Part shown: piece after piece, positions 1 through 64,000 of the stretch
How positions within the stretch are numbered: the stretch's first letter is position 1
How the letters are laid out: each line of letters begins with the position of its first letter
NCBI GenBank assembly: GCA_965231095.1
Contig: OZ246416.1
Location: 603,549-667,548 of the forward strand
DNA: 64,000 nt
Reading direction: 5' to 3'
Origin: an uncultured Gammaproteobacteria bacterium
Lineage (GTDB): Bacteria > Patescibacteriota > Patescibacteriia > XYB2-FULL-38-15
Notes under the pieces: model-generated
What the model was told of the DNA's origin: nothing
Seen by the model: only the letters and a program-made list of their open reading frames with translations
The model's database searches: none
Program-made: the position numbers and the translations under genes

Positions 1-1888
1 TCGGCGTGACCGTTATTTCAAAATTAACTCCCAAATTTTTTACATCAAGGGGCATTCTGTTTAACGTCCAGAAAACCTCCCGCGTGGCTTCGTCAAATTT
101 TAATTCGCCGGCCGTAATTTCACTCTTATTGGACCAATTAATATTCTCCGGCAAAATTGTGCTGATTTTTAAATTTTCTACTTCGTGCAAAGAGTTCGCC
201 ACCGTCCAAAAAATCCTATAGGCGGTAGTTTTTCCCACTTCCGGCGGCAGGGGACCGTTCCCCACGGCGATATTATCATCGTTAAAATACCGCGCTTCTG
301 TTTTTAAACTCAAATCACTGTTTATTTTAAAATTTATCCCATTACTTTGAATTATTTCTTCGGGGGCGTCCGTGCCATTTTTCCCAATTTTTATTTCCGC
401 TAAACTTTTAACTTCAAAATCTTTAATGCCCCAATCCTGAAATTCCGAGAATGGTTTTAACTTCAACTGGAAATTAATTGTTCCTTCCGCGCCGGGCGCC
501 AATTTCAGAAGTCCCGGAATCTGCCTTTTTGTCCAAGTAATTGTTCCCTGCCGCACTTCGGGCATCAGCTGGGTGCCCACCACTACTCCGTTATAATCAT
601 CTTTCAGGGTGGTCCAGTCCAGCATCATTTTATTATTTCGCGAAGTTGATTCAAAAACTATTTTTATTTCAATATCGGACAAATCCGTTTTATCTTTATT
701 TTGATAAACAATCGCGTAATTTAACGTATCGCCAAAATTCAGGGCGCGATCCCTTGGATCACCGTTTAAAATAAGAGTTGAAAGAATCGCTCCGGCCAAA
801 ACATTGGTTTTAAAAGAATTCTCTTTCTGCAGATAAAATTTATCATCCTTCATAAAACCAATCTGCACCCCCAACTCCCTCTCTCCCTCCGAGCTCGCGC
901 CGAACGATCCGGAAAAATTGATTTCTTTTTCCTCGCCAGGAACTGCTTCAAGAATTTCCCAGCTCGTCACCTCTTTTTCCCCCTGTTTTTCCTTGAAAGA
1001 GAAATCCGCGGGAGCAATCACGGAAATTTTTAAACCCTGGAGCGCCTCCTCCCCCGTATTTTTATATTTTATTTTAAAAGATGTTTCTTTATTGGTTAAA
1101 ACTCTCTCCGGCCCGGAAAGGGAAATATCCAAAAGAGAATTTTGTATTTTTGTCACCGCCGTCGCCACTTTTTGAAATTCAGAATTAAAATCCGCCGGCT
1201 TATAAGTCAACACCGCTCGAAGCATTTCTATCGAATCTTCCGCTCCATAAAGCGACCCACTAATTTTTATTTCTCCCCCCTTGCCCGCGGCAATACTCCC
1301 AATCTCCCAAATATTTTCTCCGTCGGAAGGCGCGGGGTCCTCGCTGCTTCGTGCGAAATCATCCGGCAGTCTGACGTTTATCTCCGCCTGGCCCAAGGGC
1401 ACGGTCTCGTTATTTTGATATTTAATTACATATTCAATCCTCTCCCCGCCCGCGGAGGTATCGGGAGAAATTATTTCTAAATTAACATTTTCTCCGCTGA
1501 AAGCCTGGCCTCGCCCAAAAAAGAAAAAACCCGCCCAAGAAAGCGCCGCGGCGGAAACCAAAAATACGAGCACTCCCGCCATAAATCTTTTTATTTTACT
1601 TTTCTTCTTATGATAAATTTTTGACATGTCTGAAATTTTTCCGTCCTGGTCTTCGTAAATTTCCCTCAACTCTTTCTCCAACTCTTTTTTGCTTAAATGT
1701 TTTTCTCTGGGTTTGGAAAGGGCTCCGCGACGAACGCCCTCAATCATCTTTACTTCTTTTCCCGCCGGTAATTCCGCCATTTCTTTCGCCGCGCCGAGCA
1801 TTTTTATCTCCTTGCTTTTCCCGCTCACAGTTTTCCCTATCACCCGACTTTTACTTTCTTTTTTCTTTTTTTCTTTTATCTCTGCCAT
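1..1888 (-). CDS. Large membrane-anchored surface protein, 3'-partial (runs off the window start). About 100 aa of cytoplasmic, Lys-rich N-terminus, one TM helix, then repeated beta-rich Ig-like/DUF11-like modules.
   Basis: Hand translation of the minus strand from the ATG at 1888 gives MAEIKEKKKKESKSRV...MAGVLVFLVSAAALSWAGFFFF(TM)...GENVNLEIISPDTSAGGERIEYVIKYQNNETVPLGQAEINVRLP... with no stop before position 1. The ORF is absent from the supplied track because it is unterminated. Repeated 'EI..A......F.I.YKN.G' modules are present. Confidence 0.55.
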   Translation of the reverse strand, partial: MAEIKEKKKKESKSRVIGKTVSGKSKEIKMLGAAKEMAELPAGKEVKMIEGVRRGALSKPREKHLSKKELEKELREIYEDQDGKISDMSKIYHKKKSKIKRFMAGVLVFLVSAAALSWAGFFFFGRGQAFSGENVNLEIISPDTSAGGERIEYVIKYQNNETVPLGQAEINVRLPDDFARSSEDPAPSDGENIWEIGSIAAGKGGEIKISGSLYGAEDSIEMLRAVLTYKPADFNSEFQKVATAVTKIQNSLLDISLSGPERVLTNKETSFKIKYKNTGEEALQGLKISVIAPADFSFKEKQGEKEVTSWEILEAVPGEEKEINFSGSFGASSEGERELGVQIGFMKDDKFYLQKENSFKTNVLAGAILSTLILNGDPRDRALNFGDTLNYAIVYQNKDKTDLSDIEIKIVFESTSRNNKMMLDWTTLKDDYNGVVVGTQLMPEVRQGTITWTKRQIPGLLKLAPGAEGTINFQLKLKPFSEFQDWGIKDFEVKSLAEIKIGKNGTDAPEEIIQSNGINFKINSDLSLKTEARYFNDDNIAVGNGPLPPEVGKTTAYRIFWTVANSLHEVENLKISTILPENINWSNKSEITAGELKFDEATREVFWTLNRMPLDVKNLGVNFEITVTP

Positions 1889-1918
1889 ATTTAAAATTTA
1901 ATTATTTTTAAAAATTAT

Positions 1919-4255
1919 TTATTTTGCTGAAGTAAAACCAAACAAATAAAATCTGTCTGAATCAAGCGCACTCTCCGATTCTATTGCCGCCGCGCCAACC
2001 TTAACCCCGTTTCCCGACTGCCAGGCCGGCTGCCATCCCTTGGGAAAAGTTAAACTGTTGGTAAAAGTCGACAATACGCCTGACTGCTTTTGCACAAGTA
2101 ATTGATAGGTGGCGGCAGGATTTTTTTTCTCTCCAAACTTTTCTTGAATCCCGTCCAACCAATTTTTTTCCGCCACCGGAAGAGAAATTCTAAAAGGCAA
2201 AATATATTCCAGAGTAACCACCCCCGTCTCGCCCGGATCAACTTGAACCCAATTTCCAAAAACCGTTTTCCCAGATTCATTTGTTATCGTTGTTCCGGTC
2301 GTCGCATCAATTAAGGCATTTTTTTCGCTATTTTCAACATCTAAATCCACCCCAAAATCACTCTCCGGTTTTTCAAACAAATTCTCCGGGGGAGCTTCAA
2401 AGCCCGCGGCGTAAATCAAGGTACTGCCAAGCGGCGCATAAACCCGAAGATAATCAACATTTCTGACGCCCGTAAATAATTCCCTTTTTATTCCTTCGTG
2501 CGCCCTCGTGATTGTCAATTTATTTTTAACATAACCGCCCTCAACAATATTTGTCTCGAGATTGATTGTCTGTTTTATCACCCGATCGGTTTTTTGTCCG
2601 GCGATATTGGTATTAACTACGGCTAGATAATCAGTTTCTTCCGGGACAAATTTCACTTCCCCGCCCCAATCAAAATTTTTAATTTCATGCTCTATTTCCG
2701 GCGAAGTGGAATATAATAAAATATTTTTTTGACCAAGTGCCCGGAGAAGTACCGCTAAAATTTCCCCGAACTGTTTCGGCTCGGCGGCAAATAATTTAGC
2801 CAGGAGCTTCGGCGCCATATCGCTTAAAATTTTCTTTGGCTTATTTTCCACCTTGTCATATTCCATCTCCACCGCTTTTTGAATTTCATCAATAAAATTC
2901 TCTTTACTCAAAATTTTTCCGTATTCCGGCATTTCAATCGGTCCGACAATAGCCAGAAAATCGGCAACCAAATCAGCGTTCAAAGCAATAACTCCATCCA
3001 CGGTTGGCCCGCCGCTTTTTTCATAAAACCATTTTATTTTTTGCGCCGAAGTCGGAAAATCAAAAAACCAATTTGCGTCCTGAAGCTGCCACCTGGCATT
3101 CACGAGCCCAAGCGGTTCGGGCGCCGCGACGCGTTCCCGAAGCGACCCTTGAAAATCATAAGATCCTCCACCCGGCACTTCCATATTTTTTATTTCTCCC
3201 TGCCGGAAATCAACCAGGGCCAAACTTCCAATAAATCCGCCGGTCGGCCGAATTTCCCCCGGATTTTGAAAAACCACCAAATATCTTTTATCCATTTCAT
3301 CTCCTAAAAATTTTACCATCAAATCGGAAACTGAAATTAAATTTTTTATTCCGGAAACAAGTTGCGGCAATTTTCCTTGCAAAATTTGGAAGGCTTCTCG
3401 CTTATCCTCGGGTACAGATAAAATTTTTACGGCATAAATTTTGTCTGAAGAGGCCGCCACCTCCGGCAAGATTGCCGCCAAATCATCTCTTAAAATTTTT
3501 AACTTTTCTGTTAATTTTTTACCTCCTTCTTTCGCGGAAAAATCGGCCAAACTTCTTAAAACTTTTTCTCCGGCTGACGTTAATTTTTCCCCGGCAAAAA
3601 GCAGCGCCTCGCCTGCCTCAAGCTTTTCCCCCTCGCCCGGCATCGCCCTAAGAAGATTTAAAACTGTAGAATTAATTTGATTAATTTCCTCTCCCGAACG
3701 GGAAAAAGCGCGCGCCGCCTGGCCAAATTCATCTGCCGCGCCGGAAAAATCAGCGCTGGAAATTTTAACTCCTCCCGCCGACAAATTCGCGTAGGCTTCC
3801 TCTGCTGTTTGAAGCGTCAATTCTTCGGTTTTTTTCAATGATTCATAATAAGAAAAAGTTTGGAGAGGCAAAATAAAAAGAAAAGCCAAGGCTCCAAAGC
3901 TCAATAATTTTTTACAATCAGCCAGGGCAAACCTTAAAAATTTTAAAAATCTGGGGATCGCTAAAAACGCCAGGCCAATACTTTGAAATATTTTTTTTGG
4001 ACCGTAAAAAAATAAATTTTTAAGAATTTTTGTAAAAGCGATTCTCGCGCGGACAAAAGTCAGCCGGCTGATCCTCGCGCGGGAAACCGGCGGCATAACT
4101 TTCGCGGCCGCTTTCGGCTCCTCGTCTCGCGCCACTAGAACTTTTTTCGCCATCACTTTTTTCAAATCTAAAACGTGCGGCGACGAATGTTCGCCAAGGT
4201 GCGGCGTGCTCCTCGCCTCCAAAACTTTTTCTATTTTTTTATTTTTTGCCAGCAT
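1919..4255 (-). CDS. DUF4012-like envelope-associated protein. N-terminal TM helix, then a large extracytoplasmic domain.
   Basis: 778-aa ORF. It has an N-terminal hydrophobic segment (IGLAFLAIPRFLKFLRF...ALAFLFILPL) and the segment 'DGVIALNADLVADFLAIVGPIEMP', which I recall as characteristic of DUF4012 proteins found beside glycan clusters. It sits directly beside the GT4/sugar-transferase cluster. Confidence 0.55.
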   Translation of the reverse strand: MLAKNKKIEKVLEARSTPHLGEHSSPHVLDLKKVMAKKVLVARDEEPKAAAKVMPPVSRARISRLTFVRARIAFTKILKNLFFYGPKKIFQSIGLAFLAIPRFLKFLRFALADCKKLLSFGALAFLFILPLQTFSYYESLKKTEELTLQTAEEAYANLSAGGVKISSADFSGAADEFGQAARAFSRSGEEINQINSTVLNLLRAMPGEGEKLEAGEALLFAGEKLTSAGEKVLRSLADFSAKEGGKKLTEKLKILRDDLAAILPEVAASSDKIYAVKILSVPEDKREAFQILQGKLPQLVSGIKNLISVSDLMVKFLGDEMDKRYLVVFQNPGEIRPTGGFIGSLALVDFRQGEIKNMEVPGGGSYDFQGSLRERVAAPEPLGLVNARWQLQDANWFFDFPTSAQKIKWFYEKSGGPTVDGVIALNADLVADFLAIVGPIEMPEYGKILSKENFIDEIQKAVEMEYDKVENKPKKILSDMAPKLLAKLFAAEPKQFGEILAVLLRALGQKNILLYSTSPEIEHEIKNFDWGGEVKFVPEETDYLAVVNTNIAGQKTDRVIKQTINLETNIVEGGYVKNKLTITRAHEGIKRELFTGVRNVDYLRVYAPLGSTLIYAAGFEAPPENLFEKPESDFGVDLDVENSEKNALIDATTGTTITNESGKTVFGNWVQVDPGETGVVTLEYILPFRISLPVAEKNWLDGIQEKFGEKKNPAATYQLLVQKQSGVLSTFTNSLTFPKGWQPAWQSGNGVKVGAAAIESESALDSDRFYLFGFTSAK

Positions 4256-5363
4256 CTTGGTAAATTCGTAAAGTTTCTTCTGCTAGCCTCCCCCAATTAT
4301 ATTTTTTAACTTGCTCCAATCCTAATTTTATTAAATTTTCCCGTGTTGGCTCGTCTGTCCAAACAAATTTTATTTTTTCTATCATGTCCCGCTCATCTTT
4401 CGGATCAAAATAAATCGCGGCTTCACCATAAATTTCCGGAAGGCACGATGAGCTTGACGCGACCACCGGCAGGCCATAACTCATGGCTTCAAGGCCAGGC
4501 AGGCCGAATCCTTCCACAAACGACGGAAAAACATAAACCCGAGCATTGCGGTAAAGATCCGCCAAAATCGCTTCGGAAACAAAATCCGTGAAAATTATAT
4601 TTTTACCAATCTCCGTCTCCCATATTTCCTCCTTCATTCTTTTATAGAAATAATCTTCTTTGCCAACTAAAACCAGCTGGCAGTTTAAATTTAATTTAGG
4701 AAAAATTTTTAGCAGTCCTTCCAAATTTTTGTGCGGATAAGCATTGCCGACATAAAGAAGATACGGTTTTGTGATCCCAAATTTAGCTAAGTGCTTCCTC
4801 TCCGGCATTTTCAATTGGCCGTATTCCACTCCGTCACAAGCCTCGCGGGTCACCTCTATTTTTTCCGGATTTATTTTGAAAAATTTTACTAATTCTTTTT
4901 TTGTACATTCGGAAACGGTAATAACTTTTTTCGCCCGCCGGAGACCGAGGCCAATCACTATTCTGTACGCCAGATATTTTATTTTATAAAGTAATGGCCC
5001 AAGCGTTGTCGCCCGCGGTGTAGGAAATTGTAATAAAATCAGATCATGAATTGTCGCGACAAATTTTGTCGGACAAAAAATAGGAATGTTAAAGTGCGGA
5101 AAGTGGACAAGATCTAATTTTTCTTGCCAAATTACGAACGGCATTGCGACTTGTTCTTTTAAACTATACCAGGGATAATCGGCTAAAACTTTTTTGAAAT
5201 TGGAAAGTTTGGGAGTGTAGTAATCCCAGTTTTCTTTTCGTAAAAAAATTATGTATTCATTTTTTTTGTCTAACTTTTCCAGGTTTTCCACTAGCCGCTC
5301 CACATATCTGCCTAAACCCTTCCCAACTGGACCGAAAAAGCGCGCGTCTATTCCAATTCTCAT
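4239..5363 (-). CDS. Glycosyltransferase family 4 (GT-B fold).
   Basis: C-terminal motif EGFGLPGLEAMSYGLPVVASSSSCLPEIYGEAAIYFDP (the GT4 E-x7-E region). The N-terminus is MRIGIDARFF. The track ORF extends to 5429, but the conserved start is the internal Met whose start codon is at 5363. Confidence 0.8.
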   Translation of the reverse strand: MRIGIDARFFGPVGKGLGRYVERLVENLEKLDKKNEYIIFLRKENWDYYTPKLSNFKKVLADYPWYSLKEQVAMPFVIWQEKLDLVHFPHFNIPIFCPTKFVATIHDLILLQFPTPRATTLGPLLYKIKYLAYRIVIGLGLRRAKKVITVSECTKKELVKFFKINPEKIEVTREACDGVEYGQLKMPERKHLAKFGITKPYLLYVGNAYPHKNLEGLLKIFPKLNLNCQLVLVGKEDYFYKRMKEEIWETEIGKNIIFTDFVSEAILADLYRNARVYVFPSFVEGFGLPGLEAMSYGLPVVASSSSCLPEIYGEAAIYFDPKDERDMIEKIKFVWTDEPTRENLIKLGLEQVKKYNWGRLAEETLRIYQDAGKK

Positions 5364-5567
5364 GACGTGATAATTAAATAATAGTCTGCAGTCTGTATAA
5401 CTTTTTTTTCCACGTCTCGCCCCGTACAAAGTAAAGGTGTTTTTCTGTTTTACGCATCGCCTCTCGTTATAGATAATCGCTCCGCCGGAATTATCAATTT
5501 ACTTAAACTTTGTGTGGGGTCAATGCCTATCTTCATATACATTATTATAGCAAAAAAACGTCTACAA

Positions 5568-5590
5568 GTAAAAGAGGGCCGCAATGGCCC
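5568..5590 (-). terminator. Rho-independent terminator-like hairpin between the two GT4 genes.
   Basis: On the minus strand, AGAGGGCC-attgc-GGCCCTCT is a perfect 8-bp stem followed by TTTT. Confidence 0.4.
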
Positions 5591-5619
5591 TCTATCCTAA
5601 AACACTTATGCTAAAAACA

Positions 5620-6774
5620 CTAACTGATTAATAACAAAAATTGACGCGCACAATCCTCCCAATTGAATTTTTCCGCTTGCTTTTTTCCTTTTTCAATCAA
5701 GTTCGCCCGAAAATTTTCATTGGTCAAGCATTGCTCCATGGCTTTTGCCATTTCCGCCGGGTTATTTGGATCAACCAAGAACGCCGCCTCACCCATTACT
5801 TCCGGAAGAGATGAATTCGTGCTGACAACAACCGGTGTCCCGGCTCGGGCGGCCTCAAGCGGGGGAAATCCAAATCCTTCATAAAATGAAGGGTAAACAA
5901 AAAGCCGTGCCAATTTATAAAAATATTTTTTTTCTTCCGGCGCGATGTAATCTATAAATTTTATATCATCGCGCGCCGGACTTTTTTTTGCCCGCGCCAA
6001 AATTTTTTTATAAAGCCAGCCGCGCGGACCGACAATCAATAATTTTAGATTTACGATTTCAGATTTTTGATTTCCCCTCAAAATTTCAAAAGCGCGAACT
6101 AATCCTTCAATATTTTTTCTCGGCTCAAGCGTCCCTAAAAACAAAATAAAATTATTCGGCAAATTATATTTTTTTCTAATTTTATCAATTCCCAATTCAT
6201 CATTCACGATTTCTAATTCCCGTCCCACTCCGGAATAAATAACCCCCACTTTTTCCACCGGCACACCATATAATTTGACCAAATCATTTTTAGTATTTTC
6301 CGAAACAGAAATAATTTTGTCCGCGCCGCAAATTATCTTTTGGGGATTGACAAACCAATGCCACAGTCGCCGTTTCCAGGAAAAAAATCTTGGAAAAAAT
6401 TCAAAAGATAGATCATGAACCGTGATCATTTTTTTAACTCCGCGCGATAAAGCTATAAAATTTAGATTTGGAATAAAAAATAAATCAATTTTATCTTTTA
6501 GTAATATCATCTTATCAACTTTTGGCCACTTCAAAAATTTAAAACAAAAATTCAATAACTTATTTGGCCAACGAAATCCGCAAAGACGAACATTAGAATT
6601 TTTTTTCCACTCCCCCAGAAAGTCTTCCTCAACTTTTTTCCAAGAATTATAAAAAAGGAAATAATTATTTTCTTTATCAATACAAAAAAGAGCGTCGAGA
6701 ATCTGATAAGTATATTCTCCGACGCCGCTTCTTTCTTTTTCTAAAAGCGATCTGATGTCAACGCCGATATTCAT
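5620..6774 (-). CDS. Glycosyltransferase family 4.
   Basis: 384 aa. MNIGVDIRSL..., with C-terminal EGFGFPPLEAARAGTPVVVSTNSSLPEVMGEAAFLVDP. Confidence 0.8.
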   Translation of the reverse strand: MNIGVDIRSLLEKERSGVGEYTYQILDALFCIDKENNYFLFYNSWKKVEEDFLGEWKKNSNVRLCGFRWPNKLLNFCFKFLKWPKVDKMILLKDKIDLFFIPNLNFIALSRGVKKMITVHDLSFEFFPRFFSWKRRLWHWFVNPQKIICGADKIISVSENTKNDLVKLYGVPVEKVGVIYSGVGRELEIVNDELGIDKIRKKYNLPNNFILFLGTLEPRKNIEGLVRAFEILRGNQKSEIVNLKLLIVGPRGWLYKKILARAKKSPARDDIKFIDYIAPEEKKYFYKLARLFVYPSFYEGFGFPPLEAARAGTPVVVSTNSSLPEVMGEAAFLVDPNNPAEMAKAMEQCLTNENFRANLIEKGKKQAEKFNWEDCARQFLLLIS

Positions 6775-6844
6775 AAAAGTCTCTTGTAGCTTTGTATGCG
6801 GTATTTTGTATTTTCAATAAATGCCAGATACAAAACACTATATA

Positions 6845-7948
6845 CTAAACACGCTGCTCTAGCTCTCTCCAGCTATTTTCTATATAATTTTTTATTTTTT
6901 CCTTAAAGGCGCCCACATCAAACTGCGCCGCGTGCGCCCGAATTTCTTCCGGATTATATTCTTCCGGCTTGAATCTGATAATCGTATGCGCGAGCGACTC
7001 CCAGCTCTGATCCGGAAAAAAAGTTCCGGTTTTCCCCTCCACCACCGTTTCCGCCGCCCCACCCTTTGGGTAAGCAATCACCGGCCGCCCGGAAGCCATG
7101 GCCTCAATCACCATTAATCCAAAATCTTCTTCCTGCGGATGGACAAAGGCAATACACTTTCCATATAATTCCCTTTTCTCAACGTCCGAAATTTTTCCCA
7201 AAAATTCAATGTTAGCCTTTGCCATTTCTTTCAATTTTTCAAGTTCCGGACCCTCTCCAAAAATTTTTAAAGGAACGCCAAGTTTATTAAAAGCCTGAAT
7301 TACAAGATCAAATCTCTTATAAGGAACAAGCCGCCCGCCGGCCAAGTAATACCTTTTTTGCGCTTCAGAAATTTTAAATTGTGAAACGTCAACCGGCGGA
7401 TAAATTACGTCGCTGTCCTTTCCATAATATTTAGAAATTCTTTTTTGCACGGTTTTTGAATTGGCGATAAATTTATCAACCCGCTCGGCCGCCATCCTAT
7501 CCCACATTCTAAGGCGCGGCAGCATCAATGACACCGCCCTTTTTACAAGCGACCCATGCGATAATTCTTTTATATAAAGATGCGTGTCGGTCCAAAGATA
7601 TCTTGTCGGCGTATGGCAATAACAAATATGCAGCGCGTCCGGCCGCGTAATTACGCCCTTGGAAAGCGCGCTTGAGTTTGAAAGAACAACATCATAACCG
7701 TCAAGTTCATGCTTTTCCGTAGCAAGCGGCATCAGAGGCAAAAACCATTTAAAATTTTTTACTCCGCCGGGAATTTTTTGAATAAAAGATGTTTTAACAT
7801 TTTTCCCGTCAAACTCCTTGCCCATTTTTTTCTTATCATAAACCAGGGAGTAAAGCGGAGCCTCCGGAAAAATTTCTCGGAAAACCCTAAGCACTCTTTC
7901 CGCCCCTCCGTCTTGCGTCAAGTGATCGTGGACTAAAGCGATTTTCAT
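6845..7948 (-). CDS. Glycosyltransferase family 4.
   Basis: 367 aa. MKIALVHDHL..., with EDFGLMVIEAMASGRPVIAYPKGGAAETVVEGKTGTFF. Confidence 0.8.
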   Translation of the reverse strand: MKIALVHDHLTQDGGAERVLRVFREIFPEAPLYSLVYDKKKMGKEFDGKNVKTSFIQKIPGGVKNFKWFLPLMPLATEKHELDGYDVVLSNSSALSKGVITRPDALHICYCHTPTRYLWTDTHLYIKELSHGSLVKRAVSLMLPRLRMWDRMAAERVDKFIANSKTVQKRISKYYGKDSDVIYPPVDVSQFKISEAQKRYYLAGGRLVPYKRFDLVIQAFNKLGVPLKIFGEGPELEKLKEMAKANIEFLGKISDVEKRELYGKCIAFVHPQEEDFGLMVIEAMASGRPVIAYPKGGAAETVVEGKTGTFFPDQSWESLAHTIIRFKPEEYNPEEIRAHAAQFDVGAFKEKIKNYIENSWRELEQRV

Positions 7949-7965
7949 ACTGAGTCTACTGAATT

Positions 7966-9378
7966 TTATTTTGCTCCTTTCCCAAAAAACACTACGAGCG
8001 GCGTTTTAAACAAAATATATAAATCAAGCTTCAATGACCAATTTTCAATGTAGTACGCGTCAATTTTCACCTCTTCTTCAAAATCAAGATCGGCGCGACC
8101 GGAGATCTGGGCGAGCCCGGTAATGCCCGGCCTCACAATCAAAACTTTTTTATGATGTTTTTTATATCTTGCCACTTCCTCCGGCAAATGCGGCCGCGGA
8201 CCGACCAAGCTCATCTTGCCGGTCAAAACTAAAAAGAATTCCGGCAGTTCATCAATGCTAAAGCGTCGGATAAATTTTCCCACGCGCGTCACCCGCGGAT
8301 CATCTTTAATTTTAACCAACGGCCCTTTTCTAAAATCTTGCTCGGCCAACTCGGTATAGCGCAAATTGTGAGTCCCTGGCTTCATGGACCGAAATTTAAA
8401 ATAATGAAACGGCTCGCCGTGCTGTCCAACTCTTTGAACTGCCGAGCCATCGTCCAATTTACTCCAAAAAATCGGGCCGCGAGAATCCAGCTTGATAGCA
8501 ATGGCCGTAAGGATCATAATCGGCGACGCGAGGATTATTAAAATCAAAGAACCAACAATATCAAAAATCCTTTTATAAACTCTTCCCCATCCTTCAAGCC
8601 GAGTTCTTTTAACTTCCGCCACCGGCACGCCGGCGTAATCGCGGATATCAATTTTTGCCGCTTGCACGGAAAAAATGTCGGCCGAATATTTAAAGACAAG
8701 ATGATGTTCGTTGCAAAAATCTATCAAGCTCAAAGTTTCTTCTCGGCTCGCTCCGCCTTGCGATAGAATTATTTCATCAACTCCAACCGCCCGGCTGATT
8801 TCTTCCAATTCTTTCGCCGCCGCGTCGTCAAATTTTTTATATCGCTTGATAACTTTTAAACCAAGCCCGGAGTTTTTAAAAAATTCATTAACCAAAATGT
8901 CAGCGGCCCGATCTTCGCCGATGATCACAACTCGGTGGACACCAACGCCTCGGCGGAAAAGCGCCCGTTGGATAAAGCGAACTGCCAGCCGGCCAAAACT
9001 CACAAAAATAATCGCGAAAATCCAGGCGGCCAAAATTATAAATCGGGAAGAAAATAATTCTCGGTTAAAAAAAACTAAAACAATGATAGCGGCAAGGCCC
9101 GCGGAACAGGCGACAAAAATTTTTGTGAGTTCATCTAAAATCCGCCGCGTACCGCCAATCGTGTAAAGCCCGGTTAAAGCAAAAATAACAAGCCAAATAA
9201 CAGCCATGCTTGCCGCGATATTCAAAAAATTCCAAAAAGGCATTTCGTAAATTACCGGACTAAATTGCGCCAAGGTTTGGAATCTTAAAAAATAAGCAGC
9301 CAGGGCTGCCAAAATAAGCATTATAAAATCCAGCGGAACTAAAATTACGGAAAAAATTAATTCTGATTTTTTGAGCAT
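7966..9378 (-). CDS. Polyprenyl-phosphate sugar phosphotransferase (WbaP/CpsE-like priming glycosyltransferase, bacterial sugar transferase family).
   Basis: 470 aa. It has N-terminal TM helices and a C-terminal domain with KRIFDIVGSLILIIL...DSRGPIFWSKL...FKFRSM...MSLVGPRPHLPEEV...GITGLAQISGR. Confidence 0.85.
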   Translation of the reverse strand: MLKKSELIFSVILVPLDFIMLILAALAAYFLRFQTLAQFSPVIYEMPFWNFLNIAASMAVIWLVIFALTGLYTIGGTRRILDELTKIFVACSAGLAAIIVLVFFNRELFSSRFIILAAWIFAIIFVSFGRLAVRFIQRALFRRGVGVHRVVIIGEDRAADILVNEFFKNSGLGLKVIKRYKKFDDAAAKELEEISRAVGVDEIILSQGGASREETLSLIDFCNEHHLVFKYSADIFSVQAAKIDIRDYAGVPVAEVKRTRLEGWGRVYKRIFDIVGSLILIILASPIMILTAIAIKLDSRGPIFWSKLDDGSAVQRVGQHGEPFHYFKFRSMKPGTHNLRYTELAEQDFRKGPLVKIKDDPRVTRVGKFIRRFSIDELPEFFLVLTGKMSLVGPRPHLPEEVARYKKHHKKVLIVRPGITGLAQISGRADLDFEEEVKIDAYYIENWSLKLDLYILFKTPLVVFFGKGAK

Positions 9379-9411
9379 ATATATTAGGTAACAAATGTGA
9401 TCCCCTAAAAT

Positions 9412-9846
9412 TTACCCGAGTAACTATAAGCCGGATTCTGTATCTCGCAGTGATGCGAGACGGTAATCATCTATCTAGGATTTTGATTGCTCAAAATCTC
9501 GAGCGGCTATTTTTGGCCTTGCACCGGATAGGTGTTTTCCACGGCGCCTGTCACCAGGCTGTCCCGCGTGAGCTCTTACCTCACGATTTCAACCTTACCT
9601 CCGCCTTTCGGCGGATCGGCGGTGTATTTTCTGTTGCACTGTCCGTGGGCTTCATTAATTGATGTTCGATTAAGCTCTATCCGCCGCGTAAACGGCAAAT
9701 ATAGCACAAACAACAAAACTTACTCCCCGTCGCTGTTAGCGACTATCTCTCTTTCGGCTTTATGCCGAAACGGTGTCCGGACTTTCCTCTCTCTTTTCCC
9801 CGATTTTAAACGGAAAAATGAGAGCGATTACCCATTACTCGGATAA
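9412..9846 (-). ncRNA. rnpB: RNase P RNA, bacterial type.
   Basis: The minus strand carries the universally conserved P4 elements GAGAGGAAAGTCCGGAC (5' region) and ACAGAATCCGGCTTAT (3' region). The 5' and 3' ends can pair as P1 (CCGAGTAA / TTACTCGG). No protein ORF is present. Confidence 0.7.
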
Positions 9847-10045
9847 ATTTTAAGGTACCAAGTTGATATATTAAGATATCATAATTTTCCTATCTTGTCA
9901 ATGCTCATGTGAGCAATAACCTCCCCGCAACCGCTTTAATTTTCAATTATCAATTTACAATTATCAATCAAGTCCTAATTTTCCAATTTCCAGTTTTGAA
10001 CATTAAGTCATTTGAAAATTGATCCTTGGAAATTGAAAATTATTT

Positions 10046-11026
10046 TTACCCCAACCCTGTTTTCTTTTTTACTTCCGCCAGGGTTTCGGCGGCCAACTTT
10101 CTCGCCCGCGCCGCCCCGGCTTCTAAAATTTTTTGAACCTTTTTCGGATTCTTTTCTAGTTCTTTTCTTTTTTTACGGAAGTCTGCAAATTCGTCGGCGA
10201 TATTTTTGGCCAAAATCTTTTTACAATCAAGACAGCCAAACTTCGCATGGCGACAGGAATCCGCGACCATTTTTATCTGTTCGGGTAAGGACATTATTTT
10301 ATGCAAACTGTAGATATTGCAAATTTCTGGCGTACCCGGATCAGTCGCTCGCTTTCTCGCTGGATCTGTCACGGCTGGGGCTAATTTTTTCCAAATTTCC
10401 TCTGGCGTGTCGGAGAGTATTATTCCCCCGCCGCCCGTTTTACTCATTTTTTTTGTCGGATCATCCAAGGACATTATTCTTGCCCCCTCGGAGAGCGCTT
10501 CTTTTGGCAAAGGAAAAGTTTTGCCAAACATTTTGTTAAATCGATTGGCAATTTCTCGCGCCAGTTCAATGTGTGGCAATTGATCCTCGCCAACCGGCAC
10601 AATATTTGATTTATAAATCAAAATATCCGCGGCCATCAAAACCGGATACGATAAAAGTCCAAGATTTACATATTCCGGATGAAGCGCAATTTTTTCTTTG
10701 AAAGTCGGCACGCGCTCCAACCACGACACTGGCGTAATTGTTCCCAAAATCCAGGCGAGTTCGGTGTGCTCGGGCACGTGCGATTGGACAATCAGCGTAC
10801 TTTTTTTCGGATCAATCCCGGCCGCCAAATAATCCAGCACCACCTCGTATTTTTCCTTCATCATTTCTTTCGGATCATAAGGCGTGGTCATGCCATGATA
10901 GTCAACCACGGCAAAAATACAATCAGCTTCATCCTGAAGTTTTAACCAGTTTTCAATCGCGCCAAAATAATTGCCGATGTGCAATCTGCCGCTTGGCCTT
11001 ATGCCTGAAAAAACGCGTGGTTTCAT
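10046..11026 (-). CDS. trpS: Tryptophan--tRNA ligase.
   Basis: 326 aa. Class I HIGH motif (PSGRLHIGNYFGA) and a KMSKS-like KMSKT. Size and N-terminus (MKPRVFSGIRPSG) are typical of TrpRS. Confidence 0.88.
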   Translation of the reverse strand: MKPRVFSGIRPSGRLHIGNYFGAIENWLKLQDEADCIFAVVDYHGMTTPYDPKEMMKEKYEVVLDYLAAGIDPKKSTLIVQSHVPEHTELAWILGTITPVSWLERVPTFKEKIALHPEYVNLGLLSYPVLMAADILIYKSNIVPVGEDQLPHIELAREIANRFNKMFGKTFPLPKEALSEGARIMSLDDPTKKMSKTGGGGIILSDTPEEIWKKLAPAVTDPARKRATDPGTPEICNIYSLHKIMSLPEQIKMVADSCRHAKFGCLDCKKILAKNIADEFADFRKKRKELEKNPKKVQKILEAGAARARKLAAETLAEVKKKTGLG

Positions 11027-11035
11027 ATATTTATA

Positions 11036-12805
11036 TTATACCTCAATTATGACTGGAAGCACCATTGGCCGGCGTTCGGTTTTGGTGAAGAGAAATTGGC
11101 CGATGTTGTCGCGAATTTTATTTTTAATGAAAACATTGTCCGCCGCTGATTTCGGATCGCGGTCGGAAATTAATTTTTTCACCTTGGCGCGAACTTGCTC
11201 AATCAATTCTTTACTCTCGCGCATATAGACAAACCCGCGGGAAATAATATCCGGGCTGCCGATCAAATATCCGGTTTTTGTATCAATGGTCGCGATAATC
11301 ACAATCATTCCGTCTTCAGCCATCATCTTCCGATCGCGAAGCACGACCTGGCTCACATCACCAACGCCAAGACCATCAACCATCACGTAATCCGTCGGAA
11401 CGCGTTGTGGCGTAAGCCGGCCTATTGTGCCGGAGAGATCTTTTCCCGCCGCTTGAAATTCCATCACCTGGCCATTGTCCGCAACAAAAATATTTTTCGG
11501 ATCAAAGCCGATACTCTCGGCGACTTTTCCGTTCAGTCGCAGATGAGAGTGGCTGCCTTCAATCGGAATAAAATATTTTGGATTAACCAAACGAATCATC
11601 AATTTAATATCCTCGGCTTTAGCATGGCCGCCGGCATGAATATCCATCATTTTATAGTGAACCACTTCCGCCCCCTTGCGATAGAGCGTATCTTTTAATC
11701 TTTGAATTGTTCTTTCATTTCCCGGAACAACTGATGAAGAAAAAACAATCGTGTCGCGCGGCTCAATCCTAACAAAACGATGTTCTTCATTGGCAATCCT
11801 CATCAAAACCGCCCGCTCTTCGCCTTGCGCTCCAGTGCAAACAATAATAACTTTTTCTGGAGGATGATTATGAACGTCGGCAATATCTATCAATGTTCCT
11901 TGTTTAACTTTCAGATAACCGAGCGTCTTGATAATTTCCACATTGGTTTTCATGCTGAATCCGTCCACCGCAACTTTCTTGCCCATTTCCTCGGCGATGC
12001 GAATAATCTGTTCAACTCTTGAAAGTAATGAAGAAAAAGTTCCAATAATAATTCTTCCTGAAGCTTTTTCTATTAGGGCGCGCAGATTTTTTCCGATTTC
12101 TTGCTCGGAAATTTGATGGCCCTCCTCCGGCGCGTTCGTGCTATCGCTCATTAAAGCCAAAACACCATTTCTGCCAACCTCGGCGATCTTCGCAAAATCC
12201 GCCGGACGTTCGTCAACCGGCGTATAATCAAACTTCCAATCGCCGGTGTGAATGACTGTTCCGACCGGAGTATGAACCACCACCGCCACGGAATCGGGAA
12301 TATTATGATTCACGTGAATAAATTCCACTTTGAATTTTCCCAAAGTCAGAATATCACTTTCTTTCACAACCGCCGTATTCAACTTTGTGCTCTTGTAATC
12401 TTCCTGGCGTTTTTTAATAATCGCGAGCGTCAACTGCGTTCCGTAAATCGTTGGATTGCCAAGCCGCGGAATAAGATGCGGAATGCCGCCGATATGATCA
12501 TAATGTCCGTGAGTGATTACTACCCCGCGGATATTTTTTTCCTTACCTTTCAAATACGAAATGTTGGGAATAATATAATCAATTCCCGGCATGTCTTCTT
12601 CCGGAAATTGCAAACCCATATCAATTAAAATGATATCATTTTCATATTCCAAAAGAGTCATGTTGCGGCCGACTTCTTCCAGGCCGCCCAGCACAATCAC
12701 TTTCAATTTTGGCGCGCCGGGAGTTTTGGCATAGCTGGAAGTTTTAGTATAAAATTTTCCGGAGCCATGCCCTCTTTGTTTTTTTTCTTTTTTATAATAC
12801 ATCAT
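11036..12805 (-). CDS. rnj: Ribonuclease J (metallo-beta-lactamase/beta-CASP RNase).
   Basis: 589 aa. LKVIVLGGLEEVGRNMTLLEY..., VVITHGHYDHIGGIPHL, and a beta-CASP region. Confidence 0.88.
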   Translation of the reverse strand: MMYYKKEKKQRGHGSGKFYTKTSSYAKTPGAPKLKVIVLGGLEEVGRNMTLLEYENDIILIDMGLQFPEEDMPGIDYIIPNISYLKGKEKNIRGVVITHGHYDHIGGIPHLIPRLGNPTIYGTQLTLAIIKKRQEDYKSTKLNTAVVKESDILTLGKFKVEFIHVNHNIPDSVAVVVHTPVGTVIHTGDWKFDYTPVDERPADFAKIAEVGRNGVLALMSDSTNAPEEGHQISEQEIGKNLRALIEKASGRIIIGTFSSLLSRVEQIIRIAEEMGKKVAVDGFSMKTNVEIIKTLGYLKVKQGTLIDIADVHNHPPEKVIIVCTGAQGEERAVLMRIANEEHRFVRIEPRDTIVFSSSVVPGNERTIQRLKDTLYRKGAEVVHYKMMDIHAGGHAKAEDIKLMIRLVNPKYFIPIEGSHSHLRLNGKVAESIGFDPKNIFVADNGQVMEFQAAGKDLSGTIGRLTPQRVPTDYVMVDGLGVGDVSQVVLRDRKMMAEDGMIVIIATIDTKTGYLIGSPDIISRGFVYMRESKELIEQVRAKVKKLISDRDPKSAADNVFIKNKIRDNIGQFLFTKTERRPMVLPVIIEV

Positions 12806-12843
12806 AAATATAAATTTTTAATTTTATAATTTTTAATTTTCTA

Positions 12844-12927
<84 letters not shown>

Positions 12928-12972
12928 AAAATAAATCCGCTAAGTGTTCATCCTAATTCTCAATTCTCAATT

Positions 12973-14799
12973 CTACTTCCACTGTCTTTTTGTTTCTTTG
13001 TACCAATTAGAAATTCCGGCGAAACGGTCGCTCGGAACACTGATACGCGCGACATCAACCCCCAAAACCTCTGCACTCACAACATATGTGTAGCGGGGAC
13101 TGTAGAGAAAAATGGCTGGGATATCGTCGGCTAAAATATTTTGAAAGTCTAAATATTTTTTGGCTCGCTCTTCCGCCTTGTCCGTTTGCCTTGCTTCTTC
13201 AAGAAGTTTATCAATATTTCTGTTCGCGTAAAGAGATAAATTCAGGCCAGGATCTTCAATCTGCGAAGAATGCCAGAAGGGATATGGGTCAGGATCAAAC
13301 CCCAAAATCGTCCCAAGCATCAATGACTCGTAAGCCCGCGGTTTGATAATTTCTCTCTGAATTTTTGTTGAAGGAATTGTGTTCAATTCGACTTGCACGC
13401 CAATCTCTTCCCAGTTTGTTTTAATAATATCCGCGACCCTATTGTATTCCGGCCGATCAACTGTTGTTAAAACTATTTTTAAGACCTTATCGCCTTTTTT
13501 GCGAAAGGTTTCCCCTTCTGCCAATTTGTATCCCGCCTTTTCCAAATTGTCCTTGGCAAAACCTTGATCAAAGGCGATTTTCTTAAGATCCGGCGAATAA
13601 CCTACATACCCCGGCAGAATCGGCCCATCAATAACTTCCGCTTTTCCGCCAAGCGCTTCATTAACAATTTTATTTTTATCAATTGCCAGGGCCAGCGCCT
13701 TTCTTACCACCGCGTCTTTCAAAAATTCATTATTTTTCTGATCAAAAAAAATTGCGGTGTACTGGGGCAAACTCAAAGAATATTTTATAATTTTTTTGCT
13801 TTGCAAACTGGCTTCCGTCTCTTCGGGCAAAAAACTTATTGCTTCAATATTTTGATTTAAGAGGGCAGTCGCGGCCGAATCGTAATCCGAATAAAATTTA
13901 AAAATCAGTTTTTCCAAATATGGTTTTTTGCCATAAAAATTTTCATTGGAAACCAAAGTGTAAACTTTAATGCCGCCGCTTTTATCTTTGGTTAGGGATT
14001 TGAATTTAAACGGCCCGGAACCGATCGGCTTAATATTGTACTCCGCCAAATTCGCGCTCTGCGCCGGAATATTGTACCAAAGATGTTCCGGCAAAATACC
14101 AAAAGTCAACATGCCCAAAAACGGCGCGTAGGCTTCGTCCAAAGTAAACTTCAAAGTTTTATCATCAACTATCTCTGCCGCCACGCCGCGAAAACCGGCG
14201 TAAAGCGGACTTCGGAAAAATTGATCTTTAATCAAGGAAACCGTGAAAACAACATCCCCCGCCGTTAATTTTTCCCCATCGTGCCAAGTTAAATTATCCT
14301 TGAGGTAAATTGTGTAAACTCTTTTATCGTCACTCACTTCAAATTTTTCCGCGAGGTCGGGAGTCAAAACTTGCGCGGCGTCGTATTTGAAAAGGCCGGA
14401 AAAAATCAGGCGCGATAAATCCATATCCACGTCATTTGTCTGCGCCAAAATGGGATTCACGTATTGCGGCGCGCCAACCAAACCCTCAACATATTCTCCG
14501 CCAAAATCCGGAACTATTTCCATTTTTTCCAAACTTAATTTTACTCCCAAAAATCCAAGGCTTGCCAGGATCACGATCGCAAGCCCCAGCAGAATAAATT
14601 TTTCGGAACGAACAAAATATTTTGGAAGATATTTCAACTGGCTCCAAGTCGGCACCCTTGATTTTGATAACGCAAAAACCAACTTCTTATCAAAATCGGT
14701 TTGCCGCCGAATGGCCAGATGCCCGTTTTTTTCTTCCTTTTTAAAACGATTTAAAAAAAATTTAAACATTAGATTTACTAATCTTAAACCACGACTCAC
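12973..14799 (-). CDS. ABC transporter substrate-binding protein, family 5 (peptide/oligopeptide-type), with an N-terminal membrane anchor.
   Basis: 608 aa. N-terminal TM (FILLGLAIVILASLGFLGV), family-5 SBP features (NPILAQTNDVDMDLSRLIFSGLFKYD), and length. The real start may be an internal Met. Confidence 0.7.
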   Translation of the reverse strand: MSRGLRLVNLMFKFFLNRFKKEEKNGHLAIRRQTDFDKKLVFALSKSRVPTWSQLKYLPKYFVRSEKFILLGLAIVILASLGFLGVKLSLEKMEIVPDFGGEYVEGLVGAPQYVNPILAQTNDVDMDLSRLIFSGLFKYDAAQVLTPDLAEKFEVSDDKRVYTIYLKDNLTWHDGEKLTAGDVVFTVSLIKDQFFRSPLYAGFRGVAAEIVDDKTLKFTLDEAYAPFLGMLTFGILPEHLWYNIPAQSANLAEYNIKPIGSGPFKFKSLTKDKSGGIKVYTLVSNENFYGKKPYLEKLIFKFYSDYDSAATALLNQNIEAISFLPEETEASLQSKKIIKYSLSLPQYTAIFFDQKNNEFLKDAVVRKALALAIDKNKIVNEALGGKAEVIDGPILPGYVGYSPDLKKIAFDQGFAKDNLEKAGYKLAEGETFRKKGDKVLKIVLTTVDRPEYNRVADIIKTNWEEIGVQVELNTIPSTKIQREIIKPRAYESLMLGTILGFDPDPYPFWHSSQIEDPGLNLSLYANRNIDKLLEEARQTDKAEERAKKYLDFQNILADDIPAIFLYSPRYTYVVSAEVLGVDVARISVPSDRFAGISNWYKETKRQWK

Positions 14800-14854
14800 A
14801 CTTTGCTTGTCGTTCCTTTGCGCCTCCTATTTTTAATCTGCCACCCGAATTTTT

Positions 14855-15067
14855 TTACAGAAGAAAATTCGCCAGGGCGGCGCCAAAAAATATCACTGAG
14901 AGAATAATAGTCGCAATATACAGTTTCTTCTCGAGCCCTCTTTTTGTCTGATAAACCGCGTCTCCCCCACCAAAAACTCCGCCCACGCTTGCTCCCCGGC
15001 TTTGGAGAAGAATCACTACCATAAGCAAAACTGCCGCAACGAGTTGGATAATATTGATATATTTCAT
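14855..15067 (-). CDS. secG: Preprotein translocase subunit SecG.
   Basis: 70 aa. Two TM helices separated by LLQSRGASVGGVFGGG, the SecG Gly-rich loop. Confidence 0.72.
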   Translation of the reverse strand: MKYINIIQLVAAVLLMVVILLQSRGASVGGVFGGGDAVYQTKRGLEKKLYIATIILSVIFFGAALANFLL

Positions 15068-15332
15068 ATTAAATTAGAGAAAATAGCTTATTATTGGAAT
15101 AATACCAAACTGGCTCTATTTTGTCAATCACGGCTACCCTTCCTGCTTAAAATCTCCCTCAACTTAAAAACCCCCTTGCCGCTGACTTTGTGGCGGCGGC
15201 GTTTTTTATTTTCTCTATTTTTTCTCTCTTTTTCCAATTTTTTCTCCCATTCTTCGGAATATACCATATTAATATTTTATGATATACTTTTATTGTAGCA
15301 CACTTTGATTATGTATTTAATTATTTTAAAAT

Positions 15333-16076
15333 ATGGAAGAAAATTTCACGGAAGAATTTTCTAAAAAATGGTATAAAAAATGGTGGGGCGTTTTGATTCT
15401 TGTCACGGGCGGACTAATTTTAAGCCTTACGCTTGTGATTGGCGGGCAAGTTTATTTTTATTATCGCCAAATAAAAAACGGAAAACTGCCCCTGCCCAGC
15501 CAAATCTTATTTCAAAGATCAAGTACCGCGGAAGCGGCTGGCGGCGCGCCCGATCTTTCCAAATTAGATTCTCCCGATGAGCCGGCCTCATCAACCAACG
15601 CGCCAATAAAGGTTGTCGGATTTTTTGACTTTGAGTGTCCTTACTCCCGCGAAGCCGCAGACGCGATGCGCCAAACCCAAACCATCTATGGCGACAAAAT
15701 TAATTTTGTTTTTAGAAATTTCCCCTTAACTGATATCCACCAAAACTCCATGCTCGCGGCGAGCTCCGGCGAGTGCGCTCATGCCCAAGGAAAATTTTGG
15801 GAAATGAGTGATAAAATTTTTGGCGGTTCATCTCTTAGCCGGGAAAATTTTGAACTATATGCTTCGGAACTCGGTTTGGACGCGGCGCAATTTAAAAAAT
15901 GTTTGGACGGTTATCAGGGCAAGGGCGCGGTGCTAAAAGATACCGTGGACGGACAAGCTCTGGGAGTTATCGGAACCCCAACCTGGTTTATTAACGGTGA
16001 AAAAATTGAAGGTGTCCTCGCGGTCACAGATTTCAAAAAAATTATTGATTTTTTTTCAGCTAACAAAACTCCCTAA
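15333..16076 (+). CDS. DsbA-like thiol:disulfide oxidoreductase (thioredoxin fold), membrane anchored.
   Basis: 247 aa. N-terminal TM, a CPYS (CxxC) active site in FDFECPYSREA, and the cis-Pro region GTPTWFINGEKIEG. Confidence 0.75.
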   Translation: MEENFTEEFSKKWYKKWWGVLILVTGGLILSLTLVIGGQVYFYYRQIKNGKLPLPSQILFQRSSTAEAAGGAPDLSKLDSPDEPASSTNAPIKVVGFFDFECPYSREAADAMRQTQTIYGDKINFVFRNFPLTDIHQNSMLAASSGECAHAQGKFWEMSDKIFGGSSLSRENFELYASELGLDAAQFKKCLDGYQGKGAVLKDTVDGQALGVIGTPTWFINGEKIEGVLAVTDFKKIIDFFSANKTP

Positions 16077-16080
16077 CTAT

Positions 16081-16698
16081 ATGATAGAAATTCGCCTGCA
16101 TGGCCGCGGGGGGCAAGGGACAGTCACGGCCGCGGAACTAATCGCCCAAGCGGCGTTTCTTGACGAAAAATTTTCTCAAGCTTTTCCTTCTTTTGGGATT
16201 GAACGGCGCGGCGCGCCGGTTGAAGCTTATGCCAGAATTTCCGACAAACCGATAACGCTTCATTCTAAAATTTATGAGCCAGACTATCTTCTCATCCAAG
16301 ACCCCACCCTGTTAAATTTAACCGAGGTGCGCCTGGGCGTCACAAAAAAAACTTTTGTTGTTATAAATACCGAAAAATCTCCCGCCGCTTTTAAAAAAAT
16401 TTTCCCGGGAAATACCATCCAAACAATTCCGGCAACGCAAATCGCCCTCGCGATTTTAGGGAAACCCATCATCAACACAATTTTACTCGGCGCTTTCGCC
16501 GGAGTCTGCGGATTACTTGACCCAAAATCTCTAACCGCAGCCATCACGGCTCGTTTTAAAAAAGAAATTGCCGAAAAAAATCTTAAAGCCATGAACACCG
16601 CTTACTGCCATTGCAGCGCGGATTCAAAATATTGTTTTACCGCGGAAAAATGCAAAATAGCCGTGGACGGCGGACAAAATTTTTCCGTCACTTGTTAA
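16081..16698 (+). CDS. porG: Pyruvate/2-oxoacid:ferredoxin oxidoreductase gamma subunit.
   Basis: MIEIRLHGRGGQGTVTAAELIAQAAF... The track ORF begins at 15997, inside the dsbA-like gene. The conserved start is the Met at 16081. Confidence 0.85.
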   Translation: MIEIRLHGRGGQGTVTAAELIAQAAFLDEKFSQAFPSFGIERRGAPVEAYARISDKPITLHSKIYEPDYLLIQDPTLLNLTEVRLGVTKKTFVVINTEKSPAAFKKIFPGNTIQTIPATQIALAILGKPIINTILLGAFAGVCGLLDPKSLTAAITARFKKEIAEKNLKAMNTAYCHCSADSKYCFTAEKCKIAVDGGQNFSVTC

Positions 16699-16705
16699 AT
16701 CTCCC

Positions 16706-16990
16706 ATGAAAACCGCGAAAAAAATTGAACTATCTTCCCGGCCGGGAACAACCGTCGCCAATAAAACCGGCGCTTGGCGGGTTTATTATCCGATCGTTGA
16801 CCACGAAGTTTGTATTGGCTGCGGCACTTGCGACCGCGTTTGCCCGGAGGGAGTTTGCTTTTCCACCGGCCAAAAAAATTCTAAAGGATTAACTTTCTAC
16901 GACCGCGACCTGGATTTTTGCAAAGGCTGCGGACTTTGTGCCAAAGAATGCCCCGTAAAAGCGATCTCAATGCATTTTGAAGACAAATAA
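16706..16990 (+). CDS. porD: Pyruvate:ferredoxin oxidoreductase delta subunit (2x[4Fe-4S] ferredoxin).
   Basis: 94 aa with two CxxCxxCxxxCP motifs (CIGCGTCDRVCP, CKGCGLCAKECP). Confidence 0.85.
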   Translation: MKTAKKIELSSRPGTTVANKTGAWRVYYPIVDHEVCIGCGTCDRVCPEGVCFSTGQKNSKGLTFYDRDLDFCKGCGLCAKECPVKAISMHFEDK

Positions 16991-16993
16991 TTT

Positions 16994-18139
16994 ATGAAGA
17001 AATTTTTAGAAGGTTCGCGCGCTATTGCCGAAACAATAAAACTTTGCCGCCCCGACGTAATCGCCACCTATCCCATTACTCCCCAAACCCATATCGTGGA
17101 AAATTTGGCGGAAATCAAGGCTCTGGGTTTGGCTAATTTTGAATACGTAAAAACTGAAAGCGAAATGGCCGCGGCTTCGGCGGTACTCGGTGCCTCTGCG
17201 GCGGGGGGAAGAGTTTATACGGCCAGCGCTTCACAGGGAATACTTCTGATGACCGAGGTTTTGTTTAACATCGCCGGGCTAAATTTGCCGGTTGTTATGA
17301 CTTGCGCCAATCGCGCCGTTTCCGCGCCGATAAATATTTGGAACGATCATCAAGACGCCATGACCGTGCGTGACGCCGGCTGGATAATGCTTTTTGCCGA
17401 AGATAACCAAGAGGCGTCCGATCTTCATATCCAAGCGTACAAAATCGCCGAGCAAACTTCTCTCCCGGCTATGGTTTGTATGGATGGATTCAGTTTGACT
17501 CACACTTTTGCGCCCGTTGATCTTCCGAACCAAAAATTGGTGGATAAATTTTTGCCCAAGAGAATTCCTGCCGCCGGCCAATTTCTTGATACTAAAAATC
17601 CCGTGAGCCTCGGCGGAATTTCCTCCCCGGAAAGTTATGTTCATGCTAGAAAAAATCTCCACGAAAAATTAATCGCCAGCAAGGGAATTATTAAAAAAAC
17701 CGCGGCGGAATTTAATAAACTTTTCTCGCGGAAAAAGAAGGATGACGGATTTGTGGAATACATCGGTCCAAAAAATCCAAAACTGATTATTATTGCCATG
17801 GGCTCTGTTTTGGGAACAATTCGGGCGACTCTCCTTCGGGAAAATATCTCTCTTAAAATCGGCATTTTAAAAATTAAATGCTACCGCCCATTTCCCGGCG
17901 AAGAAATTTCTAAAATAATTTTACGGATAAAGCCAAAACACGTCGCCGTTTTAGACCGATCTATTTCTTTGGGCCAGGGCGGCATCCTCGCCGGCGAAAT
18001 AAAAAATCTCTGCCCGATCGGCATGGTTTCTAATTTTATTGTCGGCCTCGGAGGCGAAGACGTCACGCCAAAAGATGTCCTAAAAATTGTAAAACTAAGT
18101 CTTGCCGATAAAACCCGCGCCACAAGATTTTTTACTTAA
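16994..18139 (+). CDS. porA: Pyruvate:ferredoxin oxidoreductase alpha subunit.
   Basis: 381 aa. Its 5' end abuts porD, and the PorA-like N-terminal domain is present (IATYPITPQTHIVENLAE...). Confidence 0.85.
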   Translation: MKKFLEGSRAIAETIKLCRPDVIATYPITPQTHIVENLAEIKALGLANFEYVKTESEMAAASAVLGASAAGGRVYTASASQGILLMTEVLFNIAGLNLPVVMTCANRAVSAPINIWNDHQDAMTVRDAGWIMLFAEDNQEASDLHIQAYKIAEQTSLPAMVCMDGFSLTHTFAPVDLPNQKLVDKFLPKRIPAAGQFLDTKNPVSLGGISSPESYVHARKNLHEKLIASKGIIKKTAAEFNKLFSRKKKDDGFVEYIGPKNPKLIIIAMGSVLGTIRATLLRENISLKIGILKIKCYRPFPGEEISKIILRIKPKHVAVLDRSISLGQGGILAGEIKNLCPIGMVSNFIVGLGGEDVTPKDVLKIVKLSLADKTRATRFFT

Positions 18140-18156
18140 TTAATAATTTTAAACAT

Positions 18157-18285
18157 ATGTCTAAACTCGACACAGTTTTAAAAGTTTTACCAAAAATATT
18201 TTTAGGCGTTTTGGTCACGCTCTTTGTTGTCCAGGTTGTCGGATTTTTTGTAATTTTTTATTTATCAAGTCAAGCCGTAAAATAA
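18157..18285 (+). CDS. Possible 42-aa single-TM small protein (below the ORF-track cut-off).
   Basis: ATG at 18157; MSKLDTVLKVLPKIFLGVLVTLFVVQVVGFFVIFYLSSQAVK; stop at 18283-18285. It lies between porA and the 603-aa gene. Confidence 0.25.
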   Translation: MSKLDTVLKVLPKIFLGVLVTLFVVQVVGFFVIFYLSSQAVK

Positions 18286-18295
18286 TTTTATAGTT

Positions 18296-20107
18296 ATGGC
18301 GCAAAAAATTATTAAAATTTTTCTGCTGGCAACGCTTGCTCTCGCGCTCCTCGTCTCCGCCAGTCCGGCTTTTGCCCAAACAGGTGAAGCCAACGCTCAA
18401 TGCTGGTCTAGTTCAGACTGCATGAAATATACGAAAGATTGCCGGGCTTGTTTTGAAGAGAGAGCGGACATCTGCGGCGAAAACCGCGGTTATTGTTACG
18501 CGAGGCCGGTTCCTGCAACTTTGGAAATTTCTCTTGGAGGATTGACTGATGTCTATGATCCGGCGCAATATATTTCCACTCTTTATCAATGGATGGTTTC
18601 CGTCACGGGAATTCTCGCCGGTATTATGATTATGATTGGCGGCCTTCTCTATCTCACAGCCGGCGGCGCGCCCGATCGCGTCTCTAATGCCAAAGAGTAT
18701 ATCTCGAGCGCTCTTGTTGGTTTGATGTTAGCGTTAACTTCTTATTTTATTTTACAAACCGTAAATCCGGCGCTCCTATCTTTAAAATTTCCCAAGGTTC
18801 CCTTGATTCAGGCCGTCGTTCCTCCTGGGGAATTTTGCGAAGATCTCGCAGAAAATCCTGACATACAAATTACCTCCTCAACTGGCGGAACAAAATGCGG
18901 TGATGTTGGAATTCCAAAAAGTATTTCCGGCGAATCAAATGTTCCCACAAAATGCGCTTACGGAAATTGTTCCAATCCAGAAGAAAGTTGCGAAATTAAC
19001 CCCGAATCGCTCGGTCCGGTAGCGGAATGCAAAAAAGTCGCGGGGACAAGATTGGATGTTTTTTTGGCAGAACGCCGGCAAAAATTTAACTACGCACCGA
19101 CCGCTACAACAAACCCGGCGGCCTGGGCCGCGGATCCCGCGATTCTTGCCGAAAAAGAAGAGATTACAAAAGTTTGCCAACAATGGACGCCTCGATCTCA
19201 AAATGGGATAATCTACCGCACTTACGCTACGGCCTCTTGTAATTTAATTTCTGGAATTGGCGGAGCGGATTTTTTAAAAAATTCCGGAATGCAAGTCGCC
19301 ATTTTCACGGGAGCGAGCAGTTTGTATAGCGGCGCAATTAGAGGCGCCCAGGCCAGGGCAGCGGGATCGACGGTCGGACAGGTTGTGGGCGGCGCCGAGG
19401 TTGGCCTCGGAGCCTGGGGAGTAAAATCGGCCGTTAGAGCCGTTATGAAGCACCCGGCCGTGGCTACTGTCTTAACGGCAATAATTGGTTCTGTTGCTAT
19501 TTCTGAAGAAGTAAATTGCGGCGCAAATTCCGCCCTGCGTGGAAACGCCGCTTGCGGTCTGGTCACCCTTGATTGTAACAGAATAACCAAATGTTCGGAT
19601 TATCCTAATGTTCAGATTAAAGCGGAGGAGGGGCCAATACCTTTGATTGAAATTGACCCCCGCGATTATTTAGGAATGAGTGGCAATGAAATAATTTCTG
19701 ATGTTTGCAAAGATAACCCTTGCGGTCTGCCATTTTCCTGCACAACTGGCGGCGGAGAAGATTTTAGTTTGGGGTGCACGGCTGGAAGCGAGGCAAAATG
19801 TCCGGCCGACGCACACAATGATATTTACAATGGCTTTATTCAGGGCCGTCAACAAAAAGGGCAACTATGCGAGAAAGACGCGGACTGCCAATTTGGAACG
19901 TGCAGCGGCAGTTCCGTCACTATAAATGATCTTCTTACCCCATGCGATCCGGAACATCCCGATTTTCGCAGTCGATATAACGAATCGACTGGCTGCACTT
20001 ATGGCATCTCACCCACACTTTTAGATTGCGGGATCCCTACCGAACAATATCGCCGTCAGGCAAATTTTTACAAGAGAGAAAATGTAACTCTTAGACATTG
20101 TCAATAA
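18296..20107 (+). CDS. Secreted or membrane protein. N-terminal pilin-like two-TM domain (same family as the 58.7-63.4 kb array) fused to a roughly 440-aa Cys-rich C-terminal region.
   Basis: 603 aa. Signal peptide ...SASPAFAQT. The core YQWMVSVTGILAGIMIMIGGLLYLTAGGAPDRVSNAKEYISSALVGLMLALTSYFIL matches the array consensus. It is followed by many Cys pairs (CAYGNCSNPEESCE, CSDYPNV, CTTGGGEDFSLGCTAGSEAKC...). The gene sits between porA and porB. Confidence 0.6.
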   Translation: MAQKIIKIFLLATLALALLVSASPAFAQTGEANAQCWSSSDCMKYTKDCRACFEERADICGENRGYCYARPVPATLEISLGGLTDVYDPAQYISTLYQWMVSVTGILAGIMIMIGGLLYLTAGGAPDRVSNAKEYISSALVGLMLALTSYFILQTVNPALLSLKFPKVPLIQAVVPPGEFCEDLAENPDIQITSSTGGTKCGDVGIPKSISGESNVPTKCAYGNCSNPEESCEINPESLGPVAECKKVAGTRLDVFLAERRQKFNYAPTATTNPAAWAADPAILAEKEEITKVCQQWTPRSQNGIIYRTYATASCNLISGIGGADFLKNSGMQVAIFTGASSLYSGAIRGAQARAAGSTVGQVVGGAEVGLGAWGVKSAVRAVMKHPAVATVLTAIIGSVAISEEVNCGANSALRGNAACGLVTLDCNRITKCSDYPNVQIKAEEGPIPLIEIDPRDYLGMSGNEIISDVCKDNPCGLPFSCTTGGGEDFSLGCTAGSEAKCPADAHNDIYNGFIQGRQQKGQLCEKDADCQFGTCSGSSVTINDLLTPCDPEHPDFRSRYNESTGCTYGISPTLLDCGIPTEQYRRQANFYKRENVTLRHCQ

Positions 20108-20110
20108 TTT

Positions 20111-21010
20111 ATGCCTCAAAAATATAAAAATCCATTTAATCATCTTCTCGCTCCGGGACATCGGGGCTGCGCCGGCTGCGGCGAACTTTTGGCCGCGCGG
20201 CACGTGATTAACGCGCTCGGAAAAGATACGGTTGTCGTTTGCGCCACCGGCTGTCTTGAAGTAACAACCACTCCGACGCCAGAATCTTCCTGGATGGTCC
20301 CCTGGATTCATTCTCTTTTTGAAAACGCGCCGTCAGTCGCCTCCGGGGTTTTGGCGGCTCTTCGCGCAAAAGGCGATAACAAAACTACGGTCGCGGTTTT
20401 TGCCGGCGATGGGTCAACTTTTGATATTGGTTTTGGCGGCCTTTCAGGCTTATGGACACGACACGAGAACATAATTTATATATGCTTTGACAACGAAGCC
20501 TACATGAATACCGGCAACCAATATTCCGGGGCAACACCCTTTGGCGCAGCCACGATGACCACTCCGCCCGACACAACTGTTTTTGGTAATGAATTTATTA
20601 AAAAAGATCTTCCCGCGATTGCCGCGGCGCACGGCGTTTCCTATATCGCCACTTCCACTATTGGTTTTCCTGAAGACATCACGGCAAAAATAAAAAAAGC
20701 TCTAACTTTTTCCGGCCCGAAATATATCCAAATTTTAGTCGGCTGCGTGCCGGGCTGGGGATATGAATCGGAACTCACCGTTTCCCTTTGCCGGCTGGCA
20801 GCGCAGTCCGGCCATTATCCAATTTTTGAAATGGAAAACGGAAAAATAACCAAAGCAATGAAAGCACCAACAACGCCTCCCCGAGTTGAGGAGTATCTGC
20901 GACCGCAAAAAAGATTTGCCCATCTTTTTAAAAACGATGAAGGTAAAAAACGGATTGCCGCGCTGCAGAGAATGGCAGAAGAAAATATTAAAAAATACAA
21001 TCTTCAATAA
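20111..21010 (+). CDS. porB: Pyruvate:ferredoxin oxidoreductase beta subunit (TPP-binding).
   Basis: 299 aa. GCAGCG...TGC... and a TPP-binding-like fold (GDG...N). It starts 3 nt after the preceding stop. Confidence 0.85.
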   Translation: MPQKYKNPFNHLLAPGHRGCAGCGELLAARHVINALGKDTVVVCATGCLEVTTTPTPESSWMVPWIHSLFENAPSVASGVLAALRAKGDNKTTVAVFAGDGSTFDIGFGGLSGLWTRHENIIYICFDNEAYMNTGNQYSGATPFGAATMTTPPDTTVFGNEFIKKDLPAIAAAHGVSYIATSTIGFPEDITAKIKKALTFSGPKYIQILVGCVPGWGYESELTVSLCRLAAQSGHYPIFEMENGKITKAMKAPTTPPRVEEYLRPQKRFAHLFKNDEGKKRIAALQRMAEENIKKYNLQ

Positions 21011-21035
21011 TTTTAATTACCAGTTACTAATTACC

Positions 21036-21058
21036 GACGGGCTCTGCCCGTCTTTTTT
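21036..21058 (+). terminator. Rho-independent terminator after porB.
   Basis: GACGGGC-tct-GCCCGTC followed by TTTTTT. Confidence 0.6.
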
Positions 21059-21076
21059 ATCCCCAATCGCGGGCAC

Positions 21077-21105
21077 TTGACCGCTTTTCTGATTTGATGT
21101 ATACT
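21077..21105 (+). promoter_or_regulatory. Sigma70-like promoter upstream of uvrA.
   Basis: TTGACC (21077-21082), a 17-nt spacer, then TATACT (21100-21105). It lies 55 nt upstream of the uvrA ATG. Confidence 0.45.
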
Positions 21106-21158
21106 GACTTTTAATGATTTAATAAATCCCAACTTCCAACTTTCTATTTTTAAAAACT

Positions 21159-23936
21159 ATGCCAAACAAAATTGTAATAACCGGCGCGCGGGTCCACAAT
21201 TTAAAAAATGTTAGTGTGGAAATTCCCAAAAATAAATTTGTCGTTATCACCGGCCTCTCCGGCTCGGGAAAATCTTCTCTGGCTTTTGATACAATCTACG
21301 CCGAAGGCCAACGCCGTTACGCGGAAAGCCTTTCTTCTTACGCCCGGCAATTTTTAGGCGTGATGGACAAACCCGCGGTGGATGAAATCACCGGGCTTTC
21401 TCCAACAATCGCCATTGATCAGCGCACCGTTTCCCACAATCCCCGCTCCACGGTCGGCACCATCACGGAAATTTATGATTATCTCCGGCTTCTCTATTCC
21501 ACCGCCGGCATTCCGCACTGCCCAAAATGCGGCGTGCCCTTGGTTAAACAAACTTCCAAACAAATTTCCGAAAAAATTATAAAACTTTTCCCGGGAAAAG
21601 AAATTATTATCATCGCCCCGCTAAAAGACAGCCAAAATAATTTAGGGCGCGCTCTGGAAAAAATAGAAAGGGCGGGATATTCCCGCGTTAGAATCGATGG
21701 AGCCATTTATGATCTTGCCGCGGTTAAACATCAAAATTTTGGAGATAAAAAAATAAATTTGGAAGTGGTAATTGATAGAATTGTTGTTGACTCCAACCAA
21801 AAACAACTGACCAATATGGTTCTTACCGCCCTCGAACTCGGGGATGGCGTTGTCACTATTTTTGAACCATCTGCGGAGCGCGATTTAGTTTTCAGCCAAA
21901 TTTTTGTTTGTCCGAAATGCGGCTATGAACTTAAAGAACTGGAACTCCGAAGTTTTTCTTTTAACAGTCCTTACGGCGCCTGCCCAACTTGCTCTGGTTT
22001 GGGCACAACTTCAAAAATTGACCCGACGCTTGTTATCCCAAACCCTCGACTGACCCTGGCCGAAGGAGCTGTGAAACCCTGGGTTAAAATTTCCGGCGGG
22101 GCTTCAGGACAATTAAAATCTCTTGGCCTCTTGGCTCCAAAATACGGATTTTCTCTTGACACGCCCGTTAAAGATTTTAAAAAAGAACAACTAAACTACG
22201 TTCTCTATGGCATCCCAGAAACAGACTACGAGGGCGTTATTCCAAATCTTGAAAAAAAATATAAAGAAACAGATTCTGATTACGTCAGAAAAGAAATTGA
22301 AAATTACATGCGAACGGAAGTCTGCCCGAGCTGCCGCGGGGCGAGATTAAAACCGGAAGTGCTGGCTGTAACTTTTAATGGAAAATCCATTGCGGAACTT
22401 GCAGCAATGTCGGTCGGACAAATTGAAGAATTTTTGGGAAGCCTTGGCAGCAGGAAATCACCGCTTTCGGCCCGTGATCTTAAAATTTCTTCTTCAATCA
22501 CAAAAGAAATTTTAAACCGCATAAAAAATATTAATAATGTCGGCTTGGGGTATTTAACTTTGGACCGAGCCGTCGCGACACTTTCTGGCGGCGAGGCGCA
22601 ACGGCTGCGCTTGGCGAGCCAAATCGGTTCGTCGCTTTCCGGAATTATTTATGTTTTAGACGAACCGTCAATCGGCCTGCACTCACGCGATAACACAAAA
22701 CTTATTGAAACATTACAAAAATTAAAATCTCTTGATAACACCATTATTGTTGTTGAGCATGACGAGGCGACAATTCTCGCGGCTGATTATGTTTTGGATA
22801 TCGGGCCCGGCGCCGGAGAGTACGGCGGCGAAGTTGTAGGCCGCGGCACTCCGGCGGAAATTAAAAAAAATAAAAAATCTTTGACCGGACTTTATCTTTC
22901 CGGAAAACAAAAAATTGATGTTCCCAAAAATTATCGCAAAGGAAACGGAAAATTTTTAACCATCACGGGCGCCGCGGAACACAATTTGAAAAATATTGAT
23001 GTTAAAATTCCTCTGGGCAAATTTGTCTGCGTCACGGGCGTCTCCGGTTCGGGAAAATCAACTTTGATAACCGATATTTTGGGAAAATCTCTGACTCGCG
23101 CTTTTTATCACACAAAGGACTTACCCGGAAAACACAAAGAAATCAGGGGTATAAATTTATTGGACAAGGTGATTACGATTGACCAATCACCCATCGGCCG
23201 CACCCCGCGTTCAAACCCGGCAACCTATACCGGCGTTTTCACCTACATTCGCGATCTCTTCACGGAAAACCAGGAAGCAAAAATGAAAGGCTATGACGCG
23301 GGAAAATTCAGTTTTAATGTTAAGGGCGGCGGGCGGTGCGAAACCTGCGGCGGCGAAGGAGCGGTAAAAATTGAAATGCAATTTCTGCCCGATGTTTATG
23401 TTGAATGCGAAGAATGCCACGGCGCGCGCTATAATGCCGAGGCCCTAGAAATTCATTATAAAGGGAAAAACATCGCTGACATTTTAAACATGACCGTGCT
23501 TGAAGCAAGACAGTTTTTTAAAGACGTCCCGGCGGTTTATGAAAAGCTTCAAATTCTGGCAAATGTCGGGTTGGGTTATATGCGCCTCGGCCAGGCGGCG
23601 ACAACTCTCTCCGGCGGTGAAGCGCAAAGAATTAAACTGGCAACGGAACTCTCACGCCGCGCGACCGGAAAAACCCTTTATATTTTAGACGAACCTACGA
23701 CCGGCCTGCACTTTGATGATATCAAAAAACTCCTGGCGGTCTTAAATCAACTGGTTGACAAGGGAAATAGCGTTTTGATTATTGAACATAATCTTGATGT
23801 TATAAAATGCGCCGACTGGGTTTTGGATCTGGGGCCCGAAGGCGGAGAAGGCGGCGGATATCTTGTAGCAGAAGGCACGCCAAAAGATATCGCTAAATCC
23901 AAAAAATCTTACACCGGACAATATCTGAAAAAATGA
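21159..23936 (+). CDS. uvrA: Excinuclease ABC subunit A.
   Basis: 925 aa. Two ABC ATPase modules ([23 protein letters not shown]; [10 protein letters not shown]), ABC signature LSGGEAQR twice, and zinc-finger Cys clusters. Confidence 0.95.
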
Positions 23937-24003
23937 AAATTTAAATTTGCAAAAACAAAAAGACACCGAATTACTCGGTGTCTTTTAAATTTTTCTAAAT
24001 CAC

Positions 24004-24393
24004 TTACGCCGCAACTTCTTTTAACCGCTTATTATACCCGCGGAGAAAATAAAGTTTAGCTCTCTTAACTTTGGCTTTTTTTACCACCTCAATTTTAACA
24101 ATCGTCGGCAAATTCACTGGAAATATTTTTTCTACGCCGACACCATTGGAAATTTTTCGCACGGTAATTGTAGCCCCCGCTCCCTTGCTCCCCTTGGCGA
24201 TAATAATTCCCTCAAAAATCTGGACTCTTTTCCTTTCCTTGGTTTTTGATTTTCCTTTTTCCTCGGTCATTTCAAGTTCCTTAATTTGCTGATGGACACG
24301 GATAGTCTGGCCCGGCTTTAATTCGGGCAATTCAACTTTTTTTAACTCTTCTTTCGGCGCTTCTTGCGCTCCGTCTTTTTTTTGTTCTTCCAT
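24004..24393 (-). CDS. rplS: 50S ribosomal protein L19 (bL19) with an N-terminal Lys/Glu-rich extension.
   Basis: ...GQTIRVHQQIKE...RVQIFEGIIIAKGSKGAGATITVRKISNGVGVEKIFPVNLPTIVKIEVV...RAKLYFLR, the conserved bL19 core. Confidence 0.88.
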   Translation of the reverse strand: MEEQKKDGAQEAPKEELKKVELPELKPGQTIRVHQQIKELEMTEEKGKSKTKERKRVQIFEGIIIAKGSKGAGATITVRKISNGVGVEKIFPVNLPTIVKIEVVKKAKVKRAKLYFLRGYNKRLKEVAA

Positions 24394-24923
24394 ATTTTTA
24401 GTTCAGTGATGATTTTTGATACCACCTGCCTGATTGTTAGATTAGTTGTATTAATGACCAAATCATAGCATTCCTCGCAAAAACAGTCAACCCCATAATA
24501 CTTTTTATACCTTTTTTGGCTTTCCGCCATTCTCTTTTGAACCATAGACAAAACGCCCCCGACGGTCTTTTTAACCTCTTCATCCGGCCTTTGGTTTTTG
24601 AAAATCCTTCTTGCCGCGGCCTCTGGACCAACATCCAAAAAGATTTTAAAAGAATGGGGAATGAAATGAAAAGAAAGCCACCCCTCTATAATAAAATTAT
24701 TTTCCTTTTTTCCCAACTTTTTTTGAAACTCATCGACCTCTTTGTCCGTCCAACTTTCTTTTTTCCCTATTTCATTAAGCTCATCAATTGTCATCCCGCG
24801 CTCCATCGCCATTTTCCCGCGCAAATCCCCCATTGAGTAAAATTTATACCCCAATCTCCTGGCCAGAGCGCGAGCAGTTGAAGTTTTTCCGGCTCCGGAG
24901 CGGCCGCCGATCGTAATAATCAT
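24342..24923 (-). CDS. cmk: Cytidylate kinase-like (CMP/dCMP kinase, archaeal/short type).
   Basis: MIITIGGRSGAGKTSTARALARRLGYKFYSMGD... (P-loop plus NMP-kinase fold), about 190 aa. The Lys-rich C-terminal tail overlaps the rplS start by about 50 nt. Confidence 0.65.
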   Translation of the reverse strand: MIITIGGRSGAGKTSTARALARRLGYKFYSMGDLRGKMAMERGMTIDELNEIGKKESWTDKEVDEFQKKLGKKENNFIIEGWLSFHFIPHSFKIFLDVGPEAAARRIFKNQRPDEEVKKTVGGVLSMVQKRMAESQKRYKKYYGVDCFCEECYDLVINTTNLTIRQVVSKIITELKIWKNKKKTERKKRRKKS

Positions 24924-25615
24924 AAACTCTCTAAAAAAATTTTTAATTCTTCCGGCAAATCACTTTTAAATTCTTTTGGCTGCCCATCCAAATCAATAAA
25001 AGAAATTTTTGAAGCATGCAAAAATAATCTCGGCATTATCGGCTCCTTTGTTTTTTTTGACCGATAAAGTTTATCGCCGACCACGGGATATCCGAGCGCG
25101 AAAAGATGCACTCTGATTTGATGCGTTCGCCCGGTTTTAATTTTTACTTTCAGCAAAGTAAATTTTTTAAATCTCTCAGCGACTTCGTACTCTGTAATTG
25201 CCATCCGCCCAGCCTCTGACCCAAGCGGCAGGGCGGCAAACCGTCCGGAATTGGCGCGAGCGATGGGAAATTCTATCGTTCCCTCTTCTTGCGTCAAATT
25301 TCCTTCCACTAAAACCGTGTATTCTTTTTTTATTGTCCTTTCTTTAAATTGTTTGGTGAGTAATTCAAACGCCGCTTCGGTTTTCGCCACGACTAAAAGT
25401 CCCGAAGCGTTTTTATCCAAACGATGAACAATTCCGGGCCGCGCCGGATCCGGGCCGACTTTTGCCACAGCCGGATATTTTTTTATCAGCCAATCCACGA
25501 GCGTCAGTTCTTCTTTTTCTTTCTCTCTTTCTTTGGCAACCTCAAGACCAGCGGGTTTATCAACCACCAAAACATCTTCGTCTTCGTAAATTATTTTTGG
25601 TTCTTGCTCTAACAT
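24920..25615 (-). CDS. RluA-family pseudouridine synthase.
   Basis: 231 aa. Catalytic HRLDKNASGLLVVAKT motif, VDKPAGL..., and conserved family spacing. Confidence 0.85.
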   Translation of the reverse strand: MLEQEPKIIYEDEDVLVVDKPAGLEVAKEREKEKEELTLVDWLIKKYPAVAKVGPDPARPGIVHRLDKNASGLLVVAKTEAAFELLTKQFKERTIKKEYTVLVEGNLTQEEGTIEFPIARANSGRFAALPLGSEAGRMAITEYEVAERFKKFTLLKVKIKTGRTHQIRVHLFALGYPVVGDKLYRSKKTKEPIMPRLFLHASKISFIDLDGQPKEFKSDLPEELKIFLESL

Positions 25616-25622
25616 TAATTAT

Positions 25623-27212
25623 TTATTTTCTTCTAAATATTTTTTTTAAAACCTCAAATCCTCTTTTTTTTCTCTCCTCAAGGGGCTCTTCTTCCGTGCC
25701 GACCTCGCCTGAAAGTTGGGCCTCGCGCAAAACCGTGATTAACTCTCCAACTTTTTTTCCCGGCTTGATTTTAAATCTTTTCATTATTTCATCTCCATTC
25801 AAAATCGGCTTGGGCAACCTGTCTCTTTCTTTTACCAAAGATCTCAATTCTTCAATTCTTTTTTTCATCGCATAAAAATTTTCCAAATCCGGTTCGCCAT
25901 CTTTAGGAATTGTTGCCAGGGCATCGGCAAAAGTTAACTGCAACAAACTATCCCCGGGAAAATTGGGATTAAAAAAATATTTTTCAATTGTACTTGGCTT
26001 CATCTCTTCAATCTTCCCTTGCAAGAGCAACATATGCTTACTAATCATCTGCCCGACTTTTTTTGGTTCAACTCTAAGCGCCGAGTCTTCTGGCAAACTG
26101 TCCAATTTCATCCGCCGACAAATTTCTTCCGCCGCTTCCGCTCCGGCAACATCATGCCCGTCAAAACGAATGCGGTCCGTGCCATCTCGCTCCGGCGTCT
26201 TTTTGGTCAAAGGCTTGCCCAAATCATGAAATAAAACCGCCATGACCACCTCCGCGCTCGGCCGCTCTTCGCCAAATTCTTTTTTAAATTTTTCCAAGTA
26301 GAGATTTGCCAGAGCCATTCTCGTGTGCGTCCAAACATCTCCCTCTGAATGAAAATCCGGGGGCTGCTCGCAACCGCGCATAGAAAATAATTCCGGCATA
26401 AGTTCGTAAAGCGCGCCGCTTCGTTCATATAAATCCAACGCCCGAACCGGGTCGCGCCAAAACGCTTTCAATAATTCCTTCGCCATGGTTTCATGCGGGA
26501 CAACCCTTTCCTTTTTCCCGGCACGTACTCGTTCATCATTAATATGTTTCATCATATCCTGAATCGCCAAAAAAGTTTTTCCTTCAATTTCAAAACCAAA
26601 CTGCGAGGCAAAACGCAGTGCCCGAAGCATTCTGGAATAATCTTCCTTAAATCTCGCTTCCGGTTCGCCCACGGCTCGCAACACTTTTGCTTCCAAATCC
26701 TCCAATCCGCCAAAGGGATCAACTATTTTTCCGTTTTTCAAATCCAAGGCCATGGCATTGATTGTGAAATCACGCCGCGCCAAATCTTTTTGAACATCCA
26801 TCGCCGGATCAGATTGAACTTTGAAATCACGATAGCCGCCGCCGGCGCCGAGCGAATGTTCTGTTCGTGGAAGAGCAACATCAACCGCTTCCTCAAGTTT
26901 CACGCCAGCCGGCATAAATTTATAAACTCCAAAATTTCTCCCAACTAAAACCACTTCCCCGCGCTCCGATAAAAATTTTTCCAATTCTTCTGCCGGGACA
27001 TTTCGCACGACAAAATCAAAATCTTTTTGTTTGCCCGCGCCAGAGGCCGCGTCGCGCACCGCTCCGCCCACAAGATATATTTCACTTTTAGGAAAAGCTG
27101 CTAGCAATTCTTTGGCAAAACCAAGACCGGGCTCCTGTTCCAATTTAGCGCGGAACTCCGCGAGCCTTGTTTCATAAATTGCTGTTCTATTTTTTTCCAT
27201 ATTTTCTAACAT
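25623..27212 (-). CDS. cca: CCA-adding tRNA nucleotidyltransferase / poly(A) polymerase family with an HD domain.
   Basis: 529 aa. YLVGGAVRDAASGAGKQKDFDFVV (PolB-type nucleotidyltransferase head) and HDLGKP (HD motif). Confidence 0.8.
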   Translation of the reverse strand: MLENMEKNRTAIYETRLAEFRAKLEQEPGLGFAKELLAAFPKSEIYLVGGAVRDAASGAGKQKDFDFVVRNVPAEELEKFLSERGEVVLVGRNFGVYKFMPAGVKLEEAVDVALPRTEHSLGAGGGYRDFKVQSDPAMDVQKDLARRDFTINAMALDLKNGKIVDPFGGLEDLEAKVLRAVGEPEARFKEDYSRMLRALRFASQFGFEIEGKTFLAIQDMMKHINDERVRAGKKERVVPHETMAKELLKAFWRDPVRALDLYERSGALYELMPELFSMRGCEQPPDFHSEGDVWTHTRMALANLYLEKFKKEFGEERPSAEVVMAVLFHDLGKPLTKKTPERDGTDRIRFDGHDVAGAEAAEEICRRMKLDSLPEDSALRVEPKKVGQMISKHMLLLQGKIEEMKPSTIEKYFFNPNFPGDSLLQLTFADALATIPKDGEPDLENFYAMKKRIEELRSLVKERDRLPKPILNGDEIMKRFKIKPGKKVGELITVLREAQLSGEVGTEEEPLEERKKRGFEVLKKIFRRK

Positions 27213-27242
27213 AGTTTTCGTTATAGAATACTATCCCTCGTA

Positions 27243-27282
27243 TGGGCGTGGATGGACTCGAACCATCGACCCCGGCTTTATA
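27243..27282 (-). repeat. Exact 40-nt duplicate of the 3' half of tRNA-Ile(UAU), from the anticodon loop to the 3' end.
   Basis: 27243-27282 is identical to 27359-27398, the intact tRNA 115 bp away. It diverges exactly at the anticodon loop. Confidence 0.6.
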
Positions 27283-27358
27283 GCGGCAACCTTCATCTTA
27301 AAAAAATTTAGGTAGTTGCCGATATATCAATGACTACATTATAATCTTATTCCTCGGG

Positions 27359-27432
27359 TGGGCGTGGATGGACTCGAACCATCGACCCCGGCTTTATAAG
27401 AGCCGTGCTCTAACCGGCTGAGCTACACGCCC
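27359..27432 (-). tRNA. tRNA-Ile (anticodon UAU).
   Basis: Minus strand: GGGCGTG-TA-GCTC-AGCCGGTTA-GAGC-A-CGGCT-CTTATAA-AGCCG-GGGTC-GATGG-TTCGAGT-CCATC-CACGCCC-A. The anticodon loop reads cuUAUaa. Confidence 0.8.
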
Positions 27433-27465
27433 CCCCGAGAAATATATTCATTTTTGAAAAGTCAT

Positions 27466-27548
27466 CGCTATAAGAACCGTGCTCTAACCCGCCTCGATGA
27501 GCCGAAGCCCATCTTCGGCGAGGCGGGCCGACTCTAAGCTAGCCACCC
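27466..27548 (-). repeat. tRNA-derived 5' fragment or pseudo-tRNA. Acceptor and D-arm-like sequence interrupted by a 40-nt hairpin, ending at a cuUAUa anticodon-like loop.
   Basis: Minus strand: GGGTGGCTAGCTTAGAGTCGG-[CCCGCCTCGCCGAAGATGGGCTTCGGCTCATCGAGGCGG]-GTTAGAGCACGGTTCTTATAGCG. It is similar to the 5' half of tRNA-Ile, but no matching 3' half is present. Confidence 0.4.
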
Positions 27549-27751
27549 ACAATTTATTTAAATCATAGCGGAAAAGGGATATTTTTTCAAGCCTAAAATC
27601 CCAGGCCGACTCGGCGAGTTTTTTATTTTCAAATTACCAATTACCCTTTACCATTTACCAATTACCAATTTTTTGTAATTGACTTTTTTATCTTTTTAAA
27701 ATAAACTCATACGAGGGCTATATTCCCGAAATCATGGAAGGAGGAAGAGGG

Positions 27752-28222
27752 ATGGAAGAGGGAAAACCAAAAAAAACGTGCAGCGATGCTCCGGTTTGGT
27801 GGCACCCGAACGGAATGATGATGCGACCGATGTCGGGATACCAAGAGCACAAGCTCCAAATCTTTAGCGACAGAGCCGTTCTTACGATCAGCCCCGCCGA
27901 AGATCCCCGCGAACACAACATCTGGCTTCTCGACTGGAAAATCACCCGCATCTCGGCTTTCACTATCAGCGTCAAGCTCAAAATCCCGGAAAAAATTCTC
28001 CGCCATGCCTTCGCTCTTGATGACGGACCATACGAATCCGATGAATGGCTACTCAAACACTACGGCGCCGATGCGGCAGAGCGAGGATATTACGTCCGCG
28101 CCGGAAATTACCTGAATATTCCCGGCCCGGGCACCGGCCACGACGGAGATTCAAATATCTCCATCTTCCTGCGCCCCGATATCAAGGAGGCAGTACGCCA
28201 GCTCCTCGAGCTGCTTCGGTAA
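27752..28222 (+). CDS. Hypothetical protein, encoded in a GC-rich islet.
   Basis: 156-162 aa ORF with locally elevated GC. A strong SD (GGAAGGAGGAAGAGGG) lies 7 nt before the ATG at 27752; the alternative ATG is at 27734. It is followed by a terminator. Confidence 0.5.
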   Translation: MEEGKPKKTCSDAPVWWHPNGMMMRPMSGYQEHKLQIFSDRAVLTISPAEDPREHNIWLLDWKITRISAFTISVKLKIPEKILRHAFALDDGPYESDEWLLKHYGADAAERGYYVRAGNYLNIPGPGTGHDGDSNISIFLRPDIKEAVRQLLELLR

Positions 28223-28261
28223 ACTTTCCCGCCCGGCTGGCTTCGGCCGACTCGGACGGCT

Positions 28262-28296
28262 CCCACACTCTTCACTGAAGTGTGGGATTTTTTTTA
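28262..28296 (+). terminator. Rho-independent terminator.
   Basis: CCCACACTCTTCACTGAAGTGTGGG followed by TTTTTTTT. Confidence 0.6.
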
Positions 28297-28386
28297 ATTA
28301 CCATTTACTGATTACTAGTTACTTAAATATCTTACTCTTGACATAAAAATAAAATTATTGTTTTATTACTTTATAAGGAGGAACAA

Positions 28387-28656
28387 ATGAGCGCTCGCCA
28401 AAAAAAGAAGCAGGCGCTAAAGAGTGCCCGTCCGGAGTGGTGGGAACGTCCCACTTTTTACATTTCCTCCTCCGGCTCCTGGGAAAACGCCACGAAGAAA
28501 TCACGCGTGGAGTTGGTCCTCCCCGATGCCACGAAAGTTGATCTCGGCTATTTCTCTGCGGCGGTAAATTCCGACGAACTCCGTCGCGAGGTGGCGGAAA
28601 AATTCAGAGAAATCTGGGACCCGACAAAACGCTGCCGGCGGACACCGAAACCTTAG
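28387..28656 (+). CDS. Hypothetical 89-aa protein (GC-rich islet).
   Basis: A strong SD (TAAGGAGGAACAA) precedes the ATG. Moderately GC-rich. Followed by a terminator. Confidence 0.5.
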   Translation: MSARQKKKQALKSARPEWWERPTFYISSSGSWENATKKSRVELVLPDATKVDLGYFSAAVNSDELRREVAEKFREIWDPTKRCRRTPKP

Positions 28657-28696
28657 CCCGCGTTTGTTTTTTAAAGAAACAACGCGGGATTTTTTA
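28657..28696 (+). terminator. Rho-independent terminator.
   Basis: CCCGCGTTTGTTT...AAACAACGCGGG hairpin followed by TTTTTT. Confidence 0.55.
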
Positions 28697-29009
28697 TTTA
28701 TTTGTTTAAATTTTCTAGGCTTTTGCCGTTGAAAATTTATCTACAAATAATTAACCCCTTCACTAATTTTATTTTATGTTTTTCCGACAATTAATATTTT
28801 AAAATGAAAAAAATATTTTTTCTATTAACAATATTTTCTAAAATTAGTGAAGGGGTTCTCGATTTTCCAAATTCGCTGCGCTCACGGAAAATCGGAAGTT
28901 ATCCACATCTTTGCCCTTTTTTCCTTGTTGACAACAAAAAAGTGCTGTATAATAAAGTTATATTTAAAAAATTTTCATTTTATCTTTTCCAAGAAGGAGG
29001 TGAACCAAC

Positions 29010-29093
29010 ATGGCAAAAAAGAAAGCAAAAAAGAAAGTCGCGAAAAGAAAACCAGCAAAAAAACGAAAAGCGACTAAGAAAAAACGAAGATAA
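29010..29093 (+). CDS. Candidate 27-aa Lys-rich peptide (MAKKKAKKKVAKRKPAKKRKATKKKRR).
   Basis: A perfect SD (GAAGGAGGTG) lies 8 nt upstream of the ATG at 29010, and a strong terminator follows immediately. The ORF is below the 60-aa track cut-off. Confidence 0.4.
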   Translation: MAKKKAKKKVAKRKPAKKRKATKKKRR

Positions 29094-29104
29094 CGTTTAA
29101 AAAA

Positions 29105-29137
29105 CTTCTCCTGCGTGCGCACGGAGAAGTTTTTTTT
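29105..29137 (+). terminator. Rho-independent terminator.
   Basis: CTTCTCC-tgcgtgcgca-GGAGAAG followed by TTTTTTTT. Confidence 0.6.
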
Positions 29138-29225
29138 ATTAATTTTCCCGCGAAGACGAGTCGGGAACGAAGTCCGAGCGGCTGAAAATTAATAACCCCG
29201 CATTCATTGCGGGGTTTTCTCTTTT

Positions 29226-30497
29226 TTAAAAAAGTGTTTCCTGTTTTATTTTTTCTTTTTCTTTATCATTAAATAATCTCACTGTTCCATAAACTCCGTC
29301 GTAGCCCGGCTCAATTTTTACTTTTCCTTCTCGATTTCGGCGGATAGCTTCCACAATTTCCGGCAAGGTAATTTTGGCTAATTCTTCATAAGATAAATCC
29401 AGAAGTACCCGAAATTCACTGCCGCCTTTACTGATTAAATTTTCATATTCACGCGTTACGGCTTTCGTGCGCCGGCCAAAAACTCCTAGCGCTTCGGCAA
29501 TCGCGTCGTCCAACCCCACCAAACTTTTATAATCAATGGCATTCTCCGGTCTTTCGCCTTCCGGCCGATCAGCTAATTCTTCCACTCGATTTAATACACC
29601 AACCGTCACTGGCCGCCCGCAAACCGGACAAATTCCTTTTCGTTTTTTTGTTTCTTGCGGCGTCATTTTAACTTTGCAGGCCCGGTGCCCGTCAACATGG
29701 TACATTCCTTCTTCCGGATAAAATTCCACGGTGTATAAAAATTTTTTTTTATCTTTTTTCCGGATGATCCGGCAAATTTCATCATAAAAATTTTTTACTT
29801 TATCACCGATTTCAAAAACGTCCGCTTCGCGTCCAATATTTTCCGGCGAATGCGCGTCCGAATGCGAGACTAAAGTTATCTTATCCAACTTTTTTAATCT
29901 CCAATTCATCGCCGGATCCGAAGAGAGCCCGGTTTCTATCGCGTAAATTTTTGGGGTCAATTCATCAAAACATTCTTCCATTGAATCAAATCCCGACTTG
30001 GATCCAAAAATAGCAAACCACGGCGTCCAAGCGTGCGCCGGAATTATCATACATCGCTCATCAATTTCAAAAATAATTTCCGCAAGTTTTTTTGCGTCCA
30101 ATCCCAAAATCGGCCGACCGTCAGAAGCCAATTTCCCGAGTGTCCCCAACTTCGCATTAATTTTTGCCGCGACTTCAAGCGTTGGCGCGAAAATAATAAT
30201 ATGCAGCCGCCGACATTTTCCACCCTTTGAATAAATACAACTTACTTCCGTGGAAATAAAAAAATAAACCGGCCGCACAGCCTGATTTTTATCTTCCACT
30301 AATTCATACAAACCATTCGGCGCCAATTTCAATTTGCTTTTTAATTCAGCAAACCATCTTGGGTGAGTAAAGTCCGCGCACGAAACAATGTCCACGCCTT
30401 TTTTCCGGCACCATTCCGCAATAATTTCCGGAATAAGCCGCGGCGAACAAGCGCGAGAATATTTTGAGTGAATATGCAAGTCGCTGATGTAACGCAT
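29226..30497 (-). CDS. PHP-domain protein with a C-terminal zinc ribbon, endonuclease Q-like (TIGR00375-type).
   Basis: 423 aa. The N-terminus MRYISDLHIHSKYSRACSP is a PHP metal-binding start. The C-terminus CPVCGRPVTVGVLNRVEEL is Zn-finger-like. Size and architecture match EndoQ as I recall it. Confidence 0.45.
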   Translation of the reverse strand: MRYISDLHIHSKYSRACSPRLIPEIIAEWCRKKGVDIVSCADFTHPRWFAELKSKLKLAPNGLYELVEDKNQAVRPVYFFISTEVSCIYSKGGKCRRLHIIIFAPTLEVAAKINAKLGTLGKLASDGRPILGLDAKKLAEIIFEIDERCMIIPAHAWTPWFAIFGSKSGFDSMEECFDELTPKIYAIETGLSSDPAMNWRLKKLDKITLVSHSDAHSPENIGREADVFEIGDKVKNFYDEICRIIRKKDKKKFLYTVEFYPEEGMYHVDGHRACKVKMTPQETKKRKGICPVCGRPVTVGVLNRVEELADRPEGERPENAIDYKSLVGLDDAIAEALGVFGRRTKAVTREYENLISKGGSEFRVLLDLSYEELAKITLPEIVEAIRRNREGKVKIEPGYDGVYGTVRLFNDKEKEKIKQETLF

Positions 30498-30501
30498 ATT
30501 T

Positions 30502-31245
30502 TTATTTTTCTATTAACGATTGCGCTAAGCCCAGTTGCTCCGGTGTGTTGACCCCCACGGCTTCGGTCGGATCATCGGTTACCAAAGTTTCAACTTTAAA
30601 ATTTTCTGAAATGGCCATCTTTACAAGATCGGTAATATAAAATTCTCCTTGAGCATTATCGCAATTTATTTTTGCTAAATTTTCCCAAAGCCAATCCGCC
30701 CTAAAACAAAAAAATGACGGATTAACTTCCGCTGTTTCCAGCTGTTCGGGCGTCGCGTCTTTTTTTTCCACAATGGCAGCCACCTCCCCCGACGAATTTC
30801 TAACTATCCTGCCAAAATCATAAAAAGTATTCCGCCACTCTCCAAAGTCCGGAAGGCGAAGCGTCACCATTGTAAGCGCCGCCTGATTTTTTTCGTGCGC
30901 CGCGGCGAGTTTTACCAAAGTTTCCGGACGTAAAAATGGGACGTCCCCATTTATCACAATAATATTATCTACTCCGACCAAATAACTCTCCGCCGAAGAA
31001 ACCGCGTGAGCCGTTCCCAGCTGCTCTGCTTGCAAAACATAACTGCAACTTGTCCCTAAATATTTTTTAATAATTTCCGTTCCATATCCAACCACAACCA
31101 CCGGCCGCCCCGTCACGCCCGATTTCAAAACCGAATCCACGACTCGCTCAATCATGGTTTTGCCTCCGACTTCACGTAAAACTTTTGGCAGGCCCACTCC
31201 CATTCTTTTTCCCTTGCCCGCCGCTAAAATAACAACTTGAGTCAT
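30502..31245 (-). CDS. Sugar-phosphate nucleotidyltransferase (GlmU N-terminal-domain-like).
   Basis: 247 aa. MTQVVILAAGKGKRMGVGLPKVL... nucleotidyltransferase fold. No acetyltransferase hexapeptide domain. Confidence 0.7.
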   Translation of the reverse strand: MTQVVILAAGKGKRMGVGLPKVLREVGGKTMIERVVDSVLKSGVTGRPVVVVGYGTEIIKKYLGTSCSYVLQAEQLGTAHAVSSAESYLVGVDNIIVINGDVPFLRPETLVKLAAAHEKNQAALTMVTLRLPDFGEWRNTFYDFGRIVRNSSGEVAAIVEKKDATPEQLETAEVNPSFFCFRADWLWENLAKINCDNAQGEFYITDLVKMAISENFKVETLVTDDPTEAVGVNTPEQLGLAQSLIEK

Positions 31246-31387
31246 ATATTTTTAAAAAATATTTTAAGGCTCCCTCGGCGCTTGTTTTACTCACTTACAT
31301 GTAAGATTACCTGATTCACAAAATATTTTCAAGACTAAAAAACCGCCCGAAGCAATCTCGGACGATTTTTTTGTTTTTAACTTGAAA

Positions 31388-31497
<110 letters not shown>

Positions 31498-31548
31498 TCA
31501 AGCTAAAAACGCTTGAAATTTATTTTTGTATGTTTGCACAATTCTTGT

Positions 31549-34555
<3,007 letters not shown>

Positions 34556-34916
34556 ACAAGAATTGTTAAAACATACATTTTACAATTCTCATTTACTTTT
34601 TTGGTTCTCTTTCTTATGTTGGGTATTAAGATGCTCTTTTATTCAATTGTCAACGAACAATTTTTTTCTGTTTCTCGCCTCTCGTTTTATTTAGAGACCA
34701 GAGGCGGGAGCAAAAAATAATTTTAAATTTTTGGAAAAAGGACTAAAAAACCGCTCTTTCCGAGCGGCTTGGTACGACCAAAAAATAGGTTAGCCACTCG
34801 GGAACTTATAAGTTAAAACTTGTTTTACCATATTTTGCCCAATATCAGAGAAAAATTGTCAGGTGTAACTCTGGATAAAATGTGGACAACTTCCTCCGTT
34901 TTCTTAGTACATTAGT

Positions 34917-34945
34917 ATTTTAATACTACTCAAAAAAGATGTCAA
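34917..34945 (-). promoter_or_regulatory. Sigma70-like promoter upstream of the 23S-5S operon.
   Basis: Minus strand: TTGACA (34940-34945), a 17-nt spacer, then TAAAAT (34917-34922). It lies about 350 nt upstream of the 23S 5' end. Confidence 0.4.
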
Positions 34946-35058
34946 GGGGAATTTTTTATTTTCTCTCCCTTGCGGTCTTTCGCGTTTTTGCGTAATAAAA
35001 AAGTGGGTTGCCCGAAAGCTTCCCACTTGTCCCTCCATATTTTTCTAACGGCTCGCCG

Positions 35059-35271
35059 TCAGCTCCGCAGACTCTTGAACCAGCGGGCGATTCGCCCCAA
35101 GACGACCACGGCCACGAGAGCGACCATGACTGTGAGGCCGAACCGGAGTGCGATCCAGTCCTCTGTCCCGCAGATGAGCGCGAAGACAATCGCGGCCGCT
35201 CCTCCGAGCAACGCGACGGTCAGCTCCTTGCCGAGCACCGACCGTTCCTCCCAAAACTCTTTGATCCCCAT
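35059..35271 (-). CDS. Small two-TM membrane protein (70 aa), GC-rich islet.
   Basis: MGIKEFWEERSVLGKELTVALLGGAAAIVFALICGTEDWIALRFGLTVMVALVAVVVLGRIARWFKSLRS. High GC. It is last in the minus-strand islet operon. Confidence 0.45.
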   Translation of the reverse strand: MGIKEFWEERSVLGKELTVALLGGAAAIVFALICGTEDWIALRFGLTVMVALVAVVVLGRIARWFKSLRS

Positions 35272-35287
35272 CCAATCCTCCTCCCTC

Positions 35288-35497
35288 TCAACGCAGGTTG
35301 CGCAACTCCTCGCCGCGCTTCCTCTTCTCGAGCCAGGCCAAAAAGATCGTCAACGCGAGAAGAACGAAGAACCCGATGACGAACGGAACGACGCCTGGCT
35401 GTTTGAGCTTCAACCGGTACAGCCCGATCGCGAGCGAAACGTCCGAGAGAACCGCGGAGATCGTCGCGGCGATAACGAGTCCCCAATTGGGGTTCAT
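35288..35497 (-). CDS. Small two-TM membrane protein (69 aa), GC-rich islet.
   Basis: Internal Met of track ORF 35288..35707: MNPNWGLVIAATISAVLSDVSLAIGLYRLKLKQPGVVPFVIGFFVLLALTIFLAWLEKRKRGEELRNLR. Its start overlaps the upstream stop as ATGA, indicating translational coupling. Confidence 0.45.
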   Translation of the reverse strand: MNPNWGLVIAATISAVLSDVSLAIGLYRLKLKQPGVVPFVIGFFVLLALTIFLAWLEKRKRGEELRNLR

Positions 35498-35799
35498 GTG
35501 CACGTCCTTTCCTCGCCGGCCTGCCGCCGCTTGCCATACCACACCTTGAGATCCGCGCCGTGTTCCCAGTGCTTGGCCAAAGCAACGACCGCCTGGCAGA
35601 GCTGGATGTCCGTGAGGCGAAGGTTGGTCTCGTCCTTCGTCTCCAGGGCGATGTCTCCCATCGCCTCGAATCCGCTCGCGAGCCGCGCTTCCATCCGCAA
35701 AGCCCAACGCTCGGCGAAACGGAGAATCCGCCCCCCGTAACTATCCTCGGGGTTTGCCTCGAGTACCCGCTCCCACTCTCCCTGATTTTTGACTTTCAT
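35494..35799 (-). CDS. Hypothetical 101-aa protein, GC-rich islet.
   Basis: MKVKNQGEWERVLEANPEDSYGGRILRFAERWALRMEARLASGFEAMGDIALE... No recognisable domain. It is coupled to the downstream small membrane proteins. Confidence 0.45.
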   Translation of the reverse strand: MKVKNQGEWERVLEANPEDSYGGRILRFAERWALRMEARLASGFEAMGDIALETKDETNLRLTDIQLCQAVVALAKHWEHGADLKVWYGKRRQAGEERTCT

Positions 35800-35820
35800 T
35801 TTTCTCCTCCCTCCGCCGCG

Positions 35821-36189
35821 CTAACCGCCGGCGAGCAGACGCCTGACTTCCTCCGGCAATTTTTCCTTGCCGTTGATTTCAAAAGTACAACCGGCCTCCA
35901 CCATCATGTGCCGGAATTTCCCGTCGCTCGACATAGCAATCACCGTACCGCCGAAGGTCAAACGAAGCTCGTCAATGAGCGGCAATGTGTCGGGCTTGTT
36001 GCCCGGGACACGACGCAAGCAACCATCCAGAGCAACAATCCGAACGTCGGGATGTTCCGAGAAGAGCCGCCTTGCTTCTTCGACCGTACGAGCCTGCAGA
36101 AGCGTAGCCCAACCCGCAAACTCGCGGACAAAGTACGACTGCCACGCCGAATGATCCTCTACCACGAGTACTTTTGGAAGCCCACTCAT
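35821..36189 (-). CDS. Receiver (REC/CheY)-like domain protein, atypical (ED instead of DD acidic pair).
   Basis: MSGLPKVLVVEDHSAWQ...ARTVEEARRLFSEHPDVRIVALDGCL...TVIAMSSDGK... has a receiver-like alpha/beta pattern. A strong SD (GGGGAGGAAGAAGGAGGG) precedes the ATG, and a promoter-like TTGACA/TATAAT region lies at 36243-36258. GC-rich. Confidence 0.45.
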   Translation of the reverse strand: MSGLPKVLVVEDHSAWQSYFVREFAGWATLLQARTVEEARRLFSEHPDVRIVALDGCLRRVPGNKPDTLPLIDELRLTFGGTVIAMSSDGKFRHMMVEAGCTFEINGKEKLPEEVRRLLAGG

Positions 36190-36290
36190 CCTAACCCTCC
36201 TTCTTCCTCCCCATTACAACCTGACATATTAAATTATATCAAAATTATATTTTTGTCAACCCCGTCAGCCGAAATATTTTGTATCAAAAA

Positions 36291-36319
36291 ATGCCCGGGG
36301 TGGGACTCGAAGCGCCCTG
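36291..36319 (-). repeat. tRNA-like 3' fragment (T-loop/acceptor-like ...CTTCGAGTCCCACCCCGGGCA).
   Basis: Its acceptor 3' strand CCCGGGC is exactly complementary to the 5' fragment at 36533-36553. No intact cloverleaf. Confidence 0.3.
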
Positions 36320-36401
36320 GCGCCATCCCTAGCCGTGCATTTTACGGTGTACGGGCAAAGCCCGCGATCTCTTGCAAGAACCCTCACTTCTTATTTTCTA
36401 A

Positions 36402-36485
36402 ATGGGCAGGGAGGGAGTTGAACCCTCAAGCTCTTTCGAGCACAAGCTCCTAAGGCTTGCGTGTCTGCCAGTTTCACCACCTGCC
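36402..36485 (-). tRNA. tRNA-Leu (anticodon UAG).
   Basis: Minus strand: GGGCAGG-TG-GTGAAACTGGCAGACAC-GCAAGC-CTTAGGA-GCTTG-T-GCTCGAAAGAGC-TTGAGGGTTCAACTCCCTC-CCTGCCC-A. Long variable arm; anticodon loop cuUAGga. Confidence 0.8.
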
Positions 36486-36532
36486 CAAAATGAGTAGAGT
36501 CGGGGCGCGCTTGCCCCGTCGGATGACGGGGT

Positions 36533-36553
36533 ATACCAGTTCCGCCACCCGGG
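36533..36553 (-). repeat. tRNA-Leu-like 5' fragment (GCCCGGGTGGCGGAACTGGTA).
   Basis: 21 nt matching the acceptor/D-arm of a class II Leu tRNA. Hairpins follow instead of the remaining tRNA. Confidence 0.35.
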
Positions 36554-36639
36554 CATAAATTTTATTTCGGCAAAAAATTTGCTAAAATTAAACTGTAGTA
36601 TAATCTTAATTTATTTTTAACCAAAAATCAAGGAGGGCT

Positions 36640-39600
36640 ATGCGAGGGAAAATTTTGCGTTCTTTTTTAATTATCCTAATCGTTGCAGGGGGATTTTTTA
36701 TTTTTGGAAAAAATTCTTTGGCGGCAAGCGGCGATATTGTTATCAACGAAATAATGTGGATGGGGTCAACCGCATCAACTGCCGACGAATGGATTGAACT
36801 AAAAAATACGACTGATGCCGACATAGATTTGTCCGGCTGGACAATTGAAGGTGCTGCCACAAGTGGAGGCGCGATTACAATTGCTGCTTCTTATACAATA
36901 ATACCAGCTCACGGTTATTTTCTAATCTCCAACTATTTAGAAACTGACTCAAGTTCTAAATTAAATATTGCGCCGAATTTGGTAACCACAAGCGTCTCGC
37001 TTCCCAACACTCAGCTTTTATTAATTTTAAAAGATTCAACCAACGCGGAAATTGATCGGGCTGACGATGGGAGCGGCGTTCCACTAGCGGGCGATAACAC
37101 AAATAAATATTCTATGGAAAGAAACGATGTGCCCGGCGATGGTTCGCTCGCAATTAACTGGCACACCGCCACCTCTTCAAGTGGTTTTGATGCGGGTGCA
37201 ACAGAAAAAGGAACACCGTCCTCAGCTACTCCGCCACCTTCCGGACCAATTTGCGGAAATCTTGTTTGTGAAGCTGGAGAAGATTATTTAAGTTGCCCGG
37301 CTGACTGTGCCGCTCCGCCGCCGCCGACAGAAATAAATCCCGGCGACGTTGTGATTAACGAATTTGTTTCCGACCCGGCCGAAGGCGAAGAATGGATTGA
37401 AATTTTTAACAACAAAGATTCTGATATTGATTTAACTGGCTGGAAAGTGGAAGATGGGGTTGGAACAATCGTGACGCTCGGCACCACCATAACGGCCGAC
37501 GGATTTCAAACCATTGATTTTACTTCAAGCAAACTGAATAATTCCGGCGACATTATTATTTTAAAAAAATCCGACGGGACAATTATTGACCAAGTCGCTT
37601 ACGGAAATTGGAATGATGGAGATGTTGCCGACAACGCACCAAAGGCCAGCGACCCAAATTCCGTGGCAAGAAAAATTGACGGCGGAGATACTAATAATGA
37701 TCTTGCTGATTTTTCCGTGACCACAACTTTAACAAAAAATTCCGCGAATACCATCACGACTCCGCCATCCGAAGAAACCGGCGGGGTGAGTACTCCAGAG
37801 GAAACCACTCCTTCGTCTCCCCCTTCCTGGCCGGTCGGGGCACTTTTGATAAATGAACTTGTCGCCGATCCAACTGATGGCGAAGTGGAATGGATTGAAT
37901 TTTATAATCCCGGAAGCGCGACCATAAATTTAAATAATTGGAAAGTCGAAGACGGCGGAGAAACCGCGACCACTCTTTCCGGCTCAATCGGCCCGCTTGG
38001 ATTTTTTGTTTTGGAAAGGCCCAAGGGCCTCTTAAATAATTCTGGAGACACGATTGTTCTAAAAGACCCTGCCGGCATTATCATTGACCAAATCGCTTAT
38101 GGAAATTGGGACGACGGCGACGCGGGAGACAACGCTCCGGCCGCTCCCGATCCAAATTCCACGGCCAGAAAAACCGACGGACAAAATTCCACTAATGATT
38201 TTAATGATTTTTCTGTCACAACTCCGACCCGAGGATCTTCAAACGCCGGAGGGCTGCAACAAAATCCGAACGGCGCTTATTCGCACGATATTATTATCAA
38301 CGAAGTTTTGCCGAACCCCAAAGGCGACGACACCCAGGGAGAATTTATTGAATTAAAAAATGTTGGCGCGACAGACATTGATTTGACCGGCTGGAAAATC
38401 GGCGACGCGAGTTCTAAAAGATATACTATCAAAGCCAGCGACTTCACTTCCATAATTTTAAAACCAAAAGAATTTTTTGTTCTCTACCGAAAGACAACTG
38501 GCATTGCCTTAAATAATTCCGGCGCGGAATCGGCAAAAATATTTTCTCCCGACGGCGCGCTTGTCGGAACGCTTGAATACTCCGGCGCGGCGGCGGAAGA
38601 CGAATCTTTTGCCCGTGAAACGGAAAATTATTTTTGGACTTCAACTCCAACTCCAGGAAAAGAAAACATCATCACTCGTAAAAATCAAACTCCGGCCGCG
38701 GCCATCTCCGCTCCCGAGGGCGCGGAAATCGGCGAGGCAATAAATTTTGACGGATCTGATTCCACCGATCCGGACGGCGATGAATTAATTTTTTCTTGGA
38801 ATTTTGGCGACGGAGGCGAGGCCGCGGGTGCGAATGCAAACTACATTTATTCCACGCCAGGAAAATACAAAATAATTTTAACTGTTAAAGACGCGGCGGG
38901 TGCCGTGGACACGGCCGAACAATTTATCATCGTCACGAATCACGACGGCGCGGCCGACATTCTTCCGCCCGACGAACAATTAATTTTTATCAATGAAGTT
39001 CTGCCAAATCCTAAAGGTTCTGACGATGCCGAGTGGCTTGAAATTAAAAATATTGACATTGAACCAATTGATCTTTCCGGCTGGAAACTTGACGACGACG
39101 AGGGCGGTAGCCGGCCATACAAAATTCCCGAAGGGACAATAATTTCACCCGGGCAATTTTTAATTTTTAAAAAATCCGAGACAAAATTGGCGTTCAATAA
39201 CACCTACGACGCGGCGCGGCTCTTGGACCCGGACGGCGAAATATTTTTTGAAACAAGTTACGACGAAGTTCCTGAGGGTGCGTCATGGGCGCGGGGCGAT
39301 GACGGAAATTTTAAGTGGACAACACGGCTGACACCGGCCGCGGAAAATATTTTTCAATTTCAAGAAAAAGCCGCGAAAAAATCCAGCTCAACCTCTGCCA
39401 AAAAATCTACAACTTTTACAGAAACAACTCTTGAAGATATCAGAAATCTTGATTTGAATGACGGCGCGCGAGTCACGGGCCAAGTGATTGTCGAACCGGG
39501 AATTTTGGGCAGCCAAATTTTCTATATTGCCACCCCCACTGGCTGTCCCGGAATACAGATATATATGTATAGCAAAAATTTTCCGGAATTAAAACTCGGC

Positions 39601-40146
39601 GACCTTGTGGAAATCACCGGAATTTTATCGGAATCGGGCGGTGAGAAGCGTGTTAAAGTTTCCGAGCAATCTGATATCAAGGTTTTGGAAAACCAAGCAC
39701 CAGCCTCACGAATTCCAATTAAGCTTTCTGAAGTTGAGGAGGGGTTGGAAGGATGTTTGATCTCGGCCACCGGCGAACTTACAGAAAAAAGCGGCAGCAA
39801 TTTATATTTTGCCGATGACGATGGAGAATTAAAAATTTATTTCAAATCAACTTTGAGTTTTCCCAAACCAAAAATTGATATTGGCGACGAAATCGAAACT
39901 GTAGGAATTGTGAGCCAAACCAAAACCGGCTTCCGGCTTTTACCGCGCTACGAAACGGATTTAATAATCAAGGCGCCGTCCGGGGAAATTAATTTATCAA
40001 TTGCTAACGCTTCAACAAAAGACGGAAAAAACGACATCAATTTATATCTCGGCGCGGCCACGGGTCTGCTTGGCCTAACTTTAGTCGGTCTCGGAATCAA
40101 ATCCGGAACTTTGGGAAACTGGTGGAAAAAGATAAAAGGAATATAA
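36640..40146 (+). CDS. Giant cell-surface protein. Signal peptide, five lamin-tail-domain (LTD) repeats, a PKD domain, a Thr/Ser-rich linker and a C-terminal TM anchor.
   Basis: 1168 aa. There are five LTD-type repeats: IVINEIMWMGS...DEWIELKNTTDADIDLSGW; VVINEFVSDPAEGEEWIEIFNNKDSDIDLTGW; LLINELVADPTDGEVEWIEFYNPGSATINLNNW; IIINEVLPNPKGDDTQGEFIELKNVGATDIDLTGW; IFINEVLPNPKGSDDAEWLEIKNIDIEPIDLSGW. The PKD-like segment is DGSDSTDPDGDELIFSWNFGDGGEA...GKYKIILTVKDAAG. The C-terminus is LYLGAATGLLGLTLVGLGIK. A strong SD (AAGGAGGG) lies upstream. Confidence 0.75.
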   Translation: MRGKILRSFLIILIVAGGFFIFGKNSLAASGDIVINEIMWMGSTASTADEWIELKNTTDADIDLSGWTIEGAATSGGAITIAASYTIIPAHGYFLISNYLETDSSSKLNIAPNLVTTSVSLPNTQLLLILKDSTNAEIDRADDGSGVPLAGDNTNKYSMERNDVPGDGSLAINWHTATSSSGFDAGATEKGTPSSATPPPSGPICGNLVCEAGEDYLSCPADCAAPPPPTEINPGDVVINEFVSDPAEGEEWIEIFNNKDSDIDLTGWKVEDGVGTIVTLGTTITADGFQTIDFTSSKLNNSGDIIILKKSDGTIIDQVAYGNWNDGDVADNAPKASDPNSVARKIDGGDTNNDLADFSVTTTLTKNSANTITTPPSEETGGVSTPEETTPSSPPSWPVGALLINELVADPTDGEVEWIEFYNPGSATINLNNWKVEDGGETATTLSGSIGPLGFFVLERPKGLLNNSGDTIVLKDPAGIIIDQIAYGNWDDGDAGDNAPAAPDPNSTARKTDGQNSTNDFNDFSVTTPTRGSSNAGGLQQNPNGAYSHDIIINEVLPNPKGDDTQGEFIELKNVGATDIDLTGWKIGDASSKRYTIKASDFTSIILKPKEFFVLYRKTTGIALNNSGAESAKIFSPDGALVGTLEYSGAAAEDESFARETENYFWTSTPTPGKENIITRKNQTPAAAISAPEGAEIGEAINFDGSDSTDPDGDELIFSWNFGDGGEAAGANANYIYSTPGKYKIILTVKDAAGAVDTAEQFIIVTNHDGAADILPPDEQLIFINEVLPNPKGSDDAEWLEIKNIDIEPIDLSGWKLDDDEGGSRPYKIPEGTIISPGQFLIFKKSETKLAFNNTYDAARLLDPDGEIFFETSYDEVPEGASWARGDDGNFKWTTRLTPAAENIFQFQEKAAKKSSSTSAKKSTTFTETTLEDIRNLDLNDGARVTGQVIVEPGILGSQIFYIATPTGCPGIQIYMYSKNFPELKLGDLVEITGILSESGGEKRVKVSEQSDIKVLENQAPASRIPIKLSEVEEGLEGCLISATGELTEKSGSNLYFADDDGELKIYFKSTLSFPKPKIDIGDEIETVGIVSQTKTGFRLLPRYETDLIIKAPSGEINLSIANASTKDGKNDINLYLGAATGLLGLTLVGLGIKSGTLGNWWKKIKGI

Positions 40147-40150
40147 AAAA

Positions 40151-40178
40151 AGAGGGCCTTGATCTTTGGCCCTCATTA
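40151..40178. terminator. Hairpin serving as terminator, clearly for the minus-strand Cys-rich gene and possibly bidirectional.
   Basis: AGAGGGCC-ttgatctttg-GGCCCTCT, with an A-run on the plus side and a T-run on the minus side. Confidence 0.5.
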
Positions 40179-40196
40179 CTACTGGCTATGTCAGAA

Positions 40197-40508
40197 TTAC
40201 CAATCGGGTTTGGACGATCCGCCGCAGCGATCGCACTTGCTTCCACTCCCTCGCCCCATATCCACCCTGCAATCGTCGCAGAAGGCGTGAATTTCCACCT
40301 TGTAACCCTTGCCGTCGCAGGCGGAACACTCAATGTACACCGAACCCCCACGACCCGAACCATCACATCGACCGCAGACCTTTTCCCCACCGAAAAAACC
40401 TTGCTTCCAACCCTTGCCGTCGCAGGCGGAACAACGCCCGTCGTGAGAAAATTTCTGCCCGCTTCCTCCGCAATTCTCGCACTCTACACGCGCCGTGTCC
40501 TTTGACAT
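40197..40508 (-). CDS. Small Cys-rich protein with DnaJ-type CxxCxGxG zinc-finger repeats (103 aa), GC-rich islet.
   Basis: CENCGGSG, CSACDGKG, CGRCDGSG, CSACDGKG, CDDC, CDRCGGS. A strong SD (GGGGAGGATACAAAGC) precedes the ATG. High GC. A terminator hairpin lies downstream. Confidence 0.5.
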   Translation of the reverse strand: MSKDTARVECENCGGSGQKFSHDGRCSACDGKGWKQGFFGGEKVCGRCDGSGRGGSVYIECSACDGKGYKVEIHAFCDDCRVDMGRGSGSKCDRCGGSSKPDW

Positions 40509-40622
40509 GCTTTGTATCCTCCCCTATAAAGAGGATAGGGCTAAAGCATAAAAAAGTCAAACAAATTATTGACATCAAAAAAAGTTGTTGCTATATTTGT
40601 AGAATAAATTTCCGGTCAGCAA

Positions 40623-40694
40623 GCGGGCGTCGTATAGTGGCTATTATGTGTCCTTGCCAAGGACAAGACGGCAGTTCGATTCTGCTCGCCCGCT
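40623..40694 (+). tRNA. tRNA-Gly (anticodon GCC).
   Basis: GCGGGCG...TGTCC-TTGCCAA-GGACA...GGCAG-TTCGATT-CTGCT-CGCCCGC-T, closely similar to canonical bacterial tRNA-Gly(GCC). Confidence 0.8.
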
Positions 40695-40864
40695 TATTGG
40701 TCGGAACTTTCATCAAGGTCTCAACGGCTTTTCTAAATTCAATTTTTTAACAAAAGCAGAAGCGAACTGGGAAGGGGTCGGGAAACGGGAGTTTCCCGAT
40801 TTGCGGAAATATTAAAACCGCAGGGTTTTAAAACGCAGTCCTGCCGAGGCAGGACGAGTAGTGA

Positions 40865-40893
40865 GATTCTCTCCGCCCGCTTATTGTTCGGAA
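40865..40893 (+). repeat. Degenerate direct repeat of the tRNA-Gly 3' end plus its downstream flank (GATTCTCTCCGCCCGCTTATTGTTCGGAA vs GATTCTGCTCGCCCGCTTATTGGTCGGAA).
   Basis: About 25/29 identity to 40677-40705, which is 170 bp upstream. This is an att-site-like scar. Confidence 0.4.
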
Positions 40894-40937
40894 ATCATTA
40901 AAGACCTTCGGGTCTTTTTTTGGTATAATAAGATAAT

Positions 40938-42674
40938 ATGACCAATTTAGAGATCGCCAAAATTTTCCGAGAGATTGCCATTCTCTATGAAATTCAAGAG
41001 GTGCCCTTTAAGCCGCGCGCTTACGAACGAGTCGCGGCGAGTTTGGAATCGCTCGGACGAAACGTGGCTGAGATTTATGAAACCGGCGGGCTTGGGGCCT
41101 TGGAAAAAATTCCCGGGGTAGGAAAAAATACGGCGTTCCACATTGAGGAACTTTTAAAAACCGGCCAACTGAAACTTTACAAACAGTTAAAAAAATCTTT
41201 GCCTATTGATATTGACGAGCTGACTTCGGTTTTGGGGGTTGGGCCAAAAACTATCCAGGTCTTGTATAAAAAATTAAAAATAAAAAACGTGGCCGATTTG
41301 GAAAAAGCGGCTCTCGCGGGAAAAATCGCCGCCCTGCCGCACTTTGGCGCCCAAAGCCAGGAGAAAATTTTGCGCGGTCTTGAATTTCATAAAAAAAATA
41401 CCGGAAGATTTTTACTTGGTCATGTTCTGCCAATGGCGCGAGAGATTGAAGCGCGGCTTCGGAAAATTCCCGGCGTGGATAAAGTTCAAACCGCTGGCTC
41501 AATTCGCCGCCGCCAAGAAACGATTGGCGACATTGACACGTTAATCACCGCGAAACATCCGGAAAAAGTTATGAAAATTTTTACGCGAATGCCCGAGGTC
41601 GCGGAAATTCTTGCCCGCGGTCCGACAAAAACTACTGTTAGATTAAGATCCGGCATCCAAGCCGACGTTCGAATTCTCCCGCCCGAAGATTATGGTTCGG
41701 CTCTACAATATTTTACCGGTGACAAAAATCATAATATTGAAATCAGAAAAATTGCCATCAAAAAAGGTTTGAAACTTAATGAATACGGAATTTTTCGCGG
41801 CAAGAAAAACTTGGGAGGAAAAACCGAGGAAGAAATTTATAAAATTTTAGGAATGGAATGGATGGAGCCGGAACTTAGAACAGCGAGCGGAGAAATTGAA
41901 GCGGCACAAAAAAATACTCTGCCAAAAATAATTGGCTACAACGATATCCGCGGCGATTTGCATGTTCACACAAAAGGGAGCGATGGGCTAAACACCATAG
42001 AAGAAATGGCGCTGGCCGGAAAAAAATTGGGCTATGAATATATTTCCATTTCTGATCATGTCGGAACTCTGCGTATCGCGAACGCCATGGATGAAAAAAA
42101 AGTTTTGCGGCAAATTAAAGAAATTGATAAAATCAACGCCGAGTTTGCCAAGAAAAAAATTGGGATAAAAATTTTGAAAAGCGCCGAGACAAATATTTCC
42201 GCCGGTGGGGACATTGATTTACCGCACAATATTTTGGAAAAAATGGATATTGTTTTGGCCGCGGTGCATGATCATTTTAATTTGTCCAAAGAAAAAATGA
42301 CCGCGCGAATTATCCGCGCCATGAAACATAAAAATGTTAATGTTATTGCTCATCCTACCGGCCGGGTCATTTTTGGAAGGCCGGCATATGAAATTAATTT
42401 GGACAAAATTTTAAAAGCCGCGAAGGAATTTGGCGTGGCTATGGAAATCAACGCATTTTTTGATCGCCTAGATTTACGCGATGAAGATATTAGAAAGGCC
42501 GTTGGCCTCGGCGTAAAAATGGTAATCAATACCGACGCGCACAACAAAAATCAACTTGATCTAATGGAGTACGGCGTTGCTCAAGCGCGCCGCGGCTGGG
42601 CAACAAGGAAGGATATCTTGAACACGCAACCCCTTGATGTTTTGCTAAAATTTTTCCATTCGAAAAAAAAGTAG
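40938..42674 (+). CDS. polX: Family X DNA polymerase (PolX) with a C-terminal PHP phosphoesterase domain.
   Basis: 578 aa. MTNLEIAKIFREIAILYEIQEVPFKPRAYERVAASLE (8-kDa/HhH Pol beta-like N-terminus), GVGKNTAFHIEELL, and a C-terminal PHP with DLHVHTKGSDG. Confidence 0.85.
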   Translation: MTNLEIAKIFREIAILYEIQEVPFKPRAYERVAASLESLGRNVAEIYETGGLGALEKIPGVGKNTAFHIEELLKTGQLKLYKQLKKSLPIDIDELTSVLGVGPKTIQVLYKKLKIKNVADLEKAALAGKIAALPHFGAQSQEKILRGLEFHKKNTGRFLLGHVLPMAREIEARLRKIPGVDKVQTAGSIRRRQETIGDIDTLITAKHPEKVMKIFTRMPEVAEILARGPTKTTVRLRSGIQADVRILPPEDYGSALQYFTGDKNHNIEIRKIAIKKGLKLNEYGIFRGKKNLGGKTEEEIYKILGMEWMEPELRTASGEIEAAQKNTLPKIIGYNDIRGDLHVHTKGSDGLNTIEEMALAGKKLGYEYISISDHVGTLRIANAMDEKKVLRQIKEIDKINAEFAKKKIGIKILKSAETNISAGGDIDLPHNILEKMDIVLAAVHDHFNLSKEKMTARIIRAMKHKNVNVIAHPTGRVIFGRPAYEINLDKILKAAKEFGVAMEINAFFDRLDLRDEDIRKAVGLGVKMVINTDAHNKNQLDLMEYGVAQARRGWATRKDILNTQPLDVLLKFFHSKKK

Positions 42675-42797
42675 TTGTTCGCTCGGCACCAATACATAGG
42701 TGTGTCAATTTTAATTTAAAAGGGGCTTCCGCCCCCTTGGCCACTAGAAAAATTACTTGATTGGTTTAAAAAGAAGTGATAGGATAAAAAATAATTT

Positions 42798-42880
42798 GCC
42801 CGGGTGGTGAAATGGTATACACGCAAGACTTAAAATCTTGTGACCGAAAGGTCGTGAGGGTTCGAGTCCCTCCCCGGGCA
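42798..42880 (+). tRNA. tRNA-Leu (anticodon UAA).
   Basis: GCCCGGG-TG-GTGAAATGGTATACAC-GCAAGA-CTTAAAA-TCTTG-T-GACCGAAAGGTCG-TGAGGGTTCGAGTCCCTC-CCCGGGC-A. Confidence 0.85.
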
Positions 42881-43001
42881 TTTAGAAAACTATAAATTTT
42901 ATTTTGACTCTGCCCCTCTTATGGGGTTGCTTTTTTTATTATTATCTTTTAATATATAAAGTCGCCATAAAAACATCCTCGTCAAAAGAAAGGAGGAGCC
43001 A

Positions 43002-43214
43002 ATGAGCGACTCACGAGAACTTTCGGTTGAAGAAGCTCAGGGCCCCTGCGGCGATAGTCGTCACCGTTGGCGATTCGCTAACCCTCCGCAATACCGATGG
43101 AATACGCGCCAGGTTCTTGCCGAATGTACAAATTGCCACGGCACCTACTGGGCTCAACTCTCACCCGAAAAATGGCAACGGTTTCTGATGTATCTGGGAG
43201 CAAGCAGAAAATAG
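43002..43214 (+). CDS. Hypothetical 70-aa protein with Cys/His zinc-ribbon-like spacing (GC-rich islet).
   Basis: SD AAAGGAGGAG lies 6 nt upstream. ...GPCGDSRHRW...CTNCHGTYW. High GC. Confidence 0.45.
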   Translation: MSDSRELSVEEAQGPCGDSRHRWRFANPPQYRWNTRQVLAECTNCHGTYWAQLSPEKWQRFLMYLGASRK

Positions 43215-43232
43215 GCGGCAGAGGAGGGCTGT

Positions 43233-43484
43233 ATGGAGAACGAAACGCTGACCTTTTCTGACCTCGAACCAGGACAGAACTTCGCTGTTCTGCCTGGCAA
43301 GGGATATAGTCGCCGGCGGGACGGCGACTGGCTCCGGGCGAGTAACCTCTTCTTGAGAGTCGCGAATCCGAACGGCAACGCCTTGCGAACCTGCGACAAC
43401 GAGATCTTCAAGATTCCCGACTCCGTACCCGTGATCCGAGTGAACATCAGCGGCAAAGCCGCTAGAAGAAGGAGGGGGAGATGA
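43233..43484 (+). CDS. Hypothetical 83-aa protein (GC-rich islet).
   Basis: SD GAGGAGGG lies upstream. Its stop overlaps the next start (ATGA). Confidence 0.45.
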   Translation: MENETLTFSDLEPGQNFAVLPGKGYSRRRDGDWLRASNLFLRVANPNGNALRTCDNEIFKIPDSVPVIRVNISGKAARRRRGR

Positions 43485-43963
43485 GTGCTAGTGAACCCGT
43501 GAAGCCAGAACAGACGGTCTGCGAGAAGAACGTAGACGTCCCGACTCTTCTGGTCGAACCTCTCTCGGCATCGAGTCGGCCGATCCGAGAAACTTTCGTC
43601 CAATGGTTTGGCCGGGCGAACGGCGCGGATCTCGGAGAAAGACAGTTCCGTTTCCCTGTGCCGCTACACCACGCAGACCGGCACTGGGAGGGGAATCCTC
43701 TGTTTTGGAAGGTTACTTTTCTCGGTACATTCCAAAAGTTTCCTTGGAATCCCCGGTCCAGGGAAATATACCGTGAAATCGCACCGTTTAGAGATAACCC
43801 TGACGCCGAAATCTTGGTCGCTCACCTTCGCGAACCAAGACACCCCGAAGATCCTGAACTGGACTCTTTCGGCCTCATGATCCCGATGACGACTCACCTG
43901 ACAGACTCCGCGTACGGGATCATCGCGCCACGAGAGTACCGCGACAGGACTATTTTTCCATAG
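43481..43963 (+). CDS. Hypothetical 160-aa protein (GC-rich islet).
   Basis: SD AGGAGGGGGAG lies upstream, and the gene is translationally coupled to the preceding one. No recognisable domain. Confidence 0.45.
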   Translation: MSASEPVKPEQTVCEKNVDVPTLLVEPLSASSRPIRETFVQWFGRANGADLGERQFRFPVPLHHADRHWEGNPLFWKVTFLGTFQKFPWNPRSREIYREIAPFRDNPDAEILVAHLREPRHPEDPELDSFGLMIPMTTHLTDSAYGIIAPREYRDRTIFP

Positions 43964-44084
43964 AGGAGGTTCGACAAAAAACAACAGAGCACGACCTGCG
44001 GGTACGGCTCTTTTTTATTGCTTTTTTATTCTACTTCTTCTAAGATAGCCAGATCGTTCCTTGAAAAAAGGAGGAAAGATAAAA

Positions 44085-45152
44085 ATGGATCACGAACTTG
44101 CTTCGTGCCAGAATGTCCTAGCCGATCGCGCAACGCGAGACGAAGACGCCAGACGGCGTTATCCCGAGTCCGAGGACGATGATGGTTGGCTCATGGATCC
44201 CTCGAACGTTGTCTCGCCCTATCTAATTGATGTTTCAAAGATCATGAACTGCCGGGCGCTACGGCGAGGGGGCGACAAAACCCAGGTCCGACCACTTGAG
44301 CCGAACACACACATCCGGCGGCGCCTTTCCCATTCGCTCGGCGTAGCGGGACTTGCTGTGCCGGTCGCCAAATTACTTGGTCTCCACCCCGATCTCACGC
44401 ACGCCGCGGGTCTTGGCCATGACATAGGCCACACCCCTTTCGGTCACACGGGCGAAGTCACCCTCTCTCGGCTTTCCGGAAAAAAAATCTGCCACGAAAT
44501 TCTAGGTGTCGTCATCGCTCAAAAAGTGGAACGCCGCGGCCGCGGTTTAAACCTCACACACCAGACACTTCTCTGTCTCCGGGATCACTCGCGCGGCGAC
44601 GGCCAGTTTGGCACCGAAACGTGCGAGTCGGAAGAGAGCGCCCTCGCCATGCACACCGACAAGATTGACTACTTCTGGGCCGACTATCACGACGTCTTTG
44701 AACGGGGTGATTGTTTGAACCCATCGGACTATCCCGAACTGGTCGGACTAGCCCAGTGGTTCGGCAAGGGATATCGCTCACGTACGGCAAAATGCCTTCG
44801 GGCGCTCTGTCTTGAATCAAAGGCGGCCGGCCGGATTTCTTTCGGGCTGTGCGAAGAGGCGATGCGGCTCACTCGAGTCAAGGAAATCATGTACGGAAAA
44901 ATCTACAACGTCGTGAACCGCCGGACGGAAATCATTTCCTTGATCGAGAGAGTCTATCGGGCGCTTGAGAAAATCGCACCCCACCTCGATCCCGTGTTCT
45001 TCATCGCGCTCTTGGGTGACCAAGAACTTCTTGGTCTCGCAAAAAAAGACAACCTTTCGCCTGCCGACCTTGCCGGCCTCTCGGCCACGGAGATTCTTGC
45101 GAACCTCAAGGAGACGAAGCTCGACCTCACGAACCCTGACTTGGGGTGGTGA
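44085..45152 (+). CDS. dGTPase-like deoxynucleoside triphosphate triphosphohydrolase (HD-domain phosphohydrolase).
   Basis: SD AAAGGAGGAAAG lies upstream of the ATG at 44085. HD-domain motifs: IRRRLSHSLGVAGLA (LTHSLEV-like) and HDIGHTPFGHTGE (HDxGHxPFGH). GC-rich. Confidence 0.6.
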   Translation: MDHELASCQNVLADRATRDEDARRRYPESEDDDGWLMDPSNVVSPYLIDVSKIMNCRALRRGGDKTQVRPLEPNTHIRRRLSHSLGVAGLAVPVAKLLGLHPDLTHAAGLGHDIGHTPFGHTGEVTLSRLSGKKICHEILGVVIAQKVERRGRGLNLTHQTLLCLRDHSRGDGQFGTETCESEESALAMHTDKIDYFWADYHDVFERGDCLNPSDYPELVGLAQWFGKGYRSRTAKCLRALCLESKAAGRISFGLCEEAMRLTRVKEIMYGKIYNVVNRRTEIISLIERVYRALEKIAPHLDPVFFIALLGDQELLGLAKKDNLSPADLAGLSATEILANLKETKLDLTNPDLGW

Positions 45153-45243
45153 GTAGCCTTGGTCCATAACCGTCCCAGGAGAAATGGGGCGGTTTTTTTA
45201 TTGCCAAAAAGGGAGAAATAAGATAAAATTGGAGAATAAAAAT

Positions 45244-46266
45244 ATGCCTGACGAAAGAATTGTCACCCCAAAAGAACAAAATGAAGACCAAGCGTTTGAC
45301 GCGACGCTCCGGCCGAAAGTTTTGGCTGAATATATTGGCCAAGAACAGATTAAAAAAAATCTGGAAATTTTTATTTCCGCGGCGAAAAAAAGAAAAGAGC
45401 CGATTGAACATGTCCTGCTTTACGGCTGTCCCGGCCTTGGGAAAACAACTTTGGCCCACGTCATCTCAAATGAAATGGGCGCCCAGATCCGCATCACTTC
45501 CGGTCCGGCGATTGAGCGCGCCGGCGACCTGGCGGCAATTCTCACCAATCTCGGTGAAGGCGATATTTTGTTTATTGATGAAATCCATCGTCTGAATAAA
45601 GTGATCGAAGAAGTTTTATACCCGGCCATGGAAGAATACGCATTGGATCTGGTAATTGGAAAAGGGCCGGGGGCGAGAACCGTGCGGCTCGATTTACCGC
45701 GCTTCACAATTATCGGCGCCACGACAAAAGTCAGCATGATTTCCTCGCCGCTCCGCGACCGCTTTGGCGCGACCTATCATTTAAACTTTTATGAAGACGC
45801 GGACATTGGAAAAATTATTAACCGTAGCGCCAAAATTTTAAATATAAAAATTGATGAGGGCGCCATAGAGCTTCTCGCGAGCCGCGCCCGAAAAACTCCG
45901 CGCGTCGCAAACCGTATTTTAAAACGCGTCCGCGATTACGCTGAAGTGAAAGCTGATGGTATAATAACAATAGAGCTCGCTGAAGTTGCCTTAAAAAACT
46001 TGGGGGTTGACCAATTCGGCTTGGATCAAATTGACCGCCGAATCCTTGAATCAATTATTAAAAAATTCCAGGGCGGCCCGGTCGGCCTGAACACCCTTTC
46101 GGCGGCAACCGGCGAAGAACAAGCCACGATTGAAGAAGTTTATGAGCCATATCTTTTGCAACTTGGATTTTTAAACCGCACCCCGCGAGGCCGAGTGGCG
46201 ACCGAGACGGCGTACAAACATCTCGGGATTGCTCCGCCGCAAAATTTACAAGAAAAATTAGTTTAA
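45244..46266 (+). CDS. ruvB: Holliday junction branch-migration helicase RuvB.
   Basis: [54 protein letters not shown]... (AAA+ Walker A), sensor and winged-helix C-terminus. The start was chosen at MPDERIV (45244) rather than the track start at 45184. Confidence 0.9.
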
Positions 46267-46270
46267 ATTT

Positions 46271-46501
46271 ATGACCCTCTCTGTCTTCCTCATCGCCTAC
46301 TACATCTTTCTCGGTCTTTTTATTTTATTTTCCCTTTTCGCCATTTATCATTTGATACGCTTTATTCCGCCGACTTCCGCCGCCTTTTTCACTTTATATA
46401 TTTTCCTCGCGGGCGCAGCCATAATTATTTTTGCCACCTGGCAGGAGATACAAACAATTGACTGGACGCAAATCTTTTTCACCTTAAATTTTTCTCTATG
46501 A
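46271..46501 (+). CDS. Small two-TM membrane protein (76 aa).
   Basis: MTLSVFLIAYYIFLGLFILFSLFAIYHLIRF...FLAGAAIIIFATW. It overlaps the next ORF by 4 nt. Confidence 0.4.
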   Translation: MTLSVFLIAYYIFLGLFILFSLFAIYHLIRFIPPTSAAFFTLYIFLAGAAIIIFATWQEIQTIDWTQIFFTLNFSL

Positions 46502-47064
46502 GTATTTACGTAAAAAGATTCATCGCCCAAAAATCATACGAAAAAATAGTTTATTTTTTGCGGCGTGATACTATTGTTTATCTAAAACAATTAATTCTTT
46601 TTATTTTTCTCTTGGCCATTCCGGTCGGACTTTATTTTTTCTTTCAAAACGCTTTTCCCTCACTTTTCCAAAATTCCATCTTCTATCCTCTGCTCATGCT
46701 TCTCGCGAGTATTTATTATCTGACTGTTTGGCTCGTCGCTTTCACCGCTTTTATTGATTACTATCTTGATTTTTGGGTTGTGACGAATGACAGAATTATC
46801 AATGTTGAGCAACGCCTCTTTTCCCGGACAATTTCTGAACTTGAATTATATAAAATCCAAGATGTCACCGGTGAAAGCAAGGGCTTTTTGCAAACAATGT
46901 TTAATTATGGCAATGTCTATGTGCAAACCGCCGGTGCGACTGGCCGATTTACTTTTGAAGAAGTCCCAAATCCCCGCGAAGTGGCAAGTAAAATTATCGC
47001 CCTAGCTGAAGAAGATAGAAAATATCATATTAAAGAATCAAATCCTTCCGGCGGAACGGTTTAG
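46498..47064 (+). CDS. Membrane-flanked bacterial PH (bPH_2/YdbS-like) domain protein.
   Basis: 188 aa. Two TM helices, then WVVTNDRIINVEQRLFSRTISELELYKIQDVTGESKGFLQTMFNYGNVYVQTAG (bPH_2-like). Confidence 0.5.
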   Translation: MSIYVKRFIAQKSYEKIVYFLRRDTIVYLKQLILFIFLLAIPVGLYFFFQNAFPSLFQNSIFYPLLMLLASIYYLTVWLVAFTAFIDYYLDFWVVTNDRIINVEQRLFSRTISELELYKIQDVTGESKGFLQTMFNYGNVYVQTAGATGRFTFEEVPNPREVASKIIALAEEDRKYHIKESNPSGGTV

Positions 47065-47131
47065 AAAAATAATTATCAAAAAAATCACCTCATCTCGGGG
47101 TGATTTTTTATATCTTTTATTATTTCACACA

Positions 47132-48961
47132 CTAATAAATCTTTTTCACTTCTACTCCCGTGTAATAATGTTTTAAAATTTGCTCAAAGGTACTTCCTTC
47201 TAATGCCATGCCGCGCGCCCCACGAGCCGAAAGTCCAACGCCATGTCCAAAAAGATTCATCCCGGCACAATTCGGATCTGGCCGCGAAACAAGCCACGGT
47301 TTCCCCGTTCCCCACCAAACTTCTTCCCAGGCTCTCGTTCGCCCATCACTTTGAGAAAAATATGGAGTGACTACGATTTCATTATTATAAATTACCACTA
47401 TACCGCGCGTATCTTCCACGGCTTTCACAAAATTTGGCAAACGAATTTCCGCATTGTAACCGCGATAAACTTGGTCGTAGGAGCTAGCGTTCAAATGAAA
47501 ATTTCCAGCCGGATGTTTTCCGCCGATATTAATGTTGTATTGGGCAAAAGTGCGAGCGGCAATGGCCAGCGCCCGATGATATTCCGCCGGATTATTATTT
47601 GATGATTCAGCCAAACCTTTCAAATATGTTTCAAGCGGCAGCTCGTTTATCATATATAATTTTTCCCGATCCTCGCTCCAGCGCAACTCTAAATTTCCGC
47701 GAAATTTGTTGTCATTCAACGAAGTATTCCAAGCCGGACGGTCTTCAAAACTTGTAATTTCAAAAATCGTGTTCAAATCCGGCGGGATAAATTTTAGATA
47801 AGATAAATTATCTCTCACTACTCCTTCCAACGCCGCGGAATAAGTTTTGGCCGTGAAATTAAAAGCGGCAGTGACTGTTACTCCGGCCGGAACGGAAAAA
47901 ATTAAATTATTTTCCGCGTCGCGAAGTTCAAAAGCGGCGTTGGCGCGAATGGTTTCCGCGGTTGTGGTGTTATAAAGCCCAACCCGCATAGTTGTTTCGG
48001 GAACGGCCGGAGCCGGCGCGATAATCGGTATTTCAACCGTTCCGGAAATTTTTATCGGCAGCGCCACTTCTCCGCCAGTGATTGTTTTATCATTATTCAT
48101 CAAAACAAAGGTTGGCGTAAAATCCCCGCCCAAATTTCCCGTGAGAGAAAAACTGAAATAGCCGATCTGCCCGGGTAAAGTCGTGGACGAAACCGCTGCT
48201 GGGCAACCTGTCGCGAGCCAACTTGAATCACGGTAGGCCTCAGTCGCAGTGTTTGCCGCAACGCAAAGTTTAACAAGATTTCCGCCGCTTGTCTCCCAAG
48301 CTGTTTGTCCAATATTTTTAAAACCTACGTTAAAATTAATTTTAGCGCCCCCCGCGAGAGCCACCGATGCGCTGCTTTGAATTAATTTTGTCGCTCCAAA
48401 ATTTTCTGCCGTAGCCGTCGCCGCGGAGGTCGGATTACTCGCGACCGGAGTTTGCGTCACAGTCGTTCCATTTGTCACATTGATTGGCAAATCAATCACT
48501 CCGCCCGAAATCCATGTCAAGTTTTCCGCCGCCAATTTTAATTTAATGGTGTAAAGTCCCAAAAGTTCCGGGGCCTTGAGAGCAAAACGGAAATGAGCCA
48601 CCCCGCCGGGCGCGACTTTTGTTTCCAACATTTTTGCCGGCTGTTCAATTGTATACCAATATGAATGGCGAAATTGCCGGCCGAGACTGTCAACATAAAG
48701 AGAATTATAATTACTCCCGGAATTTATCCAGGTCACCGTGCCGGTGTTTTTAAAGGCCGCTTCAAAAGTAATGGCTTTGCCCGGAGCCAAAGCCAGCGAG
48801 CCGTAACTTTGAGAAACTTTTTGCGCCGTGTATCCCGCCACTGCCGCTTCCGCGTTTTGCGGCGTAAAACCAAAAACAAAAGCCAGGATTGCCGCAAACA
48901 CAAATCCTGACAAAAATTTTCGCCCCCGACCAATTTTTTTATTTTTATTTATAATTTTCAT
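47132..48961 (-). CDS. SpoIID/LytB-domain protein with N-terminal signal/TM and Ig-like repeats.
   Basis: 609 aa. The C-terminal about 250 aa (ELRWSEDREKLYMINELPLETYLKGLAESSNNNPAEYHRALAIAARTFA...YFSQSDGRTRAWEEVWWG...HGVGLSARGARGMA) matches the SpoIID/LytB amidase-enhancer domain. Confidence 0.7.
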   Translation of the reverse strand: MKIINKNKKIGRGRKFLSGFVFAAILAFVFGFTPQNAEAAVAGYTAQKVSQSYGSLALAPGKAITFEAAFKNTGTVTWINSGSNYNSLYVDSLGRQFRHSYWYTIEQPAKMLETKVAPGGVAHFRFALKAPELLGLYTIKLKLAAENLTWISGGVIDLPINVTNGTTVTQTPVASNPTSAATATAENFGATKLIQSSASVALAGGAKINFNVGFKNIGQTAWETSGGNLVKLCVAANTATEAYRDSSWLATGCPAAVSSTTLPGQIGYFSFSLTGNLGGDFTPTFVLMNNDKTITGGEVALPIKISGTVEIPIIAPAPAVPETTMRVGLYNTTTAETIRANAAFELRDAENNLIFSVPAGVTVTAAFNFTAKTYSAALEGVVRDNLSYLKFIPPDLNTIFEITSFEDRPAWNTSLNDNKFRGNLELRWSEDREKLYMINELPLETYLKGLAESSNNNPAEYHRALAIAARTFAQYNINIGGKHPAGNFHLNASSYDQVYRGYNAEIRLPNFVKAVEDTRGIVVIYNNEIVVTPYFSQSDGRTRAWEEVWWGTGKPWLVSRPDPNCAGMNLFGHGVGLSARGARGMALEGSTFEQILKHYYTGVEVKKIY

Positions 48962-49143
48962 CGCGGGCTTTAAAAATTATTTATATTAATATTATATCAA
49001 AAAATAAACCACGGGTCAATTTACCTCTCCCATTATTTAAGACGAATATCTGGCCAATAAATTACAATCTATCACGCACGGTCTTAAAATGATATAATAA
49101 AAATAATTCAAAAAGTCAACTGTTAATTGTTAACTGTCAACTG

Positions 49144-50571
49144 TTGCCTGCTATGTCTCTCACCCGTCAAGTCGCGCACAACATGATTTATCAAGTCGGT
49201 GGAAAAATTCTTTCCACTATTTTAGGTTTGGCGGCGCTCGCTATGATGACGAGATATCTGGGCCAAGACGGCTACGGCGGATACACCACTATAATTTCTT
49301 TTTTGCAATTTTTCGGAATTTTGGTTGATTTCGGTTTGACCTTGACCACGGTGCAGATGATTTCCGAACCAAACGCCAACCTCAATAAAATCACCAGCAA
49401 CATTTTTACTTTAAGATTTTTTTCCGCAATAATTTTTTTGGGCCTGGCCCCGCTCGTCGTTTTATTTTTTCCCTATGATGCGACTTTAAAGCTTGGCGTA
49501 GCCATTACCGCCTTTTCGTTTTTGTTCATCGCCTTGAACCAAGTTTTAATCGGCCTTTTCCAAAAAAATCTTCGCATGGAAAAAGTTGCGATCGCGGAAA
49601 ATCTTGGCCGAGTCGTCCTTGTCGCCGGAATCGCCATCGTCACATATCTCAAGGCCGGACTGCTCGCCGTCTTGCTCGCGGTAATTTTGGGAAGTTTCGC
49701 AAATTTTTTGATGAATTTTATTTTCTCCCTGAAATATGTCCGAATCAGATTTGTTTTTGACTGGCCGATTTGGAAAGAAATTTACCGCCGCTCCTGGCCG
49801 ATCGGACTTTCCATTATTTTCAATCTTGTATATTTAAAAGCTGACGTGATTGTTTTATCTCTTTTCCAAAGCCAAGCCACGGTCGGACTTTACGGCGCTT
49901 CTTACCGGGTTTTAGACGTCTTGACCACTCTGCCGATGATGTTTACGGGGCTTGTTCTGCCAATCCTCACCGCCGCGTGGGCGGAAAAAAATTTGGAAAG
50001 ATTCTCGCGGCTGGTAAAAAAATCTTTTGATTTTTTAATGATGATAATCGTCCCGATAATTTTTGGCGCGATGATACTTGGCGAACGAATTATGAGCGCG
50101 GTAGCCGGAGCTGATTTTTATCTTTCCGGAACAATTTTAAAAATTTTGATTTTGGCGGCCGGGGCGATTTTTGTCGGCACGCTTTTTGGCCACGTGATAG
50201 TCGCGATCCAAAAACAAAAACAAATGATCTGGGCCTACGCGACAGTTGCAATTATTTCTCTCCTCGCTTATATTATTTTAATCCCTCGCTACAGTTTTTG
50301 GGCGGCGGCCTGGATTACCGTCGCCTCGGAAGGAGCTATCGCCCTTGTTTCATTTCTGGTTGTCTTCAAAAATACCCGCCTGCTTCCTTCGGGAATGGTT
50401 TTAGGAAAATCAATCATCGCGAGCATTTTAATGAGCGCGGGAATTTATTTTCTAATTGGGATGAATATTTTATTTTTGATTTTACTCGGCGCGGCAATTT
50501 ATTTTTCCCTTCTTTATTTACTTCGGGGATTTAGCAAGGAAACCGTTTTGGAAATTATAAAATTAAAATGA
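49144..50571 (+). CDS. Wzx-like polysaccharide/oligosaccharide flippase (MOP superfamily).
   Basis: 475 aa, about 14 predicted TM helices. The N-terminus MPAMSLTRQVAHNMIYQVGGKILSTILGLAALAMMTRYLGQDGYGGYTTI is typical of polysaccharide-biosynthesis/flippase family proteins. Confidence 0.7.
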   Translation: MPAMSLTRQVAHNMIYQVGGKILSTILGLAALAMMTRYLGQDGYGGYTTIISFLQFFGILVDFGLTLTTVQMISEPNANLNKITSNIFTLRFFSAIIFLGLAPLVVLFFPYDATLKLGVAITAFSFLFIALNQVLIGLFQKNLRMEKVAIAENLGRVVLVAGIAIVTYLKAGLLAVLLAVILGSFANFLMNFIFSLKYVRIRFVFDWPIWKEIYRRSWPIGLSIIFNLVYLKADVIVLSLFQSQATVGLYGASYRVLDVLTTLPMMFTGLVLPILTAAWAEKNLERFSRLVKKSFDFLMMIIVPIIFGAMILGERIMSAVAGADFYLSGTILKILILAAGAIFVGTLFGHVIVAIQKQKQMIWAYATVAIISLLAYIILIPRYSFWAAAWITVASEGAIALVSFLVVFKNTRLLPSGMVLGKSIIASILMSAGIYFLIGMNILFLILLGAAIYFSLLYLLRGFSKETVLEIIKLK

Positions 50572-51878
50572 TTATACTTTTACCAATTTTATTAATTTTA
50601 TTCTTCTGCGGCTTTGCCTATTTGGCTTGGCGTAATTTACTTTGGGCCACCGCCGCGCTTCTCGCCCTCCTCCCATCTTATTTAATCAGATTTTCCCTTG
50701 GTTCAATGCCCATGACCTTGCTTGAAACAATGATTCTGATTCTCTTCGCGGTTTGGTTTTTAAAACTAAAATTAAAAAAAGAAAAATTCAGCTCGTCCCT
50801 CAAAATTTTAGAAAAGAAAAATTGGACGTGGCTGATTTTCGCCTGGCTGATTTTTGCCATGGTTTCTCTTCTCATTTCTCCGGACCTGCGCGCCGCCGCG
50901 GGAATTTTTAAAGCCTATTTTTTTGAACCTGTTCTTTTCTTGCTCGTTTTTTTGAGCGTCGTCAAAACAAAAAAAGATTTGGATATAGTTTTTTACGCCC
51001 TGGGAATTTCCGCGCTCGCTGTTTCCGCCTTCGCCATTTACCAAAAATTTACCGGCTTTGCCATTCCCAATCCAATCTGGCAAGCGGCGGCGACAAGACG
51101 TGTCACAAGTTTCTATGGATACCCAAACGCCATCGGACTTTATCTCGCCCCGATTGTTGTATTCTACGTCGGCTGGCTGATCTCAAAATTTCAAGCTTTA
51201 AGTTTTAAATTTCAAAAAACTTTAATTACAAATTTTAAACCATTAATTTTTCAACTCTTTGTTATTGTTCTCTCCCTCGTGGCCATCATCTTCGCCCGCT
51301 CCGAAGGTGCCTATGTTGGAGTTTTGGCCGGGTTATTTTTTCTTGGATTAATGACAAAAAAACTGCGCTGGCCAACGGTTGCCCTCGCGATTATTTTTGT
51401 TACGGTTATCGCGCTTGTCCCGCAATTTAGGCATTACGCCGTAGAGCAAATAACTTTTCAAAACGATTCGGGAAAAGTTCGCCAAATTATGTGGCGGGAA
51501 ACTTGGCGAATGCTTCACGATCGAATTTTTTCCGGCGCGGGCTTAGCGGGATATCAAGAAAATTTTGCCCCGTACCACAAGGCACTGCATATTGAAATTT
51601 ACCTCTACCCTCATAATTTATTTTTAAATTTTTGGAGTGAATTGGGCCTCGGCGGTTTGATTGTTTTTTTATTAATGATGATAAAATTTTTCAAAGACAG
51701 TATCAAAAACTTATTCGTTATTCGTTACTCGTTACTCGTTACTCTAATGGCCGCCATGATCACAATTCTTGTCCACGGCCTGGTTGACGTTCCCTATTTT
51801 AAAAATGACCTGGCGATTTTGTTTTGGCTAATAATTGGCTTGTCTCTTTTGGAATTAAAAAAGATGGCGAAAAAATAA
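50568..51878 (+). CDS. O-antigen ligase / Wzy-like polymerase family membrane protein.
   Basis: 436 aa, multi-TM, with a large loop between helices. It is translationally coupled to the flippase (4-nt overlap). Confidence 0.5.
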   Translation: MIILLPILLILFFCGFAYLAWRNLLWATAALLALLPSYLIRFSLGSMPMTLLETMILILFAVWFLKLKLKKEKFSSSLKILEKKNWTWLIFAWLIFAMVSLLISPDLRAAAGIFKAYFFEPVLFLLVFLSVVKTKKDLDIVFYALGISALAVSAFAIYQKFTGFAIPNPIWQAAATRRVTSFYGYPNAIGLYLAPIVVFYVGWLISKFQALSFKFQKTLITNFKPLIFQLFVIVLSLVAIIFARSEGAYVGVLAGLFFLGLMTKKLRWPTVALAIIFVTVIALVPQFRHYAVEQITFQNDSGKVRQIMWRETWRMLHDRIFSGAGLAGYQENFAPYHKALHIEIYLYPHNLFLNFWSELGLGGLIVFLLMMIKFFKDSIKNLFVIRYSLLVTLMAAMITILVHGLVDVPYFKNDLAILFWLIIGLSLLELKKMAKK

Positions 51879-52013
51879 TTTTAAATTACAACAGAAAAAC
51901 CTCCCCCGCGAAAAGCGGGTTTTTGTTTTATTTTGAACGGGATTGACATTTTTCTTATTTTATGTAAGAATATATTGTTTGGGACGTTCCAACTAAACGG
52001 AAGGAGGGGTTAG

Positions 52014-52769
52014 ATGGAAACCAAGCTGATGGCGATCGTAATCGCCCTTTTCGTGGCGAGCTGCGGACTGGACACCGAAGGCCTGGGCGAACCCGACGAA
52101 GGGACTCTGCCCGAAGCGTCCGACGATACGGAGCCCGACATCGGCCCGGACGAAATCGTGGCCGACGTTCCCGGAGAAGACGCGGCCGAGGAAGACAGCG
52201 GGCATGACGAAGCGACGCCCGAAGAGACGACTGAAGACACCGTTGACTCCACCGAAGATGCTGAGCCGGAAGACGCGGACGACGCCGAAGACGTAGTCGA
52301 CGACGCGGCCGACGAAGGCAGCGAAGCTGACGCGGAAGACGCAGGAACCGAAGATGGCGATGCCGAAGACGGAGCAATCGATCCCTGCGCTCTGCCGGAA
52401 ATTCCGACAACAGGAATCTTCATCTTCTACTGCTTTGACTACGATCTCCTCTCCCCATTCGCGCTGGAATTTCAAATCGAACAAGGGGGCCTTCCGGTTG
52501 TCAGCTGGCGAGGATCGCCCGAGTGCACGTTCACCTCTCGCTCTCGCCGATTCGAATGCACTCTCACCCCGCTCGTCTGGGATGCGACCTACGTCTGGAA
52601 CATCCGGCTTGACCCTGGGGTCGGGATCGGTTGGTCGTGCGGACCAGAACTCCTTGAGATCTGGGGCACGCCACGAGCCTGGCTCAATGGAGTCGAACTG
52701 GCCGTCGACCCGGTGACAAACGGCGACGGCGGCTGCAACCACAGCTTCACGACGCCACCTCCTCCCTAA
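52014..52769 (+). CDS. Acidic putative lipoprotein (GC-rich islet).
   Basis: SD GGAAGGAGGGG lies upstream. Signal peptide with lipobox-like VASC. The Asp/Glu-rich N-terminal half and a Cys-containing C-terminal domain follow. High GC. Confidence 0.5.
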   Translation: METKLMAIVIALFVASCGLDTEGLGEPDEGTLPEASDDTEPDIGPDEIVADVPGEDAAEEDSGHDEATPEETTEDTVDSTEDAEPEDADDAEDVVDDAADEGSEADAEDAGTEDGDAEDGAIDPCALPEIPTTGIFIFYCFDYDLLSPFALEFQIEQGGLPVVSWRGSPECTFTSRSRRFECTLTPLVWDATYVWNIRLDPGVGIGWSCGPELLEIWGTPRAWLNGVELAVDPVTNGDGGCNHSFTTPPPP

Positions 52770-52824
52770 CTGGGAAACGGGCGCCCGAGTTAATCACTCC
52801 GGCGCCCAATTTTTTACTAAAAAC

Positions 52825-52853
52825 TGGACAAAATCAGCGAAACGTGCTATAAT
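52825..52853 (+). promoter_or_regulatory. Sigma70-like promoter (TGGACA-17-TATAAT).
   Basis: TGGACA (52825-52830), a 17-nt spacer, then TATAAT (52848-52853). It may drive tRNA-Ser about 240 nt downstream, or a small RNA. Confidence 0.4.
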
Positions 52854-53093
52854 ATAATAATGTAAAAGAAAAATCGGCTTTTTTATTTTTGTCTGCTGAA
52901 ATTATAAAGTAAACAAATTAAAAAAGAGGGGGATCTTTTGCTAAATTCGTTCTTTTTTAAAATTTGCCCGCCGTCCAGGCGGGGTAAAAATCAAAACAAA
53001 AACAAAAATAAGGAGCCGTCGCGCTCTTTATTTTATTTTTCCTTTATTTTATTATAAAAAAATGTTAAATTAATATCATAACTTGCTCAGAGC

Positions 53094-53180
53094 GGAGGAG
53101 TGGCCGAGCGGTTGAAGGCGCGGGTCTCGAAAACCCGTATACTTGAAAGAGTATCGTGAGTTCGAATCTCACCTCCTCCG
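53094..53180 (+). tRNA. tRNA-Ser (anticodon CGA).
   Basis: GGAGGAG-TG-GCCGAGCGGTTGAAGGCG-CGGGT-CTCGAAA-ACCCG-TATACTTGAAAGAGTATCG-TGAGTTCGAATCTCAC-CTCCTCC-G. Long variable arm. Confidence 0.85.
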
Positions 53181-53216
53181 TTTTGGGTAAGTTTATTAAC
53201 TCCTAAGACTCCTTTT

Positions 53217-53837
53217 ATGAAACTTCGCGGCACAAAACTTAAATACTATTTTCTCCAAGACATTAATCCCGTCGTCCGCTTTTTAATAATTTCCGATACT
53301 GTCATTATGGGAGCGGCCGGTTTGCTTGGCCCGATTTTCGCACTTTTTATTACTGATTTCATCCGCGGCGGAAACGAAGCAGTCGCGGGTCTCGCCGCCG
53401 GAATTTATCTTTTAACAAAGAGTGTCTTTCAAGTCCCCATCGCCCACTTAATAGACAGAATCCGCGGAGAAAAAGATGATTTTTGGCTTATGTTTATTTT
53501 TTCGGCCTTAATCGCCGTTATCCCCCTTTTGTATCTTGTAATCAACGAGCCATGGGAACTTTATGCCGTACAATTTATTTTAGGCCTCTTCACTGCCTTT
53601 ACTTTTCCAACTTATATGGCGATATTTACCCGCCATATTGATAAAGAAAAAGAAGGAACCGAATGGGGCGTTTATTTCACCTTGACTGATTTAACTGGGG
53701 CGGCGCTAGCAGCCCTCGGCGGATACATCGCGGCTATCAGCGGTTTTCCCATTCTTATTATTACGGTTGTCGTCGTTTCTTTTCTTGGCTCGCTCTTACT
53801 TTTACCAATAAAATCTTACATTAAAAAACCTAGTTAA
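53217..53837 (+). CDS. Six-TM membrane protein resembling half of an MFS transporter, possibly truncated.
   Basis: 206 aa with six hydrophobic segments. About half the size of a full MFS transporter. Confidence 0.4.
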   Translation: MKLRGTKLKYYFLQDINPVVRFLIISDTVIMGAAGLLGPIFALFITDFIRGGNEAVAGLAAGIYLLTKSVFQVPIAHLIDRIRGEKDDFWLMFIFSALIAVIPLLYLVINEPWELYAVQFILGLFTAFTFPTYMAIFTRHIDKEKEGTEWGVYFTLTDLTGAALAALGGYIAAISGFPILIITVVVVSFLGSLLLLPIKSYIKKPS

Positions 53838-53943
53838 AATTTAACCCGCCCTGGCGCGCAGTTGACAAAATAGTTTTTCTATATTATAATTCAAGATTGA
53901 AGAAATTAACTTTCTGCTTTCCGGCGGATTTTTTATTTAAATT

Positions 53944-55758
53944 ATGAACAACATCAGAAACATTGCTATTATCGCGCACGTTGACCACGGCAAAACTACC
54001 CTGGTCGACGCCTTACTCCATCAATCGTCCACCAATGTCGGTAAAGATAATATCGGCAGGATTTGTATTATGGATTCAAATGAATTGGAGCGCGAACGCG
54101 GCATTACCATTTTTTCCAAAAATGCGTCAGTGCAGTGGAATGATACAAAAATAAATATTATTGACACTCCCGGCCACGCTGATTTTGGCGGCGAGGTGGA
54201 ACGAGTTTTAAATATGGCCGACGGCTGTTTGCTTTTGGTTGATGCCAAAGAAGGGCCGATGCCGCAAACGAGATTTGTTTTAAAAAAAGCTCTGGAACTT
54301 GGACATAAAATTATTGTGGTAATTAATAAAATTGACAAACCGCACGCCCGGCCGGATTTTGCTTTGGACAAAACTTTTGATTTATTTGTGGAACTGGGCG
54401 CTTCGGACGACGCTCTGGATTTTCCCGTGATTTACGCTTCGGCCAAACTCGGCCTCGCGGGAACCGAACCGGACATTTCTAAAATGAAAGATATCACGCC
54501 AATTTTTGAAACAATTTTAAAACACGTGCCGGCCCCCATCGGCGACGCGAATGCACCCCTGCAAATGTTAGTGGCAAATATTTCCGGCGATACTTTCAGG
54601 GGGAGAATAGGCATTGGCCGAGTTTATAACGGGACATTAAAAGTCGGCCAAGATGTTGCCCATATCAATCGTGAAGGACAAATGGCAAAATACCGTTTGG
54701 TTTCTTTGATGACTTTTTGCGGCCTGGAAAGAGTTGAAGCAAAAGAAGTCGCCGCCGGAGACATCGCGGCAATTTCCGGCGTACCAAATCTCACGATCGG
54801 CGAAACAATCGCCGACGCGATAAATCCAAAAGCTCTGCCGGTTTTGAGTATTGAAGAACCAACCGTCAAAATGACTTTTATGATTAACGATTCTCCGTTT
54901 GCCGGAACCGAAGGCCAGTTCACTACCTCGCGGCAAATTCAAGAACGTCTGCAAAAAGAATTGGAAAATGATATGGCTCTCAAAGTTTCTGACGCAGCCG
55001 AAGGCGGATGGATTGTTTCCGGACGCGGCGAATTACATTTATCAATTTTAATTGAAAGAATGCGCCGCGAAGGTTTTGAACTCCAAGTTTCCCGTCCAAA
55101 AGTTATTGAAAAAGAAATTGATGGAAAAAGAATGACGCCATACGAACGCGTTTTTGTTGAAGTGCCTGAAACGCACTCCGGAATTGTAATTCAAAAATTG
55201 GGCGGACGAAAAGGCGAATTAAAAGACATGAAAACGGTTGACGGCATTACTTTTTTAGAATTTTTAATTCCTACCCGCGGACTTTTTGGTTATCGCAGTG
55301 AATTTTTAACTGATACCCGCGGCCTGGGAATTATGAATACAAATTTCGCCGAGTATCTTCCCGACCCGGGCAATTGGCGCGAACGCGATCAGGGTTCACT
55401 TGTGGCGCATGAATCCGGAACAACAAATCTTTACGGCATGTTGAATGTTCAAGACCGCGGCGTATTTTTTATTGGCCCGGCTGTTAAAGTTTACGAGGGA
55501 CAAGTTGTCGGACAAAACGCGCGAACTGGCGACATCCGTGTGAACGTTTGCAAAGCCAAAGAACTTTCTAACATGCGTTCCAAGGGCGACGGTTCGGCTG
55601 AACACTTTAACGCGCCAAAAGAAATGAACCTTGAAGCCGCGCTGGAATATATTGGCGATGACGAACTGGTTGAAGTAACGCCAAAAAGTACTCGCATCAG
55701 AAAAATTTATTTGGATGAAATCACGGCGAAGAGAATGTCGAGAACAAATCGAGAGTAA
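53944..55758 (+). CDS. typA: Translational GTPase TypA/BipA.
   Basis: 604 aa. MNNIRNIAIIAHVDHGKTTLVDALL..., G-domain motifs (DTPGHADF, NKID), EF-G-like domains. Confidence 0.9.
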   Translation: MNNIRNIAIIAHVDHGKTTLVDALLHQSSTNVGKDNIGRICIMDSNELERERGITIFSKNASVQWNDTKINIIDTPGHADFGGEVERVLNMADGCLLLVDAKEGPMPQTRFVLKKALELGHKIIVVINKIDKPHARPDFALDKTFDLFVELGASDDALDFPVIYASAKLGLAGTEPDISKMKDITPIFETILKHVPAPIGDANAPLQMLVANISGDTFRGRIGIGRVYNGTLKVGQDVAHINREGQMAKYRLVSLMTFCGLERVEAKEVAAGDIAAISGVPNLTIGETIADAINPKALPVLSIEEPTVKMTFMINDSPFAGTEGQFTTSRQIQERLQKELENDMALKVSDAAEGGWIVSGRGELHLSILIERMRREGFELQVSRPKVIEKEIDGKRMTPYERVFVEVPETHSGIVIQKLGGRKGELKDMKTVDGITFLEFLIPTRGLFGYRSEFLTDTRGLGIMNTNFAEYLPDPGNWRERDQGSLVAHESGTTNLYGMLNVQDRGVFFIGPAVKVYEGQVVGQNARTGDIRVNVCKAKELSNMRSKGDGSAEHFNAPKEMNLEAALEYIGDDELVEVTPKSTRIRKIYLDEITAKRMSRTNRE

Positions 55759-55831
55759 TTAATAACAAAAAAGACAGCCCCAGAAAGGACTGTCTTTTTT
55801 GTTATTAATACCAACTTCCGCGGTTTCGCGT

Positions 55832-56203
55832 CTAGAACTTAAACATATCAGCAAATTTTCCAACCACCGGTACTGGTTCTTGTTTTCCGCCCGCGGCGTT
55901 AACAATTCCCAAAATCATGAGCACCAAAAGTCCGAGCTGCAACAATCTCACCACCCAATAAAAACTAAACCACCAATACCACGGAATCATCATCCCAATA
56001 ATCCAAATAATCACGCCTATACAAAAAAGAACCAACCCCTGCTTTACGTGATATTTAACAAACGGGTCTTTGTGCGCGCCAGTCAAAAGCGGAATAAAAA
56101 ACAAGATGTAGGCAACAATTGCCATGCCCGTGTTTTTCTCCGACCCGCCAGATTGCGCCTTCGGCGGCTCTATCGCCGGCATTTGCGGTTTTTGCTCTTC
56201 CAT
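55832..56203 (-). CDS. Small membrane protein, DUF4870-like.
   Basis: 123 aa. AYILFFIPLLTGAHKDPFVKYHVKQGLVLF... motif and TM helices. The N-terminus is Pro/Gln-rich. Confidence 0.45.
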   Translation of the reverse strand: MEEQKPQMPAIEPPKAQSGGSEKNTGMAIVAYILFFIPLLTGAHKDPFVKYHVKQGLVLFCIGVIIWIIGMMIPWYWWFSFYWVVRLLQLGLLVLMILGIVNAAGGKQEPVPVVGKFADMFKF

Positions 56204-56342
56204 AAGAATTTTTGTTAAATTAATAATCTTTATATTATTATATCAAACTTTCAGTTTTATTGACAGAAAAATTATGCTATAATGAATCAAAGTTCACGGC
56301 TGACTGTTAACCGCGAACTGCCAACTGTTAACTATTTTATTT

Positions 56343-57215
56343 ATGACTCAAAAAATTCGTAAGGTTATTATCCCAGTTGCTGGTTATGGTACGAGGTTTT
56401 TGCCAGCGACCAAAGCTCAGCCGAAAGAAATGCTCCCGATTGTTGATAAACCGGTCATTCAATATATTGTTGAAGAAGCCGTAGCTTCGGGAATCACTGA
56501 TGTGATTTTGGTGACCGGCGCTTCAAAACGCGCCGTGGAAGATCATTTTGATTACAATTTTGAATTGCAAAGTTGGCTTAAAAAACAAGGCAAAGAAGTA
56601 ATTCGCCAAGAATTAAAAAATATCGCGGACATGGCGAATTTTATTTATATCAGACAAAAAGGTCCGTACGGCAACGCCACGCCGGTGATGAATTGCCGAC
56701 AGGTTGTGGGAAACGAACCGTTTGCCGTGCTTTCTGGCGATGATTTGATTTTAAACGGTATAAAACCTCGTCTCAAACAGTTAATAGAAGCTTACGAAAA
56801 ATATTCCGACCCGGTAATCACGGCCATCAAGGTCACCAAAGAAGAAACAAAAAAACACGGCATGCTTGACGCGCAAAAAATTGAAAAAAATATTTATCAA
56901 GTCAAAAAAATTGTAGAAAAACCCGGACCAGAAAAAACACCGTCACTTCTGGCTACGCTTTATGGCTATGTTTTAACACCTGATATTTTTGATGAACTGG
57001 AAAAATTAAAACCCGGAGCGGGCGGAGAGCTCTGGCTCCCGGAAGCTATTGATAATTTACTTAAGAAACGGCCGATTTATGCCTGTGAAGTTGATGGCAC
57101 TTATTACGATTGCGGTTCAAAAATCGGCTGGCTCAAGGCCAATGTTGATTTAGCTTTAGCGCGCCCGGAATTAAAACCAAGTTTTTCCAAATATTTGAAA
57201 AAATTAAAAGTATAG
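56343..57215 (+). CDS. galU: UTP--glucose-1-phosphate uridylyltransferase.
   Basis: 290 aa. KVIIPVAGYGTRFLPATKAQPKEMLPIVDKPVIQYIVEEA is the GalU signature. Confidence 0.85.
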   Translation: MTQKIRKVIIPVAGYGTRFLPATKAQPKEMLPIVDKPVIQYIVEEAVASGITDVILVTGASKRAVEDHFDYNFELQSWLKKQGKEVIRQELKNIADMANFIYIRQKGPYGNATPVMNCRQVVGNEPFAVLSGDDLILNGIKPRLKQLIEAYEKYSDPVITAIKVTKEETKKHGMLDAQKIEKNIYQVKKIVEKPGPEKTPSLLATLYGYVLTPDIFDELEKLKPGAGGELWLPEAIDNLLKKRPIYACEVDGTYYDCGSKIGWLKANVDLALARPELKPSFSKYLKKLKV

Positions 57216-57219
57216 TTTT

Positions 57220-58611
57220 ATGAAAAAACTCCTACCGCTTTTTTTACTTTTATCCTTCATCATTACCGCCGGACCAATCTGCAAGGGAACGCCGCAAGCG
57301 GCGCTTGAGGCAACAAAACCGGTCAACCTTGTTTATTGGCGGGTTTTTGACGACCAAGACGCTTTTGACGAAATCGTCACCGCCTACAAGGCAATTCATC
57401 CAAACGTTTCCATCACTTATCGCAAACTCCGCATGGAAGAATATGAAGAAACTCTTCTCGACGCCCTGGCTGAAGACCGCGGACCGGATTTATTTTCTAT
57501 TCCCAATACTTGGGTGCGGGAATATCAGACAAAAATTTTACCCCTGCCAAAATCCATCACTCTGCCGTATCAAGTGACGACCGGAACCATAAAAAAGGAA
57601 ACCACCATACAATTACAAACCGTGCCAACTCTTTCTCTTAGAGCCCTGAAAACAGATTTTATGGATCAGGTGGCAAAAGACGTTGTCCTAAAACATCAAG
57701 CAACTCCGGAGACCGCGGCCGAAGACAGAATTTTCGGTTTGCCTCTTTATCTTGATACCTTGGCGCTTTTTTATAACCGCGACATTTTAAATGCTTCAGC
57801 TATTCCCGAACCGCCCCGAACCTGGTCGGAATTTTCCGAAGACGTTAAAAAAATAGCGAAAATTGATAAACAAGGAAATATTTTACAATCGGGCGCGGCG
57901 TTTGGCACAGCCAAAAACGTTGAGCGCGCCGCAGACATTATTTCACTTTTAATGATGCAAAACGGAACAGCGATGACCGATGAGAACGGCAACGCGACTT
58001 TTGCCGCCATTCCCCCGGGATCATCTCTACCAAATCCGCCCGGAGAAGACGCCCTTGGTTTTTATACTGATTTTGCTTCGCCCTACAAAGAGGTTTACAC
58101 CTGGAACGGCAACCTGCCGAATTCGCTTGAAGCGTTTTCGACCGGCCGCGCCGCTTTTTTCTTTGGCTATTCTTATCATATCCCGCAAATCAGAAATCTC
58201 GCGCCAAAATTGAATTTTGCCATCTCCAAAATGCCGCAAATTGAAGGCAACCAAGAAATAAATTTTACCAATTACTGGGTGGAAACGGTTTCCACCAAAA
58301 CTAAAAATCAAAATGAGGCTTGGGATTTTTTACAGTTCGCCGCCAAAGCCGAGAATGCCGAAAAATTTTTGGCCAAAACAAAAAAACCGACCGCTCTCCG
58401 CTCGCTTGTCGCCAGCCAAATTGAAGACCTTGATTTGGCCGTCTTCGCTTCTGAACTTTTGACCGCCAAATCGTGGTATCAAGGAATGGACGCGCCGGCC
58501 ATGGAAAAAATATTTAGTGAAATGATAGAAAATGTGGTTGCCGGCACGCAAACCCTGAAGGAAGCGATCGGCTTGGCGCAAGGAAGAGTTAACCAGACAA
58601 TACGACAATAA
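57220..58611 (+). CDS. Extracellular solute-binding protein (family 1, sugar-type) with signal peptide.
   Basis: 463 aa. N-terminal signal MKKLLPLFLLLSFIITAG and family-1 SBP-like composition. No adjacent permease genes. Confidence 0.55.
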   Translation: MKKLLPLFLLLSFIITAGPICKGTPQAALEATKPVNLVYWRVFDDQDAFDEIVTAYKAIHPNVSITYRKLRMEEYEETLLDALAEDRGPDLFSIPNTWVREYQTKILPLPKSITLPYQVTTGTIKKETTIQLQTVPTLSLRALKTDFMDQVAKDVVLKHQATPETAAEDRIFGLPLYLDTLALFYNRDILNASAIPEPPRTWSEFSEDVKKIAKIDKQGNILQSGAAFGTAKNVERAADIISLLMMQNGTAMTDENGNATFAAIPPGSSLPNPPGEDALGFYTDFASPYKEVYTWNGNLPNSLEAFSTGRAAFFFGYSYHIPQIRNLAPKLNFAISKMPQIEGNQEINFTNYWVETVSTKTKNQNEAWDFLQFAAKAENAEKFLAKTKKPTALRSLVASQIEDLDLAVFASELLTAKSWYQGMDAPAMEKIFSEMIENVVAGTQTLKEAIGLAQGRVNQTIRQ

Positions 58612-58718
58612 AATTCCCGATTTCCAATTACTAATTTCCAATGAAATTTAAAAAATTAAATAATTTGTCATTAAACATTTATTAGAAATTGGAAATTAGA
58701 TATTAGAAATTTAAAAAT

Positions 58719-59147
58719 ATGCTTTTAAAACACAAAACCTTAATCACAATTATAATTGTTGGGTTTGGATTACTTGTCGCCCCCCCAACTTTTGCTTCCT
58801 GGCCGGCCACCCCGCTTTTGCCACCATGCACCACGGATGGCAATTGCGGTTTTAATGATTTTATTTTGCTCGGCGTCAATTTCACCAAAATGATTTTGGG
58901 TCTGGTCGGATCATTAGCTCTGCTTTTCTTTATTTATGGCGGCGTGATGTTTTTACTGGCCGGGGGAAAATCGGAAATGATTGAAAAGGGGAAAAAGATT
59001 ATTACCAATGCCGTGATTGGCGTCGCCATCGTGCTCGGCGCCTGGATAATCGTGAACTTTGCTATTGCCGCGCTTACCGGCACGCCGGTTAGTGATGTTA
59101 AAATTTTTGGCACGCAAGATTGGTGGCGAACTCCAGGGGAAGAATAA
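58719..59147 (+). CDS. Pilin-like paralog 1 (signal peptide + conserved two-TM C-terminal domain).
   Basis: 142 aa. Conserved core ...ILGLVGSLALLFFIYGGVMFLLAGGKSEMIEKGKKIITNAVIGVAIVLGAWIIVNFAI. Confidence 0.6.
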   Translation: MLLKHKTLITIIIVGFGLLVAPPTFASWPATPLLPPCTTDGNCGFNDFILLGVNFTKMILGLVGSLALLFFIYGGVMFLLAGGKSEMIEKGKKIITNAVIGVAIVLGAWIIVNFAIAALTGTPVSDVKIFGTQDWWRTPGEE

Positions 59148-59170
59148 TCTGAATTTCTAAAAAATAAAAT

Positions 59171-59797
59171 ATGAAAATCTTTAAAATTTTAGTTTTGGGT
59201 TTATTTGTTTTTTCGAGCTTCGCCTTTTTAATTCCAACAGCGCTGGCCTTGCGAACCTGCAGTTCCGGAACCGGCTGCGGACCGGGTGAAACTTGTGCCG
59301 AATTGCCCGCCGCAGACCAATGCGTTGACTCTTCAGGAGATAGAATTTACTACATTACCGGACGTTGTAGCGGCTATCCTTCTGTCGCTTGCCCCTCTGG
59401 ATTTACCTGTCAAACTATTCCTACCAGAGGATCTTATTGCATCACAAATGAAGCGGGAATGGCGTCTACAAGTTGTCCGGCAGGACAAGAGCTGGTAAAT
59501 GGTTCTTGCCAAGCAGCAAGCCAAGCCACCACCGGTCCGGTGGAATTTACCTCACCAATCGACGCCGTTTCCCCGACTCAAATTCTTGGTACGGTCATAA
59601 AAACCGTTTTGGGAATTCTCGGCGCGATTGCTCTCGCGATGTTTGTCTACGGCGGTTTTGTTTGGATGACTTCCGGCGGCAGCCCGGAGAAAATAAAAAC
59701 GGCGCGCACGACGCTCGTCTGGGCGGTGATTGGTATGGTTGTAATATTTTTAAGTTACGCCGCGGTTGATTTTGTCCTTTCAGCTTTTGGCGTTTAA
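59171..59797 (+). CDS. Pilin-like paralog 2 with a Cys-rich N-terminal ectodomain.
   Basis: 208 aa. Signal peptide; ten Cys in the variable region. Core ILGAIALAMFVYGGFVWMTSGGSPEKIKTARTTLVWAVIGMVVIFLSYAAVDFVL. Confidence 0.65.
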   Translation: MKIFKILVLGLFVFSSFAFLIPTALALRTCSSGTGCGPGETCAELPAADQCVDSSGDRIYYITGRCSGYPSVACPSGFTCQTIPTRGSYCITNEAGMASTSCPAGQELVNGSCQAASQATTGPVEFTSPIDAVSPTQILGTVIKTVLGILGAIALAMFVYGGFVWMTSGGSPEKIKTARTTLVWAVIGMVVIFLSYAAVDFVLSAFGV

Positions 59798-59800
59798 ACA

Positions 59801-60313
59801 ATGAAAAAAAATTTAACAAAAAGGAGTACGACTTTTTCCATCTGCTTGTTTTTAATTTTAAGCAGCTGGATTTTTATTTTTAGCAGCTCGCTAGCCGAGG
59901 CGACTTGCATTACAGGCGCTGAATGTCCCGCCGGACAAGTTCGCGGCGCCGGCCCTTGCCCTGATGCCGGACAAATAAATTGCGTTTCCGAGCCAACTTC
60001 TTCAACCTCTGAAACGACCGGTACTCCAGAAAAAGTAAAGTTAGAAAATCCCCTCGGCGGTACGGGAACAATCGGCGAGGTCACTTCCCCCACCAAACTT
60101 ATCGGAAATATTATAAAAACTATTTTAACGATTGTCGGCGCCTTGGCCCTCGCGATGTTTGTCTACGGCGGGTTCACCTGGCTCACCTCCTCCGGAAGTC
60201 CGGAGAAAGTTAAAAAAGGAAAGGATATTTTAATTTGGGCGGTCATTGGCCTGATAGTAATTTTTACAAGCTACACAGCGGTAGATTTTGTCTTAACCGC
60301 CTTGGGGGTTTAA
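59801..60313 (+). CDS. Pilin-like paralog 3 with a Cys-containing N-domain.
   Basis: 170 aa. Core IVGALALAMFVYGGFTWLTSSGSPEKVKKGKDILIWAVIGLIVIFTSYTAVDFVL. It starts 3 nt after the previous stop. Confidence 0.65.
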   Translation: MKKNLTKRSTTFSICLFLILSSWIFIFSSSLAEATCITGAECPAGQVRGAGPCPDAGQINCVSEPTSSTSETTGTPEKVKLENPLGGTGTIGEVTSPTKLIGNIIKTILTIVGALALAMFVYGGFTWLTSSGSPEKVKKGKDILIWAVIGLIVIFTSYTAVDFVLTALGV

Positions 60314-61183
60314 ATGAAAAAAAACTTTACGAAAATTTTTATCTGTCTCTTCGCGCTCTCTCTCGCTGGACTCATTACCGCACGCAATGCGGCGGCGGAA
60401 GAATTCGGAGCCTGCGAGTGCGTAGAAGATACCTCCATCACTGTCGGGGCTTGCAGCGAGTGCGCGACGGCCTGCGCAACTTCTTTTGAAGCTGAGGGCA
60501 GACCTTTTACCGTAAAGTCTTGTGAAAATTCCTCTGTCCCCGGCGCGAAAGAGTGTTTTTGTCATTTAATAACAGCTTCTATACGCCGCGAAGAATGCCG
60601 TATCGGCTGTGTTGGTTATACTTATAATTTTACTCCCGCGGCAGAGCCCGTGCCCGTTGACGAAAGAGATGCTTGCACCCGTCAAGAAGATTGCGTTGGG
60701 ACAGCCGGTGACTGCGGCGCGACTCGCTGTTTTTGTGACACCACGGCTAGTATTTGTCGATTTAAAAAAGACAGCGGCTCGGTTTGTTCGGGAAACTTTG
60801 AATGCAACTCAAATATTTGCACGTCTGTTCCTGGCAGAGAAGGAAAAACTTGTAAAGTCGGCGGGCTCACTCCTCCGGGCGAAGAGACTCCTGCGCCCAC
60901 CGGCGAAGAAGACGTTTTTCCGACTTATCAAATAAATTCTCCTATCGGCGAAGTTACTGGACCGCAACTTATCGGCCGAATTATTAAAGCAATCCTTGGC
61001 CTGGTCGGCGCCTTAGCGCTCGGAATGTTTGTCTACGGAGGGTTTACTTGGTTGACCTCGGCCGGCAGCCCTGATAAAATAAAGAAGGGCAAAGACATTT
61101 TAATCTGGGCGACAATTGGCCTCATCGTAATTTTTACAAGTTATACCTTGGTGGATTTTCTCCTGCGATCGTTTGGATTATAA
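60314..61183 (+). CDS. Pilin-like paralog 4 with a large Cys-rich N-terminal domain (more than 30 Cys).
   Basis: 289 aa. Core LVGALALGMFVYGGFTWLTSAGSPDKIKKGKDILIWATIGLIVIFTSYTLVDFLL. Confidence 0.65.
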   Translation: MKKNFTKIFICLFALSLAGLITARNAAAEEFGACECVEDTSITVGACSECATACATSFEAEGRPFTVKSCENSSVPGAKECFCHLITASIRREECRIGCVGYTYNFTPAAEPVPVDERDACTRQEDCVGTAGDCGATRCFCDTTASICRFKKDSGSVCSGNFECNSNICTSVPGREGKTCKVGGLTPPGEETPAPTGEEDVFPTYQINSPIGEVTGPQLIGRIIKAILGLVGALALGMFVYGGFTWLTSAGSPDKIKKGKDILIWATIGLIVIFTSYTLVDFLLRSFGL

Positions 61184-61223
61184 CCTTCCATTTTAAATGG
61201 AATCCCGAAAGGGGGTGAAGAAA

Positions 61224-61589
61224 ATGTTAAAAAAAGTATTTTTCTGTTTAACCATCTTGAGTCTTTTGACTCCAGTTGTGGTCTCCGCACAAAATGACAT
61301 CTTGGGCCTGAATGTCATTAACAATGCGAACATCGGCTTGCAAGCTTCAGATCCGAGAGCCGTGGCCGCGAGAATCATTAACGTGGCGTTGGGTTTCTTG
61401 GGTATTATCGCCGTGGTCATCGTCTTGTACGGTGGCTTCATGTGGATGACAGCAGCTGGTAATGAGGAAAGAATTTCCAAAGCAAAACAGATCTTGACCG
61501 CCGGTGTTATCGGCTTGGTCATTATCGTTATGGCTTGGGCAATCGCCTCTTATGTTGTGAAGACTTTGATGAACGTTACAAACACCTAA
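61224..61589 (+). CDS. Pilin-like paralog 5 (short form; codon usage and GC differ from its neighbours).
   Basis: Core FLGIIAVVIVLYGGFMWMTAAGNEERISKAKQILTAGVIGLVIIVMAWAIASYVV. The likely start is MLKKVFF at 61224, with a GGGGGTG SD-like element upstream; the track start is 61197. Confidence 0.6.
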   Translation: MLKKVFFCLTILSLLTPVVVSAQNDILGLNVINNANIGLQASDPRAVAARIINVALGFLGIIAVVIVLYGGFMWMTAAGNEERISKAKQILTAGVIGLVIIVMAWAIASYVVKTLMNVTNT

Positions 61590-61633
61590 AGATTATAATG
61601 GGGTGGGGTTAACTCCCCACCCCATTCTCGATT

Positions 61634-62056
61634 ATGTTAAAAATAGAAAAAGTAAAAATTTTAAAATTTTTTTGCGTCGCGGCAATACTCTTTATAATTT
61701 TTGGCGCAAACTTTGCTCTCGCCCAACCCGCGGATGAGGATACAAGTGACACAAGCGGCGTTCGCTCCGGACTTGGCGAAGCGGCAAATATCGGGGGGAT
61801 CCCCCAGACCGGCGGCGAAGAAGCTATCCCAAACTTGATTGGCAATATTATTATGGGTGCGCTTGGTTCGGTCGGCATTATCTTTTTAATTTTAATGATT
61901 GTCGGCGGAGTAATGTGGATGACCGCCTCGGGAAATGAAGAGCGGGTGACTAAAGCCAAAAGCTTGATTACAAACGCCGTGATTGGCATGGTCATTGTTT
62001 TTTCCGCTTACGCCATCACTTATTTTGTCACGGAAACTTTACTTAACACGAGATGA
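61634..62056 (+). CDS. Pilin-like paralog 6.
   Basis: 140 aa. Core ALGSVGIIFLILMIVGGVMWMTASGNEERVTKAKSLITNAVIGMVIVFSAYAITYFV. Confidence 0.65.
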   Translation: MLKIEKVKILKFFCVAAILFIIFGANFALAQPADEDTSDTSGVRSGLGEAANIGGIPQTGGEEAIPNLIGNIIMGALGSVGIIFLILMIVGGVMWMTASGNEERVTKAKSLITNAVIGMVIVFSAYAITYFVTETLLNTR

Positions 62057-62544
62057 AAAATTATAAAAAAATCTTGGCTGTTTTTCTTTTTCTGCTTGTC
62101 GGATTTTTTATTTTTTACGGAACAGCCTCTGCCTCCATTTTTGGCGGCCTTGATACGGCGCGCGAAACTGCCGGCTATTCAGAAGACACTAATATTTATT
62201 CCACCATCAGTCTGATAATTTCCGTCGCCCTTGGCTTTGTTGGCGTGGCTTTTTTAGGGCTCACGCTTTATGGCGGATTAATTTGGATGCTGGCCCGCGG
62301 CAATGAACAAGAAATTGAAAAAGCAAAAAGATTAATTGAAGCGGCGGTGATCGGTCTGGCGATTGTTTTTGCCGCTTACGCCATCACTTATTTTGTCACT
62401 GAAAAAATTCTTTCTTCTACCTCCGGCGGGGGAGAAGGATTCACTTGCGCTGAAGGTGAGGTTTCGTGTTCTTGCTCTGGTGACTCTTACCCCGAATCCC
62501 TTTGTGCTCCGCGCGCTGAAGATTGTGTTTGTACTTCTTTTTAA
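62053..62544 (+). CDS. Pilin-like paralog 7 with a C-terminal Cys-rich tail.
   Basis: 163 aa. Core ALGFVGVAFLGLTLYGGLIWMLARGNEQEIEKAKRLIEAAVIGLAIVFAAYAITYFV, then ...GFTCAEGEVSCSCSGDSYPESLCAPRAEDCVCTSF. Confidence 0.65.
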   Translation: MKNYKKILAVFLFLLVGFFIFYGTASASIFGGLDTARETAGYSEDTNIYSTISLIISVALGFVGVAFLGLTLYGGLIWMLARGNEQEIEKAKRLIEAAVIGLAIVFAAYAITYFVTEKILSSTSGGGEGFTCAEGEVSCSCSGDSYPESLCAPRAEDCVCTSF

Positions 62545-62568
62545 ATTAAATTTTCAAAAATAATTACT

Positions 62569-63006
62569 ATGAAATCTTTTAAAAAAAATTTTATTTTTGC
62601 CTGTTTTACTTTAGCGCTTCTCACCCTGGCTATGCCCCTTATTACGAATGCCGTGGCCGCCCCCGGCGACACTTTGAATAGATTGAAAGAAGTCGGCGGC
62701 GAAGCTTACGGCACCGGCGAGGAGCCGCCAAAAGATGTGACGGAAATTGTCGGTGGAGTAATTAAAACCGGCTTGAGTATTATGGGCGTAGTCGCCGCGA
62801 TTTTAATAATTTATGCCGGCTATCTTTGGATGACAGGTCGCGGGAAAGAAGAAAGAATCAACAAGGCCAAAGAAACTTTGGAGGCGGCAATTATTGGTTT
62901 AATTATTATTCTGGCGGCCTACGCCATTACTTATTTTGTGGTGGATAGATTGATGCAGGCCTCCTCGGGCTCGCCATCCGGCGCTACACCGCCCCCTACC
63001 CCATAA
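62569..63006 (+). CDS. Pilin-like paralog 8.
   Basis: 145 aa. Core GLSIMGVVAAILIIYAGYLWMTGRGKEERINKAKETLEAAIIGLIIILAAYAITYFV. Confidence 0.65.
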   Translation: MKSFKKNFIFACFTLALLTLAMPLITNAVAAPGDTLNRLKEVGGEAYGTGEEPPKDVTEIVGGVIKTGLSIMGVVAAILIIYAGYLWMTGRGKEERINKAKETLEAAIIGLIIILAAYAITYFVVDRLMQASSGSPSGATPPPTP

Positions 63007-63018
63007 TTTAACAAAACT

Positions 63019-63423
63019 ATGAAGACTATTTCTAAAAAAATTTTCGTCTCTGCTCTGCTAAGTCTAATTCTCGTCATTTTTGCTCTGCCGGTCTTTGCTC
63101 AAGTAGGAGAATTACAAAATTTTGGTCGAGCGGCTTATGGCGAAGCTGAAGCGCAATATCAGGAAACCCAAGGACCCCTCGTCATTGCTGGCAAAGTTAT
63201 CAACATCGCCCTGGGAGCTGTCGGGGTAATTGTAGTTATCTTATTTGTTTACAGCGGATTTCTCTGGATGACCGCCGCGGGCAACACGGAAAAAATTGAA
63301 AAAGCAAAAAAAATTCTTGGTAACGCAATTGTTGGGACAATGATTGTCATTATGGCTTACGCCATTTCCTATTTTGTTATCAATCAATTATTAAAAGCTG
63401 CCGGCACACCAGTCACGCCGTAA
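63019..63423 (+). CDS. Pilin-like paralog 9.
   Basis: 134 aa. Core ALGAVGVIVVILFVYSGFLWMTAAGNTEKIEKAKKILGNAIVGTMIVIMAYAISYFV. Confidence 0.65.
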   Translation: MKTISKKIFVSALLSLILVIFALPVFAQVGELQNFGRAAYGEAEAQYQETQGPLVIAGKVINIALGAVGVIVVILFVYSGFLWMTAAGNTEKIEKAKKILGNAIVGTMIVIMAYAISYFVINQLLKAAGTPVTP

Positions 63424-63439
63424 ATCATAATTTAAAGAT

Positions 63440-63475
63440 TTTAAAATCCTCCAAGTAATTGGGGGATTTTTTGTG
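63440..63475 (+). terminator. Terminator-like hairpin after the pilin array.
   Basis: ATCCTCC-aagtaatt-GGGGGAT (one G-U pair) followed by TTTTTT. Confidence 0.35.
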
Positions 63476-63520
63476 TAAAAAAACGGGCGTTCCAGTTTGA
63501 ACTGAAACGCCCTTCCCTCC

Positions 63521-64000
63521 TTACCACGGGTTCCCGATGTTAACCCTTTGTTCCTCCCACCCGACACAGAACAGGTGTTCCGTATCGGACCTCGTGACTG
63601 GCCGATCGAAGTTCGGGGCGAGGTACTCCTCGAACTCGAAGTGGTGCCGCTCACAACCGGTCCGGAGATCGGTCTCGGCGAGCGGGGCGTAGAACTGCCC
63701 CTCGGTGTGCGGCGGCAGAAGTGGCAGACCGGCGTAGAGGTCAGTAAAGGACAGGTCTGCCCCGTCCATCCTGACCCTGACGTACCGATCCTTGTTGTTC
63801 ACGACCCGCACGAGATGCGGACCGCGCCACTGGTTCGGATAACCGTGGCCTTCCACGAAGGCCAAGTCCGGCGGCGGGGGCGGCGGAACGAAGTATCCGC
63901 CGCCGAAGCCGCCACCGTATCCCGAAGCGCCGTAGGCCGCGGGCGGAGTGTAGTTCGGGTAGCCGTAGGCTTGCCCGCCCCAGATGCCGCAGCCAAGCGA
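63521..64000 (-). CDS. Hypothetical GC-rich protein, 5'-partial (continues beyond the window end), with a Gly/Tyr/Pro-rich low-complexity N-terminal region.
   Basis: The minus-strand frame is open from 64000 down to the stop at 63521. It reads ...AYGYPNYTPPAAYGASGYGGGFGGGYFVPPPPPPDLAFVEGHGYPNQWRGPH...HHFEFEEYLAPNFDRPVTRSDTEHLF... GC is about 60%. Confidence 0.4.
   Translation of the reverse strand, partial: SLGCGIWGGQAYGYPNYTPPAAYGASGYGGGFGGGYFVPPPPPPDLAFVEGHGYPNQWRGPHLVRVVNNKDRYVRVRMDGADLSFTDLYAGLPLLPPHTEGQFYAPLAETDLRTGCERHHFEFEEYLAPNFDRPVTRSDTEHLFCVGWEEQRVNIGNPW

Follow-up and report, generated by a model that had tools for sequence, protein, structure and literature searches.

Why is a gene for a protein with a pilin core and many cysteines situated between porA and porB, two genes of an operon for pyruvate:ferredoxin oxidoreductase (POR), and does its product have anything to do with that enzyme? 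Four-subunit POR operons of the type porGDAB are known from Thermotoga, Pyrococcus, and Helicobacter. The operon in the window, i.e., the whole stretch of 64 kb that was analyzed, also has all four subunit genes, with the expected domains and in the canonical G-D-A-B order, and its PorB has kept the four cluster-ligand Cys and the GDG motif for TPP of four-subunit POR. The difference is that a gene for a 42-aa peptide and a gene for a 603-aa protein part porA from porB, and no such gap was present in about 66 loci from other phyla.

The features of the region are compiled in Table 1. The first-pass annotation had described a gene for a fusion of a pilin core and a Cys-rich region inside the por operon. 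This description was verified, the protein matches PF18895, it contains 30 Cys, and por genes are located on both sides. The gene order porG-porD-porA-42-aa peptide-603-aa gene-porB is in agreement with the coordinates and the Pfam domains, and the ORF coordinates also agree with a start of porB 3 nt after the stop codon of the 603-aa gene. The distance of 3-4 nt that had been given for the genes in general is valid for the junction with porB, but the real intergenic range is 3-17 nt, with 17 nt between porA and the peptide gene and 10 nt between the peptide gene and the 603-aa gene. The gap between porA and porB has a size of 1,971 nt and includes two genes. The first gene of the unit is the DsbA-like gene, which ends 4 nt upstream of porG.

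Table 1. Features of the por region and of the pilin array in the window.
Feature	Position	Strand	Basis or remark
DsbA/MdbA-like gene, 247 aa	15333..16076	+	Pfam Thioredoxin_4 E 3.2e-20, DSBA E 4.2e-17
porG, POR gamma subunit, 205 aa	16081..16698	+	PF01558 POR, E 2.5e-41
porD, POR delta subunit, 2x[4Fe-4S] ferredoxin-like, 94 aa	16706..16990	+	Fer4 families, best E 5.1e-13
porA, POR alpha subunit, 381 aa	16994..18139	+	POR_N E 3.3e-67, PFOR_II E 9.5e-20
Gene for 42-aa single-TM peptide	18157..18285	+	ORF; no Pfam family
603-aa pilin-core/Cys-rich gene	18296..20107	+	ORF; PF18895; 21 full-length homologues
Signal peptide, aa 1-27 (K-rich n-region, hydrophobic core, AFA/Q; predicted)	18296..18376	+	sequence, hydropathy; cleavage by AXA rule
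N-terminal 6-Cys module (C36, C42, C49, C52, C60, C67)	18401..18496	+	Cys positions
Pilin core, aa 85-167 (TM1, loop TAGG.P.RVSNAK, TM2, NPALL motif)	18548..18796	+	PF18895, residues 92-155
Extracytoplasmic region, aa 168-603 (predicted)	18797..20104	+	24 Cys
porB, POR beta subunit, TPP and [4Fe-4S] binding, 299 aa	20111..21010	+	TPP_enzyme_C E 1.9e-21
Terminator-like hairpin, 7 bp stem with 6 GC pairs, then TTTTTT	21036..21052	+	consensus scan
Promoter-like site for uvrA	21077-21105		3' of hairpin
uvrA	21159-23936		downstream of porB
Array of nine short VirB2-like pilin genes, 130-289 aa	58719..63423	+	all match PF18895, E 1e-7 to 8e-14; comparison set, outside operon

A consensus scan revealed neither a terminator-like site nor a strong promoter-like site in the flanks of the 603-aa gene. 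The hairpin downstream of porB was the top-ranked terminator-like site on the plus strand across 14.7-24.1 kb and the sole strong one, and it is likely the end of a transcription unit from dsbA to porB. Because the spacing is tight, the flanks have no such sites, and a hairpin followed by a T-run is present only after porB, the layout is consistent with a co-transcription of the 603-aa gene and the por genes. An Rfam search detected no regulatory RNA in the operon. Shine-Dalgarno-like motifs were not found upstream of any gene of the unit, and thus a translational coupling based on this motif was ruled out. The 42-aa peptide is conserved in the close clade only, tblastn matches with 68-86% identity were found at the same position in the loci L002-L006, L009, L012-14, and L018. 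In the comparison with L002 its dN was 0.10 and its dS was 0.97.

The hydropathy profile of the 603-aa protein has peaks at residues 1-27, 96-124, and 135-157, and a polar loop, TAGGAPDRVSNAK, lies between the two helices. The match of the core to the T4SS_pilin family PF18895 has an E-value of 2.9e-9 and a score of 37.3 bits, compared to a gathering score of 26.6, and it covers positions 8-70 of the 71 profile positions. An alignment revealed an equivalent, signal-peptide-like N-terminus in all family members, and the layout of signal peptide, two helices, and short loop was also seen in the array pilins. A topology with two TM helices is predicted, in which the N-terminal module and the ectodomain would both be outside of the cell and a loop of about 12 residues inside. 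The Cys-rich region after the core, which the first-pass annotation had described as extracytoplasmic and about 440 aa long, indeed has about 440 aa with 24 Cys, and the location is that of the predicted topology. A third TM helix at residues 388-406 was rejected, its hydrophobicity is marginal (KD 1.4-1.6), it is not conserved in the homologues, and it would put 16 conserved Cys into the cytoplasm.

The 30 Cys are distributed over residues 36-67 (six) and residues 181-602 (24). In the N-terminal module C60 and C67 are invariant, and C36, C42, and C52 are kept in at least 90% of 18 homologues. In the ectodomain 15 of the 24 Cys are invariant. The whole protein has 17 invariant Cys, nearly all 18 homologues have an even number of Cys, and the Cys are predicted to form disulfide bonds. 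A sequence scan of the TM helices and the loop detected no Cys and no cofactor motifs, and CxxCH was also not found. The ectodomain is composed of a juxtamembrane Cys module (FCEDL/CGD), a low-confidence Gly/Ala-rich stretch at aa 321-405, and distal Cys-rich parts, in which the motif G..C....DC..G.C at aa 522-536 is invariant. The pilin core is the best conserved part of the protein, with a mean family identity of 81% in comparison to 28-38% in the ectodomain.

The core had been regarded as identical in type to those of the pilin array of the window. This is correct at the level of the Pfam family, because all nine array ORFs (58.7-63.4 kb) match PF18895 as well, but the core belongs to a separate subfamily with a clade of its own. 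It carries the motifs AQYI..Y before TM1 and NPxLxxL after TM2, which distinguish this long-form subfamily from the array-type VirB2-like pilins, and the long-form motif is common to the distant genes that are embedded in por operons. In a neighbour-joining tree the core of the por-embedded gene was in a clade separate from the nine array pilins. In this tree of a short alignment, embedded cores grouped by lineage or with paralogues of the same genome and not by position. In common with VirB2-like pilins, the 603-aa protein has the family profile, a Sec signal peptide, two helices, and a short GG...AK loop. Its loop, TAGGxPxRVSNAK, is of the generic type of the PF18895 family, and counterparts in the array are TSGGSPEKIK and TAAGNEERISKAK. 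Cys-rich extensions are also found in the array pilins arr2, arr4, and arr7, and the typical nine-gene array of Patescibacteria is present in the same genome. In contrast, the length of 603 aa exceeds the about 130-290 aa of VirB2-like pilins, and 440 residues follow TM2, while the array pilins end 5-45 residues after it. In addition, the gene is not part of an array and has no T4SS gene nearby, its neighbors are por, dsbA, and uvrA. The TrbC/VirB2 family PF04956 was not matched by the 603-aa protein at E<=0.1, and two array pilins had matches below the threshold (18-20 bits versus a cutoff of 27.9). A scan of large ORFs in the window detected no domains of VirB4, VirB6, or other T4SS components.

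Long-form paralogues have the pilin anchor fused to NlpC/P60, Amidase_5, VanY, or Peptidase_M15_4 domains. Gram-positive-type T4SS have membrane-anchored cell-wall hydrolases that are VirB1-like, such as PrgK or TcpG, and the logic of an anchor plus a passenger is common to both. The 603-aa protein differs from these hydrolases, its passenger has no enzyme signature, and the anchor is a VirB2-like hairpin instead of a single N-terminal TM helix. The ectodomain had no match in Pfam, an exhaustive HMMER search retrieved its own family alone (10 related clusters), and a sequence-profile search of the PDB with the conserved module gave no meaningful match. For the distant por-embedded relatives, Pfam matches were restricted to sub-threshold ones to Dickkopf_N and the EB module. 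The AF2 model of the protein was weak (mean pLDDT 60.9), and in structure searches no recognizable fold was matched by the ectodomain, while the Foldseek hit of the hairpin to the archaeal conjugation pilin 8dfu was insignificant (E 3.4). Because the ectodomain has no recognizable fold or family and the model is weak, a role as adhesin or in host contact can be suggested by analogy only.

The position of the gene turned out to be conserved. A gene for a Cys-rich protein with a pilin core is located exactly at the porA/porB junction in at least 18 Patescibacteria genomes, which include Falkowbacteria and Kuenenbacteria and have PorB proteins with 52-91% identity. All six homologues that were looked up (36-100% identity) are encoded between porA and porB, and in each case dsbA precedes and uvrA follows the por genes; the P0029 homologue likewise lies between porA and porB. 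An identical contig is contained in the sample SRR8863431. A PorB-based scan, which covered GTDB species genomes, revealed such an ORF in the porA-porB gap of L012-15, L018-21, and L089. Down to 52% PorB identity, the junction is occupied in every recovered Patescibacteria por locus of this synteny type, and in Kuenenbacteria it contains two tandem copies of the pilin fusion. A metagenome scan for further lineages, which used a narrow pilin-core alignment, yielded L092, L093, and L098 with the order dsbA-porGDA-pilin-porB-pilin(s). The dsbA-like gene was present upstream of porG wherever the sequence of a locus reached that far. Among the clade members PorB is 80-90% identical, and C20, C23, C48, C212, and GDG are invariant. 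Outside of Patescibacteria, no gene separates porA from porB in about 66 por loci (Planctomycetota, Chloroflexota, Proteobacteria, archaea, and others), and the two genes are contiguous also in L017.

The comparison of gene orders thus bore out the view of the first-pass annotation that the arrangement is unusual: porA immediately precedes porB in other phyla, and the junction is occupied in Patescibacteria of the same synteny type. The annotation had also held that a universal insertion with a housekeeping annotation would speak against its reading. The relatives do share the insertion universally, but the homologues are annotated as "pilin" or "hypothetical" by the sources and not as housekeeping genes. 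The occupied porA/porB junction is an old fixture across this Patescibacteria lineage. In L003 and L004 the porD-porA interval contains a bAvd/IVP-like gene with 9-nt tandem repeats on its flanks. Direct repeats resembling TR/VR pairs were found neither in these two loci nor in the region of the window. A target of a diversity-generating retroelement was rejected, the bAvd-like gene is confined to the L003 and L004 operons and no pair of template and variable repeats was found.

The 603-aa gene is under purifying selection. In the comparison with L011, dN/dS was 0.088 for aa 314-603, while it was 0.066 for porB and 0.045 for uvrA. The ectodomain diverges 3-5 times faster than the neighboring genes, and in the comparison with L002 the dN of the gene was 0.34 versus 0.05-0.11 for its neighbors. 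An intact ORF of 603 codons with a dN/dS of about 0.09 is far beyond chance. The idea of an annotation artefact or a pseudogene remnant could draw on the lack of a known function and on the label "hypothetical", but, in view of the intact reading frame, the purifying selection, and 21 full-length homologues with a nearly invariant core and the invariant Cys, it has next to no probability. It is also very improbable that the por operon was recently interrupted by a selfish or mobile element or by cargo from horizontal transfer. Such an event would explain why a gene pair that is otherwise universally contiguous is separated, and the middle part of the gene has a slightly raised GC content (0.48-0.53), but this slight rise coincides with the Gly/Ala-rich segment, and the GC3 of 0.427 and the codon usage (distance 0.18) are like those of housekeeping genes. 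Direct repeats, a transposase, or an integrase were not found within 15.0-21.2 kb, the identical junction is occupied in all related lineages, and the low dN/dS does not fit either. Because the synteny is conserved across the Patescibacteria lineage, the gene is not a recent selfish insertion, and this alternative, which the first-pass annotation had offered, was dropped.

A DsbA/MdbA-like gene recurs alongside the long-form pilin fusions, whether por genes are present or not. In L091, L094/95, and L101, dsbA is directly followed by pilin-VanY, pilin-M15, or long pilin fusions, radA comes next, and por genes are absent. The DsbA-like protein has a DSBA domain of the thioredoxin fold and, according to the alignment, an N-terminal TM anchor, and its gene is near that of the exported Cys-rich protein. 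An alignment with 12 orthologues revealed that the active site in the window is C-P-Y-S, i.e., CxxS and not CxxC. CPYS is found also in L002, L003, L004, and L018, and CSFS, CPFS, or CSKS in L007, L009, and L021, while CxxC is retained in L015, L019, L020, L091, and L094. Judging from this motif, the protein of the window cannot be a classical disulfide oxidase, and the idea that DsbA oxidizes the 603-aa protein is weakened. MdbA-like oxidoreductases are enriched in CPR, have CxxC in 92% of cases, and were proposed to fold pilins, with type IV pilins as substrates (bioRxiv 10.1101/335083). The similarity to the pilin folding by MdbA/DsbA and VKOR in Actinobacteria and CPR is that a gene for a membrane-anchored thioredoxin-fold protein lies beside genes for exported, Cys-rich proteins of the pilin type. 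The differences are the VirB2-like fusions in place of type IV pilins, CPYS in the clade of the window in place of CxxC, and the lack of a VKOR gene adjacent to the DsbA-like gene of the window.

Taken together, we consider it fairly probable that the 603-aa gene encodes a functional, exported, pilin-anchored surface protein, which was anciently fixed at the porA/porB junction, is transcribed with por, and has no catalytic role in POR. After removal of the Sec signal peptide, the VirB2-like PF18895 hairpin would span the membrane twice, exposing the 6-Cys module and the C-terminal domain of 440 aa and 24 Cys outside and the loop of about 12 residues to the cytoplasm. In long-form fusions the hairpin would serve as an anchor, or as a module for the incorporation into a pilus, for a passenger domain, which is Cys-rich in the 603-aa protein and a peptidoglycan hydrolase in paralogues. 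The subfamily travels with the gene for the DsbA/MdbA-like thiol-disulfide oxidoreductase. In the common ancestor of a broad lineage of the Parcubacteria type, which comprises at least Falkowbacteria and Kuenenbacteria, one fusion would have been fixed between porA and porB, and since then dsbA-porG-porD-porA-(peptide)-pilin fusion-porB would have been one transcription unit. The product is most likely a disulfide-stabilized surface or host-contact protein with a fast-evolving distal domain and an expression tied to the POR operon. The placement would give the gene the expression of an essential fermentative operon and, probably, no direct role in POR. The link between a surface structure and redox metabolism that the first-pass annotation had put forward would be one of co-expression.

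The same arrangement could also have arisen without any adaptive meaning of the co-expression: a fusion from the neighboring dsbA-pilin cluster would have been duplicated or transposed once into the porA-porB spacer and would have persisted because precise excision is improbable in small genomes with low recombination. Such a frozen accident is rather unlikely, but it has several points in its favor. Pilin fusions flank porB on both sides in L092, L093, and L098, where the por operon is within a pilin neighborhood, the bAvd/IVP-like gene of L003 and L004 shows that the operon tolerates an unrelated insertion, and neither Shine-Dalgarno motifs nor other coupling signals are visible. It differs from the favored explanation only in the denial of a benefit of co-expression, which sequence data cannot separate. 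However, the gene was retained without exception in at least 18 genomes in spite of a rapid sequence turnover and changes in copy number at the site, suggesting that its relocation or loss is selected against. The position is fixed while the pilin genes appear to turn over, and a frozen accident therefore fits poorly; a por-related constraint could be the reason for the fixed position.

Such a constraint leads to a functional coupling, in which the pilin fusion, possibly together with the 42-aa peptide, would be a POR accessory, e.g., a membrane tether, or in which dsbA, POR, and the Cys-rich protein would form a redox module that connects the thiol-disulfide state of the surface protein with the metabolism of ferredoxin or pyruvate. 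This reading is improbable, more so than the neutral one. It would account for the junction being occupied without exception across lineages with PorB diverged to 52% identity, for the distance of only 3 nt to porB, and for the thiol-disulfide oxidoreductase gene at the head of the same transcription unit. The occupying pilin genes seem open to replacement or duplication (L089 has two copies, and cores group with paralogues of the same genome), and thus the slot and not the particular gene may be conserved. A precedent exists in Actinomyces, in which a metabolic-redox link to pilin folding reportedly operates via MdbA, VKOR, and the electron transport chain. On the other hand, only about 12 residues would be in the cytoplasm, and they form the generic loop that the array pilins also have. 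In about 66 other loci, four-subunit POR does without such a partner. Since dsbA is found together with pilin fusions also where por is missing, it is dsbA and the pilin, not the pilin and POR, that form the conserved functional pair. The TM helices and the loop contain neither Cys nor cofactor motifs and CxxCH is absent, so that no electron route across the membrane is available; thiol/disulfide couples are, in addition, far too positive in redox potential to reduce ferredoxin, and the protein was thus rejected as an electron conduit. Nothing was found that would indicate a physical or biochemical link with POR, and a direct biochemical coupling is unsupported. It is likewise doubtful that the porA/porB slot is a selected position at which the Cys-rich protein and the CxxS DsbA-like protein are functionally tied to POR, be it by tethering or organizing at the membrane or by production of a host-contact structure in strict proportion to fermentative flux.

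The favored explanation, a surface protein co-expressed with POR, has several implications. Patescibacteria live attached to host cells and have tiny genomes. VirB2-like pilins and their arrays are widespread in them and belong to the small number of gene sets whose essential role in the attached lifestyle has been shown, one pilin array being essential in a cultivated epibiont (Microb Genom 2025, PMC12102498); the passages of that article on PF18895 and pilins make no mention of an association with por. Literature searches for a link between por and pilins also retrieved nothing. The results define a separate class of long-form pilins, which have a Cys-rich module or a cell-wall hydrolase as passenger and are tied to an MdbA-like oxidoreductase gene, and in at least two candidate phyla one member of this class is locked into the operon that encodes the main fermentative enzyme. 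The embedded gene is a clean synteny marker for the Patescibacteria lineage that carries it, and the 603-aa protein is a candidate surface or host-contact protein with constitutive expression. If it is not coupled to POR, the gene would be an instructive example of hitch-hiking in an operon, whereas a functional coupling would connect central metabolism with the biology of the cell surface in a novel way. If the slot is selected, energy metabolism and episymbiotic attachment would have a built-in coupling in organisms with almost no regulators. The locus thus offers a concrete case for the question of whether gene position replaces regulation in reduced genomes.

The gene for the 603-aa protein is located in a group of seven closely spaced ORFs on the + strand, at 15.3-21.0 kb of the window (see the table). 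The gene order and the description of the product as a pilin core with a Cys-rich region, both from the first-pass annotation, were verified by ORF coordinates, Pfam matches and the positions of cysteines and helices. The spacing of 3-4 nt given there did not hold for all gaps, and the real range in the unit from dsbA to porB was 3-17 nt. A site scan revealed neither a terminator-like nor a strong promoter-like site around the 42-aa and 603-aa genes, no regulatory RNA was detected in the unit by Rfam, and a Shine-Dalgarno motif was absent before all of its genes. By its layout the unit resembles a single operon. The PorB alignment showed that PorB is intact and strongly conserved.

Features of the window and of the relatives' loci (L numbers) used for comparison
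Feature	Sequence	Position	Strand	Remark
DsbA-like gene	window	15333-16076	+	Pfam Thioredoxin_4/DSBA
porG	window	16081-16698	+	Pfam POR
porD	window	16706-16990	+	Pfam Fer4
porA	window	16994-18139	+	Pfam POR_N + PFOR_II
42-aa ORF	window	18157-18285	+	
603-aa ORF	window	18296-20107	+	PF18895 (T4SS_pilin) at residues 92-155
porB	window	20111-21010	+	Pfam TPP_enzyme_C
GC-rich 7-bp hairpin + T-run	window	21036-21052		directly after porB; promoter-like site for uvrA behind
uvrA	window	start 21159		next gene after porB
RNase P RNA	window	9411-9843	-	bacterial class A
23S + 5S rRNA	window	31388-34557	-	23S of 3,013 nt matched to 2,925-position model
1,168-aa protein	window	36640-40146		five Lamin-tail domains, one PKD domain
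arr2, arr3, arr4	window	59171-61183		Cys-rich N-terminal extensions; arr4, 21 Cys in ~200 aa
arr7	window	62053-62544		Cys-rich C-terminal tail
Embedded gene, 452 aa	L015			Falkowbacteria RIFOXYA2
Embedded gene, 462 aa	L019			labelled Gammaproteobacteria
Embedded gene, 810 aa	L020			labelled Gammaproteobacteria
Embedded gene, 841 aa	L021			Patescibacteria group bacterium
Embedded genes, 821 aa + 720 aa	L089	1276-3741 and 3815-5977		Kuenenbacteria; tandem
Pilin core + peptidoglycan hydrolase	L092	2878-5223		
Pilin core + peptidoglycan hydrolase	L093	3997-6403		
Pilin core + peptidoglycan hydrolase	L098	4075-5151		
Pilin core + peptidoglycan hydrolase	L094	3526-5478		
Pilin core + peptidoglycan hydrolase	L091	1110-3495		
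Pilin core + peptidoglycan hydrolase	L101	1314-5194		
Uninterrupted por operon	L017	3960-6933		porA directly followed by porB
bAvd/23S_rRNA_IVP-family gene	L003	4274-4642		between porD and porA
9-nt repeat runs	L003	3863-3932 and 4616-4683		
9-nt repeat runs	L004	3828-3924 and 4562-4640		
9-nt run	L003	8154-8212		within porB, at a 10-residue PorB insertion

Among 5.8 billion proteins, a word-indexed search found 21 full-length homologues of the 603-aa protein (34-84% identity), all from Patescibacteria-type MAGs and named "pilin" or "hypothetical" at their source. In an alignment of 18 sequences the mean identity was 81% for the pilin core (residues 85-167) versus 28-38% for the distal ectodomain; 17 Cys were invariant, and the Cys totals of 26-38 were nearly always even. 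The dN/dS of residues 314-603 was 0.088 against L011, the closest relative compared at the DNA level (porB 0.066, uvrA 0.045). Against L002 the dN of the gene was 0.34, i.e., 3-5 times that of the neighbour genes (0.05-0.11). GC3 was 0.427, the codon usage was indistinguishable from that of housekeeping genes, and direct repeats flanking the gene were not found. Judged from these values, the gene is native, purifying selection acts on it, and its distal domain evolves fast. The 42-aa peptide (dN 0.10, dS 0.97) looks constrained, too.

The first-pass annotation had proposed a comparison of gene order in related genomes. On all six retrieved contigs the homologue (36-100% identity) was located between porA and porB, with dsbA-porG-porD-porA upstream and porB-uvrA downstream, and P0029 was a seventh homologue with the same placement. 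In addition, one genome per species of GTDB was searched with a PorB alignment, and the window genes were mapped onto the best 80 loci. In about 66 of these porA was directly followed by porB (Planctomycetota, Chloroflexota, Proteobacteria, Nitrospirota, Omnitrophota, archaea and others), whereas every Patescibacteria locus with dsbA...uvrA synteny had a porA-porB gap of 1.4-4.8 kb. ORF inspection revealed that the gap always contains a gene whose product has a signal peptide, a short segment with Cys, the core of two helices and a C-terminal region rich in Cys. The PorB proteins of the five loci with embedded genes in the table were 52-67% identical to that of the window. A metagenome scan with the core of a distant clade as query added three more lineages (L092, L093, L098) with the order dsbA-porGDA-pilin-porB, the pilin having 277-343 aa and a Cys-rich tail, followed by more pilin fusions. 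In total, the arrangement is present in at least 18 distinct genomes from two candidate phyla (NCBI taxonomy) within the Parcubacteria group, which refutes the earlier alternative of a selfish insertion. On the basis of gene order, the insertion is an old, lineage-wide feature.

The only uninterrupted operon with a fairly high PorB identity (61%) was that of L017, a MAG labelled Saccharibacteria; the neighbours of this operon are topA, archease, rtcB and enolase, and neither dsbA nor a pilin gene lies close by. If L017 truly belongs to the Patescibacteria, the outer limit of the insertion lies there. The records of L014, L019 and L020 are titled "uncultured Gammaproteobacteria bacterium" despite unmistakable Patescibacteria synteny (dsbA-porGDA-pilin-porB-uvrA), and they are probably mislabelled bins. 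L003 and L004 contain an additional bAvd/23S_rRNA_IVP-family gene between porD and porA, with 9-nt tandem repeat runs (ATCCTAAGG-like) on both sides; a similar run lies within porB of L003. This gene looks like a small cassette-type insertion, the second and independent one in the por operon.

The PF18895 match of the 603-aa protein scored 37.3 bits, compared with a cutoff of 26.6. The N-terminus is K-rich and hydrophobic and ends with AFA|Q, six Cys are found at residues 36-67 and another 24 at residues 181-602, and there are two strong hydrophobic helices (~96-124 and ~135-157). A third TM at residues 388-406 is unlikely, as its hydrophobicity is marginal and the stretch is not conserved in homologues. 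After removal of the signal peptide, the mature N-terminus and the 6-Cys module would be outside, TM1 would lead inward, the loop TAGGAPDRVSNAK would be in the cytoplasm, and TM2 would lead back out, so that the 440-aa, 24-Cys domain would be extracytoplasmic. VirB2/TraA pilins have both termini outside and the loop toward the pilus lumen or the cytoplasm, and the proposed topology agrees with this arrangement. Even Cys counts, together with a thiol-disulfide oxidoreductase encoded by the adjacent gene, suggest disulfide bonding of the ectodomain. The product would be a disulfide-stabilised surface protein, either anchored by the pilin hairpin or incorporated into a pilus, and its distal domain, which evolves fast, most plausibly serves in contacts with the surroundings or with a host cell. 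Such a role fits proposals for Patescibacteria VirB2-like pilins (PMC12102498).

The active site of the DsbA/MdbA-like protein, near residues 100-103, is a monothiol C-P-Y-S and not CxxC. CxxC is absent throughout the window's clade (L002, L003, L004, L007, L009, L018) and, independently, in L021 (CSKS); it is kept in L015, L019, L020, L091 and L094, and 92% of the CPR MdbA-like family conserve it (bioRxiv 10.1101/335083). The CxxS enzyme would be an isomerase or mixed-disulfide former rather than a classical oxidase.

All nine ORFs of the pilin array at 58.7-63.4 kb matched PF18895. A neighbour-joining tree of the core (~82 residues) split these short pilins cleanly from a long-form group, which comprises all por-embedded genes, the post-porB genes of L092, L093 and L098, and the dsbA-following genes of por-less loci. 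Its members share AQYI..Y.Y ahead of TM1, whereas TM2 is followed by NPxLxxL and, further on, by a conserved FCE[DE][LI] and more Cys. Every por-embedded member is rich in Cys (14-55 residues); an enzyme signature was absent from their passenger domains, a G..C....DC..G.C module is common to some of them, and L021 had sub-threshold similarity to Dickkopf_N/EB. The passengers of the post-porB and dsbA-linked members were NlpC/P60/Amidase_5, lysozyme-like (SLT_3), VanY and Peptidase_M15_4. These hydrolase-fused genes are located immediately after porB or after dsbA, and they may supply what is missing in Patescibacteria, namely VirB1-like functions or an attack on the host wall. In three independent por-less loci (L091, L094/95, L101) long pilin fusions directly follow dsbA, with radA after them, indicating that dsbA and long-form fusions form a recurrent functional neighbourhood. 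The por genes are interleaved with it in one large lineage. The embedded cores of the long-form group clustered by lineage and not by position, weakly in this short alignment; if true, paralogues were turned over at a constant slot. Cys-rich extensions were also seen on arr2, arr3, arr4 and arr7 of the array, and, thus, Cys-rich VirB2-like pilins are common in this genome. The 1,168-aa Lamin-tail/PKD protein is another probable large surface protein. No 16S rRNA gene was found within the 64-kb window.

The 603-aa protein is most likely only co-expressed with pyruvate:ferredoxin oxidoreductase (POR), without a catalytic link, and what ties its gene to POR is most likely regulation or position and not biochemistry. 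A direct coupling with POR would fit the observation that the porA-porB junction is filled without exception across deep divergence, despite turnover of copy number and sequence. However, only about 12 residues would face the cytoplasm, this loop is generic to the family and present also in the array pilins, and no Cys or cofactor motif is found in the TM helices or the loop. Furthermore, POR elsewhere needs no such partner, as seen in the about 66 loci with adjoining genes, and por-less loci also pair dsbA with a pilin. Direct coupling is therefore quite improbable. A pure neutral accident at the junction is unlikely.

PMC12102498 reports VirB2-like pilins from 1,948 Patescibacteria assemblies and a total of 441 arrays; in a cultivated epibiont such an array is essential. 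MdbA-like oxidoreductases are CPR-enriched, and type IV pilin folding was proposed as their role (bioRxiv 10.1101/335083). A full-text literature search found neither the long-form fusion subfamily as such, nor its systematic linkage with dsbA-like genes, nor the embedding of a pilin fusion between porA and porB, although absence there is not proof of novelty.

Taken together, the 603-aa gene is a genuine, ancient and lineage-defining insertion of a gene for a pilin-anchored Cys-rich surface protein, whose function we infer, into the POR operon. The interpretation in the first-pass annotation holds in part. The conserved gene order and the neighbourhood of dsbA and pilin fusions are noteworthy and testable for specialists.

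What the first reader, a model, noticed from the sequence alone, without database searches (positions are those of the whole stretch)
27243..27548. Intact tRNA genes each flanked by tRNA-derived fragments (3'-half duplicate downstream, 5'-like fragment upstream): footprints of repeated integration and excision
Three loci show the pattern.

(1) tRNA-Ile(UAU) at 27359-27432. An exact 40-nt copy of its 3' half sits at 27243-27282, beginning precisely at the anticodon loop. Upstream, a pseudo-5'-half (27466-27548) carries a 40-nt hairpin inserted in the D-loop.

(2) tRNA-Leu(UAG) at 36402-36485. It lies between a 21-nt Leu-like 5' fragment (36533-36553) and a 3' fragment (36291-36319). The acceptor strands of the two fragments are exactly complementary to each other (GCCCGGG/CCCGGGC), as if a Leu-like tRNA gene had been split by insertion.

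(3) tRNA-Gly(GCC) at 40623-40694. A degenerate copy of its last about 18 nt plus downstream flank lies at 40865-40893.

In loci (1) and (2) the spacing between the intact gene and the 3' copy is only 75-82 bp. Partial 3' tRNA duplications are the attL/attR scars left by tyrosine-integrase elements. Here the intervening cargo is tiny or absent, and the neighbouring GC-rich islets lie just outside the repeats. This suggests serial acquisition and loss at these sites, or a previously undescribed miniature tRNA-targeting element.
Basis: seen in the sequence. Interest (0 to 1): 0.55.

Follow-up and report, generated by a model that had tools for sequence, protein, structure and literature searches.

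The report
Broken tRNA relics around replacement tRNAs
In this small Patescibacteria genome, three tRNA genes sit inside or beside broken remains of an older copy of themselves, and relatives that carry a small nuclease gene at the same kind of break suggest these are fossils of selfish insertions that bring their own replacement tRNA.

Summary

- **tRNA-Ile(UAU).** It lies inside the anticodon loop of an older tRNA-Ile, whose halves survive on either side.
- **tRNA-Leu(UAG).** It lies inside the resident, orthologous tRNA-Leu(UAG). Two relatives still have that resident gene intact.
- **tRNA-Gly(GCC).** It is followed by a roughly 190-nt insert that ends in a second copy of the tRNA's 3' end and flank.

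Close relatives show empty sites, partial states and full states. The relics are therefore gained and lost.

The textbook reading, tyrosine-integrase attL/attR scars, fits poorly:
- I found no integrase.
- 5' relics are present.
- The inner Leu gene must have arrived whole, because its acceptor strands do not pair with the resident's.
- The GC-rich islets lie outside the repeats.

Relatives instead show: native promoter, then a 5' tRNA-Leu relic with a GC hairpin, then an 83-aa GIY-YIG nuclease gene, then an intact tRNA. That break is at the same D-loop position as in the window's Leu relic. The hairpin ends (CCCGCCTCG/TCGAGGCGGG) match the hairpin in the window's Ile relic.

Best reading: these are ORF-less fossils of homing-endonuclease-type insertions that rescue the gene they break. 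The window has no such nuclease gene, so this rests on analogy. The link is weakest for Gly.

The parts
27562..27590 (-). Native sigma-70-like promoter of the tRNA-Ile unit (TTGAAA, 17 nt, TATGAT). It drives the relic and the inner tRNA as one transcript.
   Evidence: Read from the sequence. The same promoter precedes the simple tRNA-Ile in L004 and L024 and the relic in L002 (alignment A2).
27469..27548 (-). Outer 5' relic of tRNA-Ile (positions 1-37), ending at anticodon-loop CTTATA. Its acceptor strand GGGTGGC pairs only 5 of 7 with the 3' strand.
   Evidence: Orthologous relics occur in L001, L002 and L036.
27488..27527 (-). 40-nt GC-rich hairpin inserted in the D loop of the 5' relic, with ends CCCGCCTCG / TCGAGGCGGG.
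   Evidence: Folds at -16.5 kcal/mol, z = -5.3. The motif occurs once in the window against 0.00 expected. The same ends occur in relic hairpins upstream of GIY-YIG genes in L039-L047.
27433..27468 (-). X1: 36-nt spacer between the 5' relic and the inner tRNA. Its last 12 nt pair with the trailer of the inner tRNA.
   Evidence: Homologous in L001, L036 and L002. Leader/trailer helix: 94% of cells paired, 3 pairs changed on both sides, n = 3.
27357..27432 (-). Intact inner tRNA-Ile(UAU), the functional gene.
   Evidence: ARAGORN. Rfam tRNA 72.8 bits.
27283..27358 (-). X2: 76-nt spacer. It holds the trailer, a 12-mer (27323-27334) inverted relative to the start of X1 (27461-27472), and a 12-bp hairpin (arms 27315-27326 and 27279-27290).
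   Evidence: Four of the five window matches to TATAKCGRYRAC lie in this locus. Conserved in L001.
27243..27282 (-). Outer 3' relic of tRNA-Ile: an exact 40-nt copy of positions 35-74, beginning at anticodon TAT.
   Evidence: L001 has the same relic with a 30-nt insert in its T loop. It is absent in L002 and L036.
36531..36554 (-). Outer 5' relic of the resident tRNA-Leu(UAG): acceptor strand plus D arm, up to GGTATAC.
   Evidence: It is 21/23 identical to the intact ortholog in L016 and contiguous with the orthologous upstream flank.
36488..36530 (-). Spacer between the Leu 5' relic and the inner tRNA. It holds hairpin CCCCGTCATCCGACGGGG (36514-36531, sharing base 36531 with the 5' relic), then CGCGCC, which may continue the relic.
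   Evidence: The parse after GGTATAC is ambiguous.
36402..36487 (-). Intact inner tRNA-Leu(UAG), a diverged allele (acceptor GGGCAGG/CCTGCCC) about 80% identical to the orthologs.
36292..36392 (-). Outer 3' relic of the resident tRNA-Leu(UAG). It holds a possible anticodon-loop remnant, the variable arm and T stem (36361-36382), a 49-nt insert (36312-36360), then the T loop, T stem and acceptor 3' strand (36292-36311).
   Evidence: The pieces are 19/22 and 18/20 identical to L016.
40622..40695 (+). Intact tRNA-Gly(GCC). Its promoter lies at 40569-40597.
40707..40864 (+). Insert between tRNA-Gly and its native terminator. It holds a decayed terminator-like hairpin and three conserved hairpins, one of them CCTGCCGAGGCAGG at 40840-40853.
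   Evidence: Present in the window, L012, L013 and L015. Absent in L011, L014 and L016. Consensus fold; fold z = -3.9.
40865..40893 (+). Second copy of the tRNA-Gly 3' end (from T-loop GATTC) plus 12 nt of flank. It is followed by the native terminator at 40900-40917.

Best explanation
**What the three loci are.** They are fossils of insertions into, or next to, single-copy tRNA genes. Each insertion survived because it brought, or created, a working copy of the gene it broke.

**How they are expressed.** The resident gene remains as 5' and 3' relics. At the Ile and Leu(UAG) loci the new copy lies downstream of the resident promoter and the 5' relic. No separate promoter is evident in the short spacer. 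It is therefore presumably transcribed from the resident promoter and cut out by the normal tRNA-processing enzymes.

**What happens afterwards.**
- The relics decay. They show acceptor mismatches, GC hairpins in the D and T loops, and mutated D arms.
- The relics are removed by recombination between the direct repeats. This gives the empty, partial and full states seen in relatives.

**Most likely agent.** A small free-standing GIY-YIG nuclease element of the homing-endonuclease kind. Relatives still carry such a gene between a hairpin-bearing 5' relic and the intact tRNA. In the window the nuclease gene has been lost, and only the spacers, hairpins and relics remain.

**Shown.** Nesting, orthologous empty sites, polymorphism among relatives, decay of the relics, and the nuclease-bearing architecture in relatives.

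**Inferred.** That the window's loci descend from such nuclease elements, and that the nuclease cuts tRNA genes.
For: **Nested layout at Ile and its relatives.**
- Empty sites with the same promoter occur in L004 and L024/L025.
- L002 and L036 have the 5' relic only.
- On the neighbouring-gene tree, the window and L001 are sisters and share both relics. L024 (simple) is 96.8% identical in protein to L002 (relic), so relics are lost by deletion.

**Leu(UAG).**
- The outer relic equals the intact ortholog of L015/L016 (about 89% identity). The inner gene is only about 80% identical.
- Hybrid acceptor stems between inner and outer would have 2-3 mismatches (read from the sequence). The inner gene therefore came in whole.

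**Gly.**
- The insert is present or absent among relatives.
- A 330-nt block (promoter, tRNA and insert) is about 99% identical between the window and L013. The adjacent PolX gene is about 85% identical over the stretch aligned.

**GIY-YIG link.**
- L022, L049 and L039-L048 show: 5' relic of tRNA-Leu with a hairpin, then an 83-aa GIY-YIG ORF, then an intact tRNA.
- All three family members I looked up have this layout.
- The break after GGTATA in the D loop is the same as in the window's Leu relic.
- The hairpin ends CCCGCCTCG/TCGAGGCGGG are the same in L039 and the window's Ile relic. Among the first 49 loci fetched the motif occurs only in such relics.
- All 3 CCYGCC...GGCRGG hairpins in the window lie 56-145 nt from a tRNA.

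**Published analogues.**
- SegB, a GIY-YIG homing endonuclease in the T-even phage tRNA cluster, cuts inside tRNA genes and drives tandem amplification (PMC13096335).
- CPR rRNA genes hold GIY-YIG-encoding non-intron insertions and many short ORF-less inserts at loops (PMC11270868).
Against: - No GIY-YIG gene of this family lies in the 64-kb window or next to the Ile or Gly loci of any relative.
- The spacers are too short to show ORF remnants.
- At Ile, the hairpin is in the window's relic only, not in those of L001, L002 or L036. It may be a separate, later insertion.
- The break points differ between loci: anticodon loop for Ile, D loop or anticodon stem for Leu, T loop for Gly. One nuclease would not explain all three.
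- The nuclease's target and activity are untested. Small GIY-YIG proteins without a DNA-binding domain are not proven homing enzymes.
- The Ile 3' relic stays identical to the inner gene in both the window and L001. This needs gene conversion or selection, which the model does not predict by itself.
Confidence: 0.5

Rival explanations
1. Classical tDNA island scars. Tyrosine-integrase elements integrated at the anticodon loop (Ile) and T loop (Gly). They restored the gene with their own copy of the 3' part and left the displaced host 3' fragment. The islands were later deleted almost completely.
For: - The exact 40-nt 3' repeat starts in the anticodon loop, and the Gly repeat starts in the T loop. 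Both are classical crossover sublocations (Islander model, PMC4383910).
- tRNA genes here are hot spots for variable, GC-rich, partly phage-like DNA. Examples are a Tad4-like ORF and the mosaic islet after tRNA-Leu(UAA).
- A 129-kb viral contig carries a nearly identical tRNA-Ile(UAU).
Against: - No scanned ORF in the window or in the extra DNA of relatives matched an integrase family.
- The 5' relics and the nesting are not produced by this mechanism.
- The Leu inner gene cannot arise by half-replacement.
- The islets lie outside the repeats.
- It needs near-total deletion of several islands, each stopping just short of the repeats.
Confidence: 0.15
2. Purely local rearrangement. Partial tandem duplications of the tRNA gene arose by replication slippage or template switching at hairpin-forming sequences (the anticodon stem-loop and the palindromic TATA). 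One copy then decayed. No mobile element is involved.
For: - At Ile, the inner and outer copies are near-identical alleles.
- The trailer of the inner gene shares TAAGATTATA with the native 3' flank of L024.
- TATA is repeated at the junctions.
- The locus is full of quasi-palindromes: four related 12-mers and a leader/trailer inverted repeat.
- L002's spacer resembles its own promoter (p = 0.009).
Against: - Spacer-to-promoter similarity is not significant in the other genomes.
- The Leu inner gene is about 80% identical to the resident one, so it is not a local copy.
- It does not explain the shared hairpin ends across loci and genomes, or the nuclease gene at the same break in relatives.
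Confidence: 0.2
3. The arrangement works at the RNA level. The outer halves and spacers would form an intron-like or processing scaffold around the inner tRNA. The Gly insert would be a tRNA-derived structured RNA kept by selection.
For: - The leader/trailer helix around the inner tRNA-Ile is kept through three double changes.
- The leader, tRNA and trailer show 93% column identity, against 65% at third codon positions of the next gene.
- The Ile 3' relic co-varies with the inner gene's acceptor allele in the window and L001.
- The Gly insert folds well and has some compensatory changes.
Against: - The outer copies are visibly damaged: 5 of 7 acceptor pairs and a 40-nt D-loop insert in the window, a 30-nt T-loop insert in L001, and a mutated anticodon and D arm in L036 and L002.
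- The 3' relic is missing in L002 and L036, and everything is missing in L024.
- No bulge-helix-bulge motif can be drawn by hand, and there is no group I intron.
- Only three or four sequences are available per alignment.
- Near-identity of the Gly block extends over an AT-rich spacer, which points to recent exchange rather than constraint.
Confidence: 0.1

Closest known systems
Genomic islands in tRNA genes (tyrosine-integrase tDNA islands, as mapped by Islander; PMC4383910)
   Same: An insertion splits a tRNA gene. A copy carried by the insert restores the gene. A displaced fragment remains as a direct repeat. The anticodon loop and T loop are the break points.
   Different: No integrase was found, and the insert is tens to about 190 nt. 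The 5' fragments and a whole-gene nested copy do not occur in the island model. The variable GC-rich DNA lies outside the repeats.
SegB, a free-standing GIY-YIG homing endonuclease in the tRNA gene cluster of T-even phages (PMC13096335; review PMC2988022)
   Same: A GIY-YIG nuclease gene sits among tRNA genes. It cuts inside tRNA genes. Repair gives unstable tandem duplications of tRNA-containing segments joined at microhomology with the tRNA 5' end.
   Different: SegB is a phage protein of more than 200 aa with a DNA-binding part, and it lies between intact tRNA genes. Here the gene is 83 aa (catalytic domain only), chromosomal, and lies between a 5' relic and an intact copy of one tRNA. In the window it is absent.
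Insertion sequences in CPR rRNA genes (PMC11270868)
   Same: Stable-RNA genes of the same phylum carry GIY-YIG-encoding insertions that are not introns. They also carry many short ORF-less inserts at the tops or bases of stem-loops.
   Different: Those are in rRNA and leave one gene copy. Here the target is a tRNA, and function is kept by a second copy of all or part of the gene.
Group I introns in the anticodon loop of Patescibacteria tRNA genes (PMC13011429)
   Same: Same phylum, and at Ile the same insertion place (the anticodon loop).
   Different: Rfam finds no ribozyme. The insert is 186 nt and consists mostly of a complete tRNA. The outer exons are damaged.

Membership tests
Tyrosine-integrase tDNA island (attL/attR scar) | Direct repeat made of the 3' part of the tRNA, starting at a classical crossover site | tested here: met
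   Ile: an exact 40 nt starting at the anticodon. Gly: 26/29 starting in the T loop.
Tyrosine-integrase tDNA island (attL/attR scar) | Integrase gene in or next to the element | tested here: not met
   Pfam scans of 19 window ORFs and 5 ORFs in relatives' extra DNA gave no integrase match. The rest of the 886-kb genome was not available.
Tyrosine-integrase tDNA island (attL/attR scar) | Foreign cargo lies between the intact tRNA and the displaced fragment | tested here: not met
   Only 76 nt (Ile) and about 158 nt (Gly) lie between the repeats. The GC-rich islets lie outside them.
Tyrosine-integrase tDNA island (attL/attR scar) | Only one end of the gene is duplicated, and the restored gene is a host/element hybrid | tested here: not met
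   Ile and Leu have both 5' and 3' relics. The Leu inner gene is incompatible with the resident halves.
Free-standing GIY-YIG homing-endonuclease element | GIY-YIG ORF inside the insertion | tested here: not met
   Absent from the window. Present at the equivalent place in relatives L022, L049 and L039-L048.
Free-standing GIY-YIG homing-endonuclease element | Presence/absence polymorphism at a fixed site in a conserved gene | tested here: met
   tRNA-Leu(UAA) is simple in the window, L011, L013 and L021, and occupied in L022 and L049. The Ile and Gly loci are likewise polymorphic.
Free-standing GIY-YIG homing-endonuclease element | The nuclease cuts the empty allele, and the element spreads by repair | not testable with these tools
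   Needs protein and cleavage assays or crosses.
Group I intron in a tRNA gene | Ribozyme core detectable by covariance model | tested here: not met
   No intron family hit in the window or in L001, L022, L036, L039 or L049.
Archaeal-type split or intron-containing tRNA (bulge-helix-bulge) | Two 3-nt bulges separated by a 4-bp helix at the exon/insert junctions | tested here: not met
   Drawn by hand from the sequence for the 37/38 junction and for the L001 T-loop insert. The required 4-bp helix does not form.
Multicopy miniature inverted-repeat element | Several copies of the same element in the genome | tested here: not met
   The spacers and hairpin interiors are unique in the window and in about 400 kb of relatives. 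Only the hairpin ends recur.

The most novel reading that the evidence does not exclude
Patescibacteria harbour a family of very small selfish elements that live inside tRNA transcription units. Each consists of a GC hairpin with conserved ends, an 83-aa GIY-YIG nuclease gene, and a replacement copy of part or all of the target tRNA. The element breaks the resident gene, uses its promoter, and supplies the tRNA again. When the nuclease gene decays, a tRNA nested inside its own pseudogene is left. The window holds three such fossils.
Probability: 0.35. Interest if true: 0.7.

Novelty: new variant of a known kind. Interest (0 to 1): 0.55.

Why it matters
Genomes this small appear to carry each tRNA as a single gene, so any insertion into one should be lethal. 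These loci show one way round that: the insertion carries its own copy of the gene.

If the nuclease link holds, it would have three consequences:
- It would extend homing-endonuclease biology from phage tRNA clusters and rRNA or intron sites to chromosomal tRNA genes.
- It would explain how tRNA alleles are replaced in place by foreign ones.
- It would explain some odd tRNA calls and contig breaks in Patescibacteria assemblies.

Practically, tRNA halves and hairpin-bearing relics next to intact tRNAs should be annotated as pseudogene fragments, not as split or intron-containing tRNAs.

Tried and rejected
- **Rfam on the fragments.** Permissive-threshold scans report only the intact tRNAs. Half molecules are invisible to the model, so this test is uninformative.
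- **ARAGORN intron mode.** It pairs the repeated halves, but it also gives many false calls. I did not use it as evidence.
- **Exact-product look-up for the window's CCA-enzyme gene.** Nothing on record.
- **Spacer versus native promoter.** Not significant, except for L002.
- **Spacers or hairpin interiors as a multicopy element.** They are unique.
- **Integrases.** No integrase match. The 3-kb extra DNA at the Gly site in L012 and L016 encodes a sortase and a surface protein.
- **Viral contigs.**
  - No hit for the Ile junction, the inner Leu tRNA or the Gly insert.
  - No close relatives of two islet proteins.
  - The hairpin-end pattern gave more than 120 hits, mostly in GC-rich phage DNA with no tRNA-like flanks. 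These are consistent with chance.
  - A 25-nt match to the inner Leu 3' end lies in an unrelated GC-rich giant phage.
- **Bulge-helix-bulge motifs at the junctions.** Drawn by hand, they do not form.
- **Weak tblastn hit of the GIY-YIG protein to the minus strand of the Gly insert (E = 0.45).** Not significant, and on the wrong strand.

Full report
**Context.** The window comes from a Patescibacteria (CPR) genome. The closest relatives of its genes are Patescibacteria metagenome-assembled genomes. The window's own CCA-enzyme-like protein is on record on an 886-kb contig. ARAGORN and Rfam find six tRNA genes, a 23S-5S pair and RNase P RNA.

**Locus 1, tRNA-Ile(UAU).** On the minus strand the order is:
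- a promoter (TTGAAA, 17 nt, TATGAT; 27562-27590);
- a tRNA-Ile 5' half (27548 down to 27469) that ends in anticodon-loop CTTATA and carries a 40-nt hairpin in its D loop (27488-27527);
- a 36-nt spacer, X1;
- the intact tRNA (27432-27357);
- a 76-nt spacer, X2;
- an exact 40-nt copy of tRNA positions 35-74 (27282-27243);
- a diverged copy of the 3' flank.

The intact gene therefore sits inside the anticodon loop of a second tRNA-Ile. TATA is present at both junctions.

The outer copy is damaged. Its acceptor strand GGGTGGC pairs at only 5 of 7 positions with CACGCCC.

**Relatives at locus 1.** I found relatives through the neighbouring CCA-enzyme-like gene. They show every intermediate state.

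| State | Loci |
|---|---|
| Simple tRNA-Ile behind the same promoter | L004, L024/L025 |
| Full nested layout with homologous X1 and X2 | L001 |
| 5' relic, X1 and the intact gene only | L002, L036 |

- In L001 the D loop of the relic is normal. A 30-nt insert sits in the T loop of its 3' relic.
- In L002 and L036 the relics have degenerate D arms. In L036 the relic anticodon is mutated.
- On a tree of the neighbouring protein, the window and L001 are sisters. L024 (simple) is 96.8% identical to L002 (relic).
- The relics were therefore gained in an ancestor and are lost by deletion between the direct repeats (inference).

**Features of locus 1 that remain unexplained.**
- Third codon positions of the neighbouring gene are about 65% identical between these genomes. 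The leader, inner tRNA and trailer are 93% identical.
- The 12-bp leader/trailer helix keeps pairing through three double changes. This rests on three sequences only, and 33 of 500 shuffles do as well.
- In both the window and L001 the 3' relic matches that genome's own inner-gene allele. This points to gene conversion or constraint.
- Four related 12-mers (TATAKCGRYRAC) sit at the junctions and in X2. They make the insert a double hairpin.

**Locus 2, tRNA-Leu(UAG).**
- L015 and L016 have an intact tRNA-Leu(UAG) with acceptor GCCCGGG behind the same upstream flank.
- In the window the 5' relic runs to GGTATAC in the D loop (36554-36531).
- The variable arm and 5' T-stem strand survive at 36361-36382.
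- A 49-nt insert separates them from the T loop, the 3' T-stem strand and the acceptor strand (36292-36311).
- These pieces are about 89% identical to L016. The inner tRNA is only about 80% identical.

Reading the sequences, a hybrid of the inner 5' strand GGGCAGG with the resident 3' strand CCCGGGC has three mismatches. The reverse hybrid has two. The inner gene must therefore have arrived complete, in one step. That excludes assembly by two integrase-type half-replacements.

**Locus 3, tRNA-Gly(GCC).**
- The repeat runs from T-loop GATTC through the acceptor strand and 12 nt of flank (40678-40706 and 40865-40893).
- It brackets an insert that lies between the tRNA and its native terminator.
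- The insert is present in the window, L012, L013 and L015. It is absent in L011, L014 and L016, where the terminator or other DNA follows the tRNA flank directly.
- The insert folds into three conserved hairpins closed by a long-range helix.
- Between the window and L013, a 330-nt block (promoter, tRNA and insert; 40558-40888) is about 99% identical. The adjacent PolX gene is about 85% identical over the stretch aligned, and upstream there is no similarity.
- This looks like recent exchange of the block, because an AT-rich spacer inside it is also identical.
- Its 5' part may be a decayed tRNA-Gly. In L015 it begins GCGAGCG. This is weak.

**Against the integrase reading.**
- Pfam scans of 19 window ORFs, including those in the GC-rich islets, gave no integrase match.
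- The extra 3 kb at the Gly site in L012 and L016 encodes a sortase and a surface protein.
- The islets next to the Ile, Leu(UAG), Leu(UAA) and Ser tRNAs are variable among relatives. One carries a Tad4-like gene. They lie outside the repeats.
- Only 3 of the 6 tRNAs have fragments.

**The lead from relatives.** I screened all 44 tRNAs in the sequences I held for nearby fragments. This flagged tRNA-Leu(UAA) in L022, a close relative from the same sample as L012.
- **L022.** The native upstream region is followed by tRNA positions 1-22 with a GC hairpin after G10. Next comes an 83-aa ORF with a GIY-YIG catalytic domain (E = 5.5e-16), then AAAACAC and the intact tRNA.
- **L049.** A homolog 89% identical sits in the same layout with a longer hairpin.
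- **L039-L048.** A homolog 58% identical sits in the same layout at a tRNA-Leu(UAG). Its relic has a different acceptor allele from the intact gene.
- No ribozyme is present.

Two details tie this to the window:
- **Break point.** It lies after GGTATA in the D loop, as in the window's Leu relic.
- **Hairpin ends.** In L039 they are CCCGCCTCG and TCGAGGCGGG, identical to the ends of the hairpin in the window's Ile relic. That motif occurs once in the window against 0.00 expected. Among the first 49 loci fetched it occurs only in these relics.

All three CCYGCC...GGCRGG hairpins in the window lie 56-145 nt from a tRNA. About 3.6% of the window lies that close to a tRNA, so chance is roughly 5e-5 by my estimate.

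No GIY-YIG gene of this family is in the window.

**Interpretation.** The loci are best read as ORF-less fossils of small nuclease-type insertions into tRNA genes that carry a replacement copy.

Published analogues:
- SegB, a GIY-YIG homing endonuclease in the T-even phage tRNA cluster. It cuts inside tRNA genes at a T-loop motif and drives unstable tandem amplification (PMC13096335).
- The GIY-YIG-encoding non-intron insertions and short ORF-less inserts in CPR rRNA genes (PMC11270868).

A 129-kb viral contig from the same sample as L014 and L016 carries a tRNA array. It includes a tRNA-Ile(UAU) almost identical to the host alleles. Foreign copies of these tRNAs therefore circulate.

The link to the nuclease is by analogy. 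It is good for locus 2, moderate for locus 1 and weak for locus 3. Local template switching at the many quasi-palindromes remains a serious rival for the Ile locus.

**Verdict.**
- The integration-scar idea is partly right. These are insertions into tRNA genes, with empty sites in relatives and tiny cargo.
- The tyrosine-integrase mechanism is not supported.
- The arrangement is a new variant of known tRNA-targeting selfish DNA.

Noticed in passing
L003, L023, L026-L028, L030-L035 (immediately upstream of the CCA-enzyme gene): Many relatives have Archease and RtcB (an RNA ligase pair) directly upstream of the CCA-adding enzyme gene. The window has the tRNA-Ile locus at that place. This would be a possible tRNA repair operon.
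   Followed up: no
window 35494-35799 (-), inside the GC-rich islet 34970-36200: This ORF matches Pfam Tad4 (type I Thoeris inhibitor, E = 9e-19). The islet next to tRNA-Leu(UAG) is therefore probably phage-derived. Other GC-rich islets lie at 27600-28900, 42900-45190 and 52014-52990, each beside a tRNA.
   Followed up: partly
L037 312-6235 (IMGVR_UViG_3300029288_007050, 129 kb): This viral contig has eight tRNA genes in 6 kb. One is a tRNA-Ile(UAU) that differs from the host alleles by 3-4 nt. Directly after it lies a tRNA-like sequence (about 6237-6290) without a normal anticodon arm.
   Followed up: partly
L014 2160-2285, L015 9875-10000, L016 9875-10000; L011 740-855: A roughly 110-nt insert with long terminal inverted repeats (CCCCGTTAGAAGTC ... 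GACTTCTAACGGGG) lies between the PolX promoter and its start codon in three relatives. L011 has a different hairpin-rich insert at the same place.
   Followed up: no
window 52967-52983: Hairpin CCCGCCGTCCAGGCGGG lies 110 nt upstream of tRNA-Ser(CGA), at the edge of a GC-rich islet. It is of the same CCYGCC...GGCRGG kind as the hairpins in the Ile relic and the Gly insert. No tRNA-Ser fragment is visible next to it.
   Followed up: partly
L002 5807-5832 and L036 1760-1797: In the D arm of the 5' relic, AGAGCTCG (L002) or AGATCTCG (L036) replaces TCAGTCGG. This may be a scar left by deletion of a hairpin like the one in the window.
   Followed up: no
L038 about 1775-1905 (-) (IMGVR_UViG_3300029893_000001, 392 kb): A GC-rich giant-phage contig has a roughly 130-nt sequence that starts GGGCAG, ends CCTGCCCA and contains three T-arm-like hairpins. 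ARAGORN calls no tRNA there.
   Followed up: no
window 31388-34557 (-): 23S and 5S rRNA genes lie here with no 16S gene anywhere in the window. The space upstream of the 23S gene is taken by a GC-rich islet and the tRNA-Leu(UAG) locus.
   Followed up: no

Follow-up and report, generated by a model that had tools for sequence, protein, structure and literature searches.

The locus at positions 27359-27432 of the window, by which is meant the whole 64,000-nt stretch of DNA analyzed here, raised the question how AUA codons are read in a bacterium that encodes a tRNA-Ile with a UAU anticodon and, further, how this complete tRNA gene came to lie between the two halves of another.

Identity of the tRNA-Ile(UAU) gene and decoding of AUA

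The window originates from a Patescibacteria (CPR) genome with a GC content of approximately 44%. ARAGORN placed a minus-strand tRNA-Ile (anticodon TAT) at 27357-27432, and Rfam model RF00005 matched exactly 27359-27432 (-) over its full length (model positions 1-71) with a score of 72.8 bits, as compared with a gathering score of 29 (E = 5e-14). The minus-strand sequence, GGGCGTG TA GCTC AGCCGGTTA GAGC A CGGCT CTTATAA AGCCG GGGTC GATGG TTCGAGT CCATC CACGCCC A, showed standard pairing in 21 of 21 stem pairs and a 7-nt anticodon loop, C-U-UAU-A-A, in which U33 was present. These results upheld the sequence-only reading of the gene as a canonical tRNA-Ile with a UAU anticodon in a CU-UAU-AA loop; its location on the minus strand had been left unstated. 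As read from the sequence, the tRNA carries A73, C4:G69, U12:A23, A35, U36, A37, and A38, with G:C rather than C:G at 29:41, in comparison with the isoleucine identity set of E. coli, which may not transfer to CPR. A wobble-position sequencing error (C to T), which the sequence-only reading had named as a potential source of the UAU anticodon, was excluded because the same loop occurs in 64 species-representative genomes (TATAA loop and 3' half exact), in the syntenic relatives L002-L006, which are independent assemblies, and in two partial copies in the window itself (a 5' piece at 27469-27492 and a 3' piece at 27243-27282).

The exact 32-nt pattern of the 3' half matched 64 species-representative genomes from many classes, nearly all of them titled CPR. 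Judging from these matches, the UAU isoacceptor is the rule within the CPR group. Its previously proposed rarity in bacteria agrees with the literature on cultivated bacteria but does not extend to CPR, in which the gene is the norm. tRNA(UAU) has been recorded in 19 species of tRNADB-CE (PMC4013482), and TilS was present in 98% of surveyed bacteria (PMC6063277). Mycoplasma mobile provides a worked example of a bacterial tRNA(UAU) (Taniguchi et al., 2013; PMC3575796), whose tRNA-Ile2(UAU) is likewise canonical, has an explicit UAU anticodon, must read AUA, and occurs in small, reduced genomes. Unlike the M. mobile type, which is confined to a handful of species, the CPR gene is a trait of the whole group (64 species-level genomes), and a UAU decoder for AUA is thus genomically encoded across a major bacterial radiation rather than in a few odd species.

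The assumption that the genome is AT-rich was not borne out (39-52% GC across the window, mostly 41-48%). AUA codons were nevertheless in real use, as had been presumed: they accounted for 186 of 15,823 codons (11.8 per 1000) and for 15% of the isoleucine codons in the 40 window ORFs of at least 150 aa. Neither a TilS-like PP-loop ORF nor a tRNA(CAU) was found within the 64-kb window, which does not encode IleRS either, and a PP-loop motif scan of approximately 600 kb of related CPR DNA yielded no TilS-like ORF. The sole ORF with a PP-loop motif in the scanned CPR DNA resembles GMP synthase, as read from its motif. By itself, the UAU isoacceptor is a modest point; whether TilS has been lost and IleRS has adapted in CPR is a worthwhile question at the genome-wide level.

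Layout of the nested locus

Based on its sequence context, the tRNA-Ile(UAU) gene at 27359-27432 is nested inside another tRNA-Ile(UAU) gene (Table 1), an arrangement that outweighs the UAU isoacceptor in importance. The nested arrangement had been missed by the sequence-only reading. On the minus strand, a promoter is followed by the decayed 5' half of an outer gene, a 36-nt arm (X1), the inner tRNA, a 76-nt arm (X2), and a relic of a 3' half. The insert (X1, tRNA, and X2; 186 nt in total) contains no protein gene and is located in the anticodon loop of a resident tRNA-Ile(UAU) gene, which is split at the palindromic TATA of that loop.

Table 1. Features of the nested tRNA-Ile(UAU) locus and its surroundings in the window.
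Feature	Position	Strand	Remarks
Promoter-like site (TTGAAA, 17 nt, TATGAT)	27562..27590	(-)	Just upstream of decayed outer 5' half
Outer 5' half of resident tRNA-Ile(UAU), relic	27469..27548	(-)	Ends ...CGGTT CTTATA at anticodon
40-nt GC-rich hairpin, CCCGCCTCG...CGAGGCGGG	27488..27527	(-)	Inserted in D loop of outer 5' relic; read directly
Insert arm X1, GCGATGACTTTTCAAAAATGAATATATTTCTCGGGG, leader of inner tRNA	27433..27468	(-)	Aligns with X1 of relatives; pairs with X2
Inner complete tRNA-Ile(UAU)	27359..27432	(-)	ARAGORN; Rfam 72.8 bits; zero stem mismatches
Insert arm X2	27283..27358	(-)	X1-complementary trailer, P3 hairpin ATATATCGGCAAC...GTTGCCGC, terminal GC before duplicated TATA
Distal 3'-half relic, TATAAAGCCGGGGTCGATGGTTCGAGTCCATCCACGCCCA	27243..27282	(-)	Identical to 3' half of inner gene (27359-27398)
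Degenerate X2-like trailer, TACGAGGGATAGTATTCTA (compare CCCGAGGAATAAGATTATA)	27224..27242	(-)	After distal 3' relic; part of D1 repeat
CCA-adding enzyme gene, 525 aa	25623..27200	(-)	Pfam PolyA_pol and HD domains; directly downstream of nested unit

The promoter-like site matched the consensus at 10 of 12 positions, was the only such site on the minus strand in 27100-27750, and probably drives transcription through the inner tRNA. Sequence homologous to this site lies ahead of the uninterrupted gene of L006, a locus in a close relative, and of the outer genes of L002, L005, and L032. The flank upstream of the outer 5' relic is also homologous to that of the L006 gene. Within this relic, 27469-27492 is 92% identical to 27395-27418 of the inner gene (repeat D8). 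Its acceptor strand, GGGTGGC, mismatches CACGCCC at two of seven pairs, and ARAGORN recognized no tRNA in the joined outer halves of the window, either with or without the hairpin in the D loop; when run in its intron-aware mode, it did not report the outer gene. The outer 5' halves of L005, L032, and L068 lack this hairpin, and similar GC-rich palindromes interrupt tRNA relics of L032 and L022.

At the other end of the insert, 27224-27282 matches 27340-27398 with 90% identity over 59 nt (repeat D1), and the match begins precisely with the TATA of the anticodon. The degenerate X2-like trailer at 27224-27242 suggests that the distal 3' relic was derived from an earlier insert-borne copy; an X2-like sequence (CCCGAGGAATAAGATTTTAATGTGGTCA) also follows the distal 3' half of L032. 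Since both the outer 5' half and the 3' relic are decayed, no gene other than the insert-borne copy is intact at the window locus, and this copy is probably the working one. Motifs of the X1 and X2 arms did not occur elsewhere in the 64-kb window. The CCA-adding enzyme gene, which lies outside the insert, served as a synteny anchor.

Recurrence of nested genes and conservation of the insert arms

In L006, an uninterrupted tRNA-Ile(UAU) gene lies between the same promoter and the same TTTTGTAATTG downstream flank. In L005, which has the same flanks as L006, and in L077, an intact outer gene is split at the anticodon by an insert of 150-190 nt with its own tRNA-Ile(UAU). Outer and inner copies could be distinguished by sequence in L005, L072, and L077. 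Thus, the acceptor (GGGCGCA/TGCGCCC) and anticodon (CGGCT/AGCCG) stems of the outer L005 gene, each self-matching, differ from those of its inner gene (GGGCGTG/CACGCCC and CAGCT/AGCTG). In L072, all stems of the two copies differ by compensated pairs, and a derived D arm and variable loop are common to both.

Inserts of the same family as that of the window (family A) were present in L004, L005, L032, L068, L072, L073, and L076. With the window, they represent three genomic contexts, and all family-A copies found were within tRNA-Ile(UAU). Inserts of the same design that are unrelated to family A occurred in L049, L063 and L059; in L047; in L077; and possibly in L066. At least four and possibly five unrelated insert families share the nested design in different contexts. 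L077, which belongs to the same clade as the window, carries its different insert in the same gene. Insert size was 110-190 nt in every nested locus, with no ORF, and the duplication at the junctions measured 4 nt in family A, 2 nt in family B, up to 4 nt in family C, and 5 nt in family E. One-sided relics were found in L002/L003/L020, L063, L066, L059, and L076. Altogether, approximately 10 of the 64 species representatives contained a nested copy or relic, and half-gene copies flanked 12 of 71 tRNA-Ile(UAU) genes versus none of 207 other tRNAs in the same DNA. Neighbors of the nested units included genes for FtsH, a HAD hydrolase, a pseudouridine synthase, the CCA enzyme, and other tRNAs, and variable small accessory ORFs lay beside the locus in the window, L002, L004, and L077. 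An assembly artifact was ruled out, as the arrangement recurs, in diverged form, in more than 12 independent assemblies (NCBI, ENA, JGI, and Logan). Origin by tandem triplication was rejected because the arms are inverted rather than direct repeats of each other. No prior description of a nested tRNA-in-tRNA arrangement was found in the literature on CPR lysidine, interrupted tRNA genes, and CPR splicing endonuclease.

Inner genes had perfect stems throughout, except for one mismatch in L073 that was also present in its outer copy. The state of the outer genes varied: they were perfect in L005, L072, L073, and L077, had one mismatch in L047, L049, and L068 (with allele-mismatched halves in L049 and L068), and were dead in the window, L004, and L032. 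When the outer halves were joined in silico, ARAGORN reported a tRNA-Ile(tat) at seven of nine loci. L072 and L068 are syntenic loci whose nested units (76.6% identity) have diverged to about the same extent as the flanking genes (69-75%); if the insertion predates their split, the outer gene would have stayed under selection, unlike a dead relic. Between L004 and L005, the arms are 88% alike, and the outer 5' half of L005 is unchanged, whereas that of L004 has approximately 10 changes. Adjacency of RtcB/Archease genes was ruled out as a correlate of intact outer genes, as it is limited to one clade, in which these genes lie beside simple, intact, and decayed loci alike.

X1 of the window could be aligned with X1 of L004, L005, L032, L068, L072, and L073. 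In this family-A alignment, X1 pairs with X2 in helix P2 and in a leader-trailer helix, with compensatory changes; five of seven pairs of the P3 hairpin (columns 163-169 with 195-201) and six of seven pairs of the junction helix P1 never vary. P1 was found in three unrelated families (TTATAGC/GCTATAA, TTATGAC/GTCATAA, and TTATATTT/AAATATAA). Together with the long leader-trailer helix, it is predicted to stack on the inner acceptor stem and thereby to close the inner tRNA like a clamp, and complete precursors were predicted to fold as a double cloverleaf in which the insert prolongs the outer anticodon arm. The median energy of the leader-trailer duplex was -15.9 kcal/mol for inserted copies, compared to -6.0 kcal/mol for simple tRNA-Ile(UAU) genes and -7.5 kcal/mol for other tRNAs, and a stacked helix of at least 9 bp occurred in 9 of 17, 0 of 51, and 6 of 210 cases, respectively. 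In the arms, 20 pairs had changed on both sides, the observed covariation score was reached by none of 500 shuffles, and 95.5% of cells were paired versus 42-49% in slid controls. This covariation could also stem from DNA-level correction of an inverted repeat, in which case it would not involve selection on RNA pairing.

Family-A arms were collinear in seven genomes and three contexts and were 73-86% identical across contexts. The arms of the window were 81% identical to those of L068, as compared with 73% for L005 and 69% for L004, both of which belong to the clade of the window. This pattern is at odds with host relationships and was taken as evidence suggestive of movement.

Origin of the nested arrangement

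A protein-less insertion cassette specific for tRNA-Ile(UAU), which brings a replacement tRNA and leaves the resident gene to decay, appears to be the best explanation, with a probability that we place a little above even. Consistent with such a cassette, before-and-after states were found in the same flanks (L006 uninterrupted, L005 split). The insert of the window would be one of a lineage of mobile cassettes specific for the single gene tRNA-Ile(UAU). Insertion into this essential and probably single-copy gene would be survivable only because the cassette supplies a replacement. The inner tRNA would be transcribed from the promoter of the resident gene and released by RNase P and 3' processing, and the clamp would prevent mispairing between its halves and their outer homologs in the same transcript. 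Most tentatively, the cassette may pass from one genome to another as DNA, through homologous recombination in the highly conserved tRNA halves on either side of it and possibly with the help of breaks at the TTATAA palindrome of the loop, and may be lost through recombination between the direct half-gene repeats, which would yield the one-sided relics seen in other genomes. Several observations do not fit this explanation. The length of the junction duplication varies by family (2, 4, or 5), unlike a transposase footprint, and four outer genes are perfectly intact. Moreover, in the L068/L072 pair the arms are better conserved than neighboring coding DNA and therefore must have some sequence-specific role, which the cassette model leaves unexplained. 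No integrase, transposase, or homing endonuclease was encoded in the window or in the genes that bound nested units elsewhere, and the search of a viral collection with the arm patterns for an autonomous parent gave 0 matches. The small accessory ORFs were considered as a source of a trans-acting factor and dismissed: they had no Pfam or NCBIfam matches, the family of approximately 150 aa is absent from the window, and that of approximately 90 aa is absent from most nested loci.

The intact outer genes would be accounted for if the insert were a new kind of bacterial tRNA intron housing a second tRNA, so that one precursor yields two tRNA-Ile(UAU), a possibility that we regard as unlikely. The inner tRNA would then be cut out by RNase P and 3' processing, and the outer exons, once some bacterial endonuclease had cut at P1, would be joined by an RtcB-type ligase; the decayed outer gene of the window would be a redundant copy that was simply lost. 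In addition to the four perfect outer cloverleaves and the seven of nine joined outer halves recognized as tRNA-Ile(tat), this reading is favored by the compensated differences between the L072 copies, in a locus that is syntenic with, and about equally diverged from, L068, by the unchanged outer 5' half of L005, by the double-cloverleaf fold of the precursor, and by the recurrence of P1 in unrelated families. Conserved arm sequences suggest recognition by some factor. Genes for Archease, RtcB, and the CCA enzyme adjoin the locus in L004-L006, L008, and L075-L078, and an RluA-type pseudouridine synthase gene is located near tRNA-Ile(UAU) in every context seen. The intron of yeast tRNA-Ile(UAU), which pairs with the anticodon, is required for pseudouridylation at positions 34 and 36; the end of the insert might similarly direct an anticodon modification by pairing with the UAU anticodon, as in eukaryotic intron-dependent pseudouridylation. 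However, roughly half of the loci have an outer gene that is dead or has lost part of its sequence, and no RtcB gene adjoins L047, L049, L068, L072, or L073, whose outer genes are intact or nearly so. Neither Archease/RtcB nor a splicing endonuclease is encoded in the window, and bacteria are not known to have a splicing endonuclease. The insert shares with the protein-spliced introns of archaea and eukaryotes (reviewed in PMC4090602) a position in the anticodon loop, at or near 37/38, as well as pairing of the anticodon with its 3' end and, in some CPR relatives, an adjoining RtcB-Archease operon, but differs from them in its internal tRNA, in the many decayed outer genes, and in the absence of a bulge-helix-bulge. 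In 10 loci, no register gave the 4-bp central helix and both flanking helices of a 3-4-3 motif, and in the 37/38 register the central helix had 0-1 of 4 pairs; the insert junctions lie inside a continuous 7-bp helix. Rfam was searched across the window with the gathering cutoff and, more permissively, across 26900-27900 (E up to 10) and seven nested loci (E up to 1); only tRNA matched, and no intron or ribozyme family did. Intron_gpI thus gave no hit either around the window locus or in the nested loci. A group I intron was ruled out because the insert never ends in G (across the five registers that the TATA duplication permits, its last base is C, T, A, T, or A) and because the arms total only approximately 110 nt. 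Group I introns have been described in the anticodon loops of tRNA-Asn and tRNA-Asp of Patescibacteria (Nakagawa et al., 2026; PMC13011429). They resemble the inserts in their location in a CPR tRNA gene, in their patchy distribution, and in having no homing endonuclease gene. In contrast to these introns, the inserts match no group I model, have no room for a catalytic core (P3-P9), and contain a complete tRNA. A hammerhead-like P1/P2/P3 three-way junction was ruled out by inspection, as its only long joining strand reads GAUAUAU instead of CUGAUGA with GAAA.

Integration into tRNA genes at the anticodon loop, with displacement of the 3' part of the tRNA, is a classical pattern. The nested unit might accordingly be what remains of a phage or plasmid that entered the anticodon loop with a tRNA-Ile(UAU) of its own and then lost nearly everything but this indispensable tRNA, a scenario we consider quite improbable. 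Such integrative elements (with an archaeal analogue in Caldiarchaeum; PMC3293823) likewise insert at the anticodon loop, keep the tRNA working through the incoming DNA, and leave the displaced fragment as a direct repeat. The expected 3' repeat is indeed present (27243-27282 repeats 27359-27398), and an archaeal tRNA 5' fragment left beside a recombinase-bearing element has been described (PMC3293823). The single match of the tRNA pattern in the viral collection was a 129-kb phage contig with a plain CPR-type tRNA-Ile(UAU) gene in a tRNA array, and the variable small ORFs beside some loci also count in favor of this scenario. Unlike integrative elements, however, the CPR inserts have no integrase or cargo genes, measure 110-190 nt rather than kilobases, and bring a complete tRNA instead of only its 3' part, so that the new gene is nested in the old one and both resident fragments are displaced, of which the 5' displacement is not predicted for such elements. 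No integrase, phage gene, or larger intermediate was seen in approximately 16 loci. Collinear family-A arms in seven genomes and three contexts would require repeated deletions with identical end points, random deletion does not explain leader-trailer complementarity in every family, and the viral collection lacks the arm patterns. Very little credence was given to a local origin that involves no mobile element, through recurrent replication errors, such as template switching where the anticodon arm and acceptor stem are palindromic, with homogenization by gene conversion. The junction duplications of 2-5 nt resemble those of microhomology events, the loop contains the palindrome TTATAA, L049, L073, and L066 have inner and outer halves with few or no differences, and a perfect 30-bp inverted repeat in L049 includes the acceptor sequence GGGCGT, as expected of quasi-palindrome extension. 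Against this, family-A arms are unrelated to local flanks yet similar across three contexts, which implies their common descent, either through transfer or through very ancient inheritance; the arm tree conflicts with host relationships; and simple tRNA-Ile(UAU) genes (0 of 51) offer no leader-trailer complementarity from which arms could grow.

As a protein-less cassette, the insert would resemble MITE-like elements, which are likewise small, have no ORF, and possess inverted repeats and short palindromic ends (here GC...GC and GAC...GTC). It would differ from them in its single target gene instead of many dispersed copies, in its functional tRNA cargo, in a junction duplication of unfixed length, and in inverted repeats that covary rather than stay constant. 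If this reading is correct, the insert would represent a minimal selfish element that has no protein gene and occupies an essential tRNA gene by carrying a replacement for it. By leaving tRNA halves and fragments behind, it would provide a live bacterial example of how disrupted, split, and intron-bearing tRNA genes arise, as well as a new route for exchange of tRNA genes between distant lineages. If, instead, the insert is spliced, it would be the first non-self-splicing tRNA intron in bacteria and the first tRNA intron known to contain another tRNA. Standard tRNA finders report the inner gene only, and the nested arrangement is therefore invisible in current annotations.

The tRNA-Ile(UAU) gene and decoding of AUA

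ARAGORN detected a tRNA-Ile with anticodon TAT on the minus strand (27357-27432), and the full Rfam tRNA model matched 27359-27432 on the same strand (score 72.8 bits, gathering score 29; E = 5e-14). Read on that strand, the anticodon loop is C-U-UAU-A-A and every stem is perfect. The gene is a real feature, far above chance, and these results bore out the canonical tRNA-Ile(UAU) of the sequence-only reading, which had not given the strand. In 40 long ORFs of the window, AUA accounted for 186 of 15,823 codons and 15% of isoleucine codons, and an AUA decoder is therefore needed. This count agreed with the anticipated use of AUA; the genome had also been called AT-rich, which the window (GC ~44%) is not.

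A genomically encoded UAU anticodon had been described as rare in bacteria. This holds for the literature on cultivated bacteria, in which tRNA(UAU) is recorded in 19 species (PMC4013482), with Mycoplasma mobile as a worked case (PMC3575796), and TilS occurs in 98% of the bacteria surveyed (PMC6063277). It does not hold for Patescibacteria (CPR), in which this isoacceptor is the rule; the 64 species-level genomes that contained an exact copy of a 32-nt 3'-half pattern of the tRNA were nearly all titled Patescibacteria and represented many classes. Neither TilS nor tRNA(CAU) was found in the 64-kb window, and no TilS-like ORF was found in ~600 kb of fetched CPR DNA. The closest named relatives of the CCA-adding enzyme encoded downstream were from Patescibacteria, including Falkowbacteria.

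A nested pair of tRNA-Ile(UAU) genes

The sequence-only interpretation stood only in part, as it had missed the notable feature of this locus, the nested flanks of the tRNA. Only the tRNA-Ile(UAU) at 27359-27432 is intact here, and it is accompanied by half-gene copies, the 5' one ending and the 3' one starting at the anticodon TATA.

Features of the window locus and of loci from related genomes and metagenomes (L numbers)
Feature	Locus	Position	Strand	Remarks
CCA-adding enzyme gene	window	27200-25623	minus	downstream of tRNA
5'-half copy, runs to anticodon	window	27469-27492	minus	92% identical to inner gene; upstream of tRNA
3'-half copy, from anticodon on	window	27243-27282	minus	identical to 3' half of inner gene; downstream of tRNA
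Start of outer 5' piece	window	27548	minus	degenerate acceptor strand GGGTGGC
GC-rich 40-nt hairpin	window	27488-27527	minus	in D loop of outer 5' half
Promoter-like TTGAAA-17-TATGAT	window	27590..27562	minus	upstream of outer 5' piece; sole such site on strand (scan 27100-27750)
Degenerate copy of X2 trailer	window	27224-27242	minus	after distal 3' relic; same layout in L032
Archease-RtcB operon	L004	2133-3996
	L005	2132-3992
	L006	1998-3985
	L008; L075-L078
Slot of Archease-RtcB operon	window	27560-29225
RluA-family pseudouridine synthase gene	window	24920-25615
	L047, L068, L072, L073			downstream of tRNA
Hairpin in relic	L032	~4593-4622 (oriented)		T loop of distal 3' half
Perfect 20-nt palindrome CCTGCCTGCCGGCAGGCAGG	L022	~313-332, ~570-589 (oriented)		D-loop region of two tRNA-like copies
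Variable small ORFs by tRNA locus	window	28387-28656, 27734-28222	plus
	L002	2405-3630
	L004	776-1667
	L077	195-1138

Syntenic loci were fetched with the CCA-adding enzyme gene as an anchor independent of the tRNA. In L006, a plain tRNA-Ile(UAU) lies between a window-type promoter and the TTTTGTAATTG flank. In L005, which has flanks of the L006 type, an insert of 187 nt splits the gene at the anticodon and consists of a leader arm (X1), an entire second tRNA-Ile(UAU) and a trailer arm (X2). The two outer halves of L005 agree with each other in acceptor (GGGCGCA/TGCGCCC) and anticodon stem (CGGCT/AGCCG), and its inner gene is distinct from them (GGGCGTG/CACGCCC, CAGCT/AGCTG). In L077, an unrelated insert splits an intact outer gene at the identical place, within the same flanks. 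The window's type of insert (family A) recurs in L004, L032, and L076, where the outer genes have decayed to differing degrees; L002/L003 retain no more than the outer 5' relic, X1, and the tRNA. Because these syntenic relatives show the states before and after insertion, the window is a nested pair whose outer gene has decayed. The inner tRNA probably depends on the promoter of the outer relic, and the X2-trailer copy beyond the distal 3' relic suggests that insertion took place more than once in this lineage.

L004 and L077 carry the entire nested unit flipped with respect to the CCA-adding enzyme gene. L028 (oriented ~1215-1450) shows another rearrangement of tRNA-Ile(UAU), with a 5' relic broken after the D arm rather than at the anticodon and an intact tRNA between inverted repeats (GTCTAAAAACTAA...).

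Structure, distribution, and origin of the inserts

A consensus fold was derived from an alignment of seven family-A members. A 7-bp junction helix (P1, TTATAGC/GCTATAA) prolongs the outer anticodon stem, a second helix (P2) joins the start of X1 to X2, a leader-trailer helix is stacked onto the inner acceptor stem, and a conserved hairpin (P3) immediately precedes the 3' junction. In this fold, 95.5% of cells were paired and 20 pairs had changed on both sides; slid partners paired at 42-49%, and none of 500 shuffles matched the covariation score. Covariation was located in P2 and the leader-trailer helix (e.g., CTCGGG/CCCGAG, CTCAAA/TTTGAG, CTCAGGT/ACCTGAG), and P1 and P3 were nearly invariant.

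All insert families have a common design of inverted repeat, tRNA, and inverted repeat, followed by 10-45 nt of additional 3' sequence. Their ends are short inverted repeats (GC...GC, GAC...GTC, TTT...AAA), and the number of duplicated loop bases varies by family (4, 2, up to 4, and 5). The leader-trailer helix, or clamp, is a hallmark of inserted copies: the median duplex energy was -15.9 kcal/mol for inserted tRNA-Ile(UAU) (n = 17), compared with -6.0 kcal/mol for simple tRNA-Ile(UAU) (n = 51) and -7.5 kcal/mol for other tRNAs (n = 210), with a stacked helix of at least 9 bp in 9, 0, and 6 of them, respectively. In L049 (oriented 6311-6470), a perfect 30-bp inverted repeat surrounds the inner tRNA and takes in its first six acceptor-stem bases, and the 3'-terminal ACGCCCA of the tRNA is duplicated beyond a CTA spacer, a pattern resembling the outcome of template switching at the palindrome of the acceptor stem.

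The family-A signature (GCGATGAC ... ATATATCGGCAAC ... GTTGCCGC) was also found in L068, L072, and L073, which represent two further genomic contexts. The upstream gene encodes a HAD hydrolase in one and FtsH in the other; downstream, both contexts have another tRNA and an RluA-type pseudouridine synthase gene. The common design is also seen in unrelated inserts, namely family B (L049/L063/L059), family C (L047), family E (L077), and possibly that of L066. Of the 64 species representatives, an unbiased set, ~10 had a nested copy or a one-sided relic. Half-gene copies lay within 450 nt of 12 of 71 tRNA-Ile(UAU) genes, whereas the same DNA had none that close to its 207 other tRNAs. The window contains the arm motifs a single time, and an arm-specific pattern matched only three metagenome contigs, each time within tRNA-Ile(UAU), and no viral contigs.

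Several known types of element were rejected. A group I intron gave no covariance-model match, its catalytic core cannot fit and the terminal G is absent; no known small ribozyme was matched in Rfam; and the bulge-helix-bulge motif of archaeal-type introns forms in no register. A classical integrative element is contradicted by the lack of an integrase and by inserts of 110-190 nt placed tightly between housekeeping genes, and a typical MITE by the single target gene and variable junction duplication. The arrangement recurs, with divergence, in many independent assemblies and is thus no assembly artefact. Full-text literature searches returned no description of nested tRNAs, an arrangement that may have been overlooked because intron-aware ARAGORN reports the inner gene alone.

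With moderate confidence, we favor a gene-specific cassette that inserts at the DNA level and brings a replacement tRNA, a reading in which the remains beside the inner gene would represent the resident gene that it replaced. Inner genes have perfect stems, except for one mismatch in L073 that its outer copy shares, and outer genes are perfect in L005, L072, L073, and L077, have one mismatch in L047, L049, and L068, and are dead in the window, L004, and L032. The outer halves in L049 and L068 derive from different alleles, as expected if there is no selection on their pairing, and recombination between direct half-gene repeats would yield one-sided relics of the kind present in L002, L063, L066, L059, and L076. 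Arm identity is at odds with host relationships (81% for window-L068 versus 73% for window-L005 and 69% for window-L004), which, together with the independent hit on the same gene in L077, indicates movement. The arms may clamp the inner tRNA and so allow its correct folding amid the homologous half-sequences of the transcript. As a tentative mechanism, the insert may have entered by homologous recombination via the tRNA halves, which are conserved, possibly following a break at the palindromic TTATAA.

An RNA-level intron housing a tRNA, the main rival, would if true be far more surprising than a cassette, and we consider it unlikely. It would be consistent with L072, in which outer and inner genes differ in each stem by compensated pairs and have a derived D arm and variable loop in common, and with the syntenic L068 and L072 loci, whose nested unit diverged like the flanking genes (76.6% versus 69-75%) and whose arms (86%) are better conserved than the coding flanks. 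An outer 5' half that is unchanged in L005, with ~10 changes in L004, and precursors predicted to fold as a double cloverleaf point the same way. Only one clade has Archease and RtcB next to the locus, and there they accompany genes of every state (simple, intact, or decayed); they are not its neighbors at L047, L049, L068, L072, or L073. Their adjacency is therefore synteny and no correlate of the nested state.

Neighboring genes and other elements

The tRNA-Ile(UAU) locus and the CCA-adding enzyme gene are separated by the Archease-RtcB operon in most relatives, and the three form a tRNA repair and maturation gene cluster. The window, L002/L003, and L032 lack the operon in this slot; small unknown ORFs occupy the slot in the window and L002/L003. 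The variable small ORFs beside the tRNA locus gave no family hits. A basic protein of ~90 amino acids is common to the window, L002, L004, L024, and L032, and one of ~150 amino acids, absent from the window, to L002, L004, and L077; a 71-amino-acid ORF in L002 was read as ribbon-helix-helix-like. Clusters of ATTACC/GGTAAT-like short repeats (27626-27672 and 28290-28322) lie on either side of a 162-amino-acid ORF in the window. GC-rich palindromic hairpins of 20-40 nt within tRNA relics of the window, L032, and L022 may constitute a separate class of tiny insertion.

An RluA-family gene (Pfam PseudoU_synth_2) was found within ~2 kb of tRNA-Ile(UAU) in every context examined. Eukaryotic tRNA-Ile(UAU) carries pseudouridines in its anticodon, which this proximity in CPR recalls; it may be plain conserved synteny. 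A 129-kb viral contig that carries eight or more tRNA genes (L074, IMG/VR IMGVR_UViG_3300029288_007050) encodes at 6161-6235 a plain CPR-type tRNA-Ile(UAU) that has the 3' half of the window gene and no insert arms; the contig may represent a phage that infects CPR bacteria.

The window also contains a 23S-5S rRNA pair (31388-34557, minus strand); since no 16S rRNA gene occurs anywhere in it, the rRNA operon is unlinked. The 23S rRNA gene may contain an insertion, as its match of 3013 nt exceeds the model of 2925 positions. The bacterial class A RNase P RNA (9411-9843, minus strand; 196 bits) is, at 433 nt versus 367 model positions, longer than the consensus. Two proteins (18296-20107 and 59171-59797) have type IV secretion system pilin domains, and a surface protein of 1168 amino acids (36640-40146) combines lamin-tail and PKD domains.
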